A stretch of DNA of 64,000 nt from positions 7,754-71,753 of the forward strand of contig JAIOSJ010000129.1 of NCBI GenBank assembly GCA_021107705.1, written 5' to 3'. The position numbers and the translations under genes were made by a program. This document shows, piece by piece, positions 1 to 64,000 of the stretch (positions are counted from its first letter, which is position 1; the number at the start of each line of letters is the position of its first letter). This DNA is from Thermoanaerobaculales bacterium. Its GTDB lineage: Bacteria > Acidobacteriota > Thermoanaerobaculia > Thermoanaerobaculales > Sulfomarinibacteraceae. Below the pieces are notes generated by a model. The model saw only the letters and a program-made list of their open reading frames with translations, made no database searches and had not been told where the DNA came from.

Positions 1-1282
1 TCCACCGAGCCCGATTCGCCCGATTGATCGTCGGTCCCGGAAAACTGATCTCATCGCGGAGATGCTTACGGGTGTGGTCGGCGATCAGGAGGTGCTTCTC
101 GGCCAAGAGTTCCTCCATGATCGGACCCGCGGGAAAGTCGCCTCGAGTTTGGATCCCGGCGTTGAGGCGCAGAGCCATGGCGCAGATCTCGTGATCGACC
201 ACCAGCTTGGAGAGGCTGAAGCAGTTGATGAAATCCAACATCCCGGGACCGGCGACCTCGTCGATCCCGGCGAGTACCGCCAAGGTCGCGCCCATCGAGG
301 TCTCCAACCCGGCCTGGGCATCCAGGTTCTTGGCATCACTGAGCGCGATGTAGGCCTGGGTAGGGAGATTCAGGAAACGACCGATCTCGGCGGCGGCACA
401 GCCGATCATCATGGTTTCGACGGCGCCCATCGGGGCTGTTTCGTAGCGGATGTCGAAAATTGCCGGACAACAACCGAAGAGGATGGGCGTCCCGAGTCGG
501 GTGAGCTGCGCAAGGACGACACCGCTGAGTACCTCGGCCGTCAATTGCACGAGGGTCCCGACGATGGTCACCGGCGCGATGAAACCGGCCAACGGGACCG
601 GAACGATCTCTATCGGCACGCCGGCCGCCGCACAATCGAGGAGGTTGCGCACCTCGACATCTCCCCACTTCAAAGGCGACGTCGGGCAGCAAGAAAAGAG
701 CGCAAGCGGCTTTTGAGCGAGTGCGGCACGGCTGCCGCGAACGGTCAGTAAGAGATCGAGCATGACCTCGAAGCCGGCGATCGAGAAGGCGCCGGTCACA
801 ACGGGCTTCGGACAGTGGAGCAGACTGAGATACAGGCGGTAGCTGTCCGAGATCTTCTCGTCGACGTCGGCGGGGATGAAGGCCGTACTGTGGGATTTGA
901 AGTGCGGCAATCCAGCAACCAAGTTCGCGTACTCAACATAATCCGCGGTGGACGGCCGTCTGTATTCGCCTCCCTCGAGCCCCAGGATGTGGGTCGCAGC
1001 GGAGGCGGGTGTGAAATGGACCTCGCCGTCACCGAGCGTGTGGCTCTGCTGCCCACCGACATCGAAGAGACCGAACCGGGAAGGTGCTGTTGCGAGAGCC
1101 TGATCGATCAAATCGCCGCCGATTCGGACTCTGGAACCAGCCACCTCGGCACCGTTATCGGCGAGAAGAGACAGGGCCTGGGGATCGTGAAGCTCGATTC
1201 CCTGGGCCGCGAGCACATCCCGCGCCTCAGCGACGATTCGCTCCCCCAACTCGTCGGTCAACAGTCTCATTTTCGGCCGCAT
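1..1282 (-). CDS. MttB-superfamily (trimethylamine/glycine-betaine type) corrinoid-dependent methyltransferase; C-terminus lies off the left edge
   Basis: Absent from the ORF track because it has no stop in the window. Hand translation of the minus strand from ATG 1282 (GGAGGG 4 nt upstream; second in-frame ATG at 1270) stays open to base 1. It reads MRPKMRLLTDELGERIVAEARDVLAAQGIELHD...LFSCCPTSPLKWGDVEVRNLLDCAAAGVPIEIVPVPLAGFIAPVT...MLDFINCFSLSKLVVDHEICAMALR...HTRKHLRDEISFPGP, which looks like the MttB family. The + strand ORFs 62..751 and 815..1363 are antisense to it. Confidence 0.8.
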   Translation of the reverse strand, partial: MRPKMRLLTDELGERIVAEARDVLAAQGIELHDPQALSLLADNGAEVAGSRVRIGGDLIDQALATAPSRFGLFDVGGQQSHTLGDGEVHFTPASAATHILGLEGGEYRRPSTADYVEYANLVAGLPHFKSHSTAFIPADVDEKISDSYRLYLSLLHCPKPVVTGAFSIAGFEVMLDLLLTVRGSRAALAQKPLALFSCCPTSPLKWGDVEVRNLLDCAAAGVPIEIVPVPLAGFIAPVTIVGTLVQLTAEVLSGVVLAQLTRLGTPILFGCCPAIFDIRYETAPMGAVETMMIGCAAAEIGRFLNLPTQAYIALSDAKNLDAQAGLETSMGATLAVLAGIDEVAGPGMLDFINCFSLSKLVVDHEICAMALRLNAGIQTRGDFPAGPIMEELLAEKHLLIADHTRKHLRDEISFPGPTINRANRARW

Positions 1283-1295
1283 GACGCCCTCCGCT

Positions 1296-1531
1296 TTACT
1301 CAGGAACACTGGCCCGGCAACTCCGCCGCCACACAGGGTACAGCGGCACGCCCACGGCCATGATCCCGAGTCCGATCAGGGCGTCCCTGGGATCTGCCCA
1401 AAACGCGGTCACCAACAAAGCGCCGGAACAACGAAGATCGCCGAACCCAGGATCGTGCCGATATTGATCATCAGAGCATCGAAGAGCCCGAGTTCTCTTT
1501 TGAGTCCCAGCTGTTGAGTTGAATCAGCCAT
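1296..1531 (-). pseudogene. Remnant of an APC-family amino acid/amine permease (N-terminal ~40 codons fused out of frame to the last ~35 codons)
   Basis: The minus strand from ATG 1531 reads MADSTQQLGLKRELGLFDALMINIGTILGSAIFVVPALCW then TGA at 1409, a typical APC permease N-terminus and TM1. A different frame continues LLVTAFWADPRDALIGLGIMAVGVPLYPVWRR...PE then TAA at 1296-1298, a typical APC C-terminal TM. The roughly 1.1 kb expected between the two pieces is missing. Confidence 0.6.
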
Positions 1532-2068
1532 GCTGATCAGATTCTAACCCGGCAATCCGTCGAACGGATTGCATGCGGCCCTTCAGGCCGGTTGATGGTC
1601 GAGGCCGCGGGTCCTCGACAATACGAAGCAAGCCCCTCGATCGGGCGTGCCGGGTCCGCCCTTGTGCTGCGGGCTGCTCCATTTGAGTGGACGCACAAGG
1701 GCCGACCTGGCTTGCCCCGGGAAGCGCGATCAAAAACAGTCGCTTCAATGGCGAAGCAGGCCGTCGCTCGTCCTGTCAGCGGGCCCGGAAATCCGATTGT
1801 TTGACTCTGTCTCCCCGGACCCGCTGACTGGGCGACGCTGGGTCGCGAAGCGGACCAGAAGGCCGGTGATTCAACTTGGTCCACCGACGAGGCCGACCCA
1901 AAGGCTCGCGCTCCCGAAGGCCGGTGCCACAAAAGAGGTCACTCTCAGGAAGGCGATGAAACCAGGCGGAGCGCCCCGCGATTGAAAAGAGAACCAAAGA
2001 GCCATCGAGACGTACTGTATTCTTGAAGCCTCCCATCGGGAGACATCAGTCTTTTTTGGAGTGAAATC

Positions 2069-3958
2069 ATGAGCCGAAACCTGAGCACAAAGATTAGAAG
2101 CCTCACCCCCACAATAAAAGAAAAACTATGCACCCTGGCCCGGGGCATCGACAAGACGCGCGTCGTAACACTCAACGTGCTCTTCGTCGCGATCATCGTT
2201 GGTGTGATCATCATCGCCTTCTCCGGAGGTGGTCCCGATGTGCCGAAGAGCACGACTCTGGTCGTGGCCCCGGCCGGCAGTCTGGTCGAGCAGCTCGGGG
2301 GTGGTGACCCGCTGGAACGAGCAAAGCAAGAACTCATGGGCGGCGCCGAGTCCGAAACCTTACTTAAGGACCTCATCGACGCCATTTCTACCGCGAAGGA
2401 GGACGAGCGGGTCAAAGCCCTCGTACTCGACCTTAATAATCTGGGCGGCGCCGGCGTCACCAAACTGCAGGATCTCGGCGCCGTCATCGACGACTTCAAG
2501 ACCTCGGGCAAGACGGTCATCGCAACCGCCGACAACTATTCGCAGACGGCCTACTATCTGGCGGCTCACGCCGACGAAATCTATCTCCATCCAATGGGCA
2601 TGATCTTGCTCGAGGGTCTTGGACGTTACCGGACCTACTACAAGGACGGCATCGACCGGTTGGAGCTGGACTGGAATGTCTTCAAGGTCGGGACTTTCAA
2701 GTCAGCGGTGGAGCCCTACCTGCGCAACGACATGTCGCCGGCGGCCCGGGAAGCCAACCTGGAATGGATGGGTGATCTGTGGCAGGCCTTCCTGACGGAC
2801 GTCTCTGCGGCCCGAGGGCTGTCGGTCGAAGACCTCGTCGATTATTCCGAGAACGTCAGCGCCTATATCGAAGCCACCGGTGGCGATACCGCGCAGGCTG
2901 CGCTTGACGCGGGTTTGATCGACACCATTGCAACCCGTGACGAGGTCCGAGCCCGCCTCATCGAACTCGTCGGTGAGGACGAGGACGCCCACTCCTACTA
3001 CCGCGTCGGGATCGACGATTACCTTGAGGCCGAGGGTGGCGACCGCACGGGCGAGAAGGCCAAAGGCGATCTTGTCGGCGTGGTTGTCGCCCGGGGATTG
3101 ATCCTCGGTGGAACCCAACCGCCCGGCAAGATCGGCGGTGACTCCACGTCGGCCCTGATCCGTCAGGCCCGCCAGGACGACAACGTCAAGGCCATCGTGC
3201 TGCGGGTCGACAGCGGCGGCGGCAGCGCCTTCGCATCGGAGATCATCCGCCGTGAGTGTGAACTGGCGAAGGAAGACGGCAAACCAGTCGTCATCTCCAT
3301 GGGCAGCGTCGCGGCCTCGGGAGGCTACTGGATCTCGATGGCCTCTGACGAGGTCTGGGCTCACCCGACGACAATTACCGGCTCGATCGGTATATTCGGC
3401 ATGTTCCCGACCTACCAGAAGCCTCTCGCCAAATATCTGGGGTGGCGGGTCGACGGCGTCGGCACGACCCGCCTGGCCGGCGCAATTCGGCCCGACCGGG
3501 AGCTCGACCCCGAGGTCGGTGAGATCATTCAATCCATCATCAACAAGGGCTACGATGAGTTCATCACACTGGCCGCTGAGGCACGAGGTGTGACGCCGGA
3601 GGATATCGACCGCGTTGGTCAGGGACGCGTGTGGAGCGGCGAGGATGCCTTCGAACTCGGCCTTGTCGATAAGATGGGCGGACTCGAGGACGCCATCGCC
3701 TCGGCGGCGAAGTTGGCCGATCTGGGTGACGAATTCGCGGTGAAGTACATTGAGAAAGAACTCGACTTCAAGCAGAAGCTCGTCGCCGACATGTTGGGCG
3801 CCGCGAGTACGCTGCTCGGTGTGAGCGCAGAGCCGGTCAATTCGGCGGATGCGCCGCACCGTGAGGTTCTGCGACTCATCGAGGACCAGCTCGAGATTCT
3901 CGACGAGTTCAACGATCCCAGCGGCATGTATGCCTACAGCTGGCTTGACGTGGACTGA
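2069..3958 (+). CDS. sppA: Signal peptide peptidase SppA, 67K (double-domain) type
   Basis: The 629-aa ORF is collinear by eye with E. coli SppA: TM anchor, KALVLDLNNLGGAG, FKVGTFKSAVEPYLRNDMSPAAREA, KAIVLRVDSGGGSAFASE, SMGSVAASGGYWIS, ITGSIGIFG. A GGAG lies 8 nt before the ATG. Confidence 0.92.
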   Translation: MSRNLSTKIRSLTPTIKEKLCTLARGIDKTRVVTLNVLFVAIIVGVIIIAFSGGGPDVPKSTTLVVAPAGSLVEQLGGGDPLERAKQELMGGAESETLLKDLIDAISTAKEDERVKALVLDLNNLGGAGVTKLQDLGAVIDDFKTSGKTVIATADNYSQTAYYLAAHADEIYLHPMGMILLEGLGRYRTYYKDGIDRLELDWNVFKVGTFKSAVEPYLRNDMSPAAREANLEWMGDLWQAFLTDVSAARGLSVEDLVDYSENVSAYIEATGGDTAQAALDAGLIDTIATRDEVRARLIELVGEDEDAHSYYRVGIDDYLEAEGGDRTGEKAKGDLVGVVVARGLILGGTQPPGKIGGDSTSALIRQARQDDNVKAIVLRVDSGGGSAFASEIIRRECELAKEDGKPVVISMGSVAASGGYWISMASDEVWAHPTTITGSIGIFGMFPTYQKPLAKYLGWRVDGVGTTRLAGAIRPDRELDPEVGEIIQSIINKGYDEFITLAAEARGVTPEDIDRVGQGRVWSGEDAFELGLVDKMGGLEDAIASAAKLADLGDEFAVKYIEKELDFKQKLVADMLGAASTLLGVSAEPVNSADAPHREVLRLIEDQLEILDEFNDPSGMYAYSWLDVD

Positions 3959-4153
3959 AGCACAGTTGGAGGTCGAACCCCGTCCGGCAGGCAGTCGCGG
4001 TTCGACCCGGACCGGCAGTTCCAGCCATGACGGGGTCTCGGCGCCGAACAGCAGGGCGGGCCGCGCAACGATCCGAGCATCCGGCTGATCGAGTTCGGAA
4101 CCGTCGTGGGTGTTATTGACCACATTTGCAACAGTTAAGCTCGGTATTTTTCG

Positions 4154-5725
4154 GTGGTAGAATTACCCGCGATTGCTATGTTGGAGCTTCTCTTCGCCGC
4201 AGGACTTCTAGGGGCCGGTCATCCACCGGCCCCGTGCGACTTGGAGTGTGAGCAGCAGGCGGTGGTACGACTCCTTGATCAGGGAGAGACCCGATCCGCG
4301 GTGGAGCGTTTGAACGATGCCCGGCGTCGTTTTCCCGATGATCGCCGGCTCGTACTGCTGCTCACGCGGTCATACCTTCTGGAGAACAACCTCTTTTGGG
4401 CCGAGCGCACCCTCCGTGAGGCCGTAACGCGGTGGCCGAACGATCCCGAGCTGCGCGCGTGGCTCGCCGCGGTCCATCTGCGCCAGGGAGATCCCGAGCT
4501 GGTGATCGCCGACCTGGATCCGGAGCATGAACCGACCGACGATCCGCATCGGGCACGCTGGCGGCTGCTCGCGGTATCGCGGGCCCGACTGGCCGACGAC
4601 GCCACCGAGGCCGGCACCTTGCTGGCCCAGATCACCGAAGAAGACGTGCTCTACCCCGAGGACCGGCGCCTGTGGGCCTCGCTCAAATCGAGTTCCGACC
4701 CCTGGTGGAGCGAGTCCATCACGGGAACCCTGGAAATCGGAGCAGGCCGAACCTCCAACGCCCTAGCCGGCTCGCCGACCGATCCCGGAATGTCCGGCGG
4801 TCCCAGTGGACTCATACCGCTCAAACTCCGCAGTCGTTTCGCACCACCTACCGGCACATCCCTGAAACCAGCCATTGATCTCGAGGTGCTGGCCACCAGT
4901 CTTCTGGAGGATGCCTACAGCGAGCTGAGTTCACTACAGGGAGGACTTCGACTCGGCGCTATGGTCCTCGACGGTGAGCGCCGTTGGACTTTCGGTTACC
5001 GAGCCGAAGTACTCTGGCTCGACCAGGATTCGCCTTTGTATTCCGAGGCCCATCGTGCCGAGTTCGAGCTCGAGTGGGCCGACGGTCAGGTCGTCTTCCT
5101 GGGGGGAGGGCGTCGAGTGTATAGCGACGAACGGCGCACCCGCTGGGAGGGTGAAATCGGTGTCGGGGGCCCGCTGCGCCTCACTGCCGGAGTGCCACTG
5201 CTGGCTGGCGCCACCCTTCGTCTCGCCAACGCCCAGTCGACGGCCTACGATCAATTCGGCATCTCGGCCGCCGCCTCGGCGACCGTGCCGCTCGGACGTC
5301 GAAGCTCCCTCCGCGTCGCGCTGTCCGGAGTCTGGGATGACTACCCGAACTCGGGCGGAGAAGAAGGTCGCCTTGTTTTCGGTACCGAGGAGAAACGCCG
5401 CGATCTTCTCGGTCGGGTTGGGCTCACCCTCTGGACGCCCGCATGGCGAAACCTACGTCCGGGCTTTGAGGTTCGCTACACGAGACGCGAGTCCACCGCC
5501 GACGAAACTCCCGGGTTCGACTTCAGCTACCGCGAGTGGCGCGCCATTGCCTGGCTGCGATGGACATTCAAAGCAGACCCGTGGGCGCCGCGGACCGTCG
5601 ATGACGATCACGTGCCCTTGGACTGGGGTCTCGAGAGCAGCGGCGGCATGGACCAGGAGCGGATTCTCGACCTGCTGCGGGGCGACGAGGAGCTGCGCCG
5701 CGGTTCGAGCTGCGGGGTTAAATGA
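4154..5725 (+). CDS. Hypothetical envelope protein: N-terminal TPR-like repeats plus C-terminal beta-strand-rich (outer-membrane barrel-like) region
   Basis: 523-aa ORF with a GTG start; ATG 4178 is an alternative. The N-terminal half has TPR-like helices (LNDARRRFPDDRRLVLLLTRSYLLENNLFWAERTLREAV). The C-terminal half has alternating-hydrophobic strands ending ...YREWRAIAWLRWTF, followed by a ~55-aa tail. Its stop overlaps the next start (ATGA). Confidence 0.55.
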   Translation: MVELPAIAMLELLFAAGLLGAGHPPAPCDLECEQQAVVRLLDQGETRSAVERLNDARRRFPDDRRLVLLLTRSYLLENNLFWAERTLREAVTRWPNDPELRAWLAAVHLRQGDPELVIADLDPEHEPTDDPHRARWRLLAVSRARLADDATEAGTLLAQITEEDVLYPEDRRLWASLKSSSDPWWSESITGTLEIGAGRTSNALAGSPTDPGMSGGPSGLIPLKLRSRFAPPTGTSLKPAIDLEVLATSLLEDAYSELSSLQGGLRLGAMVLDGERRWTFGYRAEVLWLDQDSPLYSEAHRAEFELEWADGQVVFLGGGRRVYSDERRTRWEGEIGVGGPLRLTAGVPLLAGATLRLANAQSTAYDQFGISAAASATVPLGRRSSLRVALSGVWDDYPNSGGEEGRLVFGTEEKRRDLLGRVGLTLWTPAWRNLRPGFEVRYTRRESTADETPGFDFSYREWRAIAWLRWTFKADPWAPRTVDDDHVPLDWGLESSGGMDQERILDLLRGDEELRRGSSCGVK

Positions 5726-6270
5726 TGGCCGTCGTAGAGACAGCTCAAGGTTCAAGGCAGCCGATGCCGGGCCTCCTCCGGATTCTCCTGGAGGCGATCG
5801 CGGTGAGCGCGGTCGCCGTGGTGATCTCCCTGCTGTTCAACGCCCTACGCCCCGCAGGTCTGGAGTTGATCGCACGGACCCCGTACCAGATCCTGGTTCC
5901 GTGTCCAGAGCCGGGCGGGCCGGTCCAGGTCGTGCAGCCGACCAACCCCTGGATCCTCTCGGCACGCACCTTTCTCGTCGATGCCCGTTCGCCGCAGGAG
6001 TTCGACCTTTGGCACCTTCCAAAGGCGGTCAACCTGCCATATGACTGGTTGGATCCGGTGCCCGAGGACCGCCTCCTCGAGCTTGCGAAAAGCATCGCCG
6101 CCAGCGGCGCCAATCGGGTGGCGGTATACGGCGACGGCGGCCGGCCGGACAGTGGCGAGCACCTCGGCAAGGAGATCTCGGGACGCGGCATCAAGAACGT
6201 GTTCTTCGTGGCGGGCGGGGCGCCGACCATGTTAGCCCGACCTTCTCACCACAGGTCGGAGGAGCGATGA
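5722..6270 (+). CDS. Membrane-anchored rhodanese-homology domain protein, apparently lacking the catalytic Cys
   Basis: 182 aa with one N-terminal TM (LLRILLEAIAVSAVAVVISLLF). The rhodanese-like part reads FLVDARSPQEFDLWHLPKAVNLPY...RVAVYGDGGRPDSGEHLGKEISGRGIKNVFFVAGG. The position normally occupied by Cys in the C-X-X-G-X-R loop reads G (VYGDGGR). Confidence 0.65.
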   Translation: MMAVVETAQGSRQPMPGLLRILLEAIAVSAVAVVISLLFNALRPAGLELIARTPYQILVPCPEPGGPVQVVQPTNPWILSARTFLVDARSPQEFDLWHLPKAVNLPYDWLDPVPEDRLLELAKSIAASGANRVAVYGDGGRPDSGEHLGKEISGRGIKNVFFVAGGAPTMLARPSHHRSEER

Positions 6271-6737
6271 GGGCGACCCGCCTCGCAGCCTGGCTCGCGG
6301 TGCCGGCACGCTGGTATCTCGGTGTGGTCTTCGTCGGCGCCTGCCTCCACAAGATTGCCGATCCGGGGTCCTTTGCTCTCGATATCGCCACCTACGACAT
6401 CCTTCCGCTCGCGCTCGTCAATCTGGTTGCGATCACGCTCCCGTGGATCGAGCTGGGCGCCGGCGGTATGCTGTTCGCCGGCTGGCGGGTTCGCGCCGCC
6501 TCACTTTTGGTGGCCGTCATGATGGCGGTCTTCATCCTCGCCCTGCTCATCGCGCTCACACGGGGACTTGACATGTCCTGCGGGTGCTTCGCGTCACAGG
6601 GCGCCGAGGAGGAAGACCCGATCTCGCGGGTGACGGTACTGCGGGACCTCGTATGGCTCGGGCTCGCATTCTTCGTATTCGCATTCGACCGCGGCCTGCT
6701 CGGTATCAACCGATGGTTGCAGCGGAGATCTCCATGA
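6267..6737 (+). CDS. MauE/DoxX-family integral membrane protein
   Basis: 156 aa with about 4 TM segments. It starts AWLAVPARWYLGVVFVGACLHKIADPGSFALDIATYDILP and carries the SCGCF motif typical of MauE. There are 4-nt start/stop overlaps on both sides. Confidence 0.75.
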   Translation: MRATRLAAWLAVPARWYLGVVFVGACLHKIADPGSFALDIATYDILPLALVNLVAITLPWIELGAGGMLFAGWRVRAASLLVAVMMAVFILALLIALTRGLDMSCGCFASQGAEEEDPISRVTVLRDLVWLGLAFFVFAFDRGLLGINRWLQRRSP

Positions 6738-7588
6738 TCCGTTTCACTATCGCCGTCCTCGGGTTCATCATCTGGACCGGCACGGGGAGCGCCCAAACCC
6801 CGCTGTGCGATGCACTGACCGGAAACGAGCGCCGTCTGGCCGAGCACATTCTCGCCGGCGAGTACCTCTACGACTGTTGTGACGAAACCATCAGCCGGTG
6901 CCTTGAGGCACAGCCGACCTGTTCGCTCGCAGTTCGTCTCGCCGACAACGTGTGTCGGCGGGTCGCCGCCGGCCAAGATGAGACGCGGATTCGCCGCGCG
7001 CTGTCGCGCCGCGCACGCAGCATGGTCGGCGGTGGGAAGCCCGCCGAGATCGATCTCGCGGCGGCACCCAGCATCGGCCCCGACGACGCGCCGGTGACCG
7101 TGGTGGTCTACGCCTGCGCCCGCTGCCCCTACTGCACTATCCTGGTTCCGGCCCTCTACGAAGCAATTATTACCGGCCAACTCAACGATGAGGTCCGGCT
7201 CGCCTTTCGCACCTTCCCGATCCGCGGTCACAAGGGCTCAACCACCGCCGGCCTCGGCTTCGTCGCCGCGGCGGAAATGAACACGTTCTGGCCCTTCATG
7301 CTGCACGCCTACGATCACTTTGACGAGTATTCGCCGGAGCGGCAGGTCGAGTGGGCGGAGGAGATCGGGTTCGAGCGCGATGCCTTCGAGACACGGGTTT
7401 CCGACCCGGCGACGCGCGATGCGCTGGTGGTGAGAAAGAAGGAGGGCCTCGTCAACGGGGTCAAGGAGACACCGACTGTCTTCATCAACGGACGCCGCTG
7501 GGTCGGCGACCTGGAAACCGCCGAGCTGCTGGACGCAATTGAAGAAGAAGCAGCACGAGTCAAGGGGGAAATATGGCTTACGGATTAA
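6734..7588 (+). CDS. Secreted DsbA-family thiol:disulfide oxidoreductase with an extra Cys-rich N-terminal segment
   Basis: I take ATG 6734 as the start, in frame within track ORF 6584..7588 and overlapping the MauE stop as ATGA. It gives a signal peptide MIRFTIAVLGFIIWTGTGSAQ. The thioredoxin-fold motif is VVVYACARCPYCTIL and the DsbA-like tail is TPTVFINGRRW. Confidence 0.8.
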   Translation: MIRFTIAVLGFIIWTGTGSAQTPLCDALTGNERRLAEHILAGEYLYDCCDETISRCLEAQPTCSLAVRLADNVCRRVAAGQDETRIRRALSRRARSMVGGGKPAEIDLAAAPSIGPDDAPVTVVVYACARCPYCTILVPALYEAIITGQLNDEVRLAFRTFPIRGHKGSTTAGLGFVAAAEMNTFWPFMLHAYDHFDEYSPERQVEWAEEIGFERDAFETRVSDPATRDALVVRKKEGLVNGVKETPTVFINGRRWVGDLETAELLDAIEEEAARVKGEIWLTD

Positions 7589-8595
7589 GGGCTTTTGTGG
7601 CGGCAGTGTTGCTGTGCAGCCCGGCATTCACTTGGGCCGCAGACCGGCTCGCAGTCCTCGAGACCTTCGGGAACCCGGCGGGTGCGTACTGCAGCGCAGC
7701 CGGTCCGGCACTGATTTCGTTGCAGAGCGAGTTGGAGGGCGAGGCCGTACTTTTGGAATACAATTACAGCTGGGTTGCGGACAAGCGGTTGACCCGCTTC
7801 TGGGCCACCGGCGTTTCGGCGCCGTATCTGCCGCTCGTCATGGTCGGAAGCGGGCATAGCACCAGCAGCGGTCCGGTGGACTACAAGAACGAATATTCCG
7901 GCATGATCCAGAACGAACTCGCGCGCCCCCCACGGGCCGACATCACCGCCTATTGGCGACGCCTAGACAACTTCATGCGCGCTTACGTCACAGTGCACAA
8001 CACCAGCGGCGCCGACCTACTCGTCGACGAGGACGCGACCGTGTGGTTGATCCTCTATGAGAAGGCCGCCATAGGAGTCTCGAACACCTGGGTGAGATCA
8101 ACGGCAAGCTGGTCCTTGGAGAGCGACCTTGCTCCCGGAGAAACCGTCACCACCATGATCACCACGACGGGAGGGACGGTTGCCGACTGGAATCGGGTTG
8201 CCGGTCTCGTTCTGGTTGACAACTCTCCGGCCGGTCACAGTCGCTACGACATGGTGCAGGCCACCGAAGTCGTCCCCGCCTCCCTCACCGTTATACCTGA
8301 GGAACTGCCGTTGACCCCTAATTCTCCGACCGCCGAATTCACCCTCCAGGGCCCGCACGTGCTCGAATGGACCGCAACCACCAACGTACCGTGGCTTGAG
8401 GTGGTCCCGGCTACAGGAACCCTCCCGAGCACGGTGACGGTGATACTCATACCCGAACTCCGTCGTCCCATGGAAACCTCCGCCACCGTCTCGATCGATG
8501 CCGCCGGTGACTCGATGTCCTTCCATGAGCAAGTGGAGGTCAAGGTAGGCGCGCGGGCTCGCCGGGCGGCGGGACGCGCACATCCAAACGGTTGA
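7573..8595 (+). CDS. Secreted hypothetical protein: thioredoxin-like N-domain with a degenerate CXXC, then beta-sandwich-like domains
   Basis: 340 aa with a signal peptide (AFVAAVLLCSPAFTWAAD). LAVLETFGNPAGAYCSAAGPAL resembles the Omp28/DUF1223-type thioredoxin-like start but keeps only one Cys. The ORF overlaps the DsbA-like gene by 16 nt. Confidence 0.5.
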   Translation: MAYGLRAFVAAVLLCSPAFTWAADRLAVLETFGNPAGAYCSAAGPALISLQSELEGEAVLLEYNYSWVADKRLTRFWATGVSAPYLPLVMVGSGHSTSSGPVDYKNEYSGMIQNELARPPRADITAYWRRLDNFMRAYVTVHNTSGADLLVDEDATVWLILYEKAAIGVSNTWVRSTASWSLESDLAPGETVTTMITTTGGTVADWNRVAGLVLVDNSPAGHSRYDMVQATEVVPASLTVIPEELPLTPNSPTAEFTLQGPHVLEWTATTNVPWLEVVPATGTLPSTVTVILIPELRRPMETSATVSIDAAGDSMSFHEQVEVKVGARARRAAGRAHPNG

Positions 8596-8704
8596 GCACG
8601 GTGCCGGGCAGTCGGCGCTACGCAAGCCTCTTGCAGGACTCAGACTCGGGATCGGGACAGAGGCGCCTCGACCGGTCTCGCTGACCAGGCTACAGTAGAC
8701 AAGT

Positions 8705-10330
8705 ATGGACGGGTTTGCCGCCCACGATGCTCCCGGATGGGCTGCCCTGGCGGAGGGATTGATCCTCCTCACCACAGCCCTTGGCTTGGGCGCGGCGACC
8801 TCGCGCCTGCGTCTCGGGCCGACCGTCGGCTACATCGCGGCCGGCGCCCTGCTCGGACCGCACGGCCTTCGCCTGCTTGGCGACGCACCCGGTCTGCATT
8901 CGGTCACCGAACTCGGGGTCACGCTGCTCCTGTTCGCCATCGGACTCGAGTTCCCCTGGCGCGTGCTGCGCAGCCTGGGTCGAGGGCCACTCCTTGGCGG
9001 CGGCGGCCAAATCCTCCTCACCGCCCTTGTCGGGTTGGGGATCTCCCGCGCTGTCGGAGCGTCCACCGGCACTGCTCTGGCTGTGGGCGCGGTGCTGGCA
9101 CTGTCGAGCACCGCCTCAGTTCTGCGCACCCTGAGCGGCCGAACCGAAACCGACACCGTGCACGGACGACTGACGGTGTCAGTGCTCATCCTCCAGGACC
9201 TGGCCCTCGTCCCCTTGCTCCTTCTGGTCGCGGCCATGACCCATTCCGGCTCACCGAGCGCGATCACACTGGCGATAGGCTTGTCGATCGGCCTCACACT
9301 GGTCCTCGCCGCAGTCCTGATGATCTTGGCAAAGGTGGTCATGCCTCGGGTGCTCACCGCCACCTCGAGCCTCGCTCACCGGGAACTCGCCATTCTCCTC
9401 GCCCTGGTCACCGCCACCGGCGCCGCCTACTTCGCCCACCGCCTTGGACTGTCGCCCGCGATGGGCAGCTTTCTCGCCGGCATGCTGCTGGCCGACTCCC
9501 CCTTCGCGCTGCAGTTGCGCTCCGACGTCGAGGCACTCAAGGCGATCTTTCTGGCCCTGTTCTTCGTTTCCATCGGTTTCCTGTTCAACGGCGCCTGGGT
9601 GGTGCAGCACCCGGTCCAGGTGGCCCTGGCTACCGCCGGGGTGCTCCTGTTCAAGACCCTGACCGCATCAGCCGCCTTGATCGTTTTTGGTGCACCGCGT
9701 CGGGCTGCGTTCGCGGCAGGGATCTGTCTCGCCCAGATCGGCGAGTTCTCATACGTCCTGGCCCTACAGGCAAGCAGTTTCGGACTCTTCTCCCCCGACA
9801 CCATGGCCCTGATCGTGGCTGCCCTGGTCCTGACCCTGGCCGCCACTCCTCTCCTCGTTGCCTTGGGGGCCCGTGTCTCCCTGCCCACCGCGACCGTCGC
9901 CAGCAGTGACACCGCGCAGAACGCATCGACTCCTCACCGGGTCGTGGTGATCGGCTTCGGCCCAGTTGGTGCAGCCACAGCCGCCGAGGCCCTTCGATCG
10001 GGGCGAGAGATCACGGTCATCGAGCTCAACCCGCGACTTGTCGGCCAGGCCCGCAGCGAGGGATTCGAGGTCCACCTCGGCGACGCCACCCACCCGGAGG
10101 TTCTACGACACGCCCACGTCGGTGATGCGGCCGCGGTGGCAGTGACGGTCCCCGACCACCGTGCCGCCGCCCTTATCATCCAACTGGTCCGCATCCTCGC
10201 CCCCGAGGCGCTGGTGGTCGCCCGGTCCCGTTACCACCTCCATACCACCGGCCTGCACAACGCCGGCGCCGATCACGTGGTGGACGAGGAGCAGGAGGTG
10301 GGGGCGATGCTCGCCCGGCTGGGCCTCTAA
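8705..10330 (+). CDS. CPA2-family monovalent cation:proton antiporter with C-terminal RCK/TrkA-N domain (KefB/KefC-like)
   Basis: 541 aa and multi-TM, with LGPTVGYIAAGALLGPHGL, ELGVTLLLFAIGLEF and ILQDLALVPLL. The C-terminal Rossmann part reads VVVIGFGPVGAATAAEAL...VARSRY. Confidence 0.85.
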   Translation: MDGFAAHDAPGWAALAEGLILLTTALGLGAATSRLRLGPTVGYIAAGALLGPHGLRLLGDAPGLHSVTELGVTLLLFAIGLEFPWRVLRSLGRGPLLGGGGQILLTALVGLGISRAVGASTGTALAVGAVLALSSTASVLRTLSGRTETDTVHGRLTVSVLILQDLALVPLLLLVAAMTHSGSPSAITLAIGLSIGLTLVLAAVLMILAKVVMPRVLTATSSLAHRELAILLALVTATGAAYFAHRLGLSPAMGSFLAGMLLADSPFALQLRSDVEALKAIFLALFFVSIGFLFNGAWVVQHPVQVALATAGVLLFKTLTASAALIVFGAPRRAAFAAGICLAQIGEFSYVLALQASSFGLFSPDTMALIVAALVLTLAATPLLVALGARVSLPTATVASSDTAQNASTPHRVVVIGFGPVGAATAAEALRSGREITVIELNPRLVGQARSEGFEVHLGDATHPEVLRHAHVGDAAAVAVTVPDHRAAALIIQLVRILAPEALVVARSRYHLHTTGLHNAGADHVVDEEQEVGAMLARLGL

Positions 10331-10389
10331 CCTACTTCTCACTGCACCTTTCCGGTTTCAGGGCTGACATCGGTGAGAAGTGCGGGCTA
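10328..10389. mobile_element. MITE copy a (minimal ~58-bp form: two terminal inverted repeats plus a short loop), TA-flanked
   Basis: The sequence is TA-ACCTACTTCTCAC...GGTGAGAAGTGCGGGC-TA. The right end matches the family TIR and the left end is degenerate. The left TA is part of the antiporter TAA stop (10328-10330). The element sits between convergent genes. Confidence 0.6.
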
Positions 10390-10409
10390 AAGATCTTGTT
10401 GGGGCATCT

Positions 10410-11954
10410 TCATTGGCCGAGAAAAAGCCCGGCGCCGGGTCCGAGCGGAATTCCCAGCAACAACCAGATCACAAGGAGCAACATCCAGGCCAGCATGAAT
10501 GTCACCGAGTACGGCAGCATGGTGGCAATGACGGTTCCCATGCCCGCCTTCGGGTCGTAGCGCTGCATGAAGGCCACGATCAGAGCGAAGAAGGACATCA
10601 TCGGCGAGATGATATTGGTCGAGCTGTCACCGATTCGGTAGACACCCTGGATCAGCTCTGGGCTGTAGCCGAGCAGCATGAACATCGGAATGAACACCGG
10701 CGCCATAAATGCCCACTTCGCGGAGGCGCTGCCCATACAGAGGTTGAGGCCGGCGGCGAGAAGCAGGAAAGAAAGCATCAACGGGATCGGTCCAAGACCA
10801 GAGGCCTTGAGGACTTCTGCCCCCTTGATGGCGAAGATCATGCCGAGGTTGGTGTACTTGAAGTAGGCCACAAACTGGGCAGCGAAGAACACGAGCACCA
10901 TGAACAGGGCGAGGGTCTCCATCGACTCCTTCATGCCTGTGACGACGTCTGAATCGTTCTTCATCGTACCGGCGGCCAAGCCGTAGGCAAGACCGGTAAG
11001 CAGGCCACCAAGGAAGATGATGGTGACAATTCCGTGCATGAATGGCGAGTGAAGCACACTGCCGGTTTCGAGATGGCGCAGGAATCCATCGTCCGGTATC
11101 AGGCCGACCAGAAAGATGACTGACATACCGAGACTGACGATGAAGGCCCAGAGGAGACCACGTTTTTCCTCGTTCGACAGCTTGTGAAATTCCTCGTCCT
11201 CGGTCACGACCGCGCCTTCGAAGGCGCCGAGTCGGGGAACGACGATCTTTTCTGTGACCCAGGTGCCGACCGCCGCTATCACAAAGGTTGAGACCACCAT
11301 GAAGTAGTAGTTGCAGGCCGGTGTCACCGTGTATTGGGGATCGATGATGCGGGCAGCTTCCTGGCTGATTCCCGCCAGGAGAGGGTCGATTGTACCGAGC
11401 AGGAGGTTGGCGCTGAACCCTCCGGAGACGCCGGCGAAGGCCGCCGCGAGTCCGGCGATGGGGTGGCGGCCGACCGACATGAAGATGATCGCGCCGAGGG
11501 GCACGAGCAGAACGTATCCGACGTCGCTGGCCATGTTGGAGAGCACACCGGCAAGCACGATCACGAAGGTCAAGAGGCGGCGGGGTGCGGCGTGCACGAG
11601 CAACCTCAGACACGAACCGATCAGACCGCTCTTTTCGGCGACACCGATTCCCAGCATCGCGACGAGGACGGTGCCGAGTGGCGCGAAACCAGTGAAGTTC
11701 TCGATCGTCGATTCCAAAATCCAGTGCAGACCTTCACGTGAAATCAGGTTGATCGGCAGAACTTCGACTCCCGTTTTGGGGTTGACGGCCGAAAGCCCCA
11801 GTTTGGCTGCGAGCCATGAAGCGAGAATGAGTGTGAAGGCAAACAGTGCAAACAACGTGGCGGGGTGTGGCAGGGTGTTGCCTATCTTCTCGATCGCGGA
11901 AAGAAACCGAGAGATGATCGAACCCCGTGGAGCGCGGGTGGCAGCTTTTGTCAT
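10410..11954 (-). CDS. abgT: AbgT-family transporter (p-aminobenzoyl-glutamate / antimetabolite efflux family)
   Basis: The 514-aa ORF has [46 protein letters not shown] and [25 protein letters not shown]. These are characteristic AbgT/MtrF sequences. Confidence 0.88.
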
Positions 11955-12013
11955 CCGGGTAAGACCTCCAGTAGATGAATCCGTAGATCTTAACAGCTAC
12001 CTGCTGCGTATTC

Positions 12014-12050
12014 CGCGCCGCAGCTGATCATTGGTGAAAAATGCGGGTTA
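12014..12050. mobile_element. MITE copy b: solo right end (truncated copy)
   Basis: CCGCAGCTGATCATTGGTGAAAAATGCGGGT-TA matches the right sub-terminal block and TIR of copies c, d and e. I found no convincing left TIR. The terminal T plus TA forms the TAA stop (12048-12050) of the adjacent minus-strand gene. Confidence 0.5.
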
Positions 12051-13418
12051 GCGTCCCAGCAAAAAGACGGCGTCTCCGGTGATGCCATCGACGCGGCTTG
12101 CGTACACCAGCACGTTCCGATCCAGGAAGCTTCCTCCTTCAGACGTAGCCAATGCCGATACCCTCAAGACTATTTGCTCATGATCCGCAATCTCGGGAAT
12201 GAGCGTTTCAATTCTGTTGACCTGGTGGAATCCGAAAGGAGGCACTGTGACCGTCCCGCTACCAAAAATAGTCGATCCGGTCGGTGACCACGCCCTGATG
12301 GTAACCTCGACCTCTGATGGTCCGAGATTTGCGATGCCCAGGTTGGTTCTGTTATTGGCGTCGGTCGCCACCAGGTGAAGCGTTCTTTGCCAGGAGTCCC
12401 AGACCCGCACGACATCATCCCGAAGCATCCGGTCTTCCTCCACCAGGGGAACAGTTTGGCCGAAGACGCCCTCCCCTCCAACGTTAGCGACGCGTGCGGT
12501 GACCGCTGCCTTCGGGGCCGTGGTTAATACCTCAAGCCACCCCTTTGTCTCGTGGATCCCGAAAAGCTCGGGGAGCACATCGTCGTAACGCACACTCTGA
12601 CTGCGATCTAGGTCGAGTCGCCGGACGGTGAAGTTCACCGAACCGTCGTGCCCACTCTCGGTGAAATAGAGCCAGATGGTGGTCGGTTCATCCTGGGAGG
12701 CCGTGACCTCGAGTTCGGTGACCCAGCGGGTTTCGGCATCACCGGCCAAAGAGGCCACCACTGGGATGCACCGCTTGATGTGGCGTTTGACGGGGCGCTG
12801 GTCGATGGGGTCCGGGATGTCCGCATCCACTTCGAGCCGGACATCCCGAATGTAGAAGAAGTCCTCCCGGTCGTCTCCGTCGTTGGCCTCGGTAAGCTGG
12901 GCGCGGATCACTACCCGGCCCTGGTCGCTGCTGTACTGGCCTGACGGGATATTCGGGGCGATCTGGGAGGTCAGATCGGCCGACAGCTCCGAGCCCCTTT
13001 CGATGGATCCGTCCATCGCGGTCTCTTGATTGAGGTCTTCCGTGGCCCAGCCGCCATGAGGATCTACCGACGGGCACCCCATGAGGCCGATCACCCTTCC
13101 CGCCACAACCGGTCCGAGCGCGCTGGGGTCGGCGTAGACAGTATCGATGCCAATACGGAGGACCGCCGACGTGATTTGAGATCCCGGCGGAAGGAACGAC
13201 AGATCGAAGCCGAAGACGGCCACGACATATTGGTTTTGCGTGGAGTCGCCGATAAACGGCACAACGCCCTCGAAGCGCGGAACGCCGTCTTCCGTCACGC
13301 GGATGTGGCCGATTTGACTTGGAGTTACCCGGAACGATTCCGCCCCGGCGGTTTGGCTCCCGATCAGGAAAGCGAGGGCGAGACCTAACAAACAGGTGGT
13401 GACAGGCCGGAATTGCAT
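12048..13418 (-). CDS. Secreted hypothetical protein; its C-terminal ~230 aa are paralogous to the C-terminus of ORF 38403..40673
   Basis: 456 aa with a signal peptide (LLGLALAFLIGSQTAGA). The C-terminal region starts CIPVVASLAGDAETRWVTELEVT and ends ...YASRVDGITGDAVFLLGR. Compare FWIPVASHAPGAQGSAWRTDLGLL ... YGSVVDNITNDPTTMAVVR in the other protein. Confidence 0.6.
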   Translation of the reverse strand: MQFRPVTTCLLGLALAFLIGSQTAGAESFRVTPSQIGHIRVTEDGVPRFEGVVPFIGDSTQNQYVVAVFGFDLSFLPPGSQITSAVLRIGIDTVYADPSALGPVVAGRVIGLMGCPSVDPHGGWATEDLNQETAMDGSIERGSELSADLTSQIAPNIPSGQYSSDQGRVVIRAQLTEANDGDDREDFFYIRDVRLEVDADIPDPIDQRPVKRHIKRCIPVVASLAGDAETRWVTELEVTASQDEPTTIWLYFTESGHDGSVNFTVRRLDLDRSQSVRYDDVLPELFGIHETKGWLEVLTTAPKAAVTARVANVGGEGVFGQTVPLVEEDRMLRDDVVRVWDSWQRTLHLVATDANNRTNLGIANLGPSEVEVTIRAWSPTGSTIFGSGTVTVPPFGFHQVNRIETLIPEIADHEQIVLRVSALATSEGGSFLDRNVLVYASRVDGITGDAVFLLGR

Positions 13419-13599
13419 GGTTCAATTCTCCTTTCTCAAAACTATTCTGCTGCCCACAGTCTGAGCTGTCCATGGCCGGAAGCGACAAAAACATGTCCGA
13501 AGGCGACAAACCGCTCTGTCGACTGCCGATGCTCGGCCTACGCCGGTAGATTTCTGGACCGGTTTGCGACACGGTCCAGGCTCCTGTAGCGTATTGCTG

Positions 13600-15813
13600 A
13601 TGGTTTTCGACACCTCAGCAGAGGTTCCCGTTCAGAAATTCGGGACGTTCCTGGGGGTTTTCACTCCCAGTATCCTGACCATCCTCGGGCTGATCATGTA
13701 CCTGAGGTTCGGCTGGGTCGTCGGCAACATCGGCCTTGGCCTGACAATCCTGCTGGTCCTGCTGGCCAGTTCCATAACGTTCATCACTGCATTCAGCGCC
13801 TCCGCCGTAGCAACCAACATGCGGGTTGGCGTCGGTGGCGAATATTTCATGATCTCGCGCAGCCTTGGACTCGAGCTGGGTGGCGCGATCGGCATTCCCC
13901 TGTTCTTGTGCCGGACCCTGAGCATCACGTTCTACAGTTTTGGTTTGGTGGAGTCGATCCTCGCCTTCTGGCCGGCGACGTGGGGAGAGATGCCGGCCTA
14001 CACCGGGCAGCTCGGCGCGGCGATCATCATCATCGCCATCACCACGGTGTCCGGCAAGAGCGCGGCCCTGGCCTTGAAGTTGCAGATCCCGATCATGATG
14101 GCCGTGGGCGCCTCTCTGATCGCCTTGGTCATTGGCGCGATCATCGGCGGCCTACAGGCGCCCGAGCTGAGCCCGACCTACCGCACCGCTCCGCAGGGAT
14201 TCTGGTATGTGTTCGCGGTCTTTTTCCCGGCAGTGACCGGGTTCACGGCGGGCATCGGTATGAGCGGCGATCTCAAGGATCCGCGCCGGTCGATCCCTCG
14301 CGGAACCCTGCTCGCGGTAATAACCGGCACGGTGATCTACCTGTTCATTCCGATCATCCTGAGCCTCACCGCGAAGGTCACACCGGAAGAATTGGCCGCA
14401 CCCGGGATCATCTGGACAAAGATCGCCGTGCTCGGCGGGTGGCTGGTTTTCCCTGGGCTGTGGGGCGCCATCCTGTCGTCCGCGTTCGGCAGTATGCTCG
14501 GCGCGCCGCGAGTACTCCAAGCGCTGGCCGACGACGGGCTGGCGCCCGGCTTCCTGGCCCGGCTCTCCCCTTCTGGTCAACCGACCATCGCCACCTGGAT
14601 CAGCGGCGCCATCGCCCTTGGCGCAGTCGTGCTCGGTGGGCTTAATGCAGTGGCCCAATTCGTCACCATCCTGTTTCTGACCCTTTACGTCACCGTCAAT
14701 ATCAGCGCGGCGATCGAGAAGCTGGTCGGCGACCCCAGCTACCGACCGACCATCAACGTGCCGTGGTATGTCTCGCTGCTCGGCTCGGTCGGCGCGGTGG
14801 TGATGATGTTCCTGATCAACCCCTACGCCTGTATGACGGCGATTTTTCTCGAAGCCGCGCTGTACCTCTATCTCAGGCGGCGGGCCCTTCGCCAGCAGTG
14901 GGGCGACGTATGGGCCGGTCTGTGGATGGCGGTGGCACGTTTTGCCCTGCTCAACCTTCGGACCCAATCGAGAAATCCCCGAAACTGGCGACCCCACATC
15001 TTGCTGTTTGCCGGTGACCCGGTTAAACGCCTCAACCTGGTTCGGCTGGCGGCCTGGTTCAACCAGAACCGCGGGGTGGTCACCGTGTGCCAGCTGGTGG
15101 TTGGCGACCTCAAGGACAAGCACCACGACGCCGAGCTCCGGCGCCAGGAGATGGAACGCGACCTCGAAGATGCCGGACTGGTCGCCTTTGCCGACGTCGA
15201 TGTTGTCGAGTCCTTCGAGAGCGGAGTGATCAACGTGACCCAGGCCAACGGTATTGCCGGGCTGCGGTCGAACACCGTCATGTTCGGCTGGCCGCGGCGG
15301 CTGGAACGGCTGGAAAGCCAACTGAAGATCATGCGCGGGGTGTCGAATGCCGGCAAGAGCACGGTGATCGCCAGAGTCAACTGGGCTCACGAGCCCGGCC
15401 GGGAGAAACGCATCGATCTGTGGTGGGGCGGTCGGCAGCACAACGGCGACCTGATGTTGCTGTTCGCCTACCTCTTGAGCCTCAACCCGGAGTGGCGCGA
15501 CGCCAGAATCGTGATTCGGGCCATCGCCCGTAGCGAGGATGAGCGCAAGGAACAGGAAGCGGGCCTCAAGGCGCTGCTTCCGGAAATCCGGATCAACGCC
15601 GAAACGCAGATCATCGTCAAACCGCCTGACCAGACCTTGGCCGAGGTGATCCAACACACCAGCCGGGGGGCAGCGGTGGTGTTCTTCGGCTTGATGGAAC
15701 CGGAACCCGGGACCGAGGCGGAGTATGCCCGACGGCTCACCGCCCTGGTTGAGCCGCTGAACACCACGATCTTCGTGCGCAACGCCGGCGAGTTCGCCGG
15801 CCGTCTGATCTAG
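13600..15813 (+). CDS. Cation-chloride cotransporter-like APC-superfamily transporter (SLC12/CCC-like) with a large cytoplasmic C-terminal domain
   Basis: ATG 13600 lies in frame within track ORF 13564..15813. The protein reads KFGTFLGVFTPSILTILGLIMYLRFGWVVGNIGL, GGEYFMISRSLGLELGGAIGIPLF, 12 TM, then a ~290-aa soluble tail. This is a typical bacterial CCC layout. Confidence 0.78.
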   Translation: MVFDTSAEVPVQKFGTFLGVFTPSILTILGLIMYLRFGWVVGNIGLGLTILLVLLASSITFITAFSASAVATNMRVGVGGEYFMISRSLGLELGGAIGIPLFLCRTLSITFYSFGLVESILAFWPATWGEMPAYTGQLGAAIIIIAITTVSGKSAALALKLQIPIMMAVGASLIALVIGAIIGGLQAPELSPTYRTAPQGFWYVFAVFFPAVTGFTAGIGMSGDLKDPRRSIPRGTLLAVITGTVIYLFIPIILSLTAKVTPEELAAPGIIWTKIAVLGGWLVFPGLWGAILSSAFGSMLGAPRVLQALADDGLAPGFLARLSPSGQPTIATWISGAIALGAVVLGGLNAVAQFVTILFLTLYVTVNISAAIEKLVGDPSYRPTINVPWYVSLLGSVGAVVMMFLINPYACMTAIFLEAALYLYLRRRALRQQWGDVWAGLWMAVARFALLNLRTQSRNPRNWRPHILLFAGDPVKRLNLVRLAAWFNQNRGVVTVCQLVVGDLKDKHHDAELRRQEMERDLEDAGLVAFADVDVVESFESGVINVTQANGIAGLRSNTVMFGWPRRLERLESQLKIMRGVSNAGKSTVIARVNWAHEPGREKRIDLWWGGRQHNGDLMLLFAYLLSLNPEWRDARIVIRAIARSEDERKEQEAGLKALLPEIRINAETQIIVKPPDQTLAEVIQHTSRGAAVVFFGLMEPEPGTEAEYARRLTALVEPLNTTIFVRNAGEFAGRLI

Positions 15814-15820
15814 AATCACC

Positions 15821-16495
15821 GTGCAACCACGCCGCATCATTGAATCCGTCACCACCAGCGAAGGCACCGAGCTGGTCCTCATCGAGCGCGGGGGAACCTT
15901 CCTGCTCGAGGTCGACGGTGAAGCCCTGATGTCGAATCTCACCTACGACTCGGAGGAGGCCCTGGCTCAGGTTGTAATCTCCCGTCTCCAGCCGACCGCG
16001 ACGCCGCGCCTGCTCATCGGCGGTCTCGGTATGGGCTTCACCCTGCGAGCCGCCCTCGACGCCCTGGCTCCACGTCCCCGGGCGACCATCGAGATCGTGG
16101 AGGTTTTTGATGCCGTGGTCCGATGGAACCGGGGAGTGCTTGCCCATCTCGCGGGGAACCCCCTGGCCGATCCCAGGGTCAGAGTGAGGATCGGCGATGT
16201 GGCGCGCACGATTGAGGGCTCTCGAAACCGTTACGACGCGATCCTGCTCGACATCGACAACGGTCCGGAGGCCCTTACTCTCGCCTCCAATCACCAACTC
16301 TACAACCCGAAGGGCCTACAGGGTCTCAAAGAAGCGCTGACACCGGACGGCGTCCTCGGCCTCTGGTCGGCATCAGACGATCGAGTTTTTCGGCGAGCCA
16401 TGGGACACGCAGGATTCAAGCTTGAGGTCGTCCGGGTGCGGGCTCGCTCGATGGGCCGGGGACGGCGCCACGTATTATTCCTCGGACGGAGATGA
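15821..16495 (+). CDS. Spermidine synthase-like (aminopropyltransferase-fold) SAM-dependent enzyme, copy 1
   Basis: 224 aa reading LVLIERGGTFLLEVDGEALMSN...PRLLIGGLGMGFTLRAALD...YDAILLDIDNGP...LTPDGVLGLW. It is a clear paralog of ORF 20570..21235 and starts 8 nt after the transporter stop. Confidence 0.7.
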   Translation: MQPRRIIESVTTSEGTELVLIERGGTFLLEVDGEALMSNLTYDSEEALAQVVISRLQPTATPRLLIGGLGMGFTLRAALDALAPRPRATIEIVEVFDAVVRWNRGVLAHLAGNPLADPRVRVRIGDVARTIEGSRNRYDAILLDIDNGPEALTLASNHQLYNPKGLQGLKEALTPDGVLGLWSASDDRVFRRAMGHAGFKLEVVRVRARSMGRGRRHVLFLGRR

Positions 16496-16601
16496 AGTCG
16501 AACCTCCCCCATTTGACAACACCGTTGTTACCGATTCGAATCAGGAACACGCCTCGCCGGAGAGTGGGATACAATCTGCCCATCCGAAAAGGAGTTGCTC
16601 C

Positions 16602-17906
16602 ATGAACGAAAAACACCGGGAATACGCACAGATCGTCGATCAGGTTCTTGACCCAACGGGCCAGCGGACCTCCAAGCTGTGTGTCAGTCCCTTTTCTTAC
16701 GACCGCTCACTGCGCAACGAGATGGAGGAGCTGACCGGGGCCTACGCAAGACTTCTCGAGTTCGTCTTCCGGAGCTTCCCGACCTCCGCCAGGATCCAGG
16801 AGGTGCTGGAGTACCCCGCGGAGCTGGAGTCCTTCCTCGGCGCCCTCAACATCTACCCGAAAAACCTCGCCGCGGCGCGCATCGACGTGTTTCTCACCAG
16901 CGAGGGCTTCCGCATGGTGGAGTCGAACACCGAGATTCCGGGCGGCAATGAGGAGAGCTACTTCCTCGAGAACGAGTATCTCAGAATCTACCGACCGGAG
17001 GGTCTGAGCGCAGTACCGCGCATGGAGATTGTCTTCGACACCCTGATGTCCCACTATCGCACTCAGGCCGAGTTCTTCAACCTGCCACAGAAAGACAGCC
17101 TGGTCATCTACCTCTGCCAGTGGCAGTCGGAGATCGAACGCATCCGCGGCGAGTACGACGTGCTGATCAACTTCATCCGCGAATGCGGCCATGTCGCCGA
17201 CGTGGTGGACCCCAACCGGATCAAGATCTCGGACGGCAAGGCCTTCGCCCCGGACGGCCAAAGGATCGACCTGATCTACCGTCGCTTCACCTCCGATGAG
17301 CTGCCGCGGTTCGCCCAGCGCAAGTGGCAGATGGCGATCGACTGGGACCACGCCGCAGTTGCCGTGGTCAACCCCTTCTGCACAAAGCGGGTGGACTCCA
17401 AGAACATCATGGTTCTGTTCAAGGATGAATCGTACGAGGAGGTCTTCCCCGCAGACCTCAGGGAGGACCTGGAAACGGTTCGGCGGATCATCCCGTGGAC
17501 CAAGAAGGTCAAGGACCGACTGGTGCTCAAGGACGGCCGCGAAGTGGACGCCGGGCCCTTCCTGGTAGCGGAGAAGGACAGTCTGGTCATCAAGCACGCC
17601 AACGCCTACTCCTCCTCTGCAGTCTTCATCGGCGAGGACATCTCGGTGCCCGAATGGCGGGACATCGTCGATGAGTCCCTCAAGGGCGACTGGGTCGTCC
17701 AGGAGAAAATCGAGCTACCGGAGATGGATATGGAGTACTGGGAGGACGAGCAGCTCAAGACCGCCCGCTGCATCTACAACGTCAACCCCTACATCTACGA
17801 CGGTCGCTTCGGCGGCTTCCTCAACCGCGCCTCCACCGACAAGCTGACCTCGTTTACAAAGGGCGAGATCGCCGCCGTCGTTCCGTGCTTCGAAAGGAAC
17901 TCGTGA
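16602..17906 (+). CDS. Glutathionylspermidine-synthetase-like ATP-grasp amide ligase (GSP_synth / circularly permuted ATP-grasp family)
   Basis: ATG 16602 has AAAGGAG 7 nt upstream and lies in frame inside track ORF 16422..17906. Motifs match E. coli YgiC/Gss synthetase by eye: ARIDVFLTSEGFRMVESNTEIPGGNEES (R-x-D...E-x-N-x-x-x-P), NPFCTKRVDSKNIMVLF, LVIKHANAYSSSAVFIG, NVNPYIYDGRFGGFLNRAS. Confidence 0.7.
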   Translation: MNEKHREYAQIVDQVLDPTGQRTSKLCVSPFSYDRSLRNEMEELTGAYARLLEFVFRSFPTSARIQEVLEYPAELESFLGALNIYPKNLAAARIDVFLTSEGFRMVESNTEIPGGNEESYFLENEYLRIYRPEGLSAVPRMEIVFDTLMSHYRTQAEFFNLPQKDSLVIYLCQWQSEIERIRGEYDVLINFIRECGHVADVVDPNRIKISDGKAFAPDGQRIDLIYRRFTSDELPRFAQRKWQMAIDWDHAAVAVVNPFCTKRVDSKNIMVLFKDESYEEVFPADLREDLETVRRIIPWTKKVKDRLVLKDGREVDAGPFLVAEKDSLVIKHANAYSSSAVFIGEDISVPEWRDIVDESLKGDWVVQEKIELPEMDMEYWEDEQLKTARCIYNVNPYIYDGRFGGFLNRASTDKLTSFTKGEIAAVVPCFERNS

Positions 17907-18722
17907 ATGGGCGCGCCGATCCTCGTCTCGGTGCCCCACGGGGGATGGAGTGTGCCCGATGAGCTCGCCGACATCTGGGCCCTCTCCGCCAAGGACGCCT
18001 TCCACGACGGCGATCCACTGACCTCCCGCATCTACGACTTCTCCGACCGGGTGAGCGTGGAACTCGTGATGGAGCACTACCGCGCGGTCGTCGATCTCAA
18101 TCGCGCCCCCGACGACATCGCGCCCAAGAACCCGGACGGCGTCATCAAATCCCACACCTGCTTCAACGTGGAGGTCTACAAGCCCGGCTGCTTGCCCGAC
18201 GAAGCCCTCAAACAGGAGCTCCTGGAGAGGTACTACTTCCCATACCACAGGGCCCTTGCCGAGGCAATCGCCCGCGACGACGTGCTCATGGGCGTCGACT
18301 GCCACAGCATGGTCGCCGTGTCACCTCCGATCGAGGCCGACGCCGGCACGGCCCGACCCCTGCTATGCCTTGGCAACCTGGGCGACGCCGACGGAGAGAT
18401 CTGCGAGCCGTTCAACCGAATCACCTGCCCACCGGAGATGATCCGCTTCGTGGCTGAAGAGTTCACACGAGTCTTCGAGCACGAGGACGTGGAGATTGAG
18501 GTACCGGGAGTAGCGACGGCCAACGTACCGTTCTCCGGCGGATACATCACCCGCACCGTCGGGGGCGGCGAGACGCCCTTCTTCCAGATCGAGATGAGCC
18601 GTGCACTCTACCTGACCAAGCGGTTCTTCGACGAGGAACACCTCGAAGTGGACGAACGACGGATCAATGATCTCAGAACCAAAGTGTGGGGTGTGTTGGA
18701 GCGAACGGTTCGGAATCTGTGA
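17907..18722 (+). CDS. N-formylglutamate amidohydrolase (FGase) family hydrolase
   Basis: 271 aa reading ILVSVPHGGWSVPDE, VVDLNR, GVDCHSM, VPFSGGYITR, FQIEMSRALY. This is the FGase-family motif order. The ATG directly abuts the TGA of the ATP-grasp gene. Confidence 0.8.
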   Translation: MGAPILVSVPHGGWSVPDELADIWALSAKDAFHDGDPLTSRIYDFSDRVSVELVMEHYRAVVDLNRAPDDIAPKNPDGVIKSHTCFNVEVYKPGCLPDEALKQELLERYYFPYHRALAEAIARDDVLMGVDCHSMVAVSPPIEADAGTARPLLCLGNLGDADGEICEPFNRITCPPEMIRFVAEEFTRVFEHEDVEIEVPGVATANVPFSGGYITRTVGGGETPFFQIEMSRALYLTKRFFDEEHLEVDERRINDLRTKVWGVLERTVRNL

Positions 18723-18801
18723 CCTATTGGATGCGCCACGCCCAGCAGTGTTTTCACGGCTCGGGTCGCTGTTACACTCTCGTCCGGAGGAAGTCTTGAG
18801 A

Positions 18802-20526
18802 ATGCATTTTCTTCGCTGTGTCATCTCGTGTCTCGCGATCGTCGGAGTTGTGGTCCCCCCTGCCTTCGCACTTGACGCCGAAAAGGAAAATCCTGCTTGG
18901 GTCGGCGGCCTGAGCCCAGTTGAAGACAGCGGCGTCACATCTGTCAATATCGATGTCTTCGTCCGCCGAAAGGACGATAGTCCGGTGGTCGGACTGACGC
19001 GCGATCAGTTCCGGGTCTTCCAGGACAACGTGGAAATACCGATCACAAGTTTCTCCGCCTTCACCCAGGAATCCCTCGTCCGCAAAAGGCCTCACCCCGA
19101 ACTCGACGAAACCACCATAAATACCGCCGAGGAGACGGCCACACACGCGGAGGAAGCAAATCCGATCTACATCGTCTTGTACATCGACAACGCCAATCTC
19201 CGCCGCATGGACCGCAACCGGGTTCTACGCCCAATGGAGCGCTTTTCCGAGTCTGTGCTCGCGGGACCTGTGCATATCATGGTCGTCAGCCACGATCAGT
19301 CCGTCAATATCGTGCAACCGTTCACCGACGTTCCCCGGGAAGTCGTCCATGCCCTGAGATATTTGCGCACCACCGAAACCCTGCTCGAAGATTACGAGCG
19401 CGAGCATTCGGATATCCAGCGTGCAATCAGACGCTCCATCAAAAACAGAAACAAGACCAGCGGTGCGCGCAATCAGGTCGTGTCGGAACTCTTCGACAAG
19501 ATCCGCCTCTTTGCGGACCAGGAAGAGGCCCGCCTTGCGCAGAACCTTCAGGCGATCCACGAAATCGGTACGACGTTAACGGGAATCAACGGTCGTAAGT
19601 ACCTGGTGTATGTCTCGAATGGTTTACCGTTGGTCGTCAGCAAGGATCTCCTTCACGAATTCTCCGGCCTCGACGCACGGATGTCCTCGGTTTCCTTGTC
19701 CATTCCTTTCAACAAAAGACGGTACTACGATTCCCTGGCCGCAACGGCCAACGCCCAAGAGATCACCATTCACGCCATTGACGCCACGGGTCCCTTCTCC
19801 ATATCCGCGAGTATCGGTGATTCCGAGTCGCCGAAGAGTACCCAGGCGGCGACTGTCGCCCACGAGAACCACCTGGTGCCGTTGCGAGGATTGACGAAAA
19901 AGACCGGCGGCCTGGCGGTGATCAACGAGGATGATTTCGACGCCGGCTTCAATCGCATCAAGGCCGACCTCATGACCTATTACTCGATCGGCTACGACAT
20001 CGAAACATCCGGCAAGGACAAAGTTCACAGCATCGATGTCACGCTTGACGACGATGCTGGACACGAACTCCGTTTTCGCCGCGCTTTCATCGAGAAATCC
20101 CTGAAGTCCAAAATCCAGGAAAGGGTCAACGCGAGTCTTTTCTTCGCTATCGACGACAACCCAATGGGCCTCGTGGTCACGCCCGGCGCTCAGAAGCCGG
20201 CGACCACGGATCGGTGGATGAAGCCCTTTACGATCTCGATCCCGATACATTCGCTCGCCCTGGTTGCCGACGGCGACGACTATGTCGGCAAGGCCATCGT
20301 TTTCGTTGCGACCCGGGATTTTGAAGGCAGGAGTACCGACATCCAACGCCGCAACCATGAGTTCACAGTGCCGGTGAGCGACTATGAGAAACGACGGGAC
20401 GAACATTTCTTCGTCGATCTCAATCTCCTGCTCAAAAAGGGTCGCCATCAGATGGTCGTCGGAGTCTTCGACGAGACGACCCGAAGAGCCTCATACCAGA
20501 AGATGGAAGCGACCATCTATGACTGA
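18802..20526 (+). CDS. Secreted VWA-domain protein of the Acidobacteria-type VWFA-related family
   Basis: ATG 18802 lies in frame in track ORF 18667..20526 and gives the signal peptide MHFLRCVISCLAIVGVVVPPAFA. The protein reads FRVFQDNVEIPITSF, IYIVLYIDNANL, KYLVYVSNGLP, IHAIDATG and LMTYYSIGY. This resembles the TIGR03436-type architecture from memory. Confidence 0.65.
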   Translation: MHFLRCVISCLAIVGVVVPPAFALDAEKENPAWVGGLSPVEDSGVTSVNIDVFVRRKDDSPVVGLTRDQFRVFQDNVEIPITSFSAFTQESLVRKRPHPELDETTINTAEETATHAEEANPIYIVLYIDNANLRRMDRNRVLRPMERFSESVLAGPVHIMVVSHDQSVNIVQPFTDVPREVVHALRYLRTTETLLEDYEREHSDIQRAIRRSIKNRNKTSGARNQVVSELFDKIRLFADQEEARLAQNLQAIHEIGTTLTGINGRKYLVYVSNGLPLVVSKDLLHEFSGLDARMSSVSLSIPFNKRRYYDSLAATANAQEITIHAIDATGPFSISASIGDSESPKSTQAATVAHENHLVPLRGLTKKTGGLAVINEDDFDAGFNRIKADLMTYYSIGYDIETSGKDKVHSIDVTLDDDAGHELRFRRAFIEKSLKSKIQERVNASLFFAIDDNPMGLVVTPGAQKPATTDRWMKPFTISIPIHSLALVADGDDYVGKAIVFVATRDFEGRSTDIQRRNHEFTVPVSDYEKRRDEHFFVDLNLLLKKGRHQMVVGVFDETTRRASYQKMEATIYD

Positions 20527-20569
20527 TTCGGTGGTTCATTTTTCTCCGAGAAGGAGCAAAAATGGGCCA

Positions 20570-21235
20570 ATGAAAGACCATTGGCGGACCATCGACGACG
20601 AAGAGGTGGACGAGGGCACCATGCTGCTGATGCAGCGGGGTGAGAGCGATTTCGTGATCATGGTGGACCACCTCACCCTGATGACCTCAGAGTCCAACCT
20701 CAGCGAATTGGAACTTGGACGAGTTCCCTGTATGCGGCTTGAAAATCGAACGGACCCCCGGGTGCTGTTGGCCGGCCTGGGAATGGGCTACACCCTACGG
20801 GCCGCACTGGACGTCCTACCCTCCACCGCCCGGGTGGAGGTGGCCGAGATCAACACGGTGATCGCCTACTGGTGCCGTGGCCCGATGGCCATTCTCACCG
20901 ACTACGCGCTGGACGACTCGCGGGTGGATCTCTACTTCGAGGATGTCGCAAAGAGGATTCGCCTCGCCGCCGACGGCTCGGAGAGCTACGACGCCATCAT
21001 CCTTGATCTCTACCAGGGAACCTTCGAAGCCAACGATGACCCCGACCACCCGCACTACGGCCGCGCGGCCCTGGAGAGGACCCGCCGGGCTCTCACCCCG
21101 CGTGGGATCCTCGCGGTATGGACTGAGGAGACCGATCCGGGGTTCGAGGGGAGGCTGCGAGCGGTCGGCTTCGACTTCGAAACGCTCCGACCCGATCTCG
21201 AGGGGCCACAGCACGTGGTCTACCTGGCCTGGTAG
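20570..21235 (+). CDS. Spermidine synthase-like (aminopropyltransferase-fold) SAM-dependent enzyme, copy 2
   Basis: It reads MKDHWRTIDDEEVDEGTMLLMQRGESDFVIMVDHLTLMTS...PRVLLAGLGMGYTLRAALD...YDAIILDLYQG...LTPRGILAVW and aligns with copy 1 along its whole length. The start is uncertain: ATG 20519, overlapping the VWA stop, is also in frame. Confidence 0.7.
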   Translation: MKDHWRTIDDEEVDEGTMLLMQRGESDFVIMVDHLTLMTSESNLSELELGRVPCMRLENRTDPRVLLAGLGMGYTLRAALDVLPSTARVEVAEINTVIAYWCRGPMAILTDYALDDSRVDLYFEDVAKRIRLAADGSESYDAIILDLYQGTFEANDDPDHPHYGRAALERTRRALTPRGILAVWTEETDPGFEGRLRAVGFDFETLRPDLEGPQHVVYLAW

Positions 21236-21244
21236 CAGAAGCTG

Positions 21245-22381
21245 TCAGCGACGCAGGAGGGCCAGGGCTTCGACCTGTCGGGTCTGAGGCATCATGTCGA
21301 CGGCCTGAACCGTGACCAGCTCGAAACCGCCGTCGATGAGCATTGCGAGGTCTCGCGTGAGCGTGGCGGGGTCGCACGAGAGGTAGGCCAGGAGCCGTGC
21401 CGGTGAAGCGATAATCATCTCAAGGGCGAGAGGATCGGCGCCGACCCGCGAGGGGTTGAGGACAATGGCCTCGGGCTTCTCCGAACGCAGGCGCCGCAGC
21501 GCTCGGTGGATCGGACTGGCGAGGACCTCGACATTGTCCACCTGGGCCGCCTTGATTGTCGCTCGGGCGTCCGCCACCGAGCTCCTGACCCCTTCCACGC
21601 AGAGGACGCGACCAAAACGCCGTCGAAGGGCGAGACCGTGAGTCCCAACACCGGCATAGAGATCGACCAGGAGCTTGCCCGCGCCGAGGAACGCCGCCAT
21701 CCGCGAATGAACCTCAGGCAGAAGACCGAGGTTGACCTGGAAGAAGGATCCCGGGGAGACCCGCAGCGACAGACTGGCCGAGTCCACATAGACCTCGCGG
21801 ACGCCGAAGACCGGTTCGATGCGTCCCTTGATGACCTGGGCGCCGCCTCCGGGGTTGAGGTTGACGGCGATGCCGGCCACATGGGGGCAGGCCTCGACAA
21901 GAGCCTCGATGGGAAGGCGCGGCAGAGTCTCGTCCCTGACCACCAGCGTCAGGTGCTGGAGATTCGGGTCGCTGCCGCAACGCAGATCAATGTAACGCAG
22001 GGCGAAGGGGATTCGGATGGATGAGTTGAGCAGGCGTCGAATGCCGTGGGTAGTTTCGAGCAACTCCGGGACGAGGACACCGCAGTGTGGCGCATCGACG
22101 ACTTCCCGAGTCTGCCGTTGAAAGTAACCGAGCATGGATCGACGTTCTCTATCGGTGGATATCGCCATCTTGGCCCGGCTCCGATAGCCTTCAACCTGAG
22201 GTGACGGCAGAGTCGGCAGGATCTGGCGGGGCCGGTAACGCACCTTCTCCTCGAGCACATCCATGAGCCGGCGCCGCTTGCGCTCAAGCTGCACCCCATA
22301 GGGTTGGCACAACAAGGAGCAGGCGCCGCACTCTACGCGGTGGGGACAATCGACTATTCGGTCTGCTACGGCTGTCATCAT
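21245..22381 (-). CDS. RumA/RlmD-TrmA family (uracil-C5) RNA methyltransferase with N-terminal Fe-S Cys cluster
   Basis: Start taken at the MMTAVADR ATG (22381) inside track ORF 21245..22441. The protein reads CPHRVECGACSLL, GSFFQVN, LVDLYAGVGTHGL, VLNPSRVGA, YLSCDPATLTRDL and QAVDMMPQTRQVE. Confidence 0.8.
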   Translation of the reverse strand: MMTAVADRIVDCPHRVECGACSLLCQPYGVQLERKRRRLMDVLEEKVRYRPRQILPTLPSPQVEGYRSRAKMAISTDRERRSMLGYFQRQTREVVDAPHCGVLVPELLETTHGIRRLLNSSIRIPFALRYIDLRCGSDPNLQHLTLVVRDETLPRLPIEALVEACPHVAGIAVNLNPGGGAQVIKGRIEPVFGVREVYVDSASLSLRVSPGSFFQVNLGLLPEVHSRMAAFLGAGKLLVDLYAGVGTHGLALRRRFGRVLCVEGVRSSVADARATIKAAQVDNVEVLASPIHRALRRLRSEKPEAIVLNPSRVGADPLALEMIIASPARLLAYLSCDPATLTRDLAMLIDGGFELVTVQAVDMMPQTRQVEALALLRR

Positions 22382-22635
22382 CGTCGTCCAGCGTAACCTA
22401 TTCCGTGTCCCCGCGCTGCCATTCACCGGGTTCAGGTACACTGGCTACTCGCCCGCTGTGGTCGGTCTGGTTCAAAATTCCAGATCGTCCGCATCGACCT
22501 TTTCATCGAGATAGACGCAACAGGGCCCATCTGTCAGCCGCAGTAAACGACCATCCCCACGGATCCAGACGCCGAACCGAACCGCGCGGATTCGGGGACA
22601 GTCGTCCTGCCGGTGGCCCGGGAGGTGACTCAGAG

Positions 22636-22848
22636 ATGGCACGAAACTCCGGAGCATACAAGTTCGAGAAGCGACGTAAAGAACTGGAAAAAAAGAAGAA
22701 AAAAGAACAGAAGAGGTTGGCGAGACAGGCTCGCAAGGAAGGTGATGAGGGCGCCGACGAACAGGCTGAGGGCGCCGACGAACAGGCTGAGGGCGCCGAC
22801 GAACAGGCTGAGGGCGCCGACGAGGGCGTCACAGACAGCGAAGACTGA
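22636..22848 (+). CDS. Small (70-aa) Lys/Glu-rich protein with an acidic tandem-repeat tail
   Basis: GGAGGTG lies 8 nt before ATG 22636. The protein is MARNSGAYKFEKRRKELEKKKKKEQKRLARQARKEGDEGADEQAEGADEQAEGADEQAEGADEGVTDSED. I recognise no family. Confidence 0.5.
   Translation: MARNSGAYKFEKRRKELEKKKKKEQKRLARQARKEGDEGADEQAEGADEQAEGADEQAEGADEGVTDSED
22747..22824 (+). repeat. Perfect 21-bp tandem repeat, 3 full copies plus a partial one (GAGGGCGCCGACGAACAGGCT)
   Basis: Read directly at 22747-22767, 22768-22788 and 22789-22809, then 15 nt of a fourth copy. It encodes (EGADEQA)x3 in the small ORF. Confidence 0.9.
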
Positions 22849-22865
22849 AACCGACAGCGGCTCCT

Positions 22866-23047
22866 TAACCCGACTTTCTCACCAATCTTCTACTGCGGTC
22901 GGGGATGCACCGTACCCAGCGACGTTTTCTCGCTTCGGGATGCTCGACGGACTGTCGAGTACGACTCCGCGTCCCTCAGGTCGAAAACACCACTGAGCAC
23001 AGCACCTCCCCGCCCTCGCGACGAACCTTGGTGAGAAGTGCAGGCTA
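22866..23047 (-). mobile_element. MITE copy c (182 bp including flanking TA), inverted relative to copy d
   Basis: The sequence is TA-ACCCGACTTTCTCACCAA...TTGGTGAGAAGTGCAGGC-TA. Its reverse complement aligns to copy d over the full length with 15 substitutions and no indel (hand alignment). Confidence 0.8.
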
Positions 23048-23077
23048 ATCTCTAAACTGGACAGTCTGGATTGCTGA

Positions 23078-24400
<1,323 letters not shown>

Positions 24401-24636
24401 GAACACAATTCTTTCTCGAGATGCACCAATCCCAAGGCGGGGATGCACCGCGTACAATTCCGGCTGGATTGGGAACGGGAGACTTGCCGGGGAGGCTGCC
24501 GTCCGGGTCCGAACGGACCCTGCGGGTTGTGGCCTCTGCAGCCCAACACAGTGATCCAGCTTGCAGAAGCTGCGACAGCCTCTCATGTGTTCCGACGAAA
24601 GGCAAGCATTATCTTTGTGGAAAAGGGGACAAAGGG

Positions 24637-24663
24637 TTGACATCGGGTGATTTGTGGTATATT
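24637..24663 (+). promoter_or_regulatory. Sigma70-like promoter for the RRM-protein gene (TTGACA, 15-nt spacer, TGgTATATT extended -10)
   Basis: TTGACA at 24637-24642 and TATATT at 24658-24663, preceded by TGG. This would give a ~115-nt 5' UTR containing the palindrome ATTGGCCAAT (24676-24685). Confidence 0.5.
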
Positions 24664-24784
24664 TCGTGCTCTATGATTGGCCAATGTGGTTGATCTCCGT
24701 GTCGGTGGGCAGGCGGCCCACCCCAATTTGACTACAGGAGCCGACCTCTCGGAGGCAGCGGTTCCGGGAGACGAGAAGAGAGAT

Positions 24785-25138
<354 letters not shown>

Positions 25139-25157
25139 TCGGGTTTCCCGCTTACTC

Positions 25158-25186
25158 AAACCCCTCCTCCACGGAGGGGTTTTTTT
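25158..25186 (+). terminator. Rho-independent terminator after the RRM-protein gene
   Basis: AAACCCCTCC-tccac-GGAGGGGTTT is followed by a T-run extending to 25186, 20 nt after the TAA. Confidence 0.8.
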
Positions 25187-25235
25187 CGAATAGGGCGTCC
25201 GTTATTTCCGCCATGGTTGAAGGTGCAGGCCGACC

Positions 25236-27365
25236 CTACGACCCGTCGGTTGACCAGGCCGAGACATCCCCGTTTTCGAAGCCGTCCACGAAGATCGGCG
25301 GCCCGACCCAGGTCGTGAATTCAAAGACCTCGCTGTCGGGACCATCGCCGCAAGGGTTAACCGAACGTACCCGCCAAAAATAACGAGTCAACGAGTCCAG
25401 GGCAGTCGCCGGCGTGTGGAAAGCGTTCTGGGAGAACGCGGAGTAGACGACATTGGACATGGCCGAGTCGGTGGCCACTTCAACCGTGAATCCTGCCGCT
25501 CCCGGCGCCTCGCTCCAACTCAAGATAGGCGCCGGCGCAACACCATTTGCGCCGTCGGCAGGTTCGGTCAAGCTCGCCGCACTCGGGACACCTTCGAAGA
25601 TCATCAGTTCAAGATTCGCATCGTCGCTCGACCCACTCGGGCTGGACAGACCGGAGACAACGACGGAGTACGTTCCCGCCACAGCCACATCGGTCGTGGT
25701 AATCGTCAGGGTCGATACCGCGGGGGGCGTGACGACGCCCGGCAAAAAATTCCCGCCGGTTCCCTCTGGCCAGCCGCCGGCCCCCAGCGTGATGGGCTCC
25801 GAGAAGCCGCTGAGAGTCTGGACCGAAACCTCGACCGGGTGAGAACCCGGCGCGGCACAGACTTCCAGGACCTCGGGCGTCACATTCAGGCTGAAGTCCA
25901 GCAGAAAACTGATGGCCGCCGATGCGTCGATCCGCCCCCAACCGTAGACGTTGTTGGGTACGGCGTCGCCGGCGTCATCACCGCAGCCCTGGGTCGTCGT
26001 CAAGGGCACGGCACTTTGCTGGATCACCGTCTCCACGCCGTCGATGTCGCCGGTCATATCCGGCCTGGCCGAGAGGATCAGCGCGACCAAGCCCGCGACA
26101 TGCGGCCCGGCCATACTCGTACCGTTCTTGCTTCCGTAACCCCCGTCCACCGTACTGGAGCGGATGTTGAGCCCGGGGGCCGAGATGTCGGGCTTGAGCA
26201 GAGTCTCACCATCAATGATGATTACCGGGCCGCGGCTGGAGAAATACGCGATGTTGTCGTCGATCTTCGTGGCCCCGACCGAGAAGCTCTCGTCGTAGAT
26301 CGCCGCCGGGTCCCTGATCGTCGAGCAGCCCGATCCGTCGTTGCCGGCGGAGTGAACGGTGACGATGCCGGCGGCCCGAACCGCCTGAACGACGCTGAGC
26401 AGAATGTTGGGGTCATCACAGCCCTCGCTGGGGGGACAGCCCCACGAATTGTTGATGACATCCGGCGCCTTGGTCACGTCGGGGTTTTCGTCGTTCAAAT
26501 CAGTCGGTTCGATGAAGAATTGGTAACACTCGGCGTAGGTGATCGGCGTCCCGGCGCCGGCGTCGTTCATGTTGCGGCAACCGATCCACCGAGCCCCAGG
26601 CGCCATGCCGACCTGATTGCCCAGTCCATCGTCACCGATGATCGTGCCCATCGTGTGGGTGCCGTGGCCGTGGCCATCGCAGGGTTCGGGTGAGTCGATG
26701 CCGCAGGCGCCTCCGTCAGACTCATGGATCGCATCGTGCCAGTTGTAGGCGTGGTCTCCCGGTCCGCCCCGATAGGCGTTGACCAGAGCCGGGTGTTCCC
26801 AGAAGTATCCGGTGTCCTGCCCGGCGACGACGGCGTCCTCACCGTCGATACCCAGAGCCCAGACGTCGTCCGCACCAACGAGAGCGATGTTCCACTCCAC
26901 GGCAGTGGCAGCCTTGGACTTGTCGGCCGGCGGAGCCTGCGGTCGTTCGTCCAATCGCACCGTCGGGTTGGCGTGGATGTGAAAGACGTCCTTTCGTTCT
27001 GCCATCCCCTGCACGACATCTACATCGCCGCGGACCCAGATCATGTTGCTGATCCAATAGGCGCGGTGTTCCACGCCCAGAGCCTTCAAACTGTCCAAAA
27101 CCGGACGTTGGGTCTCGGCGGCAGTCTTTCGGAGCGCATCGACGACAAAGCGTCCCTTTTCGACCTTTGTCGGCAGAAGCGCCGCGCCAGAGAGATCCGC
27201 TTGTTCGGACAGAAAAACGATGAACTCGGTTCCGACGCCGAATCGGGCCTTATCCAAGACCCAGGGATCGACCTTGGCTCGCCACTGATCCGGGGCCGCC
27301 CCCATCGCGGCCCATGCAGCCAACATCATAAGACCAAAGGCACATACACTTTGACGAAAACGCAT
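25236..27365 (-). CDS. Secreted subtilisin-family (S8) serine protease with C-terminal beta-sandwich (FN3/Ig-like) domains
   Basis: The signal peptide is MRFRQSVCAFGLMMLAAWAAMGA. The catalytic triad context reads VVAGQDTGY (Asp), HGHGTHTMGT (His), NGTSMAGPHVAG (Ser), with NNSWG. TTG 27368 is an alternative start. Confidence 0.85.
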   Translation of the reverse strand: MRFRQSVCAFGLMMLAAWAAMGAAPDQWRAKVDPWVLDKARFGVGTEFIVFLSEQADLSGAALLPTKVEKGRFVVDALRKTAAETQRPVLDSLKALGVEHRAYWISNMIWVRGDVDVVQGMAERKDVFHIHANPTVRLDERPQAPPADKSKAATAVEWNIALVGADDVWALGIDGEDAVVAGQDTGYFWEHPALVNAYRGGPGDHAYNWHDAIHESDGGACGIDSPEPCDGHGHGTHTMGTIIGDDGLGNQVGMAPGARWIGCRNMNDAGAGTPITYAECYQFFIEPTDLNDENPDVTKAPDVINNSWGCPPSEGCDDPNILLSVVQAVRAAGIVTVHSAGNDGSGCSTIRDPAAIYDESFSVGATKIDDNIAYFSSRGPVIIIDGETLLKPDISAPGLNIRSSTVDGGYGSKNGTSMAGPHVAGLVALILSARPDMTGDIDGVETVIQQSAVPLTTTQGCGDDAGDAVPNNVYGWGRIDASAAISFLLDFSLNVTPEVLEVCAAPGSHPVEVSVQTLSGFSEPITLGAGGWPEGTGGNFLPGVVTPPAVSTLTITTTDVAVAGTYSVVVSGLSSPSGSSDDANLELMIFEGVPSAASLTEPADGANGVAPAPILSWSEAPGAAGFTVEVATDSAMSNVVYSAFSQNAFHTPATALDSLTRYFWRVRSVNPCGDGPDSEVFEFTTWVGPPIFVDGFENGDVSAWSTDGS

Positions 27366-27438
27366 CAAGCTCCATCCGCCGTCATGAGCGACGACAAATC
27401 CACTGTAGCAGGAACGGGAACGGCCAGGCTCCGAACAT

Positions 27439-27548
27439 CGACCTCTTTGACCCTTTTGACCTTTTCGATTTCATCGACCCTCAAAGACTTCTATTGATTC
27501 ATTTTTGCGCCTTTTTGTGGCTATTTCTTCGATCCGTGCAAAGGCTAA
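27439..27548 (+). repeat. T-tract/TTGACC array, copy B1 (AT-rich intergenic repeat family)
   Basis: CGACCTCTTTGACCCTTTTGACCTTTTCGATTTC...TTCATTTTTGCGCCTTTTTGTGGCTATTTCTTCGATCCGTGCAAAGGCTA shares a ~50-nt core with 34801-34850 and 43070-43126. It lies in the divergent region between the protease and nuclease genes. Confidence 0.75.
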
Positions 27549-27746
27549 GTTCCTACCTCAACTCTTCGAGCTTCTCCCGGACCCTGTCGGCATGGCCCCT
27601 GGTCCGTAAATTCCGGGGCCTTATGTCCGACTTCAATCGTCATGGTGCTCTCCTCCTGAGCTGGTACCACACGGACGACCGACATTAGTCCCCCCGTCCC
27701 TCTGCCCCACACGCGACTGAGGTATCATGTCGTGCGGAGGCCGCCC

Positions 27747-29846
27747 ATGAAATCTTTTTCTATCTTCAGCTGTCTTGTTTTTGCTCTTGTCGTTGCGCCT
27801 GTCGTCGATGCCCAGGTCATCAACGAATGGGTTGCGAACCACACCGGCGCCGACCCCGACAATTATGAGTACCTCGAGATCTTCGGTAGTCCATCGACGG
27901 ACTATTCGAGTCTGACGATCCTCCATATCGAAGGCGACACCAGCACCTCGACTGGAACCATCGGAAGGATCGACAGGTTCTACAACGTTGGAACCACCGA
28001 CAGTTCAGGATTCTGGTACACCGGTTTCCTCTCCGCCGAACTCGAGAACGGCAGCATGACGCTGCTTCTGGTGGACGTCTTCACCGGCGCGATTGGAGAC
28101 GACGTTGACAGCGACAATGACGGAACCATCGACAACGTGCTCTGGTCGTCTGTGATCGATGGCGTCTCCACGTCCGATGGTGACGCCGGTGACGCTTACT
28201 ACAGCAGCGTCATCCTCTCCTCCAGCATGGACTCAAGCTACTTCCAGCCCGGTGGGGCTTCTCGGATTCCCAACGGAACCGATACCGACACCCTCGGTGA
28301 TTGGCGCCGCAACGACTTTTTCGGCGCTGGTCTGCCCGGTTTCTATGGCGCAGTCGGGCATGAGGAGGCATACAACACCCCAAACACCGTCAACAGGATT
28401 CCGGTCCCGGTTCTCAACGAGATCGTCTTCGACCACGTCGGATCGGACGACCACGAGTTCATCGAGGTCTACGGTCCGGCCCAGGGGGATTATTCGGCGT
28501 ACCACGTCCTCGTCGTCGAAGGCGACACCGAGGATGACATGGGCAACATCGACCTCGTGTACGAGGTTGGGGTGATGGGTGGCGGTTCGAGTTGGTCGAC
28601 CGGCTTCAAAGCCGGCGTGATGGAGGACGGCAGTACGACCTTCCTCCTCGTCGAGGGCTTCACAGGCACGGTCGGCGCCGACCTCGACGCCAATGACGAC
28701 GGCGTGTTGGACGGCTCCCCGCCGTGGACCGTCGTGGCCGACGATCTGGCCTTTTTGGACGGCGACCCGGGCGATGCCGCCTACTCGACAATCGTGCTTC
28801 AATCGGCATTCGACGGCATCACCGGGATGCCGGGCGGGGCCTCTCGTATTCCAAGCGGTTTCGACAGCGATGCGATAACCGACTGGTACCGAAACGACTT
28901 CGACGGTGAGGGCATGGACGGTTTCAGCGGCGTGATCACCAGCGGCGAGGCATACAACACCCCCGCTCTCGCCAACCGGATCGGTTTGTACGACTACTAC
29001 AAGAACGTCGACACCTCGAGCGCAGCCGCGCTGCGCGCCAGCCTCCATGACATCATCGACGACCACATCCGGCACGAATACACGTCGGATGCGACCGACA
29101 CATGGGACATCCTCGACCCGGCGAGCGAGAACCCGAATTATTCCTCGGACATCCTCGACGTCTACAAGAACGCCAGTTATCCCAAGGCCGGCGAAGGAAA
29201 CGCCTACTACAACCGCGAGCACACATGGCCGAAGTCCTACGGCTTCCCCGGCGAAGAGACCGTACCCTACACCGACTGCCAACAGCTGTTTCTGGCCGAT
29301 TCCGCCTACAACACCGATCGGAGCAACCACCCATACCGATATTGTGTGGGTTGCACCGAAAAGCCCACCGTTTTCAACAACGGGACAGGCGGCGACCCGG
29401 GCACCGGCTATCCCGGATACTCGAACTGGGACACCGGTTCGTTTTCAACCGGGACTTGGGAGACCTGGATCGGACGGCAAGGCGACGTGGCTCGCGCGGT
29501 GCTCTACATGGACGTCCGCTATGAGGGCGACACCAACGGCGTTACCGACCTCGCGGAGCTGGATCTCGTACTTACCGACAATGCAGCGTTGATCCTCACC
29601 ACCAATCAGAGTCCGGCCTACATGGGAATCTTGGCCGACATCCTAGCGTGGCACGCCGCCGATCCCCCAGATGACCTGGAGCTTCACCGTGTCGATATCG
29701 TGTGGAAGCACCAGGGCAATCGCAACCCCTTCATCGACCATCCGGAGTGGGTTGAGTGCATTTTCTCCGGCGTTTGCGGCTCAATTTTCAGCGACGACTT
29801 CGAAAGCGGAGGCCTGACGGCCTGGAGTTCTGTGACCAGTCCATAG
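27747..29846 (+). CDS. Secreted nuclease: two lamin-tail-domain (LTD)-like repeats plus a C-terminal endonuclease I (EndA/NucM) domain
   Basis: GGAGG lies 6 nt before ATG 27747, and the signal peptide is MKSFSIFSCLVFALVVAPVVDA. There are two repeats of INEWVANHTGADPDNYEYLEIFG / LNEIVFDHVGSDDHEFIEVYG ...GGASRIP.G.D. The C-terminal part reads YYNREHTWPKSYG, LFLADSAYNTDRSN, GDVARAVLYMDVRY and HQGNRNPFIDHPEW. Confidence 0.8.
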   Translation: MKSFSIFSCLVFALVVAPVVDAQVINEWVANHTGADPDNYEYLEIFGSPSTDYSSLTILHIEGDTSTSTGTIGRIDRFYNVGTTDSSGFWYTGFLSAELENGSMTLLLVDVFTGAIGDDVDSDNDGTIDNVLWSSVIDGVSTSDGDAGDAYYSSVILSSSMDSSYFQPGGASRIPNGTDTDTLGDWRRNDFFGAGLPGFYGAVGHEEAYNTPNTVNRIPVPVLNEIVFDHVGSDDHEFIEVYGPAQGDYSAYHVLVVEGDTEDDMGNIDLVYEVGVMGGGSSWSTGFKAGVMEDGSTTFLLVEGFTGTVGADLDANDDGVLDGSPPWTVVADDLAFLDGDPGDAAYSTIVLQSAFDGITGMPGGASRIPSGFDSDAITDWYRNDFDGEGMDGFSGVITSGEAYNTPALANRIGLYDYYKNVDTSSAAALRASLHDIIDDHIRHEYTSDATDTWDILDPASENPNYSSDILDVYKNASYPKAGEGNAYYNREHTWPKSYGFPGEETVPYTDCQQLFLADSAYNTDRSNHPYRYCVGCTEKPTVFNNGTGGDPGTGYPGYSNWDTGSFSTGTWETWIGRQGDVARAVLYMDVRYEGDTNGVTDLAELDLVLTDNAALILTTNQSPAYMGILADILAWHAADPPDDLELHRVDIVWKHQGNRNPFIDHPEWVECIFSGVCGSIFSDDFESGGLTAWSSVTSP

Positions 29847-29957
29847 AAGAGCCGAATATATAGGCGCAAAGATAAATCCAATACGGGCAACGAGTCGCTG
29901 TGCCTGTGTTTTGGAGCGAGAGCCAAGCTATCGCGCTTGAGTTCAGGTTTCCTGCGT

Positions 29958-29990
29958 CTTCGACCTGTTTGACCCTTTTGACCTTTATAA
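29958..29990 (+). repeat. TTGACC array fragment, copy B4, immediately left of MITE d
   Basis: CTTCGACCTGTTTGACCCTTTTGACCTTTATAACC closely matches the left part of B1 (CGACCTCTTTGACCCTTTTGACCTTTT). Confidence 0.6.
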
Positions 29991-30002
29991 CCCTAGAGCC
30001 CT

Positions 30003-30184
30003 TAGCCCGCACTTCTCACCAATGTTCGTCGCGAGGGCGGAGAGGTGCTGTGTCCAGTGGTGTTTTCGACCTGAGGGACGCGCAGTCGTACTCGACAGTC
30101 CGTCGAGCATCCCGATGCGAGAAAACGCCGCTGGGCGCAGTGCATCGCCGGCCGCAGTAGAAGATTGGTGAGAAATGCGGGTTA
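30003..30184 (+). mobile_element. MITE copy d (182 bp including flanking TA), reference copy
   Basis: The sequence is TA-GCCCGCACTTCTCACCAA...TTGGTGAGAAATGCGGGT-TA, and the 20-nt ends are inverted repeats with 2 mismatches. The right-end T plus TA is the TAA stop (30182-30184) of the response-regulator gene. Confidence 0.8.
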
Positions 30185-31681
30185 TGCCTCTGCCATGACA
30201 CGCAGGAGGTCTTCCATGCCGGTCATCTGGTCCGTGTGAAGGCGCCAGCGCTTCTCCAACTTCAGGACTTTCTGCGCCCGGACAACCGCCTCGGGGCCTG
30301 ATGCCGCGAGGATGCCCCATTGGGACGTCGGCGCTGTTTCGACCCACTCGAGGACCCATCCCAGCTCGTCGATCCTCTCCGGGTCACCCACCCACACCAT
30401 CACGACGGGATAGACGGCCATCCTGGCTCTGACCTGTTTCAGGGCCACCGGAGACTCCAGAGACGCTACGTGTATTACCAACCCGACGCCAGGCCCCCGA
30501 AGGGCGAGGGTCGCGACCCTCCCTCCCTGCCAGGCTGCCGTCATCGACTCGCCGGAGGCCGCAAGACTCTCCGGCGGCAGGGCCTGTCGGAGCTCGAGGA
30601 AGGCGCCATGCACCGTCGGTTCAACCAAAATCAGAACATGAGGCAACTCCGGGGAGAAGCCACGGCGCTCCACGGCCCTGATCACGGCTTCGACGGCCGA
30701 ACCAAGGCTCTCGCTCGTCCCGCCGTCGGCGTCTTCGGCCGTCCTTTCGATCGTGCCGACATCAACGAAGCCACGGTGCACCATGAATCGAATGGCCAAG
30801 GCTACTTTTTTCGGCGCCCATCGCTCCATCGCTTCCAGACCCCGGATGGAGATGCCGGGGTTGGATCGAATTTCGTCGAACACACCCTCCGTCGGAATCG
30901 AGCCCCATTCCGCCGCCGTGGCCGGAGGTTGATCCTTTCCCGGGCGGATGGAGAGAGAGGCGTGATCGCCAACCTCGGACCACCGTGAGAGTTCGTCGAT
31001 CAGCCAGGCAGCAATGAACATCACCTTCTGGATCTCGATCTCGGAACCTGTTGCACCCGCCGCCGCGGGAGGCCCCTGCCCGTCGAAGCGAAACGTCCCC
31101 CTCTTCAGATCCATCATGGCCAGGATCGCCTCGATGCCCACGAGGCGACCCCATGCGGCCGCCGTCGGCCGACCACCGACCACGACAAGCGTCCCCCTTC
31201 GGTCCCCGGATCCGATTTCCAAGACACCGTGCGTACCGCTGTGCAACAGGCTTTGAATCACCTCGGCGAAGCCCAAGGTTTCCAGGCGTCCCTGGAATTC
31301 GGATCGGTCCGAAAGACGGCCGTCGATCAATCTATTGAGCCGCAGCAGCAATTCTTCCGGATCAAAGGGCTTGCCTATGTATTCATCCGCGCCACCCCGC
31401 AGGCCCTTGACACGGTCTTCGACCTCACCGAGGGAGGAGAGCATCAACACCGGAAGTCTCTTCGTCTCGGGGTTGGCGTGGAGGTCGTCAAGAACCTCGA
31501 ATCCCGAACGGCCCGGCATCATCACGTCCAGGATGACCGCATCGACCTGGTGAGCCGCCGCCAGGTGCGCTGCCTCCTGGGGATTGGCAGTCGCAACGAC
31601 TTCGTGCCCGCCGCCTCTCAGGGTGTACTCCACCATTTTGAGCGTCATCGCATCGTCATCGACGGTCAAGATCACGGCCAT
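30182..31681 (-). CDS. Response regulator: REC domain + DUF4388 domain + uncharacterised C-terminal ~250 aa
   Basis: The REC part reads ILTVDDDAMTLKMVEYTL...DAVILDVMMPGRSGFEVL...PVLMLSSLGE...GADEYIGKPF. The DUF4388-like part reads FQGRLETLGFAEVIQSLLHSGTHGVLEI...GIEAILAMMDLKRGTFRF. Confidence 0.8.
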   Translation of the reverse strand: MAVILTVDDDAMTLKMVEYTLRGGGHEVVATANPQEAAHLAAAHQVDAVILDVMMPGRSGFEVLDDLHANPETKRLPVLMLSSLGEVEDRVKGLRGGADEYIGKPFDPEELLLRLNRLIDGRLSDRSEFQGRLETLGFAEVIQSLLHSGTHGVLEIGSGDRRGTLVVVGGRPTAAAWGRLVGIEAILAMMDLKRGTFRFDGQGPPAAAGATGSEIEIQKVMFIAAWLIDELSRWSEVGDHASLSIRPGKDQPPATAAEWGSIPTEGVFDEIRSNPGISIRGLEAMERWAPKKVALAIRFMVHRGFVDVGTIERTAEDADGGTSESLGSAVEAVIRAVERRGFSPELPHVLILVEPTVHGAFLELRQALPPESLAASGESMTAAWQGGRVATLALRGPGVGLVIHVASLESPVALKQVRARMAVYPVVMVWVGDPERIDELGWVLEWVETAPTSQWGILAASGPEAVVRAQKVLKLEKRWRLHTDQMTGMEDLLRVMAEA

Positions 31682-31690
31682 AGGGCGCCC

Positions 31691-34579
31691 TCATCCCTGC
31701 TCATGGCCGCCCCAATTCTCAGCAAAGGCCTCCAAGCCGAGTTTCGCCCGTTCGAAAGCCATGACCACGGATTTGAGAAATCGGTCTGCATCTTCCAAAT
31801 CCCCACTCCTCCCGATTTCTTCAAGAATAGCACCGGCCGACGCCACATCGGGAAGTCCTAGATTAGAGCTACTCCCCCTGATTTTGTGGGCCGCCTCCCG
31901 CAAGGCATCGACATCTCCGCTTACGACTGCCTCGCGTAGAAGATCCAGCCGAACGGGCATCTCATCCAGGTAGAGATCGATCAACTCGGTGACCATGTCC
32001 CGGCCGCCTGTCCTAAGCAACACTGCCAGCCGTTTCGAATCGACATTTGCGTCGTCAACAAGCGGCACCTCCAGACCGTTCGGGCCCGTGACGCCGAGCA
32101 ACGCTCGTCGGAGGTGTTCCTTCCGGATCGGCTTGGTCAGATAGCCGTCCATGCCGGAGGCCAGACAGAGTTCCCGATCCTCGCTTGTGACACGAGCGGT
32201 CAAGGCGATGATCATCGGCTGGAAATCCAAGGGCGCCTCACGGATACGTCGGGTCGCCTCCACTCCGTCCAGACCAGGCATCTGGAGGTCCATCAACATA
32301 AGGTCGTACCGGCCCTTCTCGGCGGCCTCGACCGCTTCGAGGCCATTGACGACGACATCGGCATGACACCCCAGGCTGTCCAGCATCATCAGGGCAACTT
32401 TGCGCCCGATGTCGTCATCCTCGGCCAAGAGGATTTTCAGGTCTTGGGCCAACGGTATCGGAGCGCGGTCTACAGAGGTATCGGCAAATGCCGTGCGACC
32501 GTCGCCTTCCAGACCGAGTGCCCGTTCCAGCACGGACCGGAGCTGGGCCGGCTTGACCGGATTATTCAGTACCAATGCTCGAGTTCTCGACGGGAATCGA
32601 ACGCCGGTGGTGGGGATGGCCCACCGCCAGACGATCATGGGCATCCGCCTTCCCATATCCCGAAGGGCGTCCAAAGCCTGGCGATCGGCGATGCCGAATG
32701 CCGCCTCTTCGATGATTAATGCATCGACATCCTCGGATCCTTCGCCTCGCTCAACAGCCTCGGAAATCGAGGCAACCGCGACAATTTGCAACCGTAGGTC
32801 GTGGGCGTATCGGCTCAACACATCCCGCATCATCCGGTTGTGGTGGACCACGACGATTCGCATCCCGTCCAGTGAGCCTTCCGTCTTGCCGGCCCCAGCG
32901 TGATCCTCGACGGCCTCTGCCCGGAAGGTGAAACTGAAGGTCGAGCCCTCACCCGGCTTGGAGGCGACCCAGATCCGCCCTCCCATCATTTCACACAGAC
33001 GCTTCGAAATCGCCAGCCCCAACCCGCTGCCCCCATACCGCCGGGTGGTCGATGCGTCCGCCTGGACAAAGGGTTGGAAGAGTCGCTCCGAACCTTCCGT
33101 GTCGATTCCAATGCCGGTGTCCCGAACCGAAATGTGAACCTCGAGAGGCCCAGCCTCCTTCCCCGATTTTTCCACGGCTTCGGCCGAAACCGAGACCAAC
33201 ACCTCGCCGCTTTCGGTGAACTTCACGGCATTGCTGAGGAGGTTGAGCAGGACCTGTCGCACTCTGACCACGGCCCCGGTAAGCCGATCGGCCACAACGC
33301 CGTCGACCAGGTAGGCCAGCTCCAGACCTTTTTCGGCCGCTGTCGGCACCACCATGTCCAGACACCCCTCGATGTTCTCCCTCAGCGAAAAGGTCTCGTT
33401 CACGATCTTCAGGTTGCCCGACTCTATTTTCGACAGATCGAGAGTGTCCTCGATGATCGTCAACAAGGTGTTGGCACTGACACGGATTGTATTGGCACAA
33501 TCCCGCTGCTCGAAGTTCAGATCACTTTCCAGCAGGATAGAAGCCATCCCGATGACGCCGTTGAGAGGATTTCGGATTTCGTGGCTGACGTTGGCGACAA
33601 ACTCGCTCTTGGCCCGACTGGCCTCGACGGCGCGCTTCCGGGCAGCTTCGACCTGGGCCAACCACTCTCTTCGCTCAGTCACGTCGTGACAGTTCATGAT
33701 GATACCGGCCACCGAAGGGCTGGACAGCAGGTTATTACTGCTGACCGCCAGAATCCGCCACGTCCCGTCGGCATGCCGGATCCTCATCTCGGCCGACGGC
33801 GCCTCGCCATGCCTCCGGACCTGTGTCAGAAAATTCTTGAAGTGGAGGGTGACCTCGGCAGGATCGACCAGTTCGAAGAAGTTTGTGCCCTCGAGCTGGG
33901 AGGATTGGTAGCCCAGGGCCCGGTCGACTGACGGACCTGCAAAGATGATCGTCGCGTCATAATCCAGGACGAGGATGATATCCAGCGTGTTTTCGATCAG
34001 GGCCCTGAAGTACTCTCTCCGGTGTTGGAAATTGACCTCAACCCTTTTTCTCAGCGCCACCTCGCGCATCACGCGGTTGTGGGCCAGGCATGCTTCGACC
34101 GACACCGTGAATTTGGACGTCACCCTGCCCAATTCCCGCAACTCGGCGGCGGAAAACACACCCCTCCGATTACAGGAATAGAGATGCAGAAACCCGAGAC
34201 TGCCCAGGGCCAGAACGGCGACCACGCCTCTGTGAATCTTTCGTTCGATCTTGACGTCCGCGAACACGTCCCCGTCCGCCCCAACCGAAAAGTGCGGCTG
34301 CTCCTTCAAATGAGAAAAGACCGGGTGATCCAGAGCAACCTTTTTGGTGTCGAACCATTCCTCAGGCGTCCCAAAGATCAGCACCGCCGCTTCCTCGGCC
34401 TGCTCGCCGAAAGTCGATTCCTCCTCGGCCAGAAGATCGTGCGTCAACCAGACGGCCGCCGTGGTCAGATCAGCGGTCGATACCAACTCCGTCAAGAACC
34501 GCTCACAGTTCTTGCGGAGGTCCAGGCTCTCACCAATTGAGAACGCCAGATCATACAAACGCGAAGGGCTGAACACCAT
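31691..34579 (-). CDS. Cytoplasmic hybrid sensor histidine kinase (GAF-like, PAS, HisKA, HATPase_c, degenerate REC, REC, HPt)
   Basis: 962 aa with no obvious TM. It has the H-box SEFVANVSHEIRNPLN, N/G boxes LLNLLSNAVKFT and DTGIGI...GGSGLGLAISK, REC ILLAEDDDIGRKV...LMLMDLQMPGLDG...GMDGYLTKP, and HPt AAHKIRGSSSNLG. Confidence 0.9.
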   Translation of the reverse strand: MVFSPSRLYDLAFSIGESLDLRKNCERFLTELVSTADLTTAAVWLTHDLLAEEESTFGEQAEEAAVLIFGTPEEWFDTKKVALDHPVFSHLKEQPHFSVGADGDVFADVKIERKIHRGVVAVLALGSLGFLHLYSCNRRGVFSAAELRELGRVTSKFTVSVEACLAHNRVMREVALRKRVEVNFQHRREYFRALIENTLDIILVLDYDATIIFAGPSVDRALGYQSSQLEGTNFFELVDPAEVTLHFKNFLTQVRRHGEAPSAEMRIRHADGTWRILAVSSNNLLSSPSVAGIIMNCHDVTERREWLAQVEAARKRAVEASRAKSEFVANVSHEIRNPLNGVIGMASILLESDLNFEQRDCANTIRVSANTLLTIIEDTLDLSKIESGNLKIVNETFSLRENIEGCLDMVVPTAAEKGLELAYLVDGVVADRLTGAVVRVRQVLLNLLSNAVKFTESGEVLVSVSAEAVEKSGKEAGPLEVHISVRDTGIGIDTEGSERLFQPFVQADASTTRRYGGSGLGLAISKRLCEMMGGRIWVASKPGEGSTFSFTFRAEAVEDHAGAGKTEGSLDGMRIVVVHHNRMMRDVLSRYAHDLRLQIVAVASISEAVERGEGSEDVDALIIEEAAFGIADRQALDALRDMGRRMPMIVWRWAIPTTGVRFPSRTRALVLNNPVKPAQLRSVLERALGLEGDGRTAFADTSVDRAPIPLAQDLKILLAEDDDIGRKVALMMLDSLGCHADVVVNGLEAVEAAEKGRYDLMLMDLQMPGLDGVEATRRIREAPLDFQPMIIALTARVTSEDRELCLASGMDGYLTKPIRKEHLRRALLGVTGPNGLEVPLVDDANVDSKRLAVLLRTGGRDMVTELIDLYLDEMPVRLDLLREAVVSGDVDALREAAHKIRGSSSNLGLPDVASAGAILEEIGRSGDLEDADRFLKSVVMAFERAKLGLEAFAENWGGHEQG

Positions 34580-34800
34580 TGATGATCCTTTTCAACCTAG
34601 GAGGGTGAAGGGCATTGAATCAACGGTGCCTTTCGGGTGTCGTGAAGGCCCTTTTTCGTTGTATCCTCGGCCCGTACAGGGAGTACTGCGTCTCGAATGC
34701 GTCTCAAATGGCACTTCATGACCCCCCGAAATCCATCCGCCGTCAATGCCCTACACCCTCCTAGCCTACCCTATCTCTTCGAAGGCGTTTCAAATGAGCC

Positions 34801-34850
34801 TTCATTTTTGTGCCTTTTTGTGGCTATTCCTGGAGATTTGCAAACAGCTA
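34801..34850 (+). repeat. T-tract repeat core, copy B2
   Basis: The sequence is TTCATTTTTGTGCCTTTTTGTGGCTATTCCTGGAGATTTGCAAACAGCTA. This copy has the same core as B1 and B3 and the same orientation. About 60 nt upstream is CCATCCGCCGTCAATG, which also occurs as CCATCCGCCGTCATG left of B1 (27372-27386). Confidence 0.7.
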
Positions 34851-34920
34851 AGCTGAGAGCTGACAGCGCACTTACCCTTCGATTCCGCTTCGACCTTCGA
34901 AGCCGTTCGATGGCAAGTGG

Positions 34921-35067
34921 CTAATCATAGATCTTCTCATCCTCAGCACCTGACTCGCAGGCATCGAGTTCCATGTCGAGGATCAGCTGGCGGAGCACGC
35001 TCTTGACAAAGGCACGAACCTCATCGCGCAGTTGGCGCTGTTGATCGTTCAATAGGTGGTCGAACAT
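34921..35067 (-). pseudogene. 48-codon ORF resembling only the N-terminus of an acyl-CoA dehydrogenase (possible gene fragment)
   Basis: GGGAGG lies 8 nt before ATG 35067. The ORF reads MFDHLLNDQQRQLRDEVRAFVKSVLRQLILDMELDACESGAEDEKIYD. The LxxEQxxLRDxVRxF pattern is typical of ACAD N-termini, but the other ~330 aa are absent. It ends next to repeat B2. Confidence 0.3.
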
Positions 35068-35196
35068 CAGTCTTACCTCCCGAGTCGTCTGTCGAAAGTA
35101 TACGAAGTCCGCGTTCAATAGTGCTGCAGGGCCCCCAATTTCGACCGGTGCTCACGCAACACGCTTACAATGAGCATCGAATCGTAGGGAGGTAAG

Positions 35197-37545
35197 GTGA
35201 GATTGCAACAATTCACACTGCAGATCGTCGGAGTCGCCTTGGTCGTGCTGACGATGCCGACCGGACCGGTATTCGCCCAGCGAGAGGAATGCACCTCGGC
35301 GATCCTCGGGCCGGAGGCCGGTGTGTCGGGCGCGCCAATACTGTGGAAGAACCGCGATACAAACACCCTCTCAAACCGGGTCGTGTTCGTCCAGGAGCAA
35401 CCCTTCACCTATCTGGCCCTGGTCAACTGGGACGACCCCTCGGGTCGCCGCTGCTTCGCCGGCCTGAACTCCGAGGGCTTCGCGATCATGAACACGGTGG
35501 CCTACAACCTCCCCGAGATCGCCGGTGAGGCCAAAGACCTCGAGGGGACGATCATGGCCGACGCCCTCAGAACCTGTCGCACGGTGGAGGAGTTTGCATC
35601 CTACCTCGAGGCCAACAGGGGTCGCCACTTCGGCAGTCTCGCCAACTTCGGTGTGATCGACGCTGAAGGCGGCGCCGCGATTTTCGAGGCCCACAACCAC
35701 GGGTTCTACCGGCTCGACACGGCTGATGCGGCGCTTGGATACCTGGTGAACACCAATTTTGCGCGGACGGGGAAAGAAGGTGAAGGAGCAGGATATCTGC
35801 GCTTTGAACGCGCTACGACTCTCTTCGAAGACCTCGGCGACGCCAAAATCCCGTTCGAGACGATCCTTACAGAATTTTCCCGCGACATCGGTCATGTCCT
35901 GCTGCATCGACCCAGTTGGGAAGAGATGGCTCGGGTTCCCGCCGACGAGCCGGTCTGGATTTCCACCCGAGACGGCATCGACAAGTACTACACCTCCGCA
36001 ACCGTCGTAATCGAGGGCCGGCAACCAAACGTACCCGGCTCGGTGGCCACCATGTGGGTGCTGCCGGGCGAGCCCTTGAGCGCGGTTGCCGTACCGCTGT
36101 GGGTGGAGGCGCAGTCCAGCCCCGAGGCGTTGCACCAGGGAGAGCCGGACGCGCAGATGTGGGCGGAGAGCCTGCGCATCAAGAAGATCGTGCGGCCCTA
36201 CCGGGAGGGCCACAAGATCGAGTACCTCAATCTGACGCCGCTGGTGAACCGCGATGGCGGCTTTCGCGCCCGTCTTGACGCCGATGAGGCCGAGATCATG
36301 AGGCTGACCTCCGAGTTCCTGCAGAGCACCCACACTCCGGCGGAGTACCGTGCTTTCCAGGAAATGATGACGCGACGCGCCCTCGATGCCCTGAGATCGG
36401 TCGGAGAACCCCCCGGTGACGAGCAGATCTCCGCAGAAATCGAGCACATCAACGACCGGGCCCTCGAGACCCTTCCCTTGAAGGTCGGTGTCTACGCCGA
36501 CGGCGGCGCCAGCCCCGTCTGCGTCACGGAAACCATGGCCGCCCTCAAAATCGACCCGGGAATCGCCCCGGTAGCCGTACGGGCGGTCGATTTGATGACG
36601 GGTGTTCTCAACGGGCTCGACGTGATCGTGTTCCCGGGAGGCAGCGGCAGCAAGCAGGCCTCCAGCATGGGCAGCCAGGGGCGGGAAAAGGTGAGGCGAT
36701 GGGTTCTCGAAGAAGGAAAGGGATGCCTTGGAATCTGCGCAGGCGGCTACCTGCTTTCGAGCACGCCCGTCTACAAGTGGTCGATGAAGTTGATCTCGGC
36801 CAACGTGATCGACCGGGCGCATTACAACCGTGGACGAGGTTTGATGGAGGTCGGTTTCACCGACGCAGGCCGGAAGCGGTTTCCGGAGATCGGCCCCGAC
36901 ATGCCGACCTACCTGCAGTACTACGACGGACCGGTTCTGGTGCGCTCGACGACTTCCGAACTCCCTCCCTACGAGGAGCTGGCGACCTATGTCAGCGACA
37001 TCCACCTCAGCGGAGGTTCCTCGCCTGGCGTAACCCCCGGCAAGACAGCGTTGCTCGTGAACGACGCCGGCAAGGGAAAAGTGGGCGTCTGCGTGGGCCA
37101 CCCGGAGGCGACCCCCGGCATGCGGTGGGTGATCCCCAGAATGGTGCGCATGGTCGCTGACCGGAAGCTCGTCTCCTATCCTTCGCAGGTCATCCGTCCG
37201 CACAGGGAGAGCCGGGAGATCCTCTTCGACACTGAGCGGGCGAGCGAGGAGCAGAAACTGTTCTGGCAGCTTGTCGGCGACGACCCCGAGGAGAAGATGA
37301 AAGCGCTGAGAACTCTCGTGCAAATGCGCTCGCGACCGGCCCTGCGGTGGGCGGAAGGACTACTTCGGGACGATGACCCCGGAGTTCGCCGGTTGGCGGG
37401 AGCGGTCTTGGAGGAGGCGGAGTACACGCCCGCCATCGACGACCTCGGCGCCGCAGTGCGGTTGGAGCAGGACGAGATCCTCCGCGAGGCCCTTCGAAAG
37501 AACCTGGAAGGCCTGGAAGGCATCGTCACGGCAAACGCTTCCTGA
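35197..37545 (+). CDS. Secreted three-part fusion: Ntn-hydrolase-like (C45/C69 or carcinine-hydrolase type, Cys nucleophile) + class-I glutamine-amidotransferase-like (BPL_N/DJ-1-like) + HEAT-like repeats
   Basis: 782 aa. The signal peptide is followed by ...AQREECTSAILGPEAGVSGAPILWKNRDT. The middle part reads LKVGVYADGGASP...DVIVFPGGSGSKQ...GKGCLGICAGGYL. The C-terminal part reads DPEEKMKALRTLVQMRSRPALRWAEGLLRDDDPGVRRLAGAVLEEA. Confidence 0.65.
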   Translation: MRLQQFTLQIVGVALVVLTMPTGPVFAQREECTSAILGPEAGVSGAPILWKNRDTNTLSNRVVFVQEQPFTYLALVNWDDPSGRRCFAGLNSEGFAIMNTVAYNLPEIAGEAKDLEGTIMADALRTCRTVEEFASYLEANRGRHFGSLANFGVIDAEGGAAIFEAHNHGFYRLDTADAALGYLVNTNFARTGKEGEGAGYLRFERATTLFEDLGDAKIPFETILTEFSRDIGHVLLHRPSWEEMARVPADEPVWISTRDGIDKYYTSATVVIEGRQPNVPGSVATMWVLPGEPLSAVAVPLWVEAQSSPEALHQGEPDAQMWAESLRIKKIVRPYREGHKIEYLNLTPLVNRDGGFRARLDADEAEIMRLTSEFLQSTHTPAEYRAFQEMMTRRALDALRSVGEPPGDEQISAEIEHINDRALETLPLKVGVYADGGASPVCVTETMAALKIDPGIAPVAVRAVDLMTGVLNGLDVIVFPGGSGSKQASSMGSQGREKVRRWVLEEGKGCLGICAGGYLLSSTPVYKWSMKLISANVIDRAHYNRGRGLMEVGFTDAGRKRFPEIGPDMPTYLQYYDGPVLVRSTTSELPPYEELATYVSDIHLSGGSSPGVTPGKTALLVNDAGKGKVGVCVGHPEATPGMRWVIPRMVRMVADRKLVSYPSQVIRPHRESREILFDTERASEEQKLFWQLVGDDPEEKMKALRTLVQMRSRPALRWAEGLLRDDDPGVRRLAGAVLEEAEYTPAIDDLGAAVRLEQDEILREALRKNLEGLEGIVTANAS

Positions 37546-37626
37546 ACGCTCGCATTCTCATGAATAATGTGGAATGAGCGATTCTTCGCGCGCCGGGAAC
37601 ACCCCCGGGGTATCCTCCAAACGTCG

Positions 37627-38379
37627 TCATCTCCGTGTTGAAAACACCGGTACCAAAAGAGCGGCCACCAAGAACAGAGCGGCCACCACCTGGCTTCCTG
37701 TCAGCGGACCGAGAGCCGGCTGGAGGTCCCCGCGCAAAGAGTCCAGAATCAAGCGTTTGACGGCGTACAACGACACGAAAACAGCGGCGGAGAGACCTTC
37801 CCTGGACGCCGGTCCGGTCCGCCGTCGGTCGAGGACCACGAGAATACCAAAGATCCAGAAATCTGCAGCGGCGCTGAGGAGCTGGGTCGGGTAACGCCCA
37901 CAGGTTAGACCCCTGATGTCCGGGAGATCCCAGGCGAGAATCCCGGATGTGGGCCGTCCGTAACAGCACCCTGCCAGCGCGCAGCCGATGCGTCCGATTC
38001 CCAGCCACAGAGCAGCAGCGGGGGCGCCCCGATCCAGCAACCTCAGCATCGGTATTCCCAAACCCGCGGAGGCCACAATCGCTGCGGCTGCTGCGCCACC
38101 GAGCGCCCCCCATGCGCTCGATACACCCGAACCTACACCAAACTCCCGGAGAAGGAAGCCAATTCCATACCCACCCGCAAGCCCACCACAGGCGATGATC
38201 ACGATCAGCCGTCGAATCATGGGTCCTTGGGCGCCGTCCCGAAAGAGGAGATGAAAAAAGAGCAGGCCGGCGGCAACGGTGGCCAGCACGTGAAGCAGAT
38301 AGTAGGTGCTGAGGTGCCACGACCCTACGGCGAGGATGGGATACACGAGAAACTCCTGTATGAAGAACGGGGCCGGCAT
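37627..38379 (-). CDS. lgt: Prolipoprotein diacylglyceryl transferase
   Basis: 250 aa and multi-TM, with WLGIGRIGCALAGCCYGRPT and GRYPTQLLSAAADFWIFGILV. These are Lgt signature regions. Confidence 0.78.
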   Translation of the reverse strand: MPAPFFIQEFLVYPILAVGSWHLSTYYLLHVLATVAAGLLFFHLLFRDGAQGPMIRRLIVIIACGGLAGGYGIGFLLREFGVGSGVSSAWGALGGAAAAAIVASAGLGIPMLRLLDRGAPAAALWLGIGRIGCALAGCCYGRPTSGILAWDLPDIRGLTCGRYPTQLLSAAADFWIFGILVVLDRRRTGPASREGLSAAVFVSLYAVKRLILDSLRGDLQPALGPLTGSQVVAALFLVAALLVPVFSTRR

Positions 38380-38402
38380 GCCGGCCCCGATCCCTCACGA
38401 AA

Positions 38403-40673
38403 TCACCGAACCACGGCCATGGTGGTCGGGTCGTTGGTGATATTGTCCACCACTGAACCGTAGGCTACGATGCCGGAGCCCGAAAGCACCTCAATGCGCG
38501 CGTAACCTGCCGCCATGTCGGTCTGGTCCGCGAAGTCGGCGAAGGGCCCGTTCTCTTGCTCCCACTGGCCCGGAGCCAGGGTGACATCGTAGCTTGTCAG
38601 TTCTGTTCCGTGGCCGTCCAGCAGATGAACGCGAACCTCTGCCTCGGCACTTCCCGTGTTGATCACCGCCACGTTGCTCCGGAAGGCGGCGTTTTCCTGG
38701 AGTTGCGGTACTACCGCCGATTGCCCAGCGGCGAGACCGGCGCCCGAGGCGGTGGCGCCGAGACTCTGGCCCAGGGTCCCGTCCGGGTAACATTGGTCCG
38801 TCGGACCCACCTGGGAGTAGGTCCGCGAAGTCACGACCAGCGGACCCGAGGCCGTCACCTCAAGCGCACCGGAGCCGGTGAACCCCATTTGGTCGACCAC
38901 ATCGGAGAGGATCAGCTGTTCCCCAGCCGGCACCGTTTGATTCAACGACACGGGACCCTGAGCGCCGTGCAGGGTGACGATCGCATCGACCGATCCGGTC
39001 CCCGTGTTCAGGAGCCCGAGATCCGTCCGCCACGCCGAACCCTGCGCCCCGGGGGCATGACTGGCAACCGGGATCCAGAATCGGGATTCCCCTCCTGGGG
39101 GAGCGACCCAGTCCCCAACCCAGAGGACATCGGTGGCCCAGACTTTCTTCGAGGGCTCGGCCGTACGGCTCGCGCTGAGAAGGACCGTTTCGGACCCGGC
39201 TGGTGCATCAGCCGGGATGTCGGCTACCAACCAAACGTTGGTGAAGCCCTGCACTGTGATGTTACCGGTGATCGGCCGACCAAGGTCGGGCTGCTCATAA
39301 TCTCCTTCGTAAAATCCCCATTGGCGCCCCCGGGAAGACTCGACCGTGAGACTGATGGTCTCGGAGCCACTGGTTTCCAGCGTGTGGTGAAATTGGACTT
39401 GGCCAGGCGGAGTGACCCGGCTCAGTCCCTGGCCCCTCAGGAGTATGGGCGGATCGAAGTCCGACGGAATGCCTCCCCACGAATCGACCAACCGTACCGG
39501 CAACGGACCGAAGCAGGTCACACCGTCGCCCTGATACGTCTTGAACACGCCAGCCACCGCCTTGAAACCGGACTCGAAGAAGGGCGGAGGCCCCGATCCC
39601 TCGTGACACATGTAGACCTCGAGAATACAATTCTCACAGGAATTCGGCATGTGGCCCAGGTTGACGACTCCGGTGGTGAAGAGTTCCCAACGCCCGGCCT
39701 CGATTGGGAATCGATCCTCCAGCAACGTCACCGGCGCCTGCTTCGGCGCCAGTGCCGCCCAACGGGTAGCCGACTGGACCGGCAAGTGATTATGCAGCCA
39801 CTCGTTCCTACTCGGCACATACTCCAACGGGAGCCGTGCTACGGCCTGATTGAGGTCGTCGCCACTCCACGGAAGATTGTGATCGAGGATCGCCAGCACA
39901 GGCACGTCTTCTGCCTCCATCCCCACCGGCAATCGGTAGGACAGCACGTCCACCTCCTGGGTGACGGGAAACCGAAGACCGACGAAGAAGGAACCACTCA
40001 GCAGGTATTCAACCAGGGTCTCCGCCTCTGAAAGAGGCAGATCCTGGACTCCCACCGATTGGTAGAGCCATTCCTTGAACCGCCACGCGGAGACGTCGTT
40101 TTGAATCTTCGCCCGTTGGGCGGAGACAAACTGATTCAGTGCCGCCGCGGGAGATGCCTTCGCGCCGGCTCGGTGAGACAGGCAGAAACCCTCGACGCGT
40201 TCGTTGTCGGTCGTTGCCAAGACCGTGTCGATGAAGGTGTATCCCCCGCCGACCGCCGGCGGTTGATACGTGAGTTGGATATCGGCCTCGCTCGGCGTGC
40301 CGTTGTGGGCAGGTACCGAAGAGTAGAGGAAGGGTGCCGGACCGCCGGGATTGGACGGCTGCATGCCGGTGAACTGGAAGCCGGCCGCTCCTTCAGGCGG
40401 CGTCCACGCCACTTCGGCAGTGTCCTCATCCCCGAGACGCTCAAGGGCCAGACCGATCTGGACCGTTTCCGCCATGTCGGCCGCTTTGTCAGTTTCATTG
40501 TGCCGAAAGTGCGCCCCCAGAGTCCCCGGGCGTTGGTCAGCCCTCTTCATATATTTGCTGAAACTGCAGTTAACGATGAAATGAAAGGGCACAGCCATTA
40601 GGAGGAGAATCACCATCGTCTCCAGGTATTGCCGGGTTTTCGAGAACTGTCCGCAACCACCTATCTTCCTCAT
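38403..40673 (-). CDS. Large membrane-anchored/secreted hypothetical protein; C-terminal domain paralogous to ORF 12048..13418
   Basis: 756 aa with an N-terminal hydrophobic segment (MVILLLMAVPFHFIV). I recognise no family for the first ~520 aa. The C-terminus has FWIPVASHAPGAQGSAWRTDLGLLNTG...AVINTGSAEAEVRVHLLD...YGSVVDNITNDPTTMAVVR. Confidence 0.6.
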   Translation of the reverse strand: MRKIGGCGQFSKTRQYLETMVILLLMAVPFHFIVNCSFSKYMKRADQRPGTLGAHFRHNETDKAADMAETVQIGLALERLGDEDTAEVAWTPPEGAAGFQFTGMQPSNPGGPAPFLYSSVPAHNGTPSEADIQLTYQPPAVGGGYTFIDTVLATTDNERVEGFCLSHRAGAKASPAAALNQFVSAQRAKIQNDVSAWRFKEWLYQSVGVQDLPLSEAETLVEYLLSGSFFVGLRFPVTQEVDVLSYRLPVGMEAEDVPVLAILDHNLPWSGDDLNQAVARLPLEYVPSRNEWLHNHLPVQSATRWAALAPKQAPVTLLEDRFPIEAGRWELFTTGVVNLGHMPNSCENCILEVYMCHEGSGPPPFFESGFKAVAGVFKTYQGDGVTCFGPLPVRLVDSWGGIPSDFDPPILLRGQGLSRVTPPGQVQFHHTLETSGSETISLTVESSRGRQWGFYEGDYEQPDLGRPITGNITVQGFTNVWLVADIPADAPAGSETVLLSASRTAEPSKKVWATDVLWVGDWVAPPGGESRFWIPVASHAPGAQGSAWRTDLGLLNTGTGSVDAIVTLHGAQGPVSLNQTVPAGEQLILSDVVDQMGFTGSGALEVTASGPLVVTSRTYSQVGPTDQCYPDGTLGQSLGATASGAGLAAGQSAVVPQLQENAAFRSNVAVINTGSAEAEVRVHLLDGHGTELTSYDVTLAPGQWEQENGPFADFADQTDMAAGYARIEVLSGSGIVAYGSVVDNITNDPTTMAVVR

Positions 40674-40952
40674 ACTGCCCCTCCCTCCAATAATTCACTC
40701 TATGGTGCAAAGATTACCACTATTGACAGTATAGGCCCTCGAAATAACATACTGCAGATTCGGGACGGCAAGCGGCCGGGTTGCCCGAACCGCAGGGGGG
40801 TTTATCGAGTCGAATTGTGCCGGTCGGGAGAGTGTGCCGCATTGGCCCCTGAGGAGATCAATTTGATCGAGGGCAGTGGAATTGGCCAATCCGGCCCACA
40901 TATTTGGCATGATTCCGAGCTGGGAAAATCGCTCATCGATCCGAGAAGGAAA

Positions 40953-41927
40953 TCACTCGTCGGAGATTTCCGCCTCGGCGCCTTCCTCGATCACAGTCTC
41001 TGCAGCGAGTGCCCTGCCCGGCAGCGGTGCGAAAACGTCGAATTCCGGGTCGAACTGGGTCAACCACTCGAGGCTGAAGCAGCGATATGCCACCCAAATA
41101 GGCAGGAGAATCACTGTGCCGATGTAGGGCAAGGCTGCAATACAACAGGTCAGGAGGCAAACCAGAACCGAGAGGATTCCATAGACGATAGTCAGCAGCA
41201 GCACGAAGAGACCGTACAACGTAAAGTGCCCGGGCCGTGCCCGCAACCACGGCACCAGGTGTCGCCACGCTTCGACTGCAGTAAGGTTGAAACGGTACAT
41301 GATCGGCACGATGAACGAGTCCAGGAAGAGGCTGACATAGAGGCTCATGAGAACAACCGCGGCCACAATCAAGCCGAAGAAAACTCCCCATGTGGAGATT
41401 GCAAAGAGGCTCAGATCCTGCAGGGACCCTCCCGACATCAGCGCTGCCGGGATAGCAGGGAGGAGCACTCCCGCGACCACGACAACAATGACCACAACGA
41501 CAAAGGCCAGGCGCCAGAGAAAGAGGGAATCGCCCAATTTCCTGAATCTCTTCCAAGGCGCCACGATCTCCGCCTGATTGTGAACTACATTGTCGAGGAA
41601 GATGAACTTACCCCGGGAAGAGAGCCACAACACGACGGCGACCAGAAGCAGGACCGCAAGACCCACAAAGGCAGCGACGCTGATCGCGAGCACGCTATGA
41701 ACTGCGGATGAAGCAGCATCACCAATGGCGTCACCGATGTCGGTCGGGTTACCGCTGAAATTGCTGCCGCCTCCACCGGGCCCGCTCCCAAGGCCGGCAA
41801 GCCACGCGGCAAATCCGAGCACCAACCATTTCATGAAATCGAAGGGCTCAAACAGTTGACGCTTCATGCGCTCGAAGGCGCGCTCCAGGGGTGCCCAATA
41901 TGCGATAGTATTTGTCATCGGTTCCAT
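40953..41927 (-). CDS. Polytopic membrane protein, unknown function
   Basis: Start taken at ATG 41927 (GGAGAGGAAGA upstream) within track ORF 40953..42005. The protein has about 6 TM, a Gly-rich loop (GLGSGPGGGGSNFSGNP) and an acidic tail. Confidence 0.55.
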   Translation of the reverse strand: MEPMTNTIAYWAPLERAFERMKRQLFEPFDFMKWLVLGFAAWLAGLGSGPGGGGSNFSGNPTDIGDAIGDAASSAVHSVLAISVAAFVGLAVLLLVAVVLWLSSRGKFIFLDNVVHNQAEIVAPWKRFRKLGDSLFLWRLAFVVVVIVVVVAGVLLPAIPAALMSGGSLQDLSLFAISTWGVFFGLIVAAVVLMSLYVSLFLDSFIVPIMYRFNLTAVEAWRHLVPWLRARPGHFTLYGLFVLLLTIVYGILSVLVCLLTCCIAALPYIGTVILLPIWVAYRCFSLEWLTQFDPEFDVFAPLPGRALAAETVIEEGAEAEISDE

Positions 41928-42146
41928 TCTTCCTCTCCTGCCATACACAACGCAAGTCCTAATTGCAAAGTTCTCTATTAGAATTTGTTCATGCCGGCCT
42001 TCCACACCACCGCCAACCCGCGCAATTGCTACAGCACCTGCGGCATACAGGTCCTGGTGCTAACTGTTTTCTTCGACCCTCCGCCGACGCGGGCACTCAT
42101 GGCTACCGAGAACCTCTTTAATTGAAAACTACGTAGGGAGACTCCA

Positions 42147-42842
42147 ATGAACGAATCTGTCACATACGAATTATCCTCCGATGTCGCAGTCCTGACGATC
42201 GACGACCACAAGGTCAACGCCCTCACACATTCGATCATCGAAGCCCTTCACGAAGGCTTGGACCGTGCGGAGAGAGAGGTCAAGGCGGTTCTCCTTGTCG
42301 GCCGCCCCGGGCGCCTCTCCGGCGGTTTCGACCTCTCGATTATGAAGAGCGGTCCCGAAGGCTTACGCGGACTGGTGACGGCGGGCGCCGAGCTGTTGCT
42401 CAGACTCTACAGTTTTCCGCGGCCGGTCGTTGTCGCCTGCACCGGCCACGCAATGGCCGCCGGCGCCCTCATGCTGCTGTCTGCGGATCTCCGCATCGGG
42501 GCACGAGGGCCATTCAAGATCGGCCTAAACGAGGTCTCGATCGGTATGACCCTGCCGATCGTCGCCGTCGAACTTGCACGTGAGAAACTGGCCGTGACCC
42601 ACCTCGCTCGAGGCACCATTCTGGCCGAGATCTTCGATCCTGAAAAAGCGGTAGAGGCGGGATTCCTTGATCATCTTACAAATGAAGATGCCTTGACGGA
42701 GTATGCCCTCGGTGAGGCACAGAGACTCAGCAGACTTGGCGACCCCGCCTTCAAAAAGACTCGCAATCATCTCCGACGCTCGAGCATCGACTTCATCCGC
42801 CGAACCCTCGCCGACGACATGGCCCAACTGAGCGCCCTGTGA
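42147..42842 (+). CDS. Crotonase/enoyl-CoA hydratase-isomerase family protein
   Basis: 231 aa reading VAVLTIDDHKVNALTHSII, VLLVGRPGRLSGGFDL and VVVACTGHAMAAGALMLLSADLRIG. Confidence 0.85.
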   Translation: MNESVTYELSSDVAVLTIDDHKVNALTHSIIEALHEGLDRAEREVKAVLLVGRPGRLSGGFDLSIMKSGPEGLRGLVTAGAELLLRLYSFPRPVVVACTGHAMAAGALMLLSADLRIGARGPFKIGLNEVSIGMTLPIVAVELAREKLAVTHLARGTILAEIFDPEKAVEAGFLDHLTNEDALTEYALGEAQRLSRLGDPAFKKTRNHLRRSSIDFIRRTLADDMAQLSAL

Positions 42843-43020
42843 AGAACCCCCTCGGATATCTCGGTTCTCGTGGGTTTCAACCGCGCCGAGGAGATCATCC
42901 AGGCCGACCGCGAAACCGCCGAGCGGGCGTTGGCTGAGCTGCGCACGCTGATCTCGAATTGAAAACCCCTGATTCTCCTGATGCGGGCTCGGCAATCGCG
43001 CTCCAGTTCGGTATCCAGGG

Positions 43021-43126
43021 GTCTTGACCTCTTTGATTCTTTGACTCTTTTGACCTTTTTGACCCTATCTTTGTGCCTTTTTGCGCCTTTTTGTGGCTAT
43101 TTCTTGGAGTTTTGCAAAAAGCTATT
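43021..43126 (+). repeat. T-tract/TTGACC array, copy B3 (longest: about 11 phased units)
   Basis: The sequence is GTCTTGACCTCTTTGATTCTTTGACTCTTTTGACCTTTTTGACCCTATCTTTGTGCCTTTTTGCGCCTTTTTGTGGCTATTTCTTGGAGTTTTGCAAAAAGCTATT. T-runs recur roughly every 9-10 nt. It lies between convergent genes and runs into the TAG stop at 43125-43127. Confidence 0.8.
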
Positions 43127-45958
43127 AGGAGACCGGGCTGGCTTCTAGGGCCTCCGCCAAGACCTGCGCAGGATGCAGGACCTCCCGGTCGGCAAGATCC
43201 CTCAATTGGTGGCGACAGGAGGTCCCCGCGGCCACAACCCGAGCGCCGGGAGGCAGGTCGTTGACCTGGTCGATCAGAGGTCGGGCAACCGCCAGAGAGA
43301 GATCCTGATTAGCGGCCATGAGACCGAAGGCGCCCGCCATTCCACAACAGCCGGTATTGAGCCGGCGCGTTTCGAGGTCCGGAACAAACTCGAGTAAACG
43401 CGTGAGCACGGGCGTGTCGGCAAGGGCGTTGGCATGGCAATGGCTGTGGACGGCCGCAACACTTTCGAGGCTACCGAGGGGCAAACGCGACGGGTCGGCA
43501 TCAAGCAGCGTCAGCACAAAATTTTCAAAGAGCACGCACCGTTCCGCCACCTGCGAGGCCCCATCGATGCCGAACTGGCGATACTCGTCGACGAACATTG
43601 ACCAGCATGAGGGTTCCAGGAAGATCACCGGCGCATCACCCATCGCCCGCAAGAGGGCGACGTTGTGTTCACCGAGGTCCCGCGCCTTCTCCAGCAGGCC
43701 GCGGCTGGCCGACGGACGACCGCAGCACTTTCGATCTTCGGCGAGGACGACCTCGAATCCCGCAGCCTCCAGCACCAACACCGCGGCACGACCGATCGCG
43801 GGCTCGTGATAGCGAACCCAGGTGTCATCCCAGAGAATGACCCTTCCCCGCCGTCCCGGTCCCTTCTCGCTCCTACGCCGGAACCACCGATCGAAACGAT
43901 CTCGGTGATAGGGTGGCAGAGAACGCCCCGCTTCCAGACCGAGCACCGCCTGCATCAAAAGCCGGACTGGACGCATACTCAGAACGGCATTGGCGAGCGG
44001 CGCCATGGCGCTGCCCAGCCGACCCAGATAATCACTCGAAGCAATCATCCGATCTGCGAGAGAGGGACCGTGAATCCGATGACGGGCCTGCAATGTCTCG
44101 GCCTTCAAGAGAGCAAGGTCCACACCCGAGGGGCATTCACGCTTGCACGCCTTGCACGAGAGGCAGCCGCCCAGGACCTCCGTCAACTCGGAACTCTCAA
44201 TGCCGCCGTCGAAACAACCCTCCAGGGCCGCACGCAGGATATTCGCCCGCCCCCGGGTCGAGAACAACTCCTCCCCGGTCGCCGCGAAGGTTGGGCACAT
44301 GGTGGGTTCATCCTTGCGGCACCCACCGCAACCGTTGCACTGTTCAAGATTACCGACGAAGCTATGATCCTTCTCGAAAAATGCGGAAATCGGAACGAAA
44401 GCCGGCGCCAACTCCGAACCCGGGCCGAGGCGCAGATCGGCATCGAGCTTCCAACGACCGGTATCGATGATCTTGCCTGGGTTCAAGACGCCGCTCGGGT
44501 CGAAGATTTCCTTGATATCCCCCATCGCCGCCGTGAGGTCAGGACCGAGATGATCCGCCAAAAACTCGGTACGGGCCAGACCGACGCCATGTTCACCGGC
44601 GAGAGACCCGTCGAATTGACGCACCAGATCGGAGACCTGCTCAGCCACCTCACGCAGCCGGGCGACATCTCCACGCGGTGGAGATCGAGGGTAGGTCGCA
44701 CATGCAACAGTCCCGATGCCGCGTGACCGTAGAAGGAAGCCTCGAGGCCGAGCGACTCGAGAATTCCTTCCATGCCGGCAACGTAGGCCGCCAGATCCCG
44801 CGGCCGCACACAGCTGTCCTCGATGATCGTCATCGGCTTGGCCGGACCCACGCAGCTTGTGACCAAGGAGAGGCCCGCCCGACGCAAATGCCACACCAGT
44901 TCCCGCTCGCCCTCGTCGGCACAAATGACGCAGCGCTCACCAATGCCCAAGCCGACCAACTCTGAGAGGCGATCATCGGCCTCGTCGAAGAATTCGACCA
45001 GGAGCAGGCTCTCGCACGGCTTCTCATCCAGCCGCAGAAACGACCGCGCAGCGGCGAAGGCCAGTCGGCCCCGGCTCTGGTCAAAAACCAACCGGTCCAG
45101 ATGTTCCACCGCTGCCGGCTCGAGTGAAACCAACTCCATCATCGCCTGCATCGCATCGGAGACCAATCGAAAGAAAACGACACCGAGGCCGCGACGCCGA
45201 GGCAGCGGCACCACCCGCAGGATCGCTGTGGTGATGATCCCGAGGGTACCCTCACTCCCGGCCATCAGGCCCGCAAGGTCCGAGGGGTCGCTCAAAAACC
45301 GTTGGAAATCGTACCCGGGACGCCTCTTCACCAGATTAGCCGGCAACCGTCTCTCGATCTCCCGGCGATGGCGCCGGACCACCTCTTCGGACTGAGTCCG
45401 CAGACCTTCGAAGCCGTCACGACCCCGACCCACCCATGCCGTCGAACCATCCGCCAGGACGACTTCGAGGGCCTCGACGTGGTCAGCGGTCGTACCGTAC
45501 ACCGGGGCGTGGGCCCCGGAAGAATTGTTCGCGATCATGCCGCCCAGGGTCGCCCGCGACGACGTCGCCACGTCCGGCCCAAACCACAGATCATGGGGTT
45601 CGAGGACCCGATTCAACTCATCCAAGATGACCCCGGCCCCGACCTCGATTGTGCGGCCCTCTGGGTCAAAAGACCTGACCTCCCACAAATGCCTTGCCAG
45701 ATCCACCACCAGACCCTCACCAAGAGCCCCGCCGGTCAATCCGGTTCCGGCGCCCCGCGGCGTGATACCAAGGCCGCTCTGGGCAGCTGCCCGAACCACA
45801 GCGGCACACTTTTCCGGATCGGCTGGAAAGGCCACCGCCCCAGGCGCCACGCGGTAGATCGAGGCATCGGTCGCATACAGCACACGAGTGAGGTCATCGA
45901 AGCGGGTGTCACAGCTGGTTGAGCTGAGAGAACGCTTCTGTGCGGAACTCACCCCCAT
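43125..45958 (-). pseudogene. FAD-linked oxidase (GlcD-like) fused to a (Fe-S) cluster/CCG-domain oxidoreductase (GlcF/GlpC-like), interrupted by one frameshift
   Basis: Track ORFs 44483..45958 (FAD-binding/oxidase part, ...FYGHAASGLLHVRPTLDLHR) and 43125..44924 (...GDVARLREVAEQVSDLVRQFDGSLAGEHGVG, then CNGCGGCRKDEPTMCP and CLSCKACKRECP) join into one protein if 1 nt is restored near 44664-44680. The total span is 2834 nt, one short of a multiple of three. Confidence 0.75.
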
Positions 45959-46021
45959 ATCTCACCATTCCTTGCTGCGGCCCAATGAATATGGGAAGAC
46001 ATGGGGAGATTGTAATGGAAC

Positions 46022-46202
46022 TAGCTCGCACTTCTCACCAACGTCCGAAGCGAAAGGTTCAAGACGCCGTGAGATTCGGTGTTCTCGCAAGATGAGCGAG
46101 AGAAGTAGTACTTGCGGTACGTCGAGCGAGCGAATCGAGAAAGCGCCGAAGATTATGGTGTATTGGGCCTTGCAGCCGGAGATTGATGAGAAATGCGGGC
46201 TA
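46022..46202 (+). mobile_element. MITE copy e (181 bp including flanking TA)
   Basis: The sequence is TA-GCTCGCACTTCTCACCAA...TTGATGAGAAATGCGGGC-TA. The right TA is part of the TAG stop (46200-46202) of the DUF2752-like gene. The element lies 64 nt upstream of the FAD/Fe-S gene start. Confidence 0.75.
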
Positions 46203-46703
46203 GATACCCGCCAAAACAAAACCCCAGTTCACGAAGAGGGCCAAGGCGAGCAGGGCGAGGCTACGATCAAGCCATTTCCCGTGACGATCTATCAATGACC
46301 GGAAAGACCTCAGCTGGAGCCAGGCCGCGTGGCGCAGGACCTGCAGTGCCACAAAGAGCATCACGACCCAGCCGAGTCGGTGATAGGACAAACTCTCGCC
46401 GAAGGCGCCACGACCGAGAGCGATCCACGAGCGGGTCAGACCACAACCCGGACATGGCGTTCCCGTAGCCCGGCGGAATGCGCATGCCACGGGAAAGCCG
46501 TCCTTATGAGAAGCAGGCATCAATGGCTCAAATACACCCAGAAACAGGGCAGCCGCCAAAGCGCCGGAGCACAGAAAAAACAAAAGGCGGTGGGTGGAGG
46601 CATGAACCTCTTCACCGCCCAATTCTTGATTAGCCAAAGGCCGGTTTGACTTCCTTGTTGAGCAGAACGACCAACGCCCAGATCCCGAAAGGGATACCGA
46701 CAC
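46200..46703 (-). CDS. DUF2752-like membrane protein (CPGCGLTR motif); start uncertain
   Basis: The protein reads ...LLFFLCSGALAAALFLGVF...ACAFRRATGTPCPGCGLTRSWIAL...GWVVMLFVALQVL. The 5' part of the track ORF overlaps the upstream gene, so the true start is probably internal (for example TTG 46622). Confidence 0.6.
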   Translation of the reverse strand: MSVSLSGSGRWSFCSTRKSNRPLANQELGGEEVHASTHRLLFFLCSGALAAALFLGVFEPLMPASHKDGFPVACAFRRATGTPCPGCGLTRSWIALGRGAFGESLSYHRLGWVVMLFVALQVLRHAAWLQLRSFRSLIDRHGKWLDRSLALLALALFVNWGFVLAGI

Positions 46704-47103
46704 AGCAAATCGAGAAGCACGGGATTATGGACAAAATGGCGGCGGTCATCGCCAAACCATAGCTCTCAAGGGCCTTCATCTTCATCGCGCCGAAGAAAAT
46801 CAAGGCGGCGATTGCGAGAACGACGATCCCACTGATGACCGAAAAGGTGCCCGACATCATGGGCGCCAACCACTCCATGCCCTCCATGCCCTCGAATTGC
46901 GACATGTCGCCGGCACCCATCAAAGAGATACCGAGCACACTGGCAAAAATGCTGAAAATCTGCATCACAAAGGTGATTCCGGCAACGATCATCAGTGAAA
47001 CAGCGGGGGCCTTGACCTTCTGCAGGGCGGCATCCTTGCTCAGACCAGGGGCAGCGTATTGCTGCGGCGGTGGATCATAGGGCGGTGGTGTGGGTGTGCT
47101 CAT
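46630..47103 (-). CDS. Small 4-TM membrane protein with Pro-rich N-terminus
   Basis: GGAGG lies 8 nt before ATG 47103. The protein reads MSTPTPPPYDPPPQQYAAPG..., has four hydrophobic segments and ends CCVGIPFGIWALVVLLNKEVKPAFG. Confidence 0.55.
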   Translation of the reverse strand: MSTPTPPPYDPPPQQYAAPGLSKDAALQKVKAPAVSLMIVAGITFVMQIFSIFASVLGISLMGAGDMSQFEGMEGMEWLAPMMSGTFSVISGIVVLAIAALIFFGAMKMKALESYGLAMTAAILSIIPCFSICCVGIPFGIWALVVLLNKEVKPAFG

Positions 47104-47154
47104 GAAAATTTCCTCCAAAGATATTGATGTTACGGCAACCAGGATACCGCGGTT

Positions 47155-47562
47155 TCACCTCAGATCAGCAGCACTGAAGGCCAGAGGCAACAATTCTTCG
47201 ACCGAGGTCTGCACTCGCTCTCCAGCAGAATTCGCCAAAATGACCGGGAAGTTGCCGAATTCACTCAAGACCTGGCGGCAGGCGCCGCAGGGTGAAACCG
47301 GGGGTGAAGCGTTCGTAAAGACCACCAGCGCATGAAATCGCGAGGCGCCGGCAGCAACCGCCGCGGCCACCGCGTGGCGTTCAGCGCACACCGAAAGCCC
47401 GTAGGAGGCGTTTTCGACATTGCAACCGGTGTACACCTCCCCGTCTTCATCCATCAGGGCGGCGCCAACCCGAAATTTCGAATAAGGGACGTGGGCGGCC
47501 GCCCGAACCCGGGAAGCCGCCACCACCAGATCTTCGATCACGTTCTGTTCCAGAGGTTTCAT
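47155..47562 (-). CDS. cdd: Cytidine deaminase (homotetrameric type)
   Basis: ATG 47562 gives 135 aa: HVPYSKFRVGAALMDEDGEVYTGCNVENASYGLSVCAERHA...PCGACRQVLSEF. The upstream part of track ORF 47155..47784 is Pro/Arg-rich junk. Confidence 0.9.
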   Translation of the reverse strand: MKPLEQNVIEDLVVAASRVRAAAHVPYSKFRVGAALMDEDGEVYTGCNVENASYGLSVCAERHAVAAAVAAGASRFHALVVFTNASPPVSPCGACRQVLSEFGNFPVILANSAGERVQTSVEELLPLAFSAADLR

Positions 47563-47584
47563 GAAGAAACTATATACCAAACGC

Positions 47585-48574
47585 TCACCGCCGTTTCGAG
47601 GATCCGGACGAACGAGAGGGCGTGGAAGAACGGCCCGACGAAGAGGATCGGCCGCCTCCGGAGGACGATCTCGCCGACGGTGAAGACCGACCGCTTCCGG
47701 AGGACGAGTTCGCCGACGGGGAAGACCGACCACTACCGGAGGACGAACTCGCCGACGAAGACGAGCGCGACGGTGAGGAGGCATTCGGCGCGCTCCCCCT
47801 TGAAGGCGTTGTCGATGTTCTCCCAGCCGAAGCCGACGGGCGGGATGAGGTGGCCCGCGGGCTCCCGGAGCTGGTCACACTCGGTCGCGATGGATAAGAA
47901 CCACGGCTCACCGCGCCCGATCTTCCGGTAGCCGACCCCACCGATCTCGGGATCACAATCGGCGCACGGCTTGATGAAGAGCTGGTTGAGGGAGTAATCG
48001 GCGTGCGCCCGGATCCGGATCCGACCATCGACCGCGAACTCGGTGCTGTCCGGCTTCCGGTGCTCGGCGCTGCACGACCAAGAACCGGAGAGCGGCTCGT
48101 GCCGGCCGGTGCGAGCGACCTGCCCGAAGACGGCGCCGTTGCCCCACCAGAACTCGAGGGAGCGCTCGTCCTCCCACTCGGTGTGCTGCGTGCCCCGGAA
48201 GAACCGACGACCGTGCCGCGGTATCCCGAAGGCGAACGATAATAGTTCGGCGCCGAGGGTCGGCTCGATGCCCGGTTCGAATCACCGGAACTCACATTTC
48301 GACTGAGAGACGGCGCTCCCGATCTTCCGGAAACAGCTGAACTGCGGCTTTCGCTCCCCGGTTCTGCCGGCCTTGAATTCCGCGCAATCATGCTTCCACC
48401 ACTCCGCGGAGTTGCTGCAGCCAGGGCCTCGTCACGACTCAGACCCCCATCACGAGCGAGGACGCGAGAAACGTCGGTATCGCTTCGCCCCTCGACCTCG
48501 CGAAAGACCCTGGTGAACTCACCGGCCGGCGCCGCTCGGCCCGGCCTTTGGGTTCGCAGAGGGCCTGAGGTCAC
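47585..48574 (-). CDS. Ser/Arg/Gly/Pro-rich low-complexity protein with 13-aa tandem repeats (strand assignment tentative)
   Basis: 329-codon ORF whose GTG start overlaps the upstream stop (GTGA). The C-terminus reads SSSGSGRSSPSAN-SSSGSGRSSPSAR-SSSGGGRSSSSGR, encoded by a ~39-bp DNA repeat (47658-47765). The antisense acidic ORF 47622..47897 is much shorter. Confidence 0.4.
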   Translation of the reverse strand: MTSGPLRTQRPGRAAPAGEFTRVFREVEGRSDTDVSRVLARDGGLSRDEALAAATPRSGGSMIARNSRPAEPGSESRSSAVSGRSGAPSLSRNVSSGDSNRASSRPSAPNYYRSPSGYRGTVVGSSGARSTPSGRTSAPSSSGGATAPSSGRSLAPAGTSRSPVLGRAAPSTGSRTAPSSRSMVGSGSGRTPITPSTSSSSSRAPIVIPRSVGSATGRSGAVSRGSYPSRPSVTSSGSPRATSSRPSASAGRTSTTPSRGSAPNASSPSRSSSSASSSSGSGRSSPSANSSSGSGRSSPSARSSSGGGRSSSSGRSSTPSRSSGSSKRR

Positions 48575-49905
48575 AACTGCGGAACCGGCCCTTGGGCTCC
48601 CGGCGCCAAAAGCGTCACTGCCGAGCGAACAATGCGCCCGATCCGCGGACTCGAGAAGTCCCGGTCCGAGACGACCGACCAGCCGTCCCCTCTGAGAGAG
48701 GAGGTTCGTGTCCGGCCCTCGATATCCAGCATCAGATCTCCGGCAGCAACCGCCCTCCCGGATCGAATTTGGGCCGAACCACCCTCACCCAAACGCGGAA
48801 CCACATTGCCGCGCGGCGGTCGCGCTTGGCCTCCACCACCGCCATGCGGCGGATAGTAACCACCGCCGTGGCCGGGATAGTGACCACCCCAACCCCAGCC
48901 GCTGCCCCACCACCAGGAGGAGTACCAACCCATCGGACACCAGCCGATCCACCCCGGAGAATGGGACCAATAGACCCAGGCAGGACTCCAGGTTCTGCCC
49001 CAACCCCAGACCCAGCCATAGGAAGGGCTGTTCCACCAACTCCCATAATGATACGGCAACCATCCCCACGGTTCGTAAGACTGCCAACACCAACCCGTCG
49101 ATGTCCAATACCAGCGACCGGAGGTGTAGGGGCGCCAGTCGCCCGACACGGTCGGCTGCCACGCCCACGTGTCGGAGTTCGAGACATAGATCCAGTTGCC
49201 GTACGAGTCGAGCTGAGAGGCTTCCCGACCATAACGGGCATCAACATATTGTGCGCTCTCTCCGATGCCGATCTGGCGCCGGCTCTGCACCCAGCGAGCG
49301 AAATCATCGCGGTCCGTGAGACGCGCCTGAACCCCGGAAACCCGTCCGCCGGACAACTCGGACGCCGATCCCGAACGGAGAACTACACCACCAACCGGGG
49401 TCTTTGCCTCGACCAGGCCCTCCCAGACCTCGACCCAGAGGCCTCCGGTCTGAAGCACCTCGACCCTGTAGACCCCAACCTCTTCGAGATAGATCGTTTC
49501 GGAACCACCATCGATTCGTGTCCGATTCGGCCGGGCGACATCCGGCAGGAGTTCGATCATGAGAACTCCGTCAGCCAGGAAGATCACGGTACGGTCGCCA
49601 CGAGTATCACGGCTGAAGGCCACCGAGTCGAGGGAGACCGAGGTGTATTCATCCAACCACAGATAACTCCCATCCGCGAGGATCGCCTCGACGCGGGCCT
49701 CACGGGCGGTATCGATTCGGTCCCCCGCCACCAGCGGCATGTTGATGGCGGCCTCGATGGTCGCCTCCTCACTCGCGGGCTGGATCGTGGCATACCTCTC
49801 GAGATAGGAGATGTAGCTCAGTGAGGTCGCATCGTCCTCTACCGAGGCCATTCCCATCAGGGGTGTCATCAGTCCAAGAACAACAACGATGAGGTTGCGA
49901 GCCAT
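48571..49905 (-). CDS. Secreted FecR-like domain protein with Trp/Gly-rich (DUF6600-like) C-terminal region
   Basis: GGGAGG precedes ATG 49905, and the signal peptide is MARNLIVVVLGLMTPLMGMA. A FecR-like beta part comes first. It is followed by YGNWIYVSNSDTWAWQPTVSGDWRPYTSGRWYWTSTGWCWQSYEPWGWLPYHYGSWW. Confidence 0.65.
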   Translation of the reverse strand: MARNLIVVVLGLMTPLMGMASVEDDATSLSYISYLERYATIQPASEEATIEAAINMPLVAGDRIDTAREARVEAILADGSYLWLDEYTSVSLDSVAFSRDTRGDRTVIFLADGVLMIELLPDVARPNRTRIDGGSETIYLEEVGVYRVEVLQTGGLWVEVWEGLVEAKTPVGGVVLRSGSASELSGGRVSGVQARLTDRDDFARWVQSRRQIGIGESAQYVDARYGREASQLDSYGNWIYVSNSDTWAWQPTVSGDWRPYTSGRWYWTSTGWCWQSYEPWGWLPYHYGSWWNSPSYGWVWGWGRTWSPAWVYWSHSPGWIGWCPMGWYSSWWWGSGWGWGGHYPGHGGGYYPPHGGGGGQARPPRGNVVPRLGEGGSAQIRSGRAVAAGDLMLDIEGRTRTSSLRGDGWSVVSDRDFSSPRIGRIVRSAVTLLAPGAQGPVPQL

Positions 49906-50078
49906 GGTGGCCTCCCTTCTGCCCCATGTTATTGCAAGGACCGTTCCAGATTGGACGAGCATTCGCAGCGGGTCAGGCCTTTCGAAAGGCATCCTGGTCC
50001 AGCGTCCTATTTGCTCAAACGCCTCTTGATTTCGAGCCGACAATGGGCTATACATAGGATAGCCCCTGGAGGTCGATA

Positions 50079-50309
50079 ATGATCACAAAAGTACAACGGT
50101 GGGGAAATAGCCAGGGACTCAGGCTGAACAAGCAGGTCTTGGAGGAAGCCCACATTTCGGTGGGCGACGAAGTAGATCTCGCCGTCCGAGGCGGCGTGAT
50201 CCTTTTGCGCCCCGTACGACGGGTTCGAGGTGGTCAGGACCTCAAGAAACTCGTTGCACAGATTCCAAAGGATTACAAACCGGGAGAGATCGATTGGGGA
50301 CAGTGTTGA
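50079..50309 (+). CDS. mazE: AbrB/MazE-family antitoxin-like protein, C-terminally short and without a cognate toxin gene
   Basis: The protein is MITKVQRWGNSQGLRLNKQVLEEAHISVGDEVDLAVRGGVILLRPV...EIDWGQC. It has the SpoVT/AbrB swapped-hairpin motif (KWGNSxxxRxP-like). Typical MazE continues a few residues past the DWG motif. No mazF-like ORF follows. Confidence 0.65.
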   Translation: MITKVQRWGNSQGLRLNKQVLEEAHISVGDEVDLAVRGGVILLRPVRRVRGGQDLKKLVAQIPKDYKPGEIDWGQC

Positions 50310-50315
50310 TCTCTT

Positions 50316-50613
50316 CCGCTGAGCCACGCTCAGCGTCGCTTTTGGGGGGCCTACACGGGTCTGCGGACTGAGCAGAAACCAGGTCAGGCCCACCGTTGGA
50401 TCCGGCAGACTCCGCAACCGTGGCGCCCTGAGGGCCGCGGCGCGAGCTTCGGCTTTTGCTGTCGCCACCTTGGGGTTGCGATCCAGTACTTCTCCCGCCA
50501 GGCGTTGCAGCTCCCGGTCGGACAGAGCCCGGACCAACCAAAGAAGTCAGAAAGAAAACGGCGATCGACAGCCCAATAATAAAACGATACTTGCTCAAGT
50601 TCTCATGTCTCAA
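50316..50613 (-). pseudogene. N-terminal remnant (~95 codons, with a frameshift) of a CzcC/TolC-family outer-membrane efflux protein
   Basis: One frame gives a signal-like (M)RHENLSKYRFIIGLSIAVFFLTSLVG. The next frame gives ALSDRELQRLAGEVLDRNPKVATAKAEARAAALRAPRLRSLPDPTVGLTWFLLSPQTRVGPPKATLSVAQR, the usual OMF N-terminal pattern. Similarity stops 6 nt from the mazE stop and the remaining ~350 codons are absent. Confidence 0.55.
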
Positions 50614-50681
50614 GCCAAACGATATCCCTCGTTCGGTTCATTGTCAAATTGACCGCCGATGGTTACAACCTCGGTCGGAAC

Positions 50682-51386
50682 TCAGCGTTCCCGCAAACGA
50701 TCCATCTCGACGGTCTGCTGCTGTTGACGAACTTTGATCAAGGTGCCTTCCGGATAAAAGCCCGAACGCAGGGTGGCATTGGGGTAGGTCACCGATCGTG
50801 GACCGAGCAGGACACCCGGATTGAGAACGGTATTGCAGCCGGTCTTGCAGCCGTCGCCGAGGACCGCGCCAAACTTGCGCAGGCCGGTGTGGATGATCTC
50901 TCCAGCCGCCCTGAAGCTCACCTCGCGACCGATGTTTTTGACGTTGGACAGGATGGTTCCGGCGCCGAGATTCACGTCCCGGCCGAGGATGGAATCCCCG
51001 ACATATGCCTGGTGGGGCGCCTTGGCGCCCGGAAAAAGGATGGACCCCTTAACCTCGGAGTGCGCGCCGACCAGGCTGCCCTCACCCAGCACCACATACT
51101 CTCGCACGTAGGCCCCAGTTCGAATAAGCACACCATCACCGATCACCGCCGGGCCGACGATCACCGCACCAGGCTCGATCCGACAGTTTTGGCCTATGGA
51201 GATCCGCTCACCCAAAAGGTGAACACCAGGATGAAGGTCGGATTCTCGGCGCCAATCCGGCCAGGCATCGACATAGGCCTTCAGGCTTTCCCCGAGAGCC
51301 GACCAAACGCCTTCGCCGGATGAGAACAACGTGGCGTGCAGCCACCCGTCAAGGCCAAAAAACCGATCGGCGGAATAATCACTCAT
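50682..51386 (-). CDS. Left-handed beta-helix (hexapeptide-repeat) transferase-like protein
   Basis: ATG 51386 gives 234 aa: MSDYSADRFFGLDGW... followed by hexapeptide-type turns (IGQNCRIEPGAVIVGPAVIGDGVLIRTGAYVREYVVLGEGSLVGAHSEV...). Its start overlaps the upstream stop by 8 nt (ATGAGTGA). Confidence 0.7.
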   Translation of the reverse strand: MSDYSADRFFGLDGWLHATLFSSGEGVWSALGESLKAYVDAWPDWRRESDLHPGVHLLGERISIGQNCRIEPGAVIVGPAVIGDGVLIRTGAYVREYVVLGEGSLVGAHSEVKGSILFPGAKAPHQAYVGDSILGRDVNLGAGTILSNVKNIGREVSFRAAGEIIHTGLRKFGAVLGDGCKTGCNTVLNPGVLLGPRSVTYPNATLRSGFYPEGTLIKVRQQQQTVEMDRLRER

Positions 51387-52599
51387 CGTCCGACTCCTTG
51401 CGCCGCTGCACCACAAGCACGGTCTGGTCGTCGTGCAACGTCTCGCTCCCGGAAAACGCCTGGACCTCGGCGAAGATCCGCTCGACGAGGGCCTCAGGAT
51501 CCAGGTCCCGCGCCGAGACCACGAGTTCTTCGAGCCGGTCCAATTCGAATTCAGTCTCTCCGACACCGTGGGCCTCGGTAATGCCATCGGTGTAGATCAC
51601 CAAAGTGTCCCCAGGGCCGATCTTCGACAGACCCGCCGTATACCGCGCATTGGGAAACGGCCCCAAGGGCAATCCTCCGGCCGCCAGACGTTCGACCTCT
51701 CCCGAGGCCCGCACCAGCAGCGCTGGAGGGTGTCCGGCACAGCAGTACATGATCGTGCCCGAGAGATCGATCTCTGCGAGAAAGAGGGAAACGAACTTGG
51801 TAGCCAACCGAGAACGATGGATGATGCGGTTGAGGCGCTCGAGGGTCCCACCCAGCTTGTACTCACGCGAGAGGCCCATACGCAGACCGGTGAAAACGTC
51901 TCGAACCTGAAGAGCCGCCGGCAACCCATGTCCCGTGGCATCGGCCACGACAACGTCGAAGGAGGCGTCATCGAGTTCAATCACGTCGTAGAAGTCACCA
52001 CCGACGATTTCTGCCGCGAGACAGCGGCCCGCCAAAGTGAAATCCCCGGGGCTCGGCAGGTGGCGCGGAAGAATCGATGTTTGGATGCGCCGGGCATCCT
52101 CCATAACCACCGCCATACGCACTTCCCGGAGCTGTTGGTTGATTGCCAGCCGGACAATGTTCAATGTGGAAATCAGGTCATCGACGGCGATGTGAGGTGC
52201 GTCCACGTCGAACGACAGAATGAAGTGTCCATCATCGACGACGATGGCCGCAAAAACCTCTCCCGTGCCCAGCAGATCTTCGAGGGTGGGATCAAGCCCG
52301 GGATCATCCCGGTGCATGACCGCAACGCCGGTCTCCAGCAAATGTCGGATCGGCATATAGTCGGCGCCCACCTGCTGCCCAAGAGGAATCTTGCCCACCA
52401 GACCGAAGGTTGCAACCAACTCGTAGTCACCATCATCGAAGGAATAGATTCTGCCGCCCTTCAGACCGAGGTCATCGGTAAAAGTATCGGCGAGAAAATG
52501 AGCCGTTGTCTGAATTGTTTCAAGCGGGCTGGAACCCCCGGCGATAGTCTCCAACGCGCGTTCAATACGGTGGTACAACGAAATCGTTCGTCTCGGCAT
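51379..52599 (-). CDS. GAF-domain-containing PP2C/SpoIIE-family serine phosphatase (RsbU-like)
   Basis: 406 aa with a GAF-like N-terminal half. The PP2C part reads ARRIQTSILPRHLP, GGDFYDV, VVVADATGHGLPAAL, LVIYTDGITEA and HDDQTVLVV. Confidence 0.85.
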   Translation of the reverse strand: MPRRTISLYHRIERALETIAGGSSPLETIQTTAHFLADTFTDDLGLKGGRIYSFDDGDYELVATFGLVGKIPLGQQVGADYMPIRHLLETGVAVMHRDDPGLDPTLEDLLGTGEVFAAIVVDDGHFILSFDVDAPHIAVDDLISTLNIVRLAINQQLREVRMAVVMEDARRIQTSILPRHLPSPGDFTLAGRCLAAEIVGGDFYDVIELDDASFDVVVADATGHGLPAALQVRDVFTGLRMGLSREYKLGGTLERLNRIIHRSRLATKFVSLFLAEIDLSGTIMYCCAGHPPALLVRASGEVERLAAGGLPLGPFPNARYTAGLSKIGPGDTLVIYTDGITEAHGVGETEFELDRLEELVVSARDLDPEALVERIFAEVQAFSGSETLHDDQTVLVVQRRKESDDE

Positions 52600-52758
52600 G
52601 GCGGAATAATGTCATGGGTAACTGAGTTGGACAATAGTCAGTTCCCATCCGGAAACTCCGGACAGGAATAGTCTCCGTAACCACTACCACTGTTTCGGAA
52701 TACAATGATGTGTAGAATGTACGACACTCAGCCGGCGATCGGCTGAGTTGGAGGAAGA

Positions 52759-53232
52759 ATGAATCGTCTGCTCGCCGTCACCATCATCGCCCTGGCCGCC
52801 ACGTCCATGCTGCTGAATACCTCGTGCTCCGGTCCTGAGGATTCGCAGGTAGCTATCGCCGAAACCAGGCTTGCATCCTCGCACGGAAATGCCCCGATCA
52901 AGTGGGCCAGTGACTGGAAAACCGCTCTGGAAAGGGCCGATTCTGAGGACAAAGCGGTTCTCGTGACCTTTTATGCCGATTGGTGTATCTGGTGTAAGAG
53001 ACTTGAGAACACGACTCTTGCGAACGCCAAAGTGGTCGCTTATCTCACCGAGAATGTCGTTCCGATCAGGCTCGACGTGGATAACGAGGGCCGTACGCTC
53101 TCCAATAACTACAGAGTCGACGGTTTGCCGACCGTCCTCGTTCTCAACGCCAGAGGCAAAGAGATCGGTCGGATCCCGGGCTACCTTCCTCCCGACGGCT
53201 TTCTTGACCGGGTTCGGGCTTTCCTGGGCTAA
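52759..53232 (+). CDS. Exported (probably lipoprotein) thioredoxin-fold protein with WCIWC active site
   Basis: It starts MNRLLAVTIIALAATSMLLNTSCSG, then ...KAVLVTFYADWCIWCKRLE...YRVDGLPTVLVLN. A GGAGG precedes the ATG. A 9-bp hairpin (ACTCAGCCG/CGGCTGAGT) lies in the leader. Confidence 0.75.
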   Translation: MNRLLAVTIIALAATSMLLNTSCSGPEDSQVAIAETRLASSHGNAPIKWASDWKTALERADSEDKAVLVTFYADWCIWCKRLENTTLANAKVVAYLTENVVPIRLDVDNEGRTLSNNYRVDGLPTVLVLNARGKEIGRIPGYLPPDGFLDRVRAFLG

Positions 53233-53257
53233 CCGGTTCTTTCAGGGACCTTCGTGG

Positions 53258-55723
53258 TTATGTAGGAGCATCCTCGTCTTCGTCCTCGTCAGGCTTGAAA
53301 CGATCATCAGCACAGATCAAGGCTTCGGGCGTCGGCATCGGCTCTCCATCGCGAGGAGCGTAGTACGCCTGTTGAAACAACCACGGAAGGTCCCGCAATG
53401 CCGGGTCATCCTCCTCACAAGTGATATTCGGCTCGGTCCCGTCGAGAAAGGCATCGAGGATGACCTCACTCCCGGTGGAACATGCCGGCACCACGAGATG
53501 ACCTGAATAACGATCGACCGCGCTGAAAACCACACCGGCAGGTATAGAAAAGCGTTCGGCTCTTGCGGCCTCGTCAAGGGTCTCCAAGTACACTTCCATA
53601 AAGCGAATCCAAATGGGAAGAGCTGCGGCGGCGCCGGTCATCCGCTTGCCGATCGGCGCCTTGTGGTCACGTCCAACCCATACACCAACCGTGATCCTCG
53701 GTGACGACCCCACAAACCACGCATCCGAGTACTCATCGGTCGTTCCTGTCTTCCCCGCCAGGTGAGCATCCAATGCCCTTGCCTTCATGCCCGTGCCCCG
53801 CTCCACGACACCTTCGAGGACGTGGAGAAGAAGATACGTGGCCGGCGCCGACGCACCCCTTTCGAGAGTCGGGAAAAATCGTTCCAACTGCCGGCCATCC
53901 CTATCCCGGACTTCCGCAATGAAATACGGTTGAGGAATCTCACCCAAGTTGGCAAAACCGGCATAGGCCCGAACCAGATCGATCAGGCGAACGCCGAGAG
54001 TCCCGAGAGCGAGCGAAGCATAGGGGTGTAACTCGGTGGAAATTCCCATGGCCTTGGCGGTGTCCACGACCGCCTGCCCGCCCACCATGTCCTGCAGCTT
54101 CACCGCCGAGGCATTGAAGCTCGCCTCCAGAGCCCGACGCAAGGTCGTGATTCCATAATATTTGTTGTAATAGTTCTTTGGACAGTAGGTAAGTTCGCCG
54201 ATCGCATCGGGAAGCAGGAAAGGGGCATCAAAAAGAGTGTCAGCCGGTGTGTAGCCGGCCTCGAAGGCGGTGAGATAAACAAACGGCTTGAATGCCGAAC
54301 CACACTGGAGCTTGGATTGAGTGGCCCGATTGAATTCGGACCTTTCGAAGTCGAATCCCCCGACCATCGCCAACACAGCGCCCGTTCGGTTGTCCATTGC
54401 CAGGAGAGCACCTTCGATCTCCGGTTCCTGGAGGAGTTCAACCGAGAGAACTGCCTCGTCGTCCTCGGGAAGAGGGTCGGGCAGACGAACAAAAACCAGA
54501 TCGCCGGGCCGAAGAATCCTTTTCAAAGACGATGCTTTGGTCCATTTTGCGGCCGCGATGCCAAATTCGGCCTCCCGATCGGCAAGACGCAACCGGGCTT
54601 TGGATCGAGAAACCTCCAACACCACCGCCCGCACCATGTCCCCAGGGACGAGGCTCAGTTGCTGCCACGAGGGATCTATGTAACTTACAGCGTCCTGTGC
54701 CCGACCATCTTTCACGACGTTCGGCGGCCGGCGAAAGCCCAGGTGATTCGTCTCCAATTCGACCAGACCCTCACGAACGGCGGCCTCCGCCGCCTTCTGC
54801 AGACCCGGATCCATGGTCAGATCGACCTGAAGACCGCCTTTGTACAACGTGTTCGTACCGTAGTCATTCTCAATCTTCCGACGGACATGCTCAAGGAAGT
54901 ACGCACCGTTGTCCGTATGGGCCTTGTGTAACTCCAGACCAAGAGGGGCTTCCAGACCGGCTCGGTAACTCCCCTGATCAATGAAACCCAGTTCGAACAT
55001 CTTGCCGAGGACGCGGTCTCGCCGATTTTTTGTTCCCTCGGGATTTCGAATCGGGTTATGCAGCCTTTCCGGGTTCTGGATCATGCCGGCGAGCATCGCC
55101 GCCTCGTACAATTCCAACTCAATCGCCGGCTTGTCGAAGTACAGAAGCGAAGCGGCTTCGACTCCGTAGGCGCCCTGTCCAAAATAGATCTGGTTGGCAT
55201 ACATGGAGATGATCTGATCCTTCGACAACCTCTTCTCCATGTCGAGAGCGAGGAACATCTCCCTGATCTTACGCGCGATCCGACGCTCCCGACTAAGGAA
55301 AAGATCCCGGGCCAATTGTTGAGTCAGGGTCGAAGCTCCGCCCTGGCCACCCAGTTTCCAGGTTTTGATCGAACCGATGACCGCACGGAGGATAGCCTTT
55401 GGATCAACCCCGCCGTGATTGTAGAAATTGCCGTCTTCTATCGCGACGATCGCAAGCTTCAAATTGTCGGGGATCTGATCCGGAGGTAATTCAACCCGTC
55501 TCTCAAGAGCAAAGGTGGCCACCTGGCTGCCGTCCGCAGCGAGTACCTCAGTGGTGGAGGCCGGCCTGTAGGTGGGAAGTTGATCCAGCTGAGGAATGTG
55601 AAGGGTGCGGGCAATCGCCCAGCCCGTGAAGGCGCCAACGACACAACCGGCGAGAACCGCCCACACCATACGAGTTATCCAGGTCACCAATTGCGGCTTC
55701 ATCTGCAGCGACTTCATCTGCAA
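53258..55723 (-). CDS. mrcA: Class A penicillin-binding protein 1A (glycosyltransferase + transpeptidase)
   Basis: 821 aa. The GT51 part reads AIVAIEDGNFYNHGGVD, GASTLTQQLARDL and RKIREM. The TP part reads SAFKPFVY (SxxK), SFNAS (SxN) and KTGTT. Confidence 0.9.
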   Translation of the reverse strand: MQMKSLQMKPQLVTWITRMVWAVLAGCVVGAFTGWAIARTLHIPQLDQLPTYRPASTTEVLAADGSQVATFALERRVELPPDQIPDNLKLAIVAIEDGNFYNHGGVDPKAILRAVIGSIKTWKLGGQGGASTLTQQLARDLFLSRERRIARKIREMFLALDMEKRLSKDQIISMYANQIYFGQGAYGVEAASLLYFDKPAIELELYEAAMLAGMIQNPERLHNPIRNPEGTKNRRDRVLGKMFELGFIDQGSYRAGLEAPLGLELHKAHTDNGAYFLEHVRRKIENDYGTNTLYKGGLQVDLTMDPGLQKAAEAAVREGLVELETNHLGFRRPPNVVKDGRAQDAVSYIDPSWQQLSLVPGDMVRAVVLEVSRSKARLRLADREAEFGIAAAKWTKASSLKRILRPGDLVFVRLPDPLPEDDEAVLSVELLQEPEIEGALLAMDNRTGAVLAMVGGFDFERSEFNRATQSKLQCGSAFKPFVYLTAFEAGYTPADTLFDAPFLLPDAIGELTYCPKNYYNKYYGITTLRRALEASFNASAVKLQDMVGGQAVVDTAKAMGISTELHPYASLALGTLGVRLIDLVRAYAGFANLGEIPQPYFIAEVRDRDGRQLERFFPTLERGASAPATYLLLHVLEGVVERGTGMKARALDAHLAGKTGTTDEYSDAWFVGSSPRITVGVWVGRDHKAPIGKRMTGAAAALPIWIRFMEVYLETLDEAARAERFSIPAGVVFSAVDRYSGHLVVPACSTGSEVILDAFLDGTEPNITCEEDDPALRDLPWLFQQAYYAPRDGEPMPTPEALICADDRFKPDEDEDEDAPT

Positions 55724-55773
55724 AGAATAGCACCGAAGCGCTCACCGTAGCCTTTTGCGGGCAACTGATTCTG

Positions 55774-56361
55774 TCAGGGGATCTCGGAGGGTTCCGGGGT
55801 CACCAGTCCTCCCTGGGGGCGATCGAGATGTCCCGTACGCGAGAGTTTCCCGAGATAATCGTACGCAACGATTGAGCCTGCAACCGCCAGGTTCAAACAG
55901 GGAACCAGACCCCATTGCGGAATCTGGACGATCAGATCGGCGGCATCCAACAGGCGAACCGGAAGTCCATTTCGCTCGGCGCCGAGGAGAAAACACGGTC
56001 GCTCGGGATATTCGGCTTCGAAGAGACTCACCGACCGGGGATCCAACTCAACCGCAACTAAGCTCATGCCCCGGGCTCGAACGTGTTCGAGAAAGGCGTC
56101 TTCATCAGGCAGAAAAATGACCTCGGTGTAGAGTTCCGCCGTTTTTGCCGCCTCAACATTCCACTCACGTTCACCGACCAAGATGACTTCCTGGGCTGCG
56201 ACGGCGTGGGCGGTCCGTACCAGAGTTCCCACGTTATGTTCTTTGCTCGTTTCCCACCCTGCGACTGCGATGGGCCGAAGACCGCGGCGATACTCTTCAA
56301 GCCGGCGTGCGCGGCGGGCCAACCGACGCTGGTGCGAATATTCACCTTTGGAAATTCCCAT
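55774..56361 (-). CDS. SpoU/TrmH-family RNA 2'-O-methyltransferase
   Basis: ATG 56361 gives 195 aa: NVGTLVRTAHAVAAQEVILVG..., CFLLGAERNGLP, IPQWGLVPCLNLAVAGSIVAYD. The upstream 85 codons of the track ORF look non-coding. Confidence 0.78.
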   Translation of the reverse strand: MGISKGEYSHQRRLARRARRLEEYRRGLRPIAVAGWETSKEHNVGTLVRTAHAVAAQEVILVGEREWNVEAAKTAELYTEVIFLPDEDAFLEHVRARGMSLVAVELDPRSVSLFEAEYPERPCFLLGAERNGLPVRLLDAADLIVQIPQWGLVPCLNLAVAGSIVAYDYLGKLSRTGHLDRPQGGLVTPEPSEIP

Positions 56362-56429
56362 ACAGACCGCTTCTCCACCGCTTCGGGCCCACCTGTCCAG
56401 GAAAATCAGACTGTCCGGTGAAACAGGCC

Positions 56430-56551
56430 CACAAATACGAAATCCCGCACCATGCGGGATTTCGTTTCGGCGGGTTTGCCCGCCCAAGCCTTTGCAGATG
56501 GTGACGCGGCTGCAAGGTCTATTGAACGCCCGCGACCCGGACCTTCCGGAT
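56430..56551 (-). ncRNA. Candidate ~120-nt structured sRNA or 5' leader (unknown class)
   Basis: It is bounded by a promoter-like TTGACA-17 nt-CATATT (plus-strand coordinates 56581-56586 and 56558-56563) and the hairpin at 56438-56464. The interior has three more hairpins: CCGGA-agg-TCCGG, CCTTGCAG...CTGCAAAGG and GGCGGG-caaa-CCCGCC. I see no match to any RNA family I can recall. Confidence 0.25.
56438..56464 (-). terminator. 12-bp perfect hairpin followed (on the minus strand) by UAUUUGU: terminator or attenuator-like
   Basis: The minus strand reads CGAAATCCCGCA-tgg-TGCGGGATTTCG then TATTTGTGGG. It lies about 75 nt upstream of the TrmH-family start codon. Confidence 0.45.
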
Positions 56552-56646
56552 ACTTCAAATATGGTCCAACCCCCGGTCTTTGTCAAGACCTCACAAAGAT
56601 TGTCAAGGAAATCCAAATCGGACTTCAGACTGAGGGGCTAAAGGGC

Positions 56647-56879
56647 TAACCCGACCTTCTCACCGGGTTTCGTTGCGAGGGCTGCGAAGGGTAGTTAAAT
56701 GTTCGCTGGCACCGCTTTGCGGCTTGCGTCTCTCCGCCTCCGGCTCCGAGGTCAGGTTTTTTGGAAATTGGGCGACGCAGTCGTAGTTGCACTCCGCCGA
56801 GGAGAATGATTTGCGAAAAGCACGACAGATGGCTGCCATACGCCGCCCGTAGCAGACAACCGGTGAGAAGGCCGGGCTA
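56647..56879 (+). mobile_element. MITE copy f (233 bp including flanking TA; longer variant)
   Basis: The sequence is TA-ACCCGACCTTCTCACC...GGTGAGAAGGCCGGGC-TA. It shares internal blocks with d and g: TTCGTTGCGAGGGC, GACGCAGTCGTAGTT, GCGAAAAGCAC, CCGTAGCAGA. Confidence 0.7.
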
Positions 56880-57032
56880 AGAACCCTTCCCAACAGAGCC
56901 TTCCGAAACCATCCTCCTCCTGCACCGTGCCGTTCCTCTCGGTAGACGCCGGTGACAACATCTCCCACTTATCCTCAACCCATTGATCTGTCAGATGGTT
57001 CGAGCTAGAGTGATGTTGCAAGGAGGCTTCTC

Positions 57033-57617
57033 ATGTTGGCACATGTTCGTACCGTAGCGCTTATTCTGGCTGGAATCAGCCTGGTTTTTTTCGTCGCCTG
57101 TTCGAGTTCCGGACCGAAGGCACAAACCGTACCTTCGACGCCGGTGGAACCAACCACGGCGCCGGTGACCGAACCTTCAATGAGTGAAGAAGTCATCTCC
57201 GAAAGACCTACCCAACCGATGGTGTCGGAACAGCCCATGGTCGAGGAGTTGCCGGAGGATCTCGTTATTCTCAATGCGAGGGGTTATCTGGATGACGTCT
57301 TTTTCGAGACTGACCGGTACGAACTCGAGAACCAGGCCCGCGACCATCTCGCCGCCAACGCAAAGTGGCTGCGGCAATATGCGGACGTGAAAATCTTGGT
57401 TGAGGGTCATTGTGACGAGAGAAACACCCGTGAATACAATCTCGCACTGGGAGAACGGCGTGCCAACGCCGTTCGCGACTACCTGGTTTTTCTCGGAATC
57501 GACCCGAACAGAGTGCAAACCATCAGCTACGGCGAAGAAAGACCCTTTTCGCTCGGCCGAGACGAGGCGGCGTGGAACTTGAACCGGCGCGCTCATTTCG
57601 TCATAACCGCCCGCTGA
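57033..57617 (+). CDS. pal: Peptidoglycan-associated lipoprotein Pal (OmpA-like domain)
   Basis: The lipobox is LVFFVAC. The protein reads VFFETDRYELENQARDHLAANAKWL, ILVEGHCDERNTREYNLALGERRANAVRDYL and ISYGEERP. Confidence 0.9.
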   Translation: MLAHVRTVALILAGISLVFFVACSSSGPKAQTVPSTPVEPTTAPVTEPSMSEEVISERPTQPMVSEQPMVEELPEDLVILNARGYLDDVFFETDRYELENQARDHLAANAKWLRQYADVKILVEGHCDERNTREYNLALGERRANAVRDYLVFLGIDPNRVQTISYGEERPFSLGRDEAAWNLNRRAHFVITAR

Positions 57618-57636
57618 GCGGCAGGAGACCAAGACC

Positions 57637-58467
57637 ATGCGAAATGCCCTGATCATCATTGTCGCTCTTTCGACTATTGCCTGTACCGGCGGGGAGGACA
57701 TCGCTCTCCTGCACCGCGAGATCACCGACGTACAACGCGGCGTCCAAAACCTGCAGAATTCGAATGTGGATCAACAGGACATGCGACAGCTGGGGGACCG
57801 CCTCCAACAGCTGACCGACCAGAATATGCGATCCAACGCTGACCTCTCGACGAGGGTTCAGGCTCTTCAGGAGTCGATTGAAGCACTTCATGCCAGTCTC
57901 GAACTGACGACGCGAAAGCTGCAGGCCATCACTCAGGAATTGGCGGCAGCCCGTGCCCACCAGATAACGGTGCTTCCCCCGGTGACGACGACCGTTCCCG
58001 CCGGCGCTGATGGTGAAGCAACAACGAACACCGCCGAGACTGCATCAATTGAGAGGCCCGTTGCCGCCGCAATCGATCAGATGCCTCCCGACCGGCTCTA
58101 CCGTTCCGCCTATGAAGACTACATGCGCGGCAACTACGATCTGGCCGCTCAAGGTTTCCGGGAATACCTCCGACGCTTTCCGGAGACCGACCTCGGTGAC
58201 AACGCCCTCTATTGGATCGGCGAAGCCTACGACGCTCAAGATCTGAACCAGGAGGCCATTGAGGTCTTCTCTCAGTTGCTTGAAGCCTATCCGAACTCAG
58301 ACAAGGCGGCCGGCGCTCAACTCAAGAAAGGCTTGCTCTACCTCAAAGCCGATGATCAGGGCCAAGGCGTCGTCAACCTCCAGTACGTCGTCTACGAGCA
58401 CCCCGGCACCAAGGAAGCGGAATTGGCTCGGGAGAAGCTGCGATCCTTGGGACTGAATATCAGGTGA
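57637..58467 (+). CDS. cpoB: Tol-Pal system protein CpoB/YbgF (coiled coil + TPR)
   Basis: 276 aa with a signal/lipoprotein-like N-terminus and a coiled coil. It then reads LYRSAYEDYMRGNYDLAAQGFREYLRRFPETDLGDNALYWIGEAY...YPNSDKAAGAQLKKG. The gene lies directly after pal. Confidence 0.85.
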   Translation: MRNALIIIVALSTIACTGGEDIALLHREITDVQRGVQNLQNSNVDQQDMRQLGDRLQQLTDQNMRSNADLSTRVQALQESIEALHASLELTTRKLQAITQELAAARAHQITVLPPVTTTVPAGADGEATTNTAETASIERPVAAAIDQMPPDRLYRSAYEDYMRGNYDLAAQGFREYLRRFPETDLGDNALYWIGEAYDAQDLNQEAIEVFSQLLEAYPNSDKAAGAQLKKGLLYLKADDQGQGVVNLQYVVYEHPGTKEAELAREKLRSLGLNIR

Positions 58468-58474
58468 ATTAGAA

Positions 58475-58497
58475 GCGATCAGCTGATAGCTGATCGC
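58475..58497. terminator. 10-bp perfect hairpin after cpoB (no clear U-tract)
   Basis: GCGATCAGCT-gat-AGCTGATCGC lies 8 nt after the TGA. There is no T-run on the + strand and only a weakly T-rich stretch on the other strand. Confidence 0.35.
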
Positions 58498-58604
58498 TGA
58501 CAGCAAAACATCTACTGGCATTTCATGGAGGGTTTCGCTAGAATACCCGCCCTGTGTGCGCTCTGAACTGAAGTGCGCCTTCGAGATTAAGGAGAACGAG
58601 AAGC

Positions 58605-58895
58605 ATGGCAACCATCAAGGGAACCAAAAAGCAGGCCCGCAAGCGCCATCGCCAGTCGCTGGAGCGACGCATGCGAAATAAGACCGTGCGTACCCGGGTT
58701 CGCCGGCAGATGCGCCTGATGCGCGTCGCCCTCGAGGAGGGTGACGCCGCCAAAGTCAAAGAACTTCTGCCCGAGACCATTTCGGTCATCGATGTCGGTT
58801 GGCGCCGGGGTGTCCTTCACCGCAATACCGCCTCCCGCTACAAGGGCCGTATGGCCAAACAGGCTCAAGCCGTCATCGCCGCCACGGAAGCGTAG
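58605..58895 (+). CDS. rpsT: 30S ribosomal protein S20
   Basis: The protein reads MATIKGTKKQARKRHRQSLERRMRNKTVRTRVRR...GVLHRNTASRYKGRMAKQ. An AAGGAG precedes the ATG. Confidence 0.9.
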   Translation: MATIKGTKKQARKRHRQSLERRMRNKTVRTRVRRQMRLMRVALEEGDAAKVKELLPETISVIDVGWRRGVLHRNTASRYKGRMAKQAQAVIAATEA

Positions 58896-58898
58896 CCG

Positions 58899-59795
58899 AT
58901 GGCCGAGGCCCTGCTCACCACGAGGATCCCTGACGGTGAGTTACTGAGCCACGGCAAAGTTCGTGATATCTATACCGCAGCACCGAACGCGCTGGTCTTG
59001 GTCGCAACCGATCGGGTCAGCGCGTTTGATCATGTTCTGGAACCTGGAATTCCCGGCAGAGGCGTTATCCTGACCCAACTCTCGAACTTCTGGTTCAGGC
59101 ACTTCGAAGACCTGCTGCCCAATCACCTCCTGGTCACCGATCTGGAGGAATTCCCCGAGCCGTACCGAAATTATCCGGAACTCGGCGGGCGCGCGGTGTT
59201 GGTAAAGAAACTCCGACCCATTCCAATCGAATGTGTGGCTCGTGGTTATATCACCGGGTCAGGGTGGGAGGAATACGCGGTTGACCAGACGGTGTGCGGG
59301 ATCAAGCTTCCTGCAGGTCTGAGCGACTGCGAAAAGCTCACCGAACCCATCTTTACCCCGGCAACAAAGGCCACAGAGGGGCACGACGAGAACATCAGTT
59401 ACGAGCGTATGGTCTCGATCGTCGGTCGTGAAACCGCCGAAGCCTTGCGCAGCTACACCCTGAGAATCTACACCGACGCCGCTGCCTATGCAGCCGAGCG
59501 GGGCATTATTATTGCCGATACGAAATTCGAGTTTGGTATCGACGAAGACGGGTGCATCGTCTGGATGGATGAAGCCCTGACACCCGACTCGTCCCGCTTC
59601 TGGCCGGTGGACGGTTATGAGCCCGGTCGCTCGCAGCCGTCCTTTGACAAACAGTTCGTCAGGGACTGGGTGTCCGCCGGCGGATGGAACAAAGAACCCC
59701 CGACACCGATTCTCCCGCCCGAAGTTGTGGCGGGTACTCTGAAGCGATACCGCCGGGCCTACCGTTTGCTCACCGGGGAGGAGATCAACCCCTGA
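58899..59795 (+). CDS. purC: Phosphoribosylaminoimidazole-succinocarboxamide (SAICAR) synthase
   Basis: 298 aa reading GKVRDIY, LVATDRVSAFD, IPGRGVILTQLSNFWF, VKKLRPIPIECVARGYITGS, IIIADTKFEFG and DEALTPDSSRFW. Confidence 0.9.
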   Translation: MAEALLTTRIPDGELLSHGKVRDIYTAAPNALVLVATDRVSAFDHVLEPGIPGRGVILTQLSNFWFRHFEDLLPNHLLVTDLEEFPEPYRNYPELGGRAVLVKKLRPIPIECVARGYITGSGWEEYAVDQTVCGIKLPAGLSDCEKLTEPIFTPATKATEGHDENISYERMVSIVGRETAEALRSYTLRIYTDAAAYAAERGIIIADTKFEFGIDEDGCIVWMDEALTPDSSRFWPVDGYEPGRSQPSFDKQFVRDWVSAGGWNKEPPTPILPPEVVAGTLKRYRRAYRLLTGEEINP

Positions 59796-59846
59796 GCAAC
59801 GGCCGGGCCGGTGCTGAATTTTTCCGATCGAAGAGGAGAACGACAG

Positions 59847-61931
59847 ATGAGTGTGAAGACCTTCGCCACCGAAAACATCCGCAATGTAGCCGTCACGGGC
59901 CACTCCGGCACCGGCAAGACCTCTCTGGTTTCCGCCATGCTTTTTGACACCGGCGCCGTGACCCGCCTGTTGAAGGTCGATGACGGGAACACGATCACCG
60001 ACTTCGACGAGGATGAACGTGAGCGAAAAATCACCATCAACACCTCCATCGCGTACGTCCAGCATCGGGATTGCAAAATCAACTTCCTGGACACACCCGG
60101 CTACGGCATTTATACGACTGATGCGTTGCAGGGTCTGAGGGTCGCCGACGCCGCTCTTTTGACGATTTCCGCCGTGAGTGGCGTTGAAGTCCAAACCGAC
60201 AAGATGTGGAGGGCGGCGGCCGGCTTTGATCTGCCGGTCTTCTTCGCCATCAACCTCATGGACAGAGACCGCGCCTCTTTCGAGCGGACCTTTTCGGCCC
60301 TGCAAAAGAAGTACGGCCGGGGGGTCACCTCGCTGCAGATTCCGATTGGCGCCGAAGGCGCCTTCTCAGGGGTGGTCGATCTGCTCTCGGGGCAAGCCTT
60401 CACCTGGGAACACAACGAAAGCGGGAAGCCAATGACCGTCGATGTTCCCGCCGACCTGGCCGACGAGGTTTCCAACGCACGTGAAGCCCTTACCGAGATG
60501 ATTGCCGAGCAAGATGAGGACCTGATGGAGAAGTACCTTGAAGAGGGCGAGCTTGACGCCGAGAGCCTGGCTCGCGGCCTCAAGGAGGCCATCAAGGCAC
60601 GTGAGATTTTCCCCGTCTTCACCCTCGCAGGCGGCCGGAACATCGGAGTGCAACCTCTCCTCGACGCAATCGTCAACCTGGCGCCGGCGCCTGACTGGCG
60701 ACCCGTGGAGGCGACCATCGACGGTGAGGCTCAGGAAATCAATGTCTCCGCCGACTCTCCGTTTATCGGCTATGTCTTCAAGACGATCTCCGACCCGTCT
60801 TCAGGCAGAATCTCTCTGATGAAGATCCTGTCCGGGGGCGTCACTGCCGATGTCACGGCGGCAAATCCGGCGAGGAATGCCTCGGAACGTCTTGGCGCCC
60901 TCTCCGTAGCCCAGGGGAAAAACCTCGAACATGTAACGGAACTGGCGGCAGGCGACATTGCCGCTGTTCCGAAGCTCAAGGAAACCAAGACCTGTGACAC
61001 TCTTTGTGCCGTCAAGACGGTCATTGAAGTTCCCACCGTACAGATTCCCGAACCGGCTATTTCCTTCGCCGTGGAACCCAAGTCCAAAAGTGACGAGGAC
61101 AAGCTCGGAGACGCCATGCGTCGCATCAGGGACGAGGATCCGACCATCGCTTTCCGGCGAGACCCACAGACGAAAGAACTGGTCATCGCCGGCACCGGTC
61201 AACTTCACGTCGAAGTGATCGTCAGCAAGTTGAAGAAGCGCTACAAAGTCGACGTCGACCTCCACCAACCGAAGGTGCCCTACCGCGAGACAATCACCGG
61301 ATCGACTGAAGTGACCACGCGGCACAAGAAACAGACCGGTGGATCGGGCCAATTCGCCCAGTGCACGATCACCATGGAAGCCAACAAAGGCCAGGGCTAC
61401 GAGTTCGTCGACAAGATCTTCGGCGGGTCCATCTCACAGACCTATCGCCCGGCAGTCGACAAGGGAATCCAAGAGGCAGCCGAGAAGGGCGTGCTCGCCG
61501 GTTATCCGATGGTGGACTTCAAGATCACGCTCACCGACGGCAAGGAGCACGCCGTCGACTCCTCAGAAATGGCCTTCAAATCCGCCGGGCGCAAGGCATT
61601 CAAGGACGCAGCCGCCAAGTGCAAACCCACCATCCTCGAACCGGTCATGACGGTTGAGGTCTACACCCCGGAAGATGCCATGGGTGATGTCATGGGTGAC
61701 CTTAACTCCAGGCGTGGACGCATGCAGGGCATGGACACCGAAGATGGCATGACAACCATCAAGGCGCATGTACCTCTTGCGGAGATGCTGACCTACGCAC
61801 CGACCCTGCGTTCCATCACCGGAGGACGCGGCGACTACCACATGGAATTGGGCGGCTATGTCGAGGTTCCGAAACAGTTCCAGGAAAAGGTCATCGCAGC
61901 CGCCAACCTCGAGGAAGAAGACGAAGACTAG
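59847..61931 (+). CDS. Elongation factor G-family GTPase (EF-G paralog, not in the str operon context)
   Basis: GAGGAG precedes ATG 59847. It has G1 GHSGTGKT, G2 region ERERKITI and G3 DTPGY, while G4 reads NLMD instead of NKxD. EF-G domains II-V are recognisable (GDIAAVPKLK..., HKKQTGGSGQFA, ILEPVM). Confidence 0.82.
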   Translation: MSVKTFATENIRNVAVTGHSGTGKTSLVSAMLFDTGAVTRLLKVDDGNTITDFDEDERERKITINTSIAYVQHRDCKINFLDTPGYGIYTTDALQGLRVADAALLTISAVSGVEVQTDKMWRAAAGFDLPVFFAINLMDRDRASFERTFSALQKKYGRGVTSLQIPIGAEGAFSGVVDLLSGQAFTWEHNESGKPMTVDVPADLADEVSNAREALTEMIAEQDEDLMEKYLEEGELDAESLARGLKEAIKAREIFPVFTLAGGRNIGVQPLLDAIVNLAPAPDWRPVEATIDGEAQEINVSADSPFIGYVFKTISDPSSGRISLMKILSGGVTADVTAANPARNASERLGALSVAQGKNLEHVTELAAGDIAAVPKLKETKTCDTLCAVKTVIEVPTVQIPEPAISFAVEPKSKSDEDKLGDAMRRIRDEDPTIAFRRDPQTKELVIAGTGQLHVEVIVSKLKKRYKVDVDLHQPKVPYRETITGSTEVTTRHKKQTGGSGQFAQCTITMEANKGQGYEFVDKIFGGSISQTYRPAVDKGIQEAAEKGVLAGYPMVDFKITLTDGKEHAVDSSEMAFKSAGRKAFKDAAAKCKPTILEPVMTVEVYTPEDAMGDVMGDLNSRRGRMQGMDTEDGMTTIKAHVPLAEMLTYAPTLRSITGGRGDYHMELGGYVEVPKQFQEKVIAAANLEEEDED

Positions 61932-61978
61932 ACCCAAATCAAACGCTAACTGGCGGCGAGCTTCGCCATCTCTTGGAT

Positions 61979-62006
61979 CGTTTGACCTTAGGATGGATTT
62001 TGACCC
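61979..62006 (+). repeat. TTGACC pair, copy B5 (short)
   Basis: CGTTTGACCTTAGGATGGATTTTGACCCC has the same TTTGACC motif pair as B1, B3 and B4. It lies about 100 nt left of MITE g. Confidence 0.4.
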
Positions 62007-62104
62007 CTCACTCGTTTCCTATAACAGCGTTACTGTCGGCATGGGGGGCCTGTGGCTTGATTGTTTCTCTGCTGTTGGCTGGGTTACTGATCGTCAGGAG
62101 ACGT

Positions 62105-62365
62105 TAGCCCGACCTTCTCACCAGTTTTCGTCGCGAGGGTCGTGAGACGTCGTACACAGCCGGTTCATTCTTGATTTGAACGACACAGTCGTAGTTCACA
62201 CTCCGTAGGGACCTTGAGAATAGCCCAACAGGACGGTCACGCCAACGGCGTGAGACCCCCGGAGGGGTCTGCGTGGGCTGGAGGAGGACACGTCGAGAAA
62301 AGCACGGCTGAGTGCTGCGCAAAGCGGTCCGTCCGCAAGCAGATTATGGTCAGAAATGAGGAATA
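62105..62365 (+). mobile_element. MITE copy g (261 bp, longest variant, degenerate right end)
   Basis: The sequence is TA-GCCCGACCTTCTCACC...AGATTATGGTCAGAAATGAGGAA-TA. The left TIR is intact and the right TIR is decayed. It shares internal blocks TTCGTCGCGAGGGT, GACACAGTCGTAGTT, GTCGAGAAAAGCAC and CCGCAAGCAGATTATGG. Confidence 0.6.
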
Positions 62366-62541
62366 TAGGGGCTCAGACTGGTGAGCTTGCCATCGCTGCA
62401 CGAGGAGGTGTATTCTGGATTTGTCGGTTCTCGACCTCAAAACGTCAGGCCGGGCAGGGGAGTGATTTCGCCGAAGTGGGCCGGTGGGTCCACCCGAAAA
62501 ACAAGGTAGAAGTGACAACAAGGAATGTGGAGGAGACAACA

Positions 62542-63399
62542 ATGAATAGGCAACATGGTTTGGTTTATCTCATCGGTCTTTTCGCGGCATTTGGTCTGTG
62601 CCTCGTTTCGGGCATGGCTGGGGCTGACGACATCGCCTGGGACATGATGGACAGCACAAGTCGGAATGTCGTGAGCTACATGAACGACGCACCTGCGTTC
62701 AGCAGCTCTGGCGACGGGTTCCAGAAATACACAGTGGTGCAGCAGGTGTGTCCGCCCATCCCCGTCCCCAACCTCAATGACATTCCTTACGCCGTGGTCG
62801 ATGACAGCGCCTGCATATATCCCACGGACGGGGGCGGCATCATTGACACCATGACGGATTTCGACGAGTTCTTCGGCGTCTGCGATACCGAAAACAGTCA
62901 AAACTCAGGTCCCGTTACGGCGACCTGGGTCTTCGACATCAGTTCGGCGGGGGACCACGTGCGATTGTCCGTCGATCTGGCTGCGATGGGCGATTTCGAG
63001 GCCGCGGACAGCTTCGTATGGACCTACCAGATCGACGCCGGCGCAGTCACTCCGTGGCTCACGGCGGTTGCCGACGAAGCCGGCGCCATGACATACACCT
63101 TGGCCAACGGAACGGCCGTGGATCTCAATGATCCGCTGGTTGTCGATGGGATTACCCTTTTAAATCGGTTCCAGACCTTTATGACACCCATCGACCGGGG
63201 CTCGCAGCTGACGGTGGTCTTCACGGTTACTACGGATGGCGGCAGCGAGGGCTTCGCGGCCCGAAACCTCTTGGTCAGAGACTTCGCCCCCGGGCAAGAG
63301 GGTGGGCAGCCTATTCCGACCCTGTCGACGGTAGGGATTGCGGCGATGATCCTGATGCTCATGGTCGTGGGTGTGTTCCTGTTCCGACGCCTCCGGTGA
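62542..63399 (+). CDS. Secreted hypothetical protein with IPTL-CTERM-type sorting signal
   Basis: GGAGGAG precedes ATG 62542, and the signal peptide is LVYLIGLFAAFGLCLVSGMAGA. The C-terminus reads QPIPTLSTVGIAAMILMLMVVGVFLFRRLR: an IPTL motif, a TM segment and a basic tail. Confidence 0.65.
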   Translation: MNRQHGLVYLIGLFAAFGLCLVSGMAGADDIAWDMMDSTSRNVVSYMNDAPAFSSSGDGFQKYTVVQQVCPPIPVPNLNDIPYAVVDDSACIYPTDGGGIIDTMTDFDEFFGVCDTENSQNSGPVTATWVFDISSAGDHVRLSVDLAAMGDFEAADSFVWTYQIDAGAVTPWLTAVADEAGAMTYTLANGTAVDLNDPLVVDGITLLNRFQTFMTPIDRGSQLTVVFTVTTDGGSEGFAARNLLVRDFAPGQEGGQPIPTLSTVGIAAMILMLMVVGVFLFRRLR

Positions 63400-63565
63400 T
63401 GGGGGTTCGGTTTCTTCGGAACCGGAACCGGTCGCTGTACTTCAGGCTGTGATTCAAACGGGCCATCCGTGCTCGATCACTTCGTCAGCCCGCAGCGGCT
63501 CTCCTTGGAAAAATGGCAGTCAACGACTCTCGGGAGAGAGGGTCATTCGAACAAAGGAGTTTTTT

Positions 63566-64000
63566 ATGCGCTTGATCCATCTTTCTCTCGTGACCTGTCT
63601 CGTGGCGGTCTCCACCGTCGCCATGGCCCGGAACTGCATTTCAACGACGCCATGGGTGCGCCCCTGATGCTCGACGAGATTGTCACCATCCAGGGGGTAG
63701 TCACGGCGCCAACCGGCGTCTTCAACGCGTCTCGCACCGAAGTCTTCATCCAGGACGACACCGGCGGCATGAACCTCTTCTCATTCAATCCTGTCTATCC
63801 GGATGACTACGACCTGGGTGACGAGGTCAAAGTGACGGGTACCATCATCGTGTTTAACGGATTGACGGAACTCGAGCCGATCACCGTCGAACTGATCGGC
63901 AAGGACCGGCCTCAGCCGACGCCGTTGCTGCTGACCTGCGCCGAACTGCGGGACAGCTACGATTTCGCGACCAACTCCGAGCCCACCGAGTCGCTCCTGA
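63566..64000 (+). pseudogene. 5' end of a secreted OB-fold/extracellular-nuclease-like protein, with the signal peptide out of frame (frameshift or base-call error); continues off the window
   Basis: AAAGGAG lies 7 nt before ATG 63566, giving MRLIHLSLVTCLVAVSTVAMA, then a stop at 63665-63667. The +2 frame from about 63631 reads ELHFNDAMGAPLMLDEIVTIQGVVTAPTGVFNASRTEVFIQDDTGGMNLF...GDEVKVTGTIIVFNGLTELEP and stays open to 64000. One extra G in GCCCGG (63626-63631) would join the two. Confidence 0.5.

Follow-up and report, generated by a model that had tools for sequence, protein, structure and literature searches.

Five genes lie in the same orientation between positions 15,821 and 21,235 of the window, by which we mean the whole 64,000-nucleotide stretch of Thermoanaerobaculales DNA analysed here, and they raise the question of whether they work together and on which kind of molecule. 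The original prediction saw in them, possibly together with the preceding SLC12-type transporter gene, one single system in which SpeE-like enzymes provide a polyamine, an ATP-grasp ligase joins the polyamine to an acid or a thiol, an FGase-family hydrolase reverses the reaction and a VWA-domain protein plays an accessory role. The six genes are indeed present where they had been placed, they are co-directional on the forward strand, and their broad identities hold.

A two-gene cassette within a co-directional run

The ligase (16602-17906, forward strand) is a 434-aa protein whose ATG at 16602 is preceded by AAAGGAG; its homologues are also 434 aa long and align from residue 1. The 271-aa FGase-family hydrolase follows immediately (17907-18722, forward strand). 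As originally noted, its start codon abuts the stop codon of the ligase, the junction reading ...TCG TGA ATG GGC, and because of this direct contact between TGA and ATG the two genes are probably translationally coupled. In the order SLC12 transporter, SpeE-like A, ligase, FGase, VWA and SpeE-like B, the intergenic gaps measure 7, 106, 0, 79 and 43 nt. The first of them, previously given as 8 nt, is 7 nt, with the TAG stop of the transporter gene at 15811-15813 and the GTG start of SpeE-like A at 15821.

To follow the gene order in relatives we used 27 related loci, freed of redundancy, in which the sequence continues beyond the 3' end of the ligase; they come from at least eight phyla. The adjacency of a ligase and a hydrolase is kept across these distant genomes. 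In 23 of the 27 loci the next gene after the ligase is that for FGase, at distances of -4 to +89 nt except for one locus with a frameshifted ligase, and this bears out the proposed coupling of the ligase to an amidohydrolase. At two further loci (L001 and L027) the FGase position is taken by a CPG2-like M20 enzyme, 60% conserved between the two, whose best NCBIfam match is "glutamate carboxypeptidase" (3e-72). L014 and L017 carry the ligase without any recognised hydrolase downstream. Protein identity among the cassette relatives ranges from 58 to 92%, and is 47% in the sister clade of ligases partnered with M20.

The limits of the conserved DNA coincide with this gene pair. By blastn, positions 16548-18723 are 90% identical to the closest relative (L036), while the flanks are not homologous; three other relatives (L034, L035 and L009) are 77-80% identical over about 16589-18724. 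This block of homology sets in 54 nt upstream of the ligase ATG and extends to the FGase stop codon. No third recurring gene came out of all-against-all ORF clustering or of the 92 neighbouring genes scanned against Pfam, and no terminal direct or inverted repeats bounding the cassette were found. The unit of function is this self-contained cassette, about 2.2 kb long (16548-18723, forward strand), and not the five-gene run. Searches against Rfam detected no riboswitch or other RNA within 13000-22500 at E≤1, and none window-wide at gathering thresholds; a scan for promoters and terminators performed no better than on shuffled sequence.

Some genes were seen near individual copies of the cassette. 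These include DHDPS in L014 and a DapL-like aminotransferase in L004/L015, hinting at DAP or lysine genes, as well as a trehalose synthase in L021/L022; since each comes from one lineage only, we take these hints as chance. CHAT/TPR and toxin-antitoxin genes lie near some copies. A role in defence or as a toxin-antitoxin pair was considered and dropped because these neighbours do not recur; PADLOC gave no defence-system match for the ligase or the FGase.

The cassette is carried by members of the Bacteroidota, Gemmatimonadota, Deltaproteobacteria, Holophagae, Aminicenantes and Chlorobiota, by an Actinomycetota-labelled MAG and by others, many of them from marine sediments according to their isolate names. 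The neighbour-joining tree of the ligases mixes phyla. This distribution is best read as the result of horizontal movement of the cassette between bacteria known from metagenome assemblies alone. As every carrier is a MAG, a SAG or a metagenome contig, both the phylum labels and the inference of horizontal transfer depend on binning.

The flanking genes and the proposed supply of a polyamine

The SLC12/APC-type transporter (13564-15813, forward strand) has an AA_permease domain (7e-43) and an SLC12 C-terminal domain (2e-15), and matches TIGR00930 at 9e-122, below the cut-off of that model. Its relatives (52-89% identity) were located in 52 loci, none of which carries the cassette or any other gene of the cluster.

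SpeE-like A (15821-16495, forward strand) exceeds the Pfam cut-off for Spermine_synth (31 bits against 22.9; 2e-7). Its AF2 model (pLDDT 90.1) has the complete architecture of SpeE down to the N-terminal beta-sheet domain, and each of its top 50 Foldseek matches is a spermidine synthase or a polyamine aminopropyltransferase (TM 0.68-0.77). SpeE-like B (20570-21235, forward strand) has no Pfam match and only weak matches to NCBIfam speE; with 36% identity to A (E=4e-36), it is clearly a paralogue, as had been predicted, and a divergent one. Scores against the NCBIfam SpeE equivalogs remain at 28-34 bits, compared with cut-offs of 250-472.

In SpeE, the Asp of the GGGDG loop recognises the aminopropyl group of dcSAM and excludes SAM. 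This loop reads GGLGMG in A, in B and in 22 aligned homologues, with Met71 aligning with the Asp of B. subtilis SpeE, so the dcSAM-recognising residue is missing. Furthermore, LMSS...SEE..LA stands in place of the Q/DE/YHE region, another feature of SpeE, and in B the family motif DVDNGP has degenerated to DLYQGT. The family itself is very large (more than 7000 homologues of about 225 aa), and its members stood alone in the two loci examined, in mutually unrelated contexts.

The VWA gene (18802-20526, forward strand) has its likely start at ATG 18802, with GGAGG upstream. Its assignment to the VWA family was correct, as the product reaches TIGR03436 (2e-44; 152 bits against a cut-off of 81), labelled acidobacterial by NCBIfam. 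Judging from its hydrophobic N-terminus (MHFLRCVISCLAIVGVVVPPAFA), the protein is probably secreted, as had been proposed. VWA homologues are absent from all 36 cassette loci that were searched for other genes of the cluster.

The same holds for the other neighbours: none of these 36 loci has a homologue of SpeE-like A or B or of the SLC12 transporter next to the ligase, even where the ligases are 92%, 84% and 78% identical. Several features had made a five-gene system appealing, namely the shared orientation and short gaps, the spermidine-synthase fold of the SpeE-like proteins, the structural kinship of the ligase with the spermidine-using enzymes Gss, YgiC and YjfC, and large MFS+Spermine_synth+TPR proteins 1-6 kb from the cassette in L004/L015 and L025. 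Against these stand the lack of linkage in both sets of loci, the end of DNA homology at the cassette edges and the missing GGGDG Asp. A five-gene polyamine-conjugate system is largely refuted by synteny, and we regard it as hardly credible; nor is the supply of a polyamine by the SpeE-like enzymes supported, given the absence of linkage and of the Asp. In this Thermoanaerobaculales genome the cassette happens to have a SpeE-fold gene on one side and a VWA gene on the other.

Fold and relatives of the ligase

Neither Pfam, NCBIfam nor the PDB sequences gave any match to the ligase. When the PDB sequences were searched with the ligase alone or with a profile of its close family, nothing was found; PDB entries came within reach only once distant relatives had been added to the profile, namely 3n6x (2.6e-15), Cp1B (1.5e-11) and Gss (4.5e-10), and this broadened profile also links to YgiC and to eukaryotic-type glutathione synthetases (GS). 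The AF2 model of the ligase (pLDDT 90.3, pTM 0.89) finds its best Foldseek matches in eukaryotic-type GS (E about 1e-17 to 1e-18, TM 0.66-0.74), followed by 3n6x, YgiC, Cp1B, YjfC and Gss, all with a Foldseek probability of 1.00. The permuted domain order of the fold, seen in the AF2 model and its Foldseek matches, is that of the circularly permuted ATP-grasp enzymes. Together, the structural and profile matches support the membership of the ligase in the clade that also holds Gss.

The designation as a GSP-synthetase-like ATP-grasp protein is consequently valid at the level of fold and clade only, because no Pfam, NCBIfam or PDB sequence match backs it. As to the choice between GSP_synth (PF03738) and CP_ATPgrasp_2 (PF14403), the window ligase reaches the gathering threshold of neither and matches neither even at E≤10, and representatives of its subfamily score 24-26 bits against the 32 of PF14403. 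The best PDB profile match is a CP_ATPgrasp_2 protein, 3n6x of the "glutathionylspermidine synthase family".

Across the ligase family and 40 distant relatives, E107, N109, K267, K331 and Q367 are invariant, and R93, D95, R409 and S411 nearly so. By analogy with human GS, we take E107-x-N109, K331 and R409 to be Mg2+/ATP ligands. The conserved Mg2+/ATP-binding residues of the clade are present in the ligase, with the role of each residue predicted by this analogy.

The resemblance to eukaryotic-type glutathione and homoglutathione synthetases (2hgs, 1m0w, 3kal, 5oes) deserves attention, since these are the best whole-chain structural matches (E 1e-16 to 3e-18) and the E-x-N and Lys/Arg positions are shared. 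A sister family points in the same direction: it aligns with the ligase family over the full length (hhalign probability 100%, E=9e-63, 25% identity), has GCS2 as its neighbour in loci of bacteria and archaea and, in two proteins, forms a fusion with it. Owing to this linkage and fusion, the nearest relatives of the ligase look like second-step small-peptide ligases. One could then propose that the ligase performs a GS-like step toward a gamma-glutamyl tripeptide or thiol, starting from a dipeptide made by a ligase encoded elsewhere, with the FGase in a degradative or recycling role. However, identity to eukaryotic-type GS is as low as 13-16%, and neither GSH_synth_ATP nor GSH_synthase of Pfam matches the ligase. 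Where GS and the sister family have a Gly-rich loop (KP..YGGKGV), the ligase has KHANAYSS, and its chemistry could therefore differ from theirs. Moreover, a tblastn search directed at gamma-glutamyl ligases of the GCS2 type identified no homologue, either across the 64-kb window or at distances of up to about 8 kb from the cassettes; unlike the sister family, the window family is accompanied by FGase or M20 and remains below the Pfam cut-off. We consider such a GS-like step distinctly improbable.

Gss of E. coli (PDB 2io7) belongs to the same permuted clade (Foldseek E about 1e-13, TM 0.5-0.6) and combines ligase and amidase activities, as predicted for the cassette from its genes. In Gss the two activities reside in a single 619-aa protein with an N-terminal CHAP-type cysteine amidase. 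In the cassette, by contrast, the 434-aa protein is a ligase only, with which Gss aligns at profile level over its C-terminal part (residues 251-413), and the hydrolase is a separate enzyme of the FGase family; the ligase does not reach GSP_synth either. The original idea of a ligase combined with a non-orthologous amidase also agrees with the CPG2-like M20 enzyme in the FGase position of the sister clade.

YgiC and YjfC (7uk8, 7uk6) and the fungal Cp1B of the E-64 pathway (9cjn) are both structural and profile relatives of the ligase. They are stand-alone amide-forming ATP-grasp enzymes that join small acids or peptides to amines or amino acids (PMC12568646), and for the ligation of spermidine to peptides by YgiC and YjfC that article refers to an earlier publication. 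They differ from the ligase in their gene contexts, in having no FGase partner and in sharing only about 13% identity with it. Peptide ligation in this group brings to mind a reversible tagging of the C-terminus or side chains of a protein or peptide with an amino acid, RimK- or tubulin-tyrosine-ligase-like, the FGase removing the tag. A peptide-tagging role has been proposed for circularly permuted ATP-grasp proteins, and FGase shares its Zn-hydrolase fold superfamily with the carboxypeptidases. Nevertheless, no conserved target or precursor-peptide gene adjoins the cassette, and the closest sequence relatives of the ligase pair with small-molecule ligases, which makes tagging very unlikely in our opinion. 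Plasmid-borne homologues (22-25% identical) occur in small-molecule clusters together with other amide-forming enzymes and efflux pumps; none of them has an FGase partner. No ligase homologue was found in the phage collection.

The hydrolase and the proposed function of the cassette

The FGase is a clear member of PF05013 (3e-41; 142 bits against a cut-off of 28.9), and its motifs PHGG, DLNR, HSM and QIE are intact and align with those of 2q7s. Characterised FGase activity converts N-formyl-L-glutamate into glutamate, as in HutG. Unlike HutG, the cassette enzyme falls below the equivalog cut-off (76 bits against 279 for TIGR02017) and invariably has the ligase as its partner; the annotated neighbours of the cassette showed no hut genes.

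Our best explanation, which we favour by a modest measure, is that the cassette is a mobile pair for making and breaking a small amide, possibly of the N-acyl-glutamate type. The structural relatives of the ligase (eukaryotic-type GS, Gss, YgiC/YjfC and Cp1B) suggest by analogy that it would activate a carboxylate by forming an acyl-phosphate and then condense it with an amine, the carboxylate belonging to a small metabolite or a short peptide. The amide bond formed in this way is most likely also of the kind that the FGase-family metallo-amidohydrolase cleaves, so that the two enzymes would provide the synthesis and the turnover of one amide. Because the partner hydrolase is either FGase or a CPG2-like M20 "glutamate carboxypeptidase", we infer that this bond would be an N-acyl-alpha-amino-acid amide, perhaps an N-acyl- or peptidyl-glutamate. 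Glutamate is possibly the amino acid concerned, going by the names and the characterised members of these two hydrolase families, to which both enzymes score below the equivalog or subfamily cut-offs. The explanation starts from what we observed directly: the boundaries and synteny of the cassette, the fold of the ligase, the intact catalytic motifs and the missing linkage to polyamine genes.

A ligase beside a hydrolase could equally represent consecutive steps of one pathway rather than a reaction and its reversal. The FGase may deacylate or deformylate a precursor for the ligase, or trim the product of the ligase to its mature form; the same adjacency and translational coupling would be expected, pathway enzymes are commonly co-transcribed, and in archaea the sister family shows the pathway-like order GCS2, ligase, TatD/Amidohydro_2 hydrolase. 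On the other hand, characterised FGase and CPG2-like M20 members free glutamate from N-acyl-glutamates, the opposite of what an ATP-grasp enzyme does when it condenses a carboxylate with the amine of an amino acid, and no conserved transporter or other supplier of a precursor was found near the cassette. For these reasons we consider sequential salvage or processing unlikely. Pairings of ATP-grasp enzymes with FGase were reportedly noted in a 2009 survey of amidoligases; our full-text literature search for FGase plus ATP-grasp returned nothing.

Altogether, a false lead has been removed, as nothing here supports a five-gene polyamine-conjugate system. What emerges is a compact unit of two soluble enzymes, self-contained, whose ligase belongs to a family with no Pfam or NCBIfam model and no characterised member, carried by bacteria of many phyla, all uncultured. 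It is possible, although we advance this only tentatively, that a new ATP-grasp family and its dedicated FGase are spreading horizontally among uncultured bacteria of at least eight phyla and produce an undescribed small amide, for instance a dipeptide-like compatible solute that contains glutamate, a storage compound or a cofactor. Likewise, the sister family linked or fused to GCS2 may be a hitherto unrecognised means by which bacteria and archaea make glutathione-like peptides.

Gene content and conservation of the cluster

The ORF table, family scans (Pfam, NCBIfam) and junction sequences confirmed, with small corrections, the gene content described in the original prediction. On the plus strand, an SLC12/APC-type transporter (13564-15813; AA_permease 7e-43, SLC12 C-terminal domain 2e-15) is followed by SpeE-like A (15821-16495; Spermine_synth at 31 bits for a cut-off of 22.9, also Methyltransf_30), by the ligase ORF, which starts at ATG 16602 and has no Pfam or NCBIfam match, by an FGase-family protein (17907-18722; FGase 3e-41), by a VWA protein with its likely start at ATG 18802 (TIGR03436, 152 bits, cut-off 81), and by SpeE-like B (20570-21235, from the ORF table). 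The two SpeE-like proteins are indeed paralogous (36% identity, E=4e-36), and the FGase ATG lies directly 3' of the ligase TGA with no gap, as claimed. An AAAGGAG precedes the ligase ATG. The transporter is as close to SpeE-like A as had been proposed, although the gap between its TAG and the following GTG is 7 nt rather than 8 nt.

These genes had been interpreted as a five-gene polyamine-conjugate system, running from SpeE-like A to SpeE-like B. We gathered 36 loci carrying a ligase relative from GTDB genomes and metagenome contigs, and ran six window proteins against them by tblastn. Of the 27 non-redundant loci with sequence downstream of the ligase, 23 had an FGase directly 3' of it, at gaps of -4 to +89 nt except for one locus with a frameshifted ligase. 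Homologues of the transporter, SpeE-like A and B and the VWA protein were found in none of the 36 loci, including L036, L034 and L035, whose ligases share 92%, 84% and 78% identity with that of the window. Furthermore, no third recurring gene emerged when the ORFs were clustered all against all or when the 92 closest neighbours were scanned with Pfam. At the DNA level, L036 (90% identical) aligns to window 16548-18723 only, from 54 nt 5' of the ligase ATG to the FGase stop. Likewise, among 52 metagenome loci with transporter relatives (52-89% identity), none carried the other window genes.

Since synteny fails in both sets of loci, the five-gene arrangement is peculiar to the Thermoanaerobaculales genome of the window, an outcome that the original prediction had itself named as counting against a five-gene system. 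The conserved entity, and presumably the functional one, is the ligase-FGase pair, hereafter the cassette; the transporter, the VWA protein and the two SpeE-like proteins, which had been proposed as a polyamine source, are only neighbours.

Regarding the SpeE-like proteins, the aminopropyltransferase fold was correctly assigned to SpeE-like A, because all best Foldseek matches of its model (pLDDT 90.1) were spermidine synthases or polyamine aminopropyltransferases (TM 0.68-0.77); the model reproduces the spermidine-synthase architecture in full, N-terminal beta domain included. In SpeE, dcSAM is contacted at its aminopropyl amine by the Asp of the GGGDG motif. When aligned to B. subtilis SpeE, and in an alignment of 24 family sequences, the SpeE-like family conserves GGLGMG at this position, so that the Asp expected for dcSAM binding is missing. 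A second family motif, DVDNGP, is degraded to DLYQGT in SpeE-like B. The family (~225 aa) has more than 7000 matches and, in two large contigs examined, stands alone in unrelated contexts; its most common source label, 'spermidine synthase', is unsupported by the motif residues. Nothing links this family to the cassette. Near the cassette, a SpeE-type domain recurred only in large MFS+Spermine_synth+TPR fusion proteins, located 1-6 kb away in two lineages (L004 1-1691, L015 1141-4569, L025 2619-5084), a proximity that is probably due to chance.

Other features of the surroundings deserve mention. An AbgT-family transporter (10410-11954, minus strand) lies ~4.6 kb 5' of the cassette, and a 74% identical AbgT fragment (L035 2-301) lies ~6 kb 5' of the L035 cassette with different intervening genes. 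This may be remnant synteny or, AbgT being the p-aminobenzoyl-glutamate transporter family, a weak functional hint. A Kef-type Na_H_Exchanger+TrkA_N cation antiporter (8705-10330) lies near the SLC12 transporter, and ion-transport genes are thus concentrated locally upstream of the five-gene run. Between them, a 456-aa ORF (12048-13418, minus strand) has an N-terminal hydrophobic segment and no Pfam or NCBIfam match. On the other side, a small Lys/Glu-rich ORF without family match (22405-22848) contains 3.7 perfect tandem copies of a 21-nt unit (22746-22823) encoding ADEQAEG repeats. Further on, the genes of a DEAD-box helicase (23078-24643, minus strand) and of an RRM_1 RNA-binding protein (24677-25138) are divergently oriented; the Gly/Arg-rich tail of the RRM_1 protein is encoded by a 33-nt repeat (25038-25127). 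We found no regulatory RNA with Rfam (13000-22500 at E<=1, whole window at gathering thresholds) and no defence-system match for the ligase or the FGase with PADLOC, and the promoter/terminator scan gave a signal no more informative than shuffled sequence.

Identity of the ligase

The hypothetical protein K8R59_04605, from a 73.5-kb contig of a Thermoanaerobaculales (Acidobacteriota) MAG, matches the ligase product at 100% identity. The ligase sequence matched nothing in Pfam, NCBIfam or PDB, and of its ~140 close homologues, which are all about 434 aa long, nearly all are unnamed. A confident AlphaFold2 model (36 homologues; pLDDT 90.3, pTM 0.89) gave as best Foldseek matches in PDB the eukaryotic-type glutathione/homoglutathione synthetases (E 3e-18 to 1e-16, TM 0.66-0.74), followed in order by 3n6x, a CP_ATPgrasp_2-type 'putative glutathionylspermidine synthase', YgiC, Cp1B, YjfC and E. 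coli Gss, all with probability 1.00. An exhaustive profile search returned 2372 relatives, with only about six 50%-identity clusters above 250 bits; the remaining ones are ~450 aa long, score ~170 bits or less, and fall close to the CP_ATPgrasp_2, GSP_synth and CP_ATPgrasp_1 thresholds, on either side. Once widened with these ~450-aa relatives, the profile matched 3n6x (2.6e-15), Cp1B (1.5e-11), Gss (4.5e-10), YgiC (1.7e-7) and eukaryotic-type GS (~1e-5) in PDB.

Among the 50 aligned sequences, E107-x-N109, K267, K331 and Q367 are invariant, and R93, D95, R409 and S411 nearly so. From the human GS literature, we take these residues to be the Mg2+ and ATP ligands of the clade. In view of the Foldseek and widened-profile matches, the original call of a GSP-synthetase-like ATP-grasp protein was right at the level of the clade, but it did not extend to the Pfam thresholds of the two families named, GSP_synth and CP_ATPgrasp_2. 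As judged from sequence, the ligase belongs to a family without a curated model.

Ligase relatives encoded on plasmids of Sinorhizobium and Bacillus thuringiensis (22-25% identity) adjoin other amide-forming enzymes and efflux pumps. In the E-64 pathway, the ligase Cp1B couples epoxysuccinate with an amino acid (PMC12568646). Together, this context and this chemistry assign the clade to the synthesis of small-molecule amides.

Homology between the ligase family and its ~450-aa sister family spans the entire length of the latter (hhalign probability 100%, E=9e-63); sources call the sister family 'circularly permuted type 2 ATP-grasp' or 'glutathionylspermidine synthase family'. GCS2 adjoins the sister-family gene in one bacterial locus, precedes it in an archaeal locus (two assemblies) where a TatD/Amidohydro_2 hydrolase follows, and, in two cases, is fused to the sister-family domain within a single protein (P0240 and P0251; 844 and 874 aa); the sister family-GCS2 loci are L091 5001-7705, L092 3658-7071 and L093 1583-4996. 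This adjacency and fusion fit a second-step, glutathione-synthetase-like role for the sister family, which, adjacent or fused to GCS2, seems to form an undescribed two-step system that makes gamma-glutamyl (glutathione-like) peptides. By tblastn, no GCS2 homologue was found in the 64-kb window or within ~8 kb of any cassette.

Carriers of the cassette

The taxonomic labels of the carriers are Bacteroidota, Gemmatimonadota, Deltaproteobacteria, Holophagae, Aminicenantes, Chlorobiota, KSB1, Calditrichaceae, Thermodesulfobacteriota, Myxococcales and Actinomycetota. Judging by isolate names, marine sediments seem to be the source of many of them. Main-clade proteins share 58-92% identity with the window copy, their neighbour-joining tree interleaves phyla, and the genes flanking the cassette differ at every locus. 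The interleaved tree and varying flanks fit a self-contained cassette that spreads horizontally, although the phylum labels depend on binning, every carrier being a MAG, a SAG or a metagenome contig. We found no terminal repeats, integrase or transposase with the window copy.

An imperfect palindrome, TGTTACCGATTCGAATCAGGAACA, at 16526-16549 in the 106-nt gap 5' of the ligase, coincides exactly with the upstream edge of the L036 cassette homology, and may represent an operator or the scar of a junction. At L001, in the 47%-identity ligase clade, an IS200-like Y1 transposase fragment (7410-7739) lies directly 5' of the ligase.

The hydrolase partner

The FGase falls clearly within PF05013, and its PHGG, DLNR, HSM and QIE motifs align with 2q7s, a solved N-formylglutamate amidohydrolase structure. 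We rejected it as a HutG equivalog (76 bits for a cut-off of 279). In the 47%-identity ligase clade (L001, L027), the ligase is instead followed by an M20 peptidase, 60% conserved between the two loci, whose best NCBIfam match is a 'glutamate carboxypeptidase' subfamily (3e-72, below cut-off). The presence of two amidohydrolase families in one slot argues that the coupling of ligase and hydrolase is functional. At L014 and L017, no recognisable hydrolase was found downstream of the ligase; L017 3053-4351 is a second ligase copy (58% identity) in a Deltaproteobacteria MAG that also carries a full ligase-FGase pair (L015 8001-10118).

The original prediction had seen here a make-and-break logic, with polyamine-type enzymes that could supply the amine. 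The pairing itself stands and the logic is plausible, gaining support from synteny and the hydrolase swap; a polyamine link finds no support. Both the FGase and the CPG2-like M20 families have members that release L-glutamate from N-acyl-glutamates and, on this basis, the amide made may tentatively be of the N-acyl-alpha-amino-acid, glutamate-like type. Altogether, we rate the pair as an amide ligase of the ATP-grasp type together with its dedicated amidohydrolase.

What the first reader, a model, noticed from the sequence alone, without database searches (positions are those of the whole stretch)
30003..30184. A TA-flanked MITE family with ~20-nt terminal inverted repeats: seven copies in 64 kb and no transposase in sight
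The same element ends recur at 10328-10389 (a, minimal form), 12014-12050 (b, solo right end), 22866-23047 (c), 30003-30184 (d), 46022-46202 (e), 56647-56879 (f) and 62105-62365 (g).

The ends read TA-(G/A)CCCG(C/A)(A/C)(C/T)TTCTCACC(AA) ... (TT)GGTGAGAA(A/G)(T/G)(G/C)CGGG(C/T)-TA, which is an inverted repeat of about 20 nt. Every recognisable end is bounded by TA. Copies c and d are both exactly 182 bp and copy e is 181 bp. The reverse complement of c differs from d by 15 substitutions and no indel in my hand alignment.

All copies are intergenic and none carries a plausible ORF. TA-bounded, TIR-bearing, non-autonomous elements of this size are what IS630/Tc1-mariner-derived MITEs look like (the Neisseria Correia elements are the classic analogue). 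This particular TIR and element is not one I recognise.
Basis: partly seen in the sequence, partly recalled or inferred. Interest (0 to 1): 0.6.

Follow-up and report, generated by a model that had tools for sequence, protein, structure and literature searches.

The report
Hairpin MITE mobilised by IS1380 transposase
The repeats are real copies of a tiny non-autonomous transposon, but it belongs to the IS1380 (piggyBac-related) family and duplicates four bases (YTAR), not the IS630/mariner type; unusually, its ~176-nt body is a strand-specific hairpin kept by compensatory mutations in at least five bacterial phyla.

Summary
The end motif CCCG-NNN-TTCTCACC occurs 14 times in the window against 0.9 expected.

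It is a MITE with no transposase in the window. It is not IS630/Tc1-like. In other genomes the same ends bound 1.65-1.75-kb elements that encode IS1380-family transposases. The flanks are 4-bp direct repeats (CTAG, TTAG, CTAA, TTAA), as in IS1380A (TCGA) and piggyBac (TTAA).

YTAR is 5-14-fold depleted here: 75 sites in 64 kb, 12 of them beside element ends. In four of the eight copies a neighbouring gene's stop codon lies inside the duplication.

The interior is unexpected. It matches none of the 16 full-length ISs examined. Yet the ~176-nt form recurs in Acidobacteriota, Gamma- and 'Delta'-proteobacteria, Planctomycetota, Gemmatimonadota and Marinimicrobia. It forms one long hairpin: 36 of 50 pairs show compensatory changes, and G·U outnumbers A·C 119 to 18 on one strand.

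There is no Rfam family and no literature hit. What the hairpin does is unknown, and no clean empty site was found.

The parts
6232..6250 (+). It sits in a 36-bp gap between divergent ORFs.
10327..10390 (+). Copy a, the minimal 56-nt form (10331-10386), flanked by CTAA/CTAA. The left TIR is decayed. The TAA stop of ORF 8705-10330 lies in the left duplication.
   Evidence: (17.7 bits)
12014..12051 (+). Copy b, a 5'-truncated copy. It keeps the 3' subterminal motif GCCGCAGCTGA and the right TIR GGTGAAAAATGCGGG (12033-12047), then TTAG. The stop codon of ORF 12048-13418 (-) lies in that TTAG.
22865..23048 (-). Copy c, full 176-nt element (22869-23044), sense strand minus, flanks TTAA/CTAA. It lies between convergent genes (an unknown ORF and a DEAD-box helicase).
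   Evidence: (158 bits on - against 48 on +)
30002..30185 (+). Copy d (the finding), full 176-nt element (30006-30181), sense strand plus, flanks TTAG/TTAT. The TAA stop of the response-regulator gene 30182-31681 (-) lies in the right flank.
   Evidence: (163 bits on + against 58 on -)
46021..46203 (+). Copy e, 175-nt element (46025-46199), sense strand plus, flanks CTAG/CTAG. The TAG stop of the DUF2752 gene 46200-46703 (-) lies in the right duplication. Its interior is only 45% identical to d, yet it has the same length and fold.
   Evidence: (121 bits)
56646..56880 (+). Copy f, 227-nt element (56650-56876) with an internal insertion of about 50 nt, sense strand plus, flanks CTAA/CTAA. It was not used to train the model.
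   Evidence: (68 bits on + against 27 on -)
62104..62366 (+). Copy g, a degenerate 255-nt element (62108-62362). The left flank TTAG and left TIR are intact. It has an internal insertion of about 85 nt. The right TIR is decayed (GGTCAGAAATGAGGA) and the right flank is ATAT. It lies downstream of EF-G.
   Evidence: (14.6 bits)

Best explanation
This is a family of miniature inverted-repeat transposable elements (MITEs) that use the ends of an IS1380-family insertion sequence. IS1380 is the bacterial relative of eukaryotic piggyBac.

Each copy is bounded by 15-17-bp TIRs, CCCGCAYTTCTCACC(A)...(T)GGTGAGAAATGCGGG. I infer that an IS1380-family DDE transposase, supplied in trans from a full-length element elsewhere or formerly in the genome, binds these ends and inserts the element at a YTAR tetranucleotide, duplicating all four bases.

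YTAR is 5-14-fold depleted in this roughly 60% G+C Thermoanaerobaculales genome. In four of the eight window copies the flanking YTAR contains a gene's stop codon, so I infer that surviving target sites lie largely at stop codons and between genes. Copies therefore accumulate at gene 3' ends. The duplication regenerates the TAR stop codon, so insertion is nearly harmless.

The body is not a deletion remnant of any sampled IS. It is a conserved stem of about 80 bp with an apical stem-loop, GGCGUAS-loop-SUACGUYGAG, and two purine-rich subterminal loops, CGURGCGAG and GCCGCAGUAGA. It is maintained by compensatory substitutions and tolerates G·U but not A·C on one defined strand.

I infer that this fold acts in a single-stranded state of the element itself (RNA or ssDNA) and is needed for the element's propagation or retention rather than for any particular host gene. 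The reason is that its polarity is independent of the orientation of neighbouring genes.

Shown: TIR identity with IS1380-family elements, the 4-bp direct repeats, YTAR depletion and occupancy, covariation, and strand asymmetry.
Inferred: trans-mobilisation, and the role of the hairpin.
For: Partner family
The loci included pairs about 1.7 kb apart that enclose 458-475-aa ORFs.
- Those ORFs match Pfam DDE_Tnp_1_4 (519-539 bits) and NCBIfam transpos_IS1380 (389-397 bits, cut-off 180).
- They are about 50% identical to IS1380A and 57-59% identical to annotated IS1380-family transposases on Pseudomonas, Rhizobium, Sinorhizobium and Bradyrhizobium plasmids.

Ends of annotated ISs
- IS1380A: TCGA|CGCGGAAATCTCACA...TGTGAGAAATCCGCG|TCGA.
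- pKF715A: CTAG|CCCGCATTTCTCACA...GGG|CTAG.
- R. leguminosarum and NGR234: TTAG|...|TTAG.

Duplication length
- Statistics on 48 elements favour a 4-bp direct repeat over TA plus a TIR base.
- YTAR counts in the window: CTAG 16 (226 expected), TTAG 17, CTAA 21, TTAA 21. Twelve of these 75 sites flank element ends.
- A stop codon lies inside the duplication in 4 of 8 window copies and 11 of 34 family members, in either orientation (6 against 5).

Hairpin
- Copy d folds at -104.9 kcal/mol (z = -9.6) on the + strand and -83 on the - strand.
- RNAalifold on 21 sequences gives 50 pairs, 36 with changes on both sides.
- 91% of cells are paired against 70% after shuffling and 36-46% after sliding the partner; 0 of 500 shuffles reach the observed values.
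- G·U 119 against A·C 18.
- The apex motif sits on the better-folding strand in 29 of 29 elements of 166-282 nt.
- Held-out copies score far higher on the sense strand.
- Copies d and e share only 45% interior identity but the same length and fold.
Against: - No clean empty site was obtained. The only other contigs carrying the same genes are the same strain (99.96% identical) and already contain the element. Relatives at 70-78% amino-acid identity lack the element after the orthologous stop codon, but they are not syntenic downstream.
- No partner transposase is in the window, and the rest of the source genome could not be searched.
- None of the 16 full-length ISs examined contains the hairpin core. 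The true parent, or the transposase that recognises the subterminal motifs, is therefore unidentified.
- In c and d the two flanks differ at one base each. That is compatible with age (c and d are 8% diverged) but is not proof of duplication.
- The hairpin's role is inference. The fold asymmetry persists with DNA parameters, so RNA and ssDNA cannot be told apart. No promoter-like or terminator-like site lies in or around copy d.
Confidence: 0.85

Rival explanations
1. It is an IS1380-type MITE, but the hairpin has no single-strand function. The body is a fold-back (one arm copied in inverse), and pairing is kept or renewed by repeated fold-back formation or arm-to-arm conversion in master copies. 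The strand bias would then be inherited from a few ancestors.
For: Near-perfect palindromes with the same TIRs and no strand asymmetry exist: L008 (265 nt, -214.8/-214.6 kcal/mol) and L027 (263 nt). TIR-only 32-34-nt palindromes flanked by CTAG exist. Both show that palindromic derivatives arise readily. The sequences in the alignment are related, which inflates covariation statistics (caveat stated).
Against: G·U occurs at 32 of 50 pair positions against 13 for A·C, 119 cells against 18, across subfamilies that are 45-60% identical. Fold-back renewal predicts perfect Watson-Crick arms and no polarity. Conserved unpaired motifs (the apex and two subterminal loops) and a conserved G·U in the apical stem are asymmetric. 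Length is held at 175-178 nt across phyla.
Confidence: 0.2
2. One reading: an IS630/Tc1-mariner-derived MITE that duplicates TA, analogous to the Correia elements.
For: TA is invariant next to every recognisable end. The size, TIRs and intergenic density resemble Correia, RUP and ERIC elements (my own knowledge of those families).
Against: All transposase-bearing elements with these ends are IS1380 family. The direct repeat extends to 4 bp, including non-palindromic TTAG/TTAG and CTAA/CTAA. The prototype IS1380A has homologous TIRs and a TCGA duplication with no TA at all.
Confidence: 0.03
3. A chromosomal structured non-coding RNA gene family (or a REP/REPIN-like hairpin moved by a HUH RAYT through ssDNA) whose ends merely resemble IS1380 TIRs. 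On this view it is not an IS1380-dependent transposon.
For: Strong covariation and strand polarity. The sense strand is G-rich. A GTAG tetranucleotide sits in the conserved 3' subterminal loop, reminiscent of REP heads (my own knowledge of REP elements).
Against: The 15-17-nt ends match the IS1380-family TIRs of full-length elements (identical in the MAG-borne ISs, one terminal base different in pKF715A), and the same YTAR duplications flank both. A MITE abuts a full-length IS and shares one CTAG with it in L001. Genomic contexts are unrelated between copies and genomes. Truncated, minimal and TIR-only derivatives exist. There is no Rfam family. REP elements have no TIR-plus-TSD architecture.
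Confidence: 0.05

Closest known systems
IS1380-family insertion sequences (prototype IS1380A of Acetobacter; unnamed copies on P. putida pKF715A, Rhizobium leguminosarum and S. fredii NGR234 plasmids)
   Same: Homologous 15-nt TIRs that start CC/CG and contain TCTCAC. The pKF715A element reads CCCGCATTTCTCACA, which is 14 of 15 identical to copy d's right end. Both give a 4-bp direct target duplication at a T/C-T/C-A/G-A/G palindrome-like site: TCGA for IS1380A; CTAG or TTAG for the others.
   Different: The window elements are 176 bp rather than about 1.65-1.75 kb. They carry no transposase gene. Their interior shows no similarity to any of the 16 full-length ISs examined beyond 15-40 nt at the ends.
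piggyBac superfamily transposons and their non-autonomous derivatives (eukaryotes)
   Same: The transposase lineage is related: IS1380 is used as the prokaryotic outgroup of piggyBac (PMC10813416, PMC10140906). Both duplicate a tetranucleotide with a central TA (TTAA is one of the four sites seen here). Element termini read CCC...GGG (my knowledge of the piggyBac TIR CCCTAGAAAG).
   Different: These are bacterial. The target is relaxed to YTAR, with CTAG preferred. No sequence match to solved piggyBac structures was detectable by phmmer. Precise excision was not tested.
Correia elements (Neisseria), ERIC/IRU, RUP: the classical bacterial MITEs
   Same: Short, TIR-bounded, non-coding and very dense in intergenic regions (here 8 copies in 64 kb). 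The target contains TA. Transcripts can fold into long hairpins. They often sit at gene ends (my own knowledge of these families).
   Different: There is no sequence similarity. The duplication is 4 bp rather than TA. The partner is IS1380 rather than IS630 or unknown. The classical families are confined to a genus or family, whereas this one spans at least five phyla with a conserved, covarying core.
REP/REPIN elements mobilised by RAYT (HUH) transposases
   Same: Strand-specific hairpins that work as single strands. High copy number, intergenic.
   Different: REPINs have neither TIRs matching a DDE-transposase IS nor target duplications. No RAYT link was seen or specifically sought here.

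Membership tests
MITE (miniature inverted-repeat transposable element) | Short (<300-400 bp), no coding capacity | tested here: met
   175-255 nt. The stems covary, which is incompatible with coding. Only spurious overlapping ORFs are present.
MITE (miniature inverted-repeat transposable element) | Terminal inverted repeats shared with an autonomous IS | tested here: met
   The same 15-17-nt TIRs bound 1.65-1.75-kb transposase-bearing elements in L001, L030, L032, L048 and L057 and on annotated plasmids. None was found in this window.
MITE (miniature inverted-repeat transposable element) | Direct target-site duplication | tested here: met
   4-bp YTAR direct repeats. 34 of 48 pairs are identical, including 8 non-palindromic ones. 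Fisher p = 5e-6 and p = 0.006.
MITE (miniature inverted-repeat transposable element) | Multiple dispersed copies in unrelated contexts | tested here: met
   8 copies or fragments in 64 kb, next to unrelated housekeeping genes. A short-read assembly contig breaks 27 nt after the gene next to copy d, inside the element.
MITE (miniature inverted-repeat transposable element) | Presence/absence polymorphism (empty sites) | tested here: inconclusive
   The same-strain contig is filled. Relatives at 70-78% amino-acid identity lack the element after the orthologous stop codon, but synteny is lost downstream. No junction-spanning hits were found among the loci, and the metagenome scan gave no syntenic relatives.
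IS1380-family-derived element | TIRs homologous to the IS1380 family (start CC/CG, TCTCAC core) | tested here: met
   Direct comparison with IS1380A and eight annotated IS1380-family copies.
IS1380-family-derived element | 4-5-bp target duplication | tested here: met
IS1380-family-derived element | Cognate IS1380 transposase present in the same genome / demonstrated trans-mobilisation | not testable with these tools
   Absent from the 64-kb window. The rest of the MAG could not be fetched.
   The duplication extends to the bases flanking TA. The related IS1380A duplicates TCGA.
   All partners found are IS1380 family.
Structured RNA family | Covariation supporting a consensus secondary structure | tested here: met
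   36 of 50 pairs have changes on both sides. 0 of 500 shuffles reach the observed values, and slid controls pair in 36-46% of cells against 91%.
Structured RNA family | Strand specificity (G·U tolerated, A·C not) | tested here: met
   119 against 18. 29 of 29 apex-oriented elements fold better on the same strand. ssDNA would show the same bias.
Structured RNA family | Membership of a described Rfam family | tested here: not met
   No hit at gathering score or at E <= 10 in the window or in 18 loci.
Structured RNA family | Expression as a discrete RNA | not testable with these tools
   No transcriptome data. No sigma-70-like promoter or intrinsic terminator in or around copy d.

The most novel reading that the evidence does not exclude
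The 176-nt body is a functional, strand-specific structured nucleic acid (RNA, or an ssDNA hairpin) that has adopted IS1380 ends as a vehicle. In effect it would be a mobile structured element that spreads between phyla. Its conserved apical stem-loop and subterminal loops would be recognised by a protein, either the transposase or a host factor, and would be required for its propagation or for an effect on neighbouring transcripts.
Probability: 0.35. Interest if true: 0.75.

Novelty: new member of a known kind. Interest (0 to 1): 0.5.

Why it matters
It corrects the family assignment and gives a concrete, testable pairing. A very abundant MITE is matched to a transposase family (IS1380) for which I found no described MITEs in the searchable literature.

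It shows that a clade of IS1380 elements targets YTAR with a 4-bp duplication. That is the bacterial counterpart of piggyBac's TTAA rule. It also explains why copies sit on stop codons in G+C-rich genomes where CTAG is almost absent.

For annotation, the element supplies or overlaps the stop codons of real genes, and it breaks short-read assemblies.

The less ordinary aspect is this: a non-autonomous element of fixed length, with a covarying, strand-polar hairpin that owes nothing to the sampled parent ISs, is conserved from Acidobacteriota to Gammaproteobacteria and Marinimicrobia. If that fold is functional it would be a rare case of selection on the structure of a MITE itself. The cultured Acanthopleuribacter pedis carries copies and offers a system in which to test it.

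Tried and rejected
1. Rfam at gathering score on the whole window, at E <= 10 on copy d, and at gathering score on 18 related loci: nothing except one tRNA.
2. Literature search for the TIR strings (0 papers) and for IS1380 + MITE or piggyBac. No IS1380-derived MITE is described; IS1380 appears only as the piggyBac outgroup.
3. Empty sites:
   - Exact-protein look-up found only the same strain, already filled.
   - Flank-junction BLAST among 120 loci found nothing.
   - The metagenome scan with a gene lying between c and d found relatives at <=75% identity and no synteny.
   - Homologues of the response regulator at 70-78% identity have no MITE but a different downstream gene.
   - The FAD-oxidase search gave only the source MAG's own protein plus relatives at <=62% identity, and its contig was not retrievable.
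4. A paralogous empty site in the TTGACC-repeat family next to copy d: the similarity stops before the insertion point.
5. Search for a parent IS. BLAST of 58 MITEs against 5 full-length ISs, and the covariance model with filters off against 16 ISs, matched only the ends.
6. The 176-nt element against PLSDB plasmids (distant mode) and, by exact TIR pattern, against viral contigs: no match.
7. The transposase against PDB sequences, looking for a direct piggyBac link: no hit by phmmer.
8. Promoter and terminator consensus scans around copy d: none.
9. Inversion between c and d as an explanation for their mismatched flanks: the flank pattern does not fit, so it was rejected by inspection.
10. The sites at 7198 and 45951 were rejected as chance matches (2 mismatches, no YTAR flank, inside or at the edge of ORFs).
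Full report

Yes. The end motif GGTGAGAARKSCGGGY (up to 2 mismatches) occurs 14 times in the 64-kb window against 0.90 expected, and no shuffle reached 14.

- c and d are each 182 bp from TA to TA, and e is 181 bp.
- The reverse complement of c differs from d by 15 substitutions and no indel (183 nt at 92%; 15 mismatches and 0 gaps).

I add one solo end at 6232-6250. I reject the weak matches at 7198 and 45951 as chance. I refine g to 62108-62362.

There are no tRNA genes and no Rfam hits in the window. There is no transposase: tblastn gives a best E-value of 0.8.

The flanking genes are ordinary chromosomal ones: DEAD-box helicase, endonuclease I, a hybrid histidine kinase with its response regulator, an FAD oxidase, a SpoU methylase, OmpA and EF-G.

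The source is a Thermoanaerobaculales (Acidobacteriota) MAG. The window's FAD oxidase is 100% identical to an NCBI protein so named, and the response-regulator homologues are labelled Acidobacteria.

**2. Which transposon family?**

About 280 chance matches are expected for such a pattern in 596 Gb (my own arithmetic). Single hits therefore mean little, but inverted pairs at fixed distances cannot be chance.

Pairing the ends showed many short elements. About 176-177 nt is commonest, and other sizes between about 125 and 405 nt also occur, with clusters near 240 and 262 nt. It also showed five pairs 1.70-1.75 kb apart.

Those long elements carry a single 458-475-aa ORF. It matches Pfam DDE_Tnp_1_4 (519-539 bits) and NCBIfam transpos_IS1380 (389-397 bits, cut-off 180). 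The protein is about 50% identical to the prototype IS1380A. It is 57-59% identical to annotated 'IS1380 family transposase' genes on plasmids of Pseudomonas putida KF715, Stutzerimonas, Rhizobium leguminosarum, Sinorhizobium fredii NGR234 and Bradyrhizobium.

I fetched nine annotated copies and read their ends:

| Element | Ends and flanks |
|---|---|
| IS1380A | TCGA\|CGCGGAAATCTCACA...TGTGAGAAATCCGCG\|TCGA |
| pKF715A | CTAG\|CCCGCATTTCTCACA...TGTGAGAAATGCGGG\|CTAG |
| R. leguminosarum GLR17 | TTAG\|...\|TTAG |
| S. fredii NGR234 | TTAG\|...\|TTAG |
| Four others | CTAG\|...\|CTAG |

The window's TIR is thus an IS1380-family TIR. The element proper begins CCCG and ends CGGG.

**3. TA or four bases?**

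I took 48 paired elements with YTAR on both sides.
- The base just outside the left end equals the fourth base outside the right end in 44 of 48 (Fisher p = 5e-6).
- The fourth base left equals the first base right in 37 of 48 (p = 0.006).
- The association expected if these bases belonged to the TIR (G with C, A with T) is not significant (p = 0.18).

Non-palindromic direct repeats occur in eight MITE or IS pairs (TTAG/TTAG four times, CTAA/CTAA four times), plus two annotated ISs. The inverted pattern TTAG/CTAA occurs once.

In the window:
- e is flanked by CTAG/CTAG.
- f and a are flanked by CTAA/CTAA.
- c (TTAA/CTAA) and d (TTAG/TTAT) each differ at one base, which is compatible with their age.

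So the duplication is 4 bp at YTAR. This is the IS1380 habit (4 bp in every copy read here; IS1247 is listed with 5 bp in PMC3281130). It is also the piggyBac habit (TTAA). The literature uses IS1380 as the prokaryotic outgroup of piggyBac.

The IS630/Tc1 'TA' reading is therefore not supported.

**4. Why intergenic and on stop codons?**

YTAR is extremely depleted in this window:

| Site | Observed | Expected |
|---|---|---|
| CTAG | 16 | 226 |
| TTAG | 17 | 134 |
| CTAA | 21 | 160 |
| TTAA | 21 | 94 |

Twelve of the 75 YTAR sites are flanks of this family.

Every YTAR contains TAA or TAG on at least one strand. In a, b, d and e the stop codon of a flanking ORF lies inside the duplicated tetranucleotide. 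The response-regulator gene next to d is real and full length: homologues at 78% identity end at the same residue but with TGA.

Across 34 family members analysed with a GC3-based gene caller, 11 have a stop codon in the duplication. The sense 5' side faces the gene in 6 and the 3' side in 5. Divergent-promoter contexts are rare, 2 of 27.

Insertion after YTAR|CCCG keeps the stop codon intact. This is a simple reason why such insertions are tolerated (inference).

**5. The body of the element**

BLAST of 58 short elements against five full-length ISs found only the terminal 15-40 nt in common. The covariance model, run without filters on 16 full-length ISs, found no core.

Nevertheless the whole 176-nt element is conserved between phyla:
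- d is 80% identical over 183 nt to an Acidobacteriota MAG and 74% to a Thiohalobacter (Gammaproteobacteria) MAG.
- With the TIRs excluded, a Gammaproteobacteria copy is 85% identical to Bryobacterales copies, and an Acidobacteriota copy is 78% identical to a Deltaproteobacteria copy.
- Within the window, d and e share only 45% of interior positions, yet are 176 and 175 nt long.

The element folds into one long hairpin. Copy d gives -104.9 kcal/mol on the + strand (z = -9.6), but only -83 on the - strand. Among the 176-177-nt members, one strand folds 15-35 kcal/mol better in all but one (L033, 4.5 kcal/mol), and it is the same strand by homology.

An alignment of 21 copies (A1) comes from Acidobacteriota, Gamma- and 'Delta'-proteobacteria, Planctomycetota and the window. 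Its consensus has 50 pairs, 36 with compensatory changes on both sides.

On the named structure:
- 91.1% of cells pair, against 69.8% after shuffling and 36-46% after sliding the partner.
- 223 cells have double changes, against 83 after shuffling.
- 0 of 500 shuffles reach the observed value on any measure.
- All 21 pairs of the central helix covary.

G·U pairs outnumber A·C mismatches 119 to 18, at 32 against 13 of the 50 positions.

There are asymmetric conserved pieces:
- an apical stem-loop, GGCGTAS-loop-STACGTYGAG, with a conserved G·U;
- a 5' subterminal CGTRGCGAG;
- a 3' subterminal GCCGCAGTAGA.

The apex motif occurs on one strand only in 29 elements of 166-282 nt. That strand is the better-folding one in 29 of 29. 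Even a 70-nt derivative keeps the two subterminal motifs.

A covariance model (R1) scores sequences it was not trained on far higher on the sense strand:

| Copy | Sense (bits) | Antisense (bits) |
|---|---|---|
| f (window) | 68 | 27 |
| L066 | 137 | 37 |
| L065 (Marinimicrobia, 45% G+C) | 111 | 30 |
| L076 (Acanthopleuribacter pedis) | 81 | 31 |

L022 (Gemmatimonadota) scores 104 bits on the sense strand.

**6. What the hairpin means**

The polarity does not follow neighbouring genes. Copies c and d are in opposite orientation 7 kb apart. Stop-codon-abutting copies split 6 to 5. An upstream gene is co-oriented in 20 cases against 10. The constraint therefore looks intrinsic to the element rather than to the expression of a host gene.

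The sense strand is G-rich (G 0.36 against C 0.27). The asymmetry also appears with DNA energy parameters, at a mean of -10.8 kcal/mol. RNA and ssDNA therefore cannot be distinguished. There is no sigma-70-like promoter or intrinsic terminator in or around copy d.

My working inference is that master copies are selected for a single-stranded fold. It could be used for recognition or juxtaposition of the two ends of a very short element, or for the fate of read-through transcripts.

The main alternative is that palindromy is simply regenerated by fold-back events. Perfect palindromes with the same TIRs and no strand bias do exist (L008 and L027), as do TIR-only 32-34-nt palindromes. That alternative does not explain the G·U excess, the asymmetric conserved loops or the fixed length.

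**7. What I could not show**

I found no clean empty site:
- The only other contigs carrying the window's genes are the same strain (99.96% identical) and contain the element. One short-read contig ends 27 nt after the gene next to copy d, inside the element.
- The metagenome scan returned relatives at <=75% amino-acid identity without synteny.
- Relatives of the HK-RR operon lack any element after the orthologous stop codon, but carry a different downstream gene.

The source contig could not be fetched. Whether this genome holds a partner IS1380 is therefore unknown.

The 176-nt element is absent from PLSDB plasmids. Its exact-TIR form is absent from viral contigs.

**8. Comparison and novelty**

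It works like a classical bacterial MITE such as Correia, ERIC or RUP. It meets the tested defining features of a MITE, and specifically of an IS1380-derived one. It fails both tested features of an IS630-derived one.

I found no paper describing an IS1380-derived MITE or these TIR strings. The library is limited, and ISfinder could not be consulted.

I therefore rate it a new member of a known kind. It has one unusual property that deserves follow-up: a structure-constrained, strand-polar core of fixed length, conserved across at least five phyla.

**Scores**
- Interest: 0.5.
- Confidence that it is an IS1380-type MITE with a 4-bp YTAR duplication: 0.85.
- Probability that the hairpin is itself functional as a single strand: about 0.35 for a specific function, and about 0.65 that it is under selection at all.

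Noticed in passing
window 27438-27542, 29951-29995, 34805-34845, 43024-43118; also L155 ~6520-6570 and L157 ~6610-6665: A second intergenic repeat family. It has 9-bp-phased TTGACC(N3) direct repeats, followed by TTTTTGYGCCTTTTTGTGGCTATTYC...TTTGCAAA..GCTAAG. The latter motif also occurs in intergenic DNA of relatives at 70-78% amino-acid identity, so it looks like a lineage-specific promoter or operator module. Copy d sits immediately 3' of one TTGACC array.
   Followed up: partly
window, whole: Extreme depletion of CTAG (16 observed, 226 expected, O/E 0.07) and of TTAG, CTAA and TTAA (O/E 0.13-0.22). One in six of the remaining YTAR sites is occupied by an end of this element family.
   Followed up: yes
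L106 6576-6607, L103 3261-3294 (also L088 3491-3560, L061 2237-2282): 'Nano' derivatives. Two TIRs separated by only 2-4 nt (32-34 nt in all), still flanked by CTAG. There are also 46-70-nt forms; the 70-nt one (L088) keeps the two subterminal motifs. Window copy a (56 nt) belongs to this series.
   Followed up: partly
L001 176-351 and 356-2079: A 176-nt MITE and a full-length IS1380-family element lie head to tail, separated by a single shared CTAG. This is what is expected if one inserted into the other's target duplication.
   Followed up: partly
L008 35-299, L027 2302-2564: 263-265-nt near-perfect palindromes with the same TIRs. They fold at about -200 to -215 kcal/mol equally on both strands, so they show no G·U polarity. 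They look like young fold-back derivatives and are useful as a contrast to the 176-nt class.
   Followed up: partly
window 25020-25144 (ORF 24677-25138, +): A GGC/GGY triplet-repeat tract that encodes a glycine/tyrosine-rich tail. It lies directly beside the DEAD-box helicase gene and may belong to an RGG-type RNA-binding protein.
   Followed up: no
window 22725-22823 (ORF 22405-22848, +): Four tandem 21-nt units, three of them identical, inside the ORF that ends 17 nt before copy c.
   Followed up: no
window 47635-47767: Three tandem 39-nt units (76-84% identical) inside a coding region.
   Followed up: no
L165 (R. leguminosarum Vaf10 plasmid, NZ_CP016288.1 214192-216447): An IS1380-family element appears to be inserted in a group II intron. 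Annotated ltrA fragments with the same protein accession lie on both sides.
   Followed up: no
L123 8605-8679: The closest metagenomic relative of the window organism (72% amino-acid identity for one gene) carries a short remnant with the apex motif and one TIR core. The family is therefore older than the split between these lineages, or it entered both.
   Followed up: partly

Follow-up and report, generated by a model that had tools for sequence, protein, structure and literature searches.

The bacterial MITEs described so far include several with features of the repeats studied here. MITEPsy1 of Pseudomonas syringae is ~100 nt long, carries 18-nt TIRs, and uses CTAG or YTAA as a target that is duplicated over 4 nt (PMC3189936). 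Our repeats resemble it in being bacterial MITEs with a 4-nt CTAG/YTAA duplication, and differ from it in TIR sequence and in parentage, the proposed parent of MITEPsy1 being ISPsy2 and not an IS1380-family element (PMC3189936). Within the portions of that paper matching 'stop codon', no association with gene stop codons is described (PMC3189936). Functional genes of Coxiella burnetii share 1–50 bp at their 3' ends with QMITE1 or QMITE2, and protein length is not grossly altered (PMC5896051). These QMITEs supply coding sequence and stops (PMC5896051), whereas the stop at the elements described below is host sequence regenerated by duplication; a cause is also identifiable for the latter, namely a target motif that itself contains the stop.

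A more distant comparison is offered by piggyBac, of which the IS1380 transposases are the prokaryotic outgroup (PMC10813416) and for which the abstract-level text of one source describes seamless targeting at TTAA (PMC7351741). In both cases the target is a 4-bp palindrome centred on TA, which is duplicated on insertion. The differences are that piggyBac is eukaryotic and strict for TTAA, in contrast to the CTAG/YTAR preferred by our element. A literature search for the TIR strings returned nothing, and no publication describing this MITE or its association with stop codons was found.

Results

The window, the 64-kb stretch of DNA analysed here (~61% GC), comes from a Thermoanaerobaculales (Acidobacteriota) metagenome-assembled genome; one of its proteins is 100% identical to an NCBI entry under that name. 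It contains a repeat family that was confirmed by profile search (nhmmer) as five full-length copies (c–g) and two partial ones (a and b), belonging to at least three diverged subfamilies (Table 1). The copies are short and non-coding, with lengths of 56–255 bp for a and c–g and no gene predicted inside any of them. Element ends in the window follow the pattern YTAR/CCCGCAyTTCTCACC ... GGTGAGAArTGCGGG/YTAR, and the central TA is present at every junction. Four copies (a, b, d and e) sit exactly on TAA or TAG stop codons, as the initial annotation had observed. The genes concerned are real: three have Pfam hits, and the fourth, the conserved hypothetical gene at copy b, has 25 homologues.

At copy a, the stop lies entirely within the left half of a perfect CTAA duplication (10327–10330 and 10387–10390), directly before the element body; the left TIR of this copy is degenerate (CCTACTTCTCAC) and the right one reads GGTGAGAAGTGCGGG. 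No left TIR is recognisable in copy b. The stop at copy e falls inside the right half of a perfect CTAG duplication (46021–46024 and 46200–46203). The remaining full-length copies are not on stops. Copy c, which is 91–92% identical to copy d in inverted orientation, lies between convergent genes at 16 and 29 nt from their stops; copy f separates two divergent genes (SpoU methylase and OmpA-family); and copy g occupies a tandem spacer, 170 nt downstream of the EF-G gene.

Two further features were seen at copy ends. The degenerate right end of copy g (62349–62366) reads GGTCAGAAATGAGGAATA, and the longest ORF at 62356–63399 would start at an ATG inside this end, the gene predictor favouring position 62476. 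On the reverse strand, a promoter-like match at 46009–46038 places the -35 element (GTGAGA) within the outer TIR of copy e and the -10 element (TACAAT) in the flank; it points to the FAD-oxidase gene starting at 45958 and is a weak match to the consensus (9/12).

Table 1. Repeats and associated stop codons. Positions refer to the window unless a locus is named.
Feature	Position	Strand	Description	Search result
Copy h, solo TIR	6233-6253	+	in rhodanese gene 5722-6270	
TAA stop at copy a	10328-10330	+	ends Na+/H+ exchanger + TrkA_N gene 8705-10330	
MITE copy a	10331-10386		56 bp, internal deletion	nhmmer E 5.7e-5
MITE copy b	12000-12047		terminal 48 bp of 'end B' left	HMM positions 129-176, E 4.8e-6
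TAA stop at copy b	12048-12050 (TTA on +)	-	ends conserved hypothetical gene 12048-13418(-); adjoins copy b end	
Coding tandem repeat	22725-22823		three perfect 21-bp repeats in ORF 22636-22848	
MITE copy c	22869-23044		176 bp; flanks TTAA / CTAA	
Coding tandem repeat	25020-25144		GGC-rich run, 3' end of ORF 24677-25138	
Second repeat family	27438-27542, 29951-29995, 34805-34845, 43024-43118; L123 ~4515-4570, L124 ~4600-4640			
MITE copy d	30006-30181		176 bp; flanks TTAG (30002-30005), TTAT (30182-30185)	nhmmer E 1e-53
TAA stop at copy d	30182-30184	-	ends response regulator/DUF4388 gene 30182-31681(-); adjoins copy d	
MITE copy e	46025-46199		175 bp, diverged subfamily	nhmmer E 1e-36
TAG stop at copy e	46200-46202 (CTA on +)	-	ends DUF2752 gene 46200-46637 or 46200-46703	
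Coding tandem repeat	47635-47767		39-bp repeats	
MITE copy f	56650-56876		227 bp; perfect CTAA duplication	
MITE copy g	62108-62362		255 bp; left flank TTAG; right TIR degenerate	

The window also holds coding tandem repeats and a second intergenic repeat family (Table 1). In the latter, 9-bp direct repeats of the TTTGACC type precede TTTTTGCGCCTTTTTGTGGCTATTTCTT, and a similar GTGGCTATTTC motif is found downstream of orthologous response-regulator genes in related genomes. The second family possibly represents a conserved module with a promoter or regulatory role.

The terminus pattern of the MITEs was scanned across a genome collection containing one genome per species, giving at least 120 loci. 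The matches listed come from Acidobacteriota, Planctomycetota, Verrucomicrobiota, Alpha- and Gammaproteobacteria, Gemmatimonadota, Myxococcota, Nitrospirota, Cyanobacteria and others, with inverted termini spaced 45–609 bp apart and most of them MITE-sized (127–405 bp). Also among the matches listed were six loci with termini 1.70–1.77 kb apart (elements of 1698–1768 bp). The 15-bp TIR of these long elements, all from other genomes, is identical to the MITE TIR in four and differs by 1–3 mismatches in two. Scanning of ORFs in two of the six (L054 and L079) revealed one IS1380-family DDE transposase ORF in each. These transposases scored 414 and 389 bits against NF033539, the NCBI IS1380-family equivalog (cut-off 180 bits; E-values 6e-124 and 2e-116), and both matched PF13701 (DDE_Tnp_1_4), to E 1e-151. 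Models for IS4, IS701 and ISH3 reached only ~16–23 bits against the same two proteins.

Members of the IS1380 family are ~1.5–2 kb in length and generate 4–5 bp duplications (ISfinder), and the long elements fit this description in both size and duplication (4 bp). A YTAR target and a 4-bp duplication are also traits of the IS5 family. The two tested transposases do not point to this family: both pass the IS1380 equivalog, and no IS5 model was listed. An Rfam structured RNA was likewise rejected as the identity of the repeats, with 0 covariance-model matches at the gathering score over the whole window.

Two relatives from cultured bacteria (62–64% protein identity), on the plasmids pRle248a of Rhizobium leguminosarum and pKF715A of Pseudomonas putida, bear the annotation IS1380-family transposase. 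The pKF715A element carries CCCGCATTTCTCACA at both ends, one mismatch from the consensus, and the pRle248a element ends in CCCGAATCTCTCAAA and CCCGCTTTTCTCACA, with 4 and 2 mismatches, respectively; both have CTAG/CTAG flanks. These elements share with our repeats a similar 15-bp TIR and the CTAG 4-bp duplication, and have a single DDE transposase ORF within a length of ~1.65–1.77 kb, whereas the window copies are 55–255 bp long, non-coding and divided into at least three diverged subfamilies. Neither an autonomous IS1380 copy nor a transposase gene was found in the 64-kb window. MITE ends A and B could not be matched to the left and right ends of the IS, the subterminal sequences of full-length IS copies being too variable. 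Because the copies in the window share their TIRs with the 1.70–1.77 kb elements, two of which encode IS1380 transposases, we infer that they are MITEs (~55–255 bp) of an IS1380-family lineage defined by the 15-bp TIR.

The length of the target-site duplication was deduced from flanking tetranucleotides. For 80 candidate end pairs among the matches listed, the 4-bp flanks were identical in 32 and matched at three of four positions in 27. CTAG was the dominant tetranucleotide, followed by TTAG, CTAA and TTAA. In the 60 pairs with TA on both sides, the two flanks agreed at position 1 in 68% of cases, compared to 55% after permutation (P = 0.005), and at position 4 in 85%, compared to 62% (P < 0.0002). 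No sequence context past YTAR was seen at the junctions. Within the window, three copies (a, e and f) have a perfect duplication, and the flanks of two others (c and d) agree at three of four positions (Table 1). Since positions 1 and 4 co-vary across the element, the duplication is therefore 4 bp long. This contradicts the initial annotation, which had proposed a TA-targeting element and a terminal T or C of that element completing the stop at copies b, d and e; the base in question is the first of the 4-bp target duplication. As reconstructed from sequence, the stop codon is wholly host DNA regenerated by duplication, the element adding no base to it. In a, d and e, the same stop reappears once the element and one duplicate are removed.

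A duplication that contains the complete stop should make insertion at this point seamless, leaving the same stop and the same C-terminus. In alignments, the response regulator at copy d shares its end column with 11 of 13 orthologues, and the protein at copy b finishes in line with its two closest orthologues, the others differing from it by no more than one residue. The termini of the DUF2752 protein at copy e lie within one residue of those of its best homologue in a representative-library search, and the next homologues gave a similar result. For the gene at copy a, the basis for intactness is the perfect CTAA duplication together with a complete TrkA_N domain. The earlier question of whether a native C-terminus had been clipped, for which alignment with orthologues had been suggested, can be answered on these grounds: the C-termini are intact at b, d and e, which are co-terminal with their orthologues, a has its perfect duplication, and none of the abutted proteins is clipped.

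The sole altered C-terminus belongs to a gene carrying copy h, a solo TIR not among the copies listed in the initial annotation. TAG plus the 15-mer CCCGACCTTCTCACC (6233–6250) is identical to the left end of copy g over 18 nt. Relative to 11 orthologues, 18 nt (GCCCGACCTTCTCACCAC, 6236–6253, overlapping the TIR match by 15 nt) are inserted into the C-terminal tail of the rhodanese without shifting the frame, adding the residues ARPSHH. Copy h looks like the footprint of an imprecisely deleted copy, and argues that loss of the element is at least sometimes imprecise.

No empty allele was found, all six other contigs encoding the same proteins carrying the MITE. Orthologous loci (72–77% protein identity) have unrelated downstream DNA and, for the response regulator, TGA at the same stop position; their divergence is too great for an empty site to be recognised. 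Copies with 86–95% identity are present at other loci in metagenomes, and from these and the structure of the element we infer mobility in this lineage. Several metagenome contigs assembled from short reads of the same organism end at or within copies: one 27 nt into copy d (L122), another inside copy e (L141), and a third (L138) 3 nt past the right-hand duplication of copy a.

The availability of targets was estimated for the window. TA occurs at 0.45 of expectation, YTAR at 75 sites versus 614 expected (0.12, an eight-fold depletion) and CTAG at 16 versus 226 (0.07). Genes were called with our own codon-usage predictor, with start trimming allowed, and checked against Pfam-supported genes; the null derived in this way carries some error. 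By these calls, 35 YTAR sites are genic and 29 intergenic (six of the latter being MITE-made duplicates), with 10 at stop codons in addition to that of copy d. Before insertion there would have been ~11 stop-codon YTAR sites and 23 other non-genic ones; copies now occupy 4 of the former and 3 of the latter. Stop codons make up about one third of the non-genic YTAR sites of the window. The initial annotation had proposed a genome-wide check for enrichment of copies at stops relative to available sites. Within the window, copies are enriched at stops if every non-genic TA serves as the null (P = 0.005) but not if the null is the non-genic YTAR sites (4 of 7–8 copies; binomial P = 0.16–0.24). With the true target as the null, the window therefore shows no significant excess, and its pattern is explained by the availability of that target. 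The idea that a scarce target funnels copies to gene ends holds with respect to the scarcity and to the large share of tolerated sites that stops provide; the target, however, is YTAR and not TA.

We also examined stop association across the family. Of the 178 YTAR-flanked ends from the loci listed (at least 120) and the window, 37 adjoin an open frame of 150 codons or more, compared to 5.7% of all YTAR sites. A predicted stop is abutted by 30 of 184 ends among the loci listed and the window, where a tetranucleotide-stratified null of non-genic YTAR sites predicts 17.5 (P ~0.003), and by 14 of 56 paired insertions (25%) in the same set. The excess of stops over non-genic YTAR availability is 1.7–2-fold for the loci listed. 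The per-end null share at stops increases from 4.5% to 13% as GC content goes up, in line with the prediction of the funnel idea. Pfam domains were present in 18 of the 20 abutted ORFs tested, often reaching the last few residues. Insertions lie between convergent genes in 17 of 49 cases (35%), compared to 114 of 742 control YTAR sites (15%; P = 0.002), and within the 300 nt that follow a gene, sites at distance 0 are preferred (odds ratio 1.7, P = 0.03). The association with stops is thus general, arising mostly from availability and purifying selection, with a modest residual excess that availability alone does not explain.

At two of the loci, both duplicates serve as stops of convergent genes. 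In L046 (2302–2564) these genes encode, by sequence, a TRAP-type transporter and a hydantoinase-like protein, and L132 (2273–2448) has the same arrangement. Each gene pair probably overlapped in one CTAG-type palindrome before insertion. A metagenome scan for the young subfamily, to which L132 belongs, gave 9 further copies, too few for a lineage-specific statistic. In 'end B' of this subfamily the TIR is followed by AATCTTCTACTGCGG, and abutted genes read into this end 5:1, which suggests an orientation bias relative to the abutted gene, the counts being too small to test.

Discussion

We consider it highly probable that the repeats are IS1380-derived MITEs that duplicate YTAR, and that their positions at stops result from target availability and selection, with the genes left intact. 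In the mechanism suggested by the junctions, a transposase supplied in trans would insert the element into YTAR, with the preference CTAG > TTAG/CTAA > TTAA. Staggered cuts of 4 nt would leave YTAR duplicated on both sides, in a manner resembling piggyBac at TTAA. YTAR holds TAA or TAG on both strands and is therefore excluded in frame from the interior of genes. Insertions in genes or promoters would be lost by selection, and the survivors would occupy the few non-genic YTAR sites, approximately one third of which are stops in this window. As a side effect, the transcript would gain a long hairpin with the stop codon at its base.

Other explanations were weighed against this account. The TA-specific, IS630/Tc1-like MITE implied by the initial annotation, with a 2-bp duplication and a terminal base that completes the stop, would explain the central TA at every junction. 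However, the bases beside TA co-vary between the two sides to give 4-bp duplications, and the two scanned full-length elements with the same TIRs encode transposases of the IS1380 and not the IS630 family, which leaves this identification barely credible. Alternatively, the transposase or its cofactors could actively favour termination sites beyond YTAR, for example through supercoiling between convergent genes. Enrichment in convergent intergenic regions over control YTAR sites and the spike at distance 0 are in line with such targeting, but selection against promoter-side insertions after the event leads to the same pattern. Spacers between divergent (f) and tandem (g) genes hold copies as well, and no extended sequence context is present past YTAR at the junctions; we regard active targeting as very improbable.

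REP elements act as 3'-end mRNA stabilisers or as barriers to transcription or RNases. Copies at stops could be retained for a comparable role of the hairpin, with selection acting beyond availability. In the transcript, the inverted repeat begins immediately after the stop codon, in agreement with the original description of a TIR stem directly 3' of the stop in the mRNA. Predicted transcript folds of copies d and e reach -89 and -71 kcal/mol and exceed shuffled controls in stability (z = -3.7 and -4.7, respectively), with the stop-bearing duplication predicted to pair at the hairpin base. Retention would also accommodate the residual 1.7–2-fold excess at distance 0, and the five young-subfamily cases (b, d, e, L127 and L132) in which the abutted gene reads into 'end B', compared to one for end A. 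Against this, the transcript of copy a folds no better than shuffled sequences (z = -0.5), the repeats have no Rfam match, the orientation count is below significance, and the small excess is equally explained by a general preference for convergent 3' regions. The MITE stem encloses an insert of 100–150 nt and is not followed by a U-tract. A scan for Rho-independent terminators found none in copies a–d, the sole match touching a copy being a 6-bp stem that spans the stop at e, so transcription termination by the hairpin, as once suggested, is unsupported. We judge retention for such a role to be decidedly unlikely.

A broader reading sees stop codons as an intrinsic safe harbour of the IS1380 lineage, in which case the residual ~2-fold excess and the reading of genes into the same end would reflect evolved targeting or retention of the hairpin by the host as a 3'-end RNA element. 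This is conceivable, if on the whole rather doubtful. It builds on gene-end insertion being seamless, even where two convergent genes share one CTAG, as at L046 and L132.

Conclusion

Under the favoured account of target availability and selection, placement at stop codons is an ordinary result of target choice and requires no new mechanism. For annotation, it means that the stop codon is assigned to the gene and not to the repeat. For assembly, these repeats fragment short-read assemblies of this lineage, and for studies of 3' UTRs, many mRNAs in these genomes gain a long hairpin beginning at the stop. About one quarter of the paired insertions of this family, in many phyla among the loci listed, are on stops. 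The rule that emerges is that a stop-containing target motif, duplicated on insertion, leads elements to pile up on stops in GC-rich, gene-dense genomes while the proteins remain undamaged.
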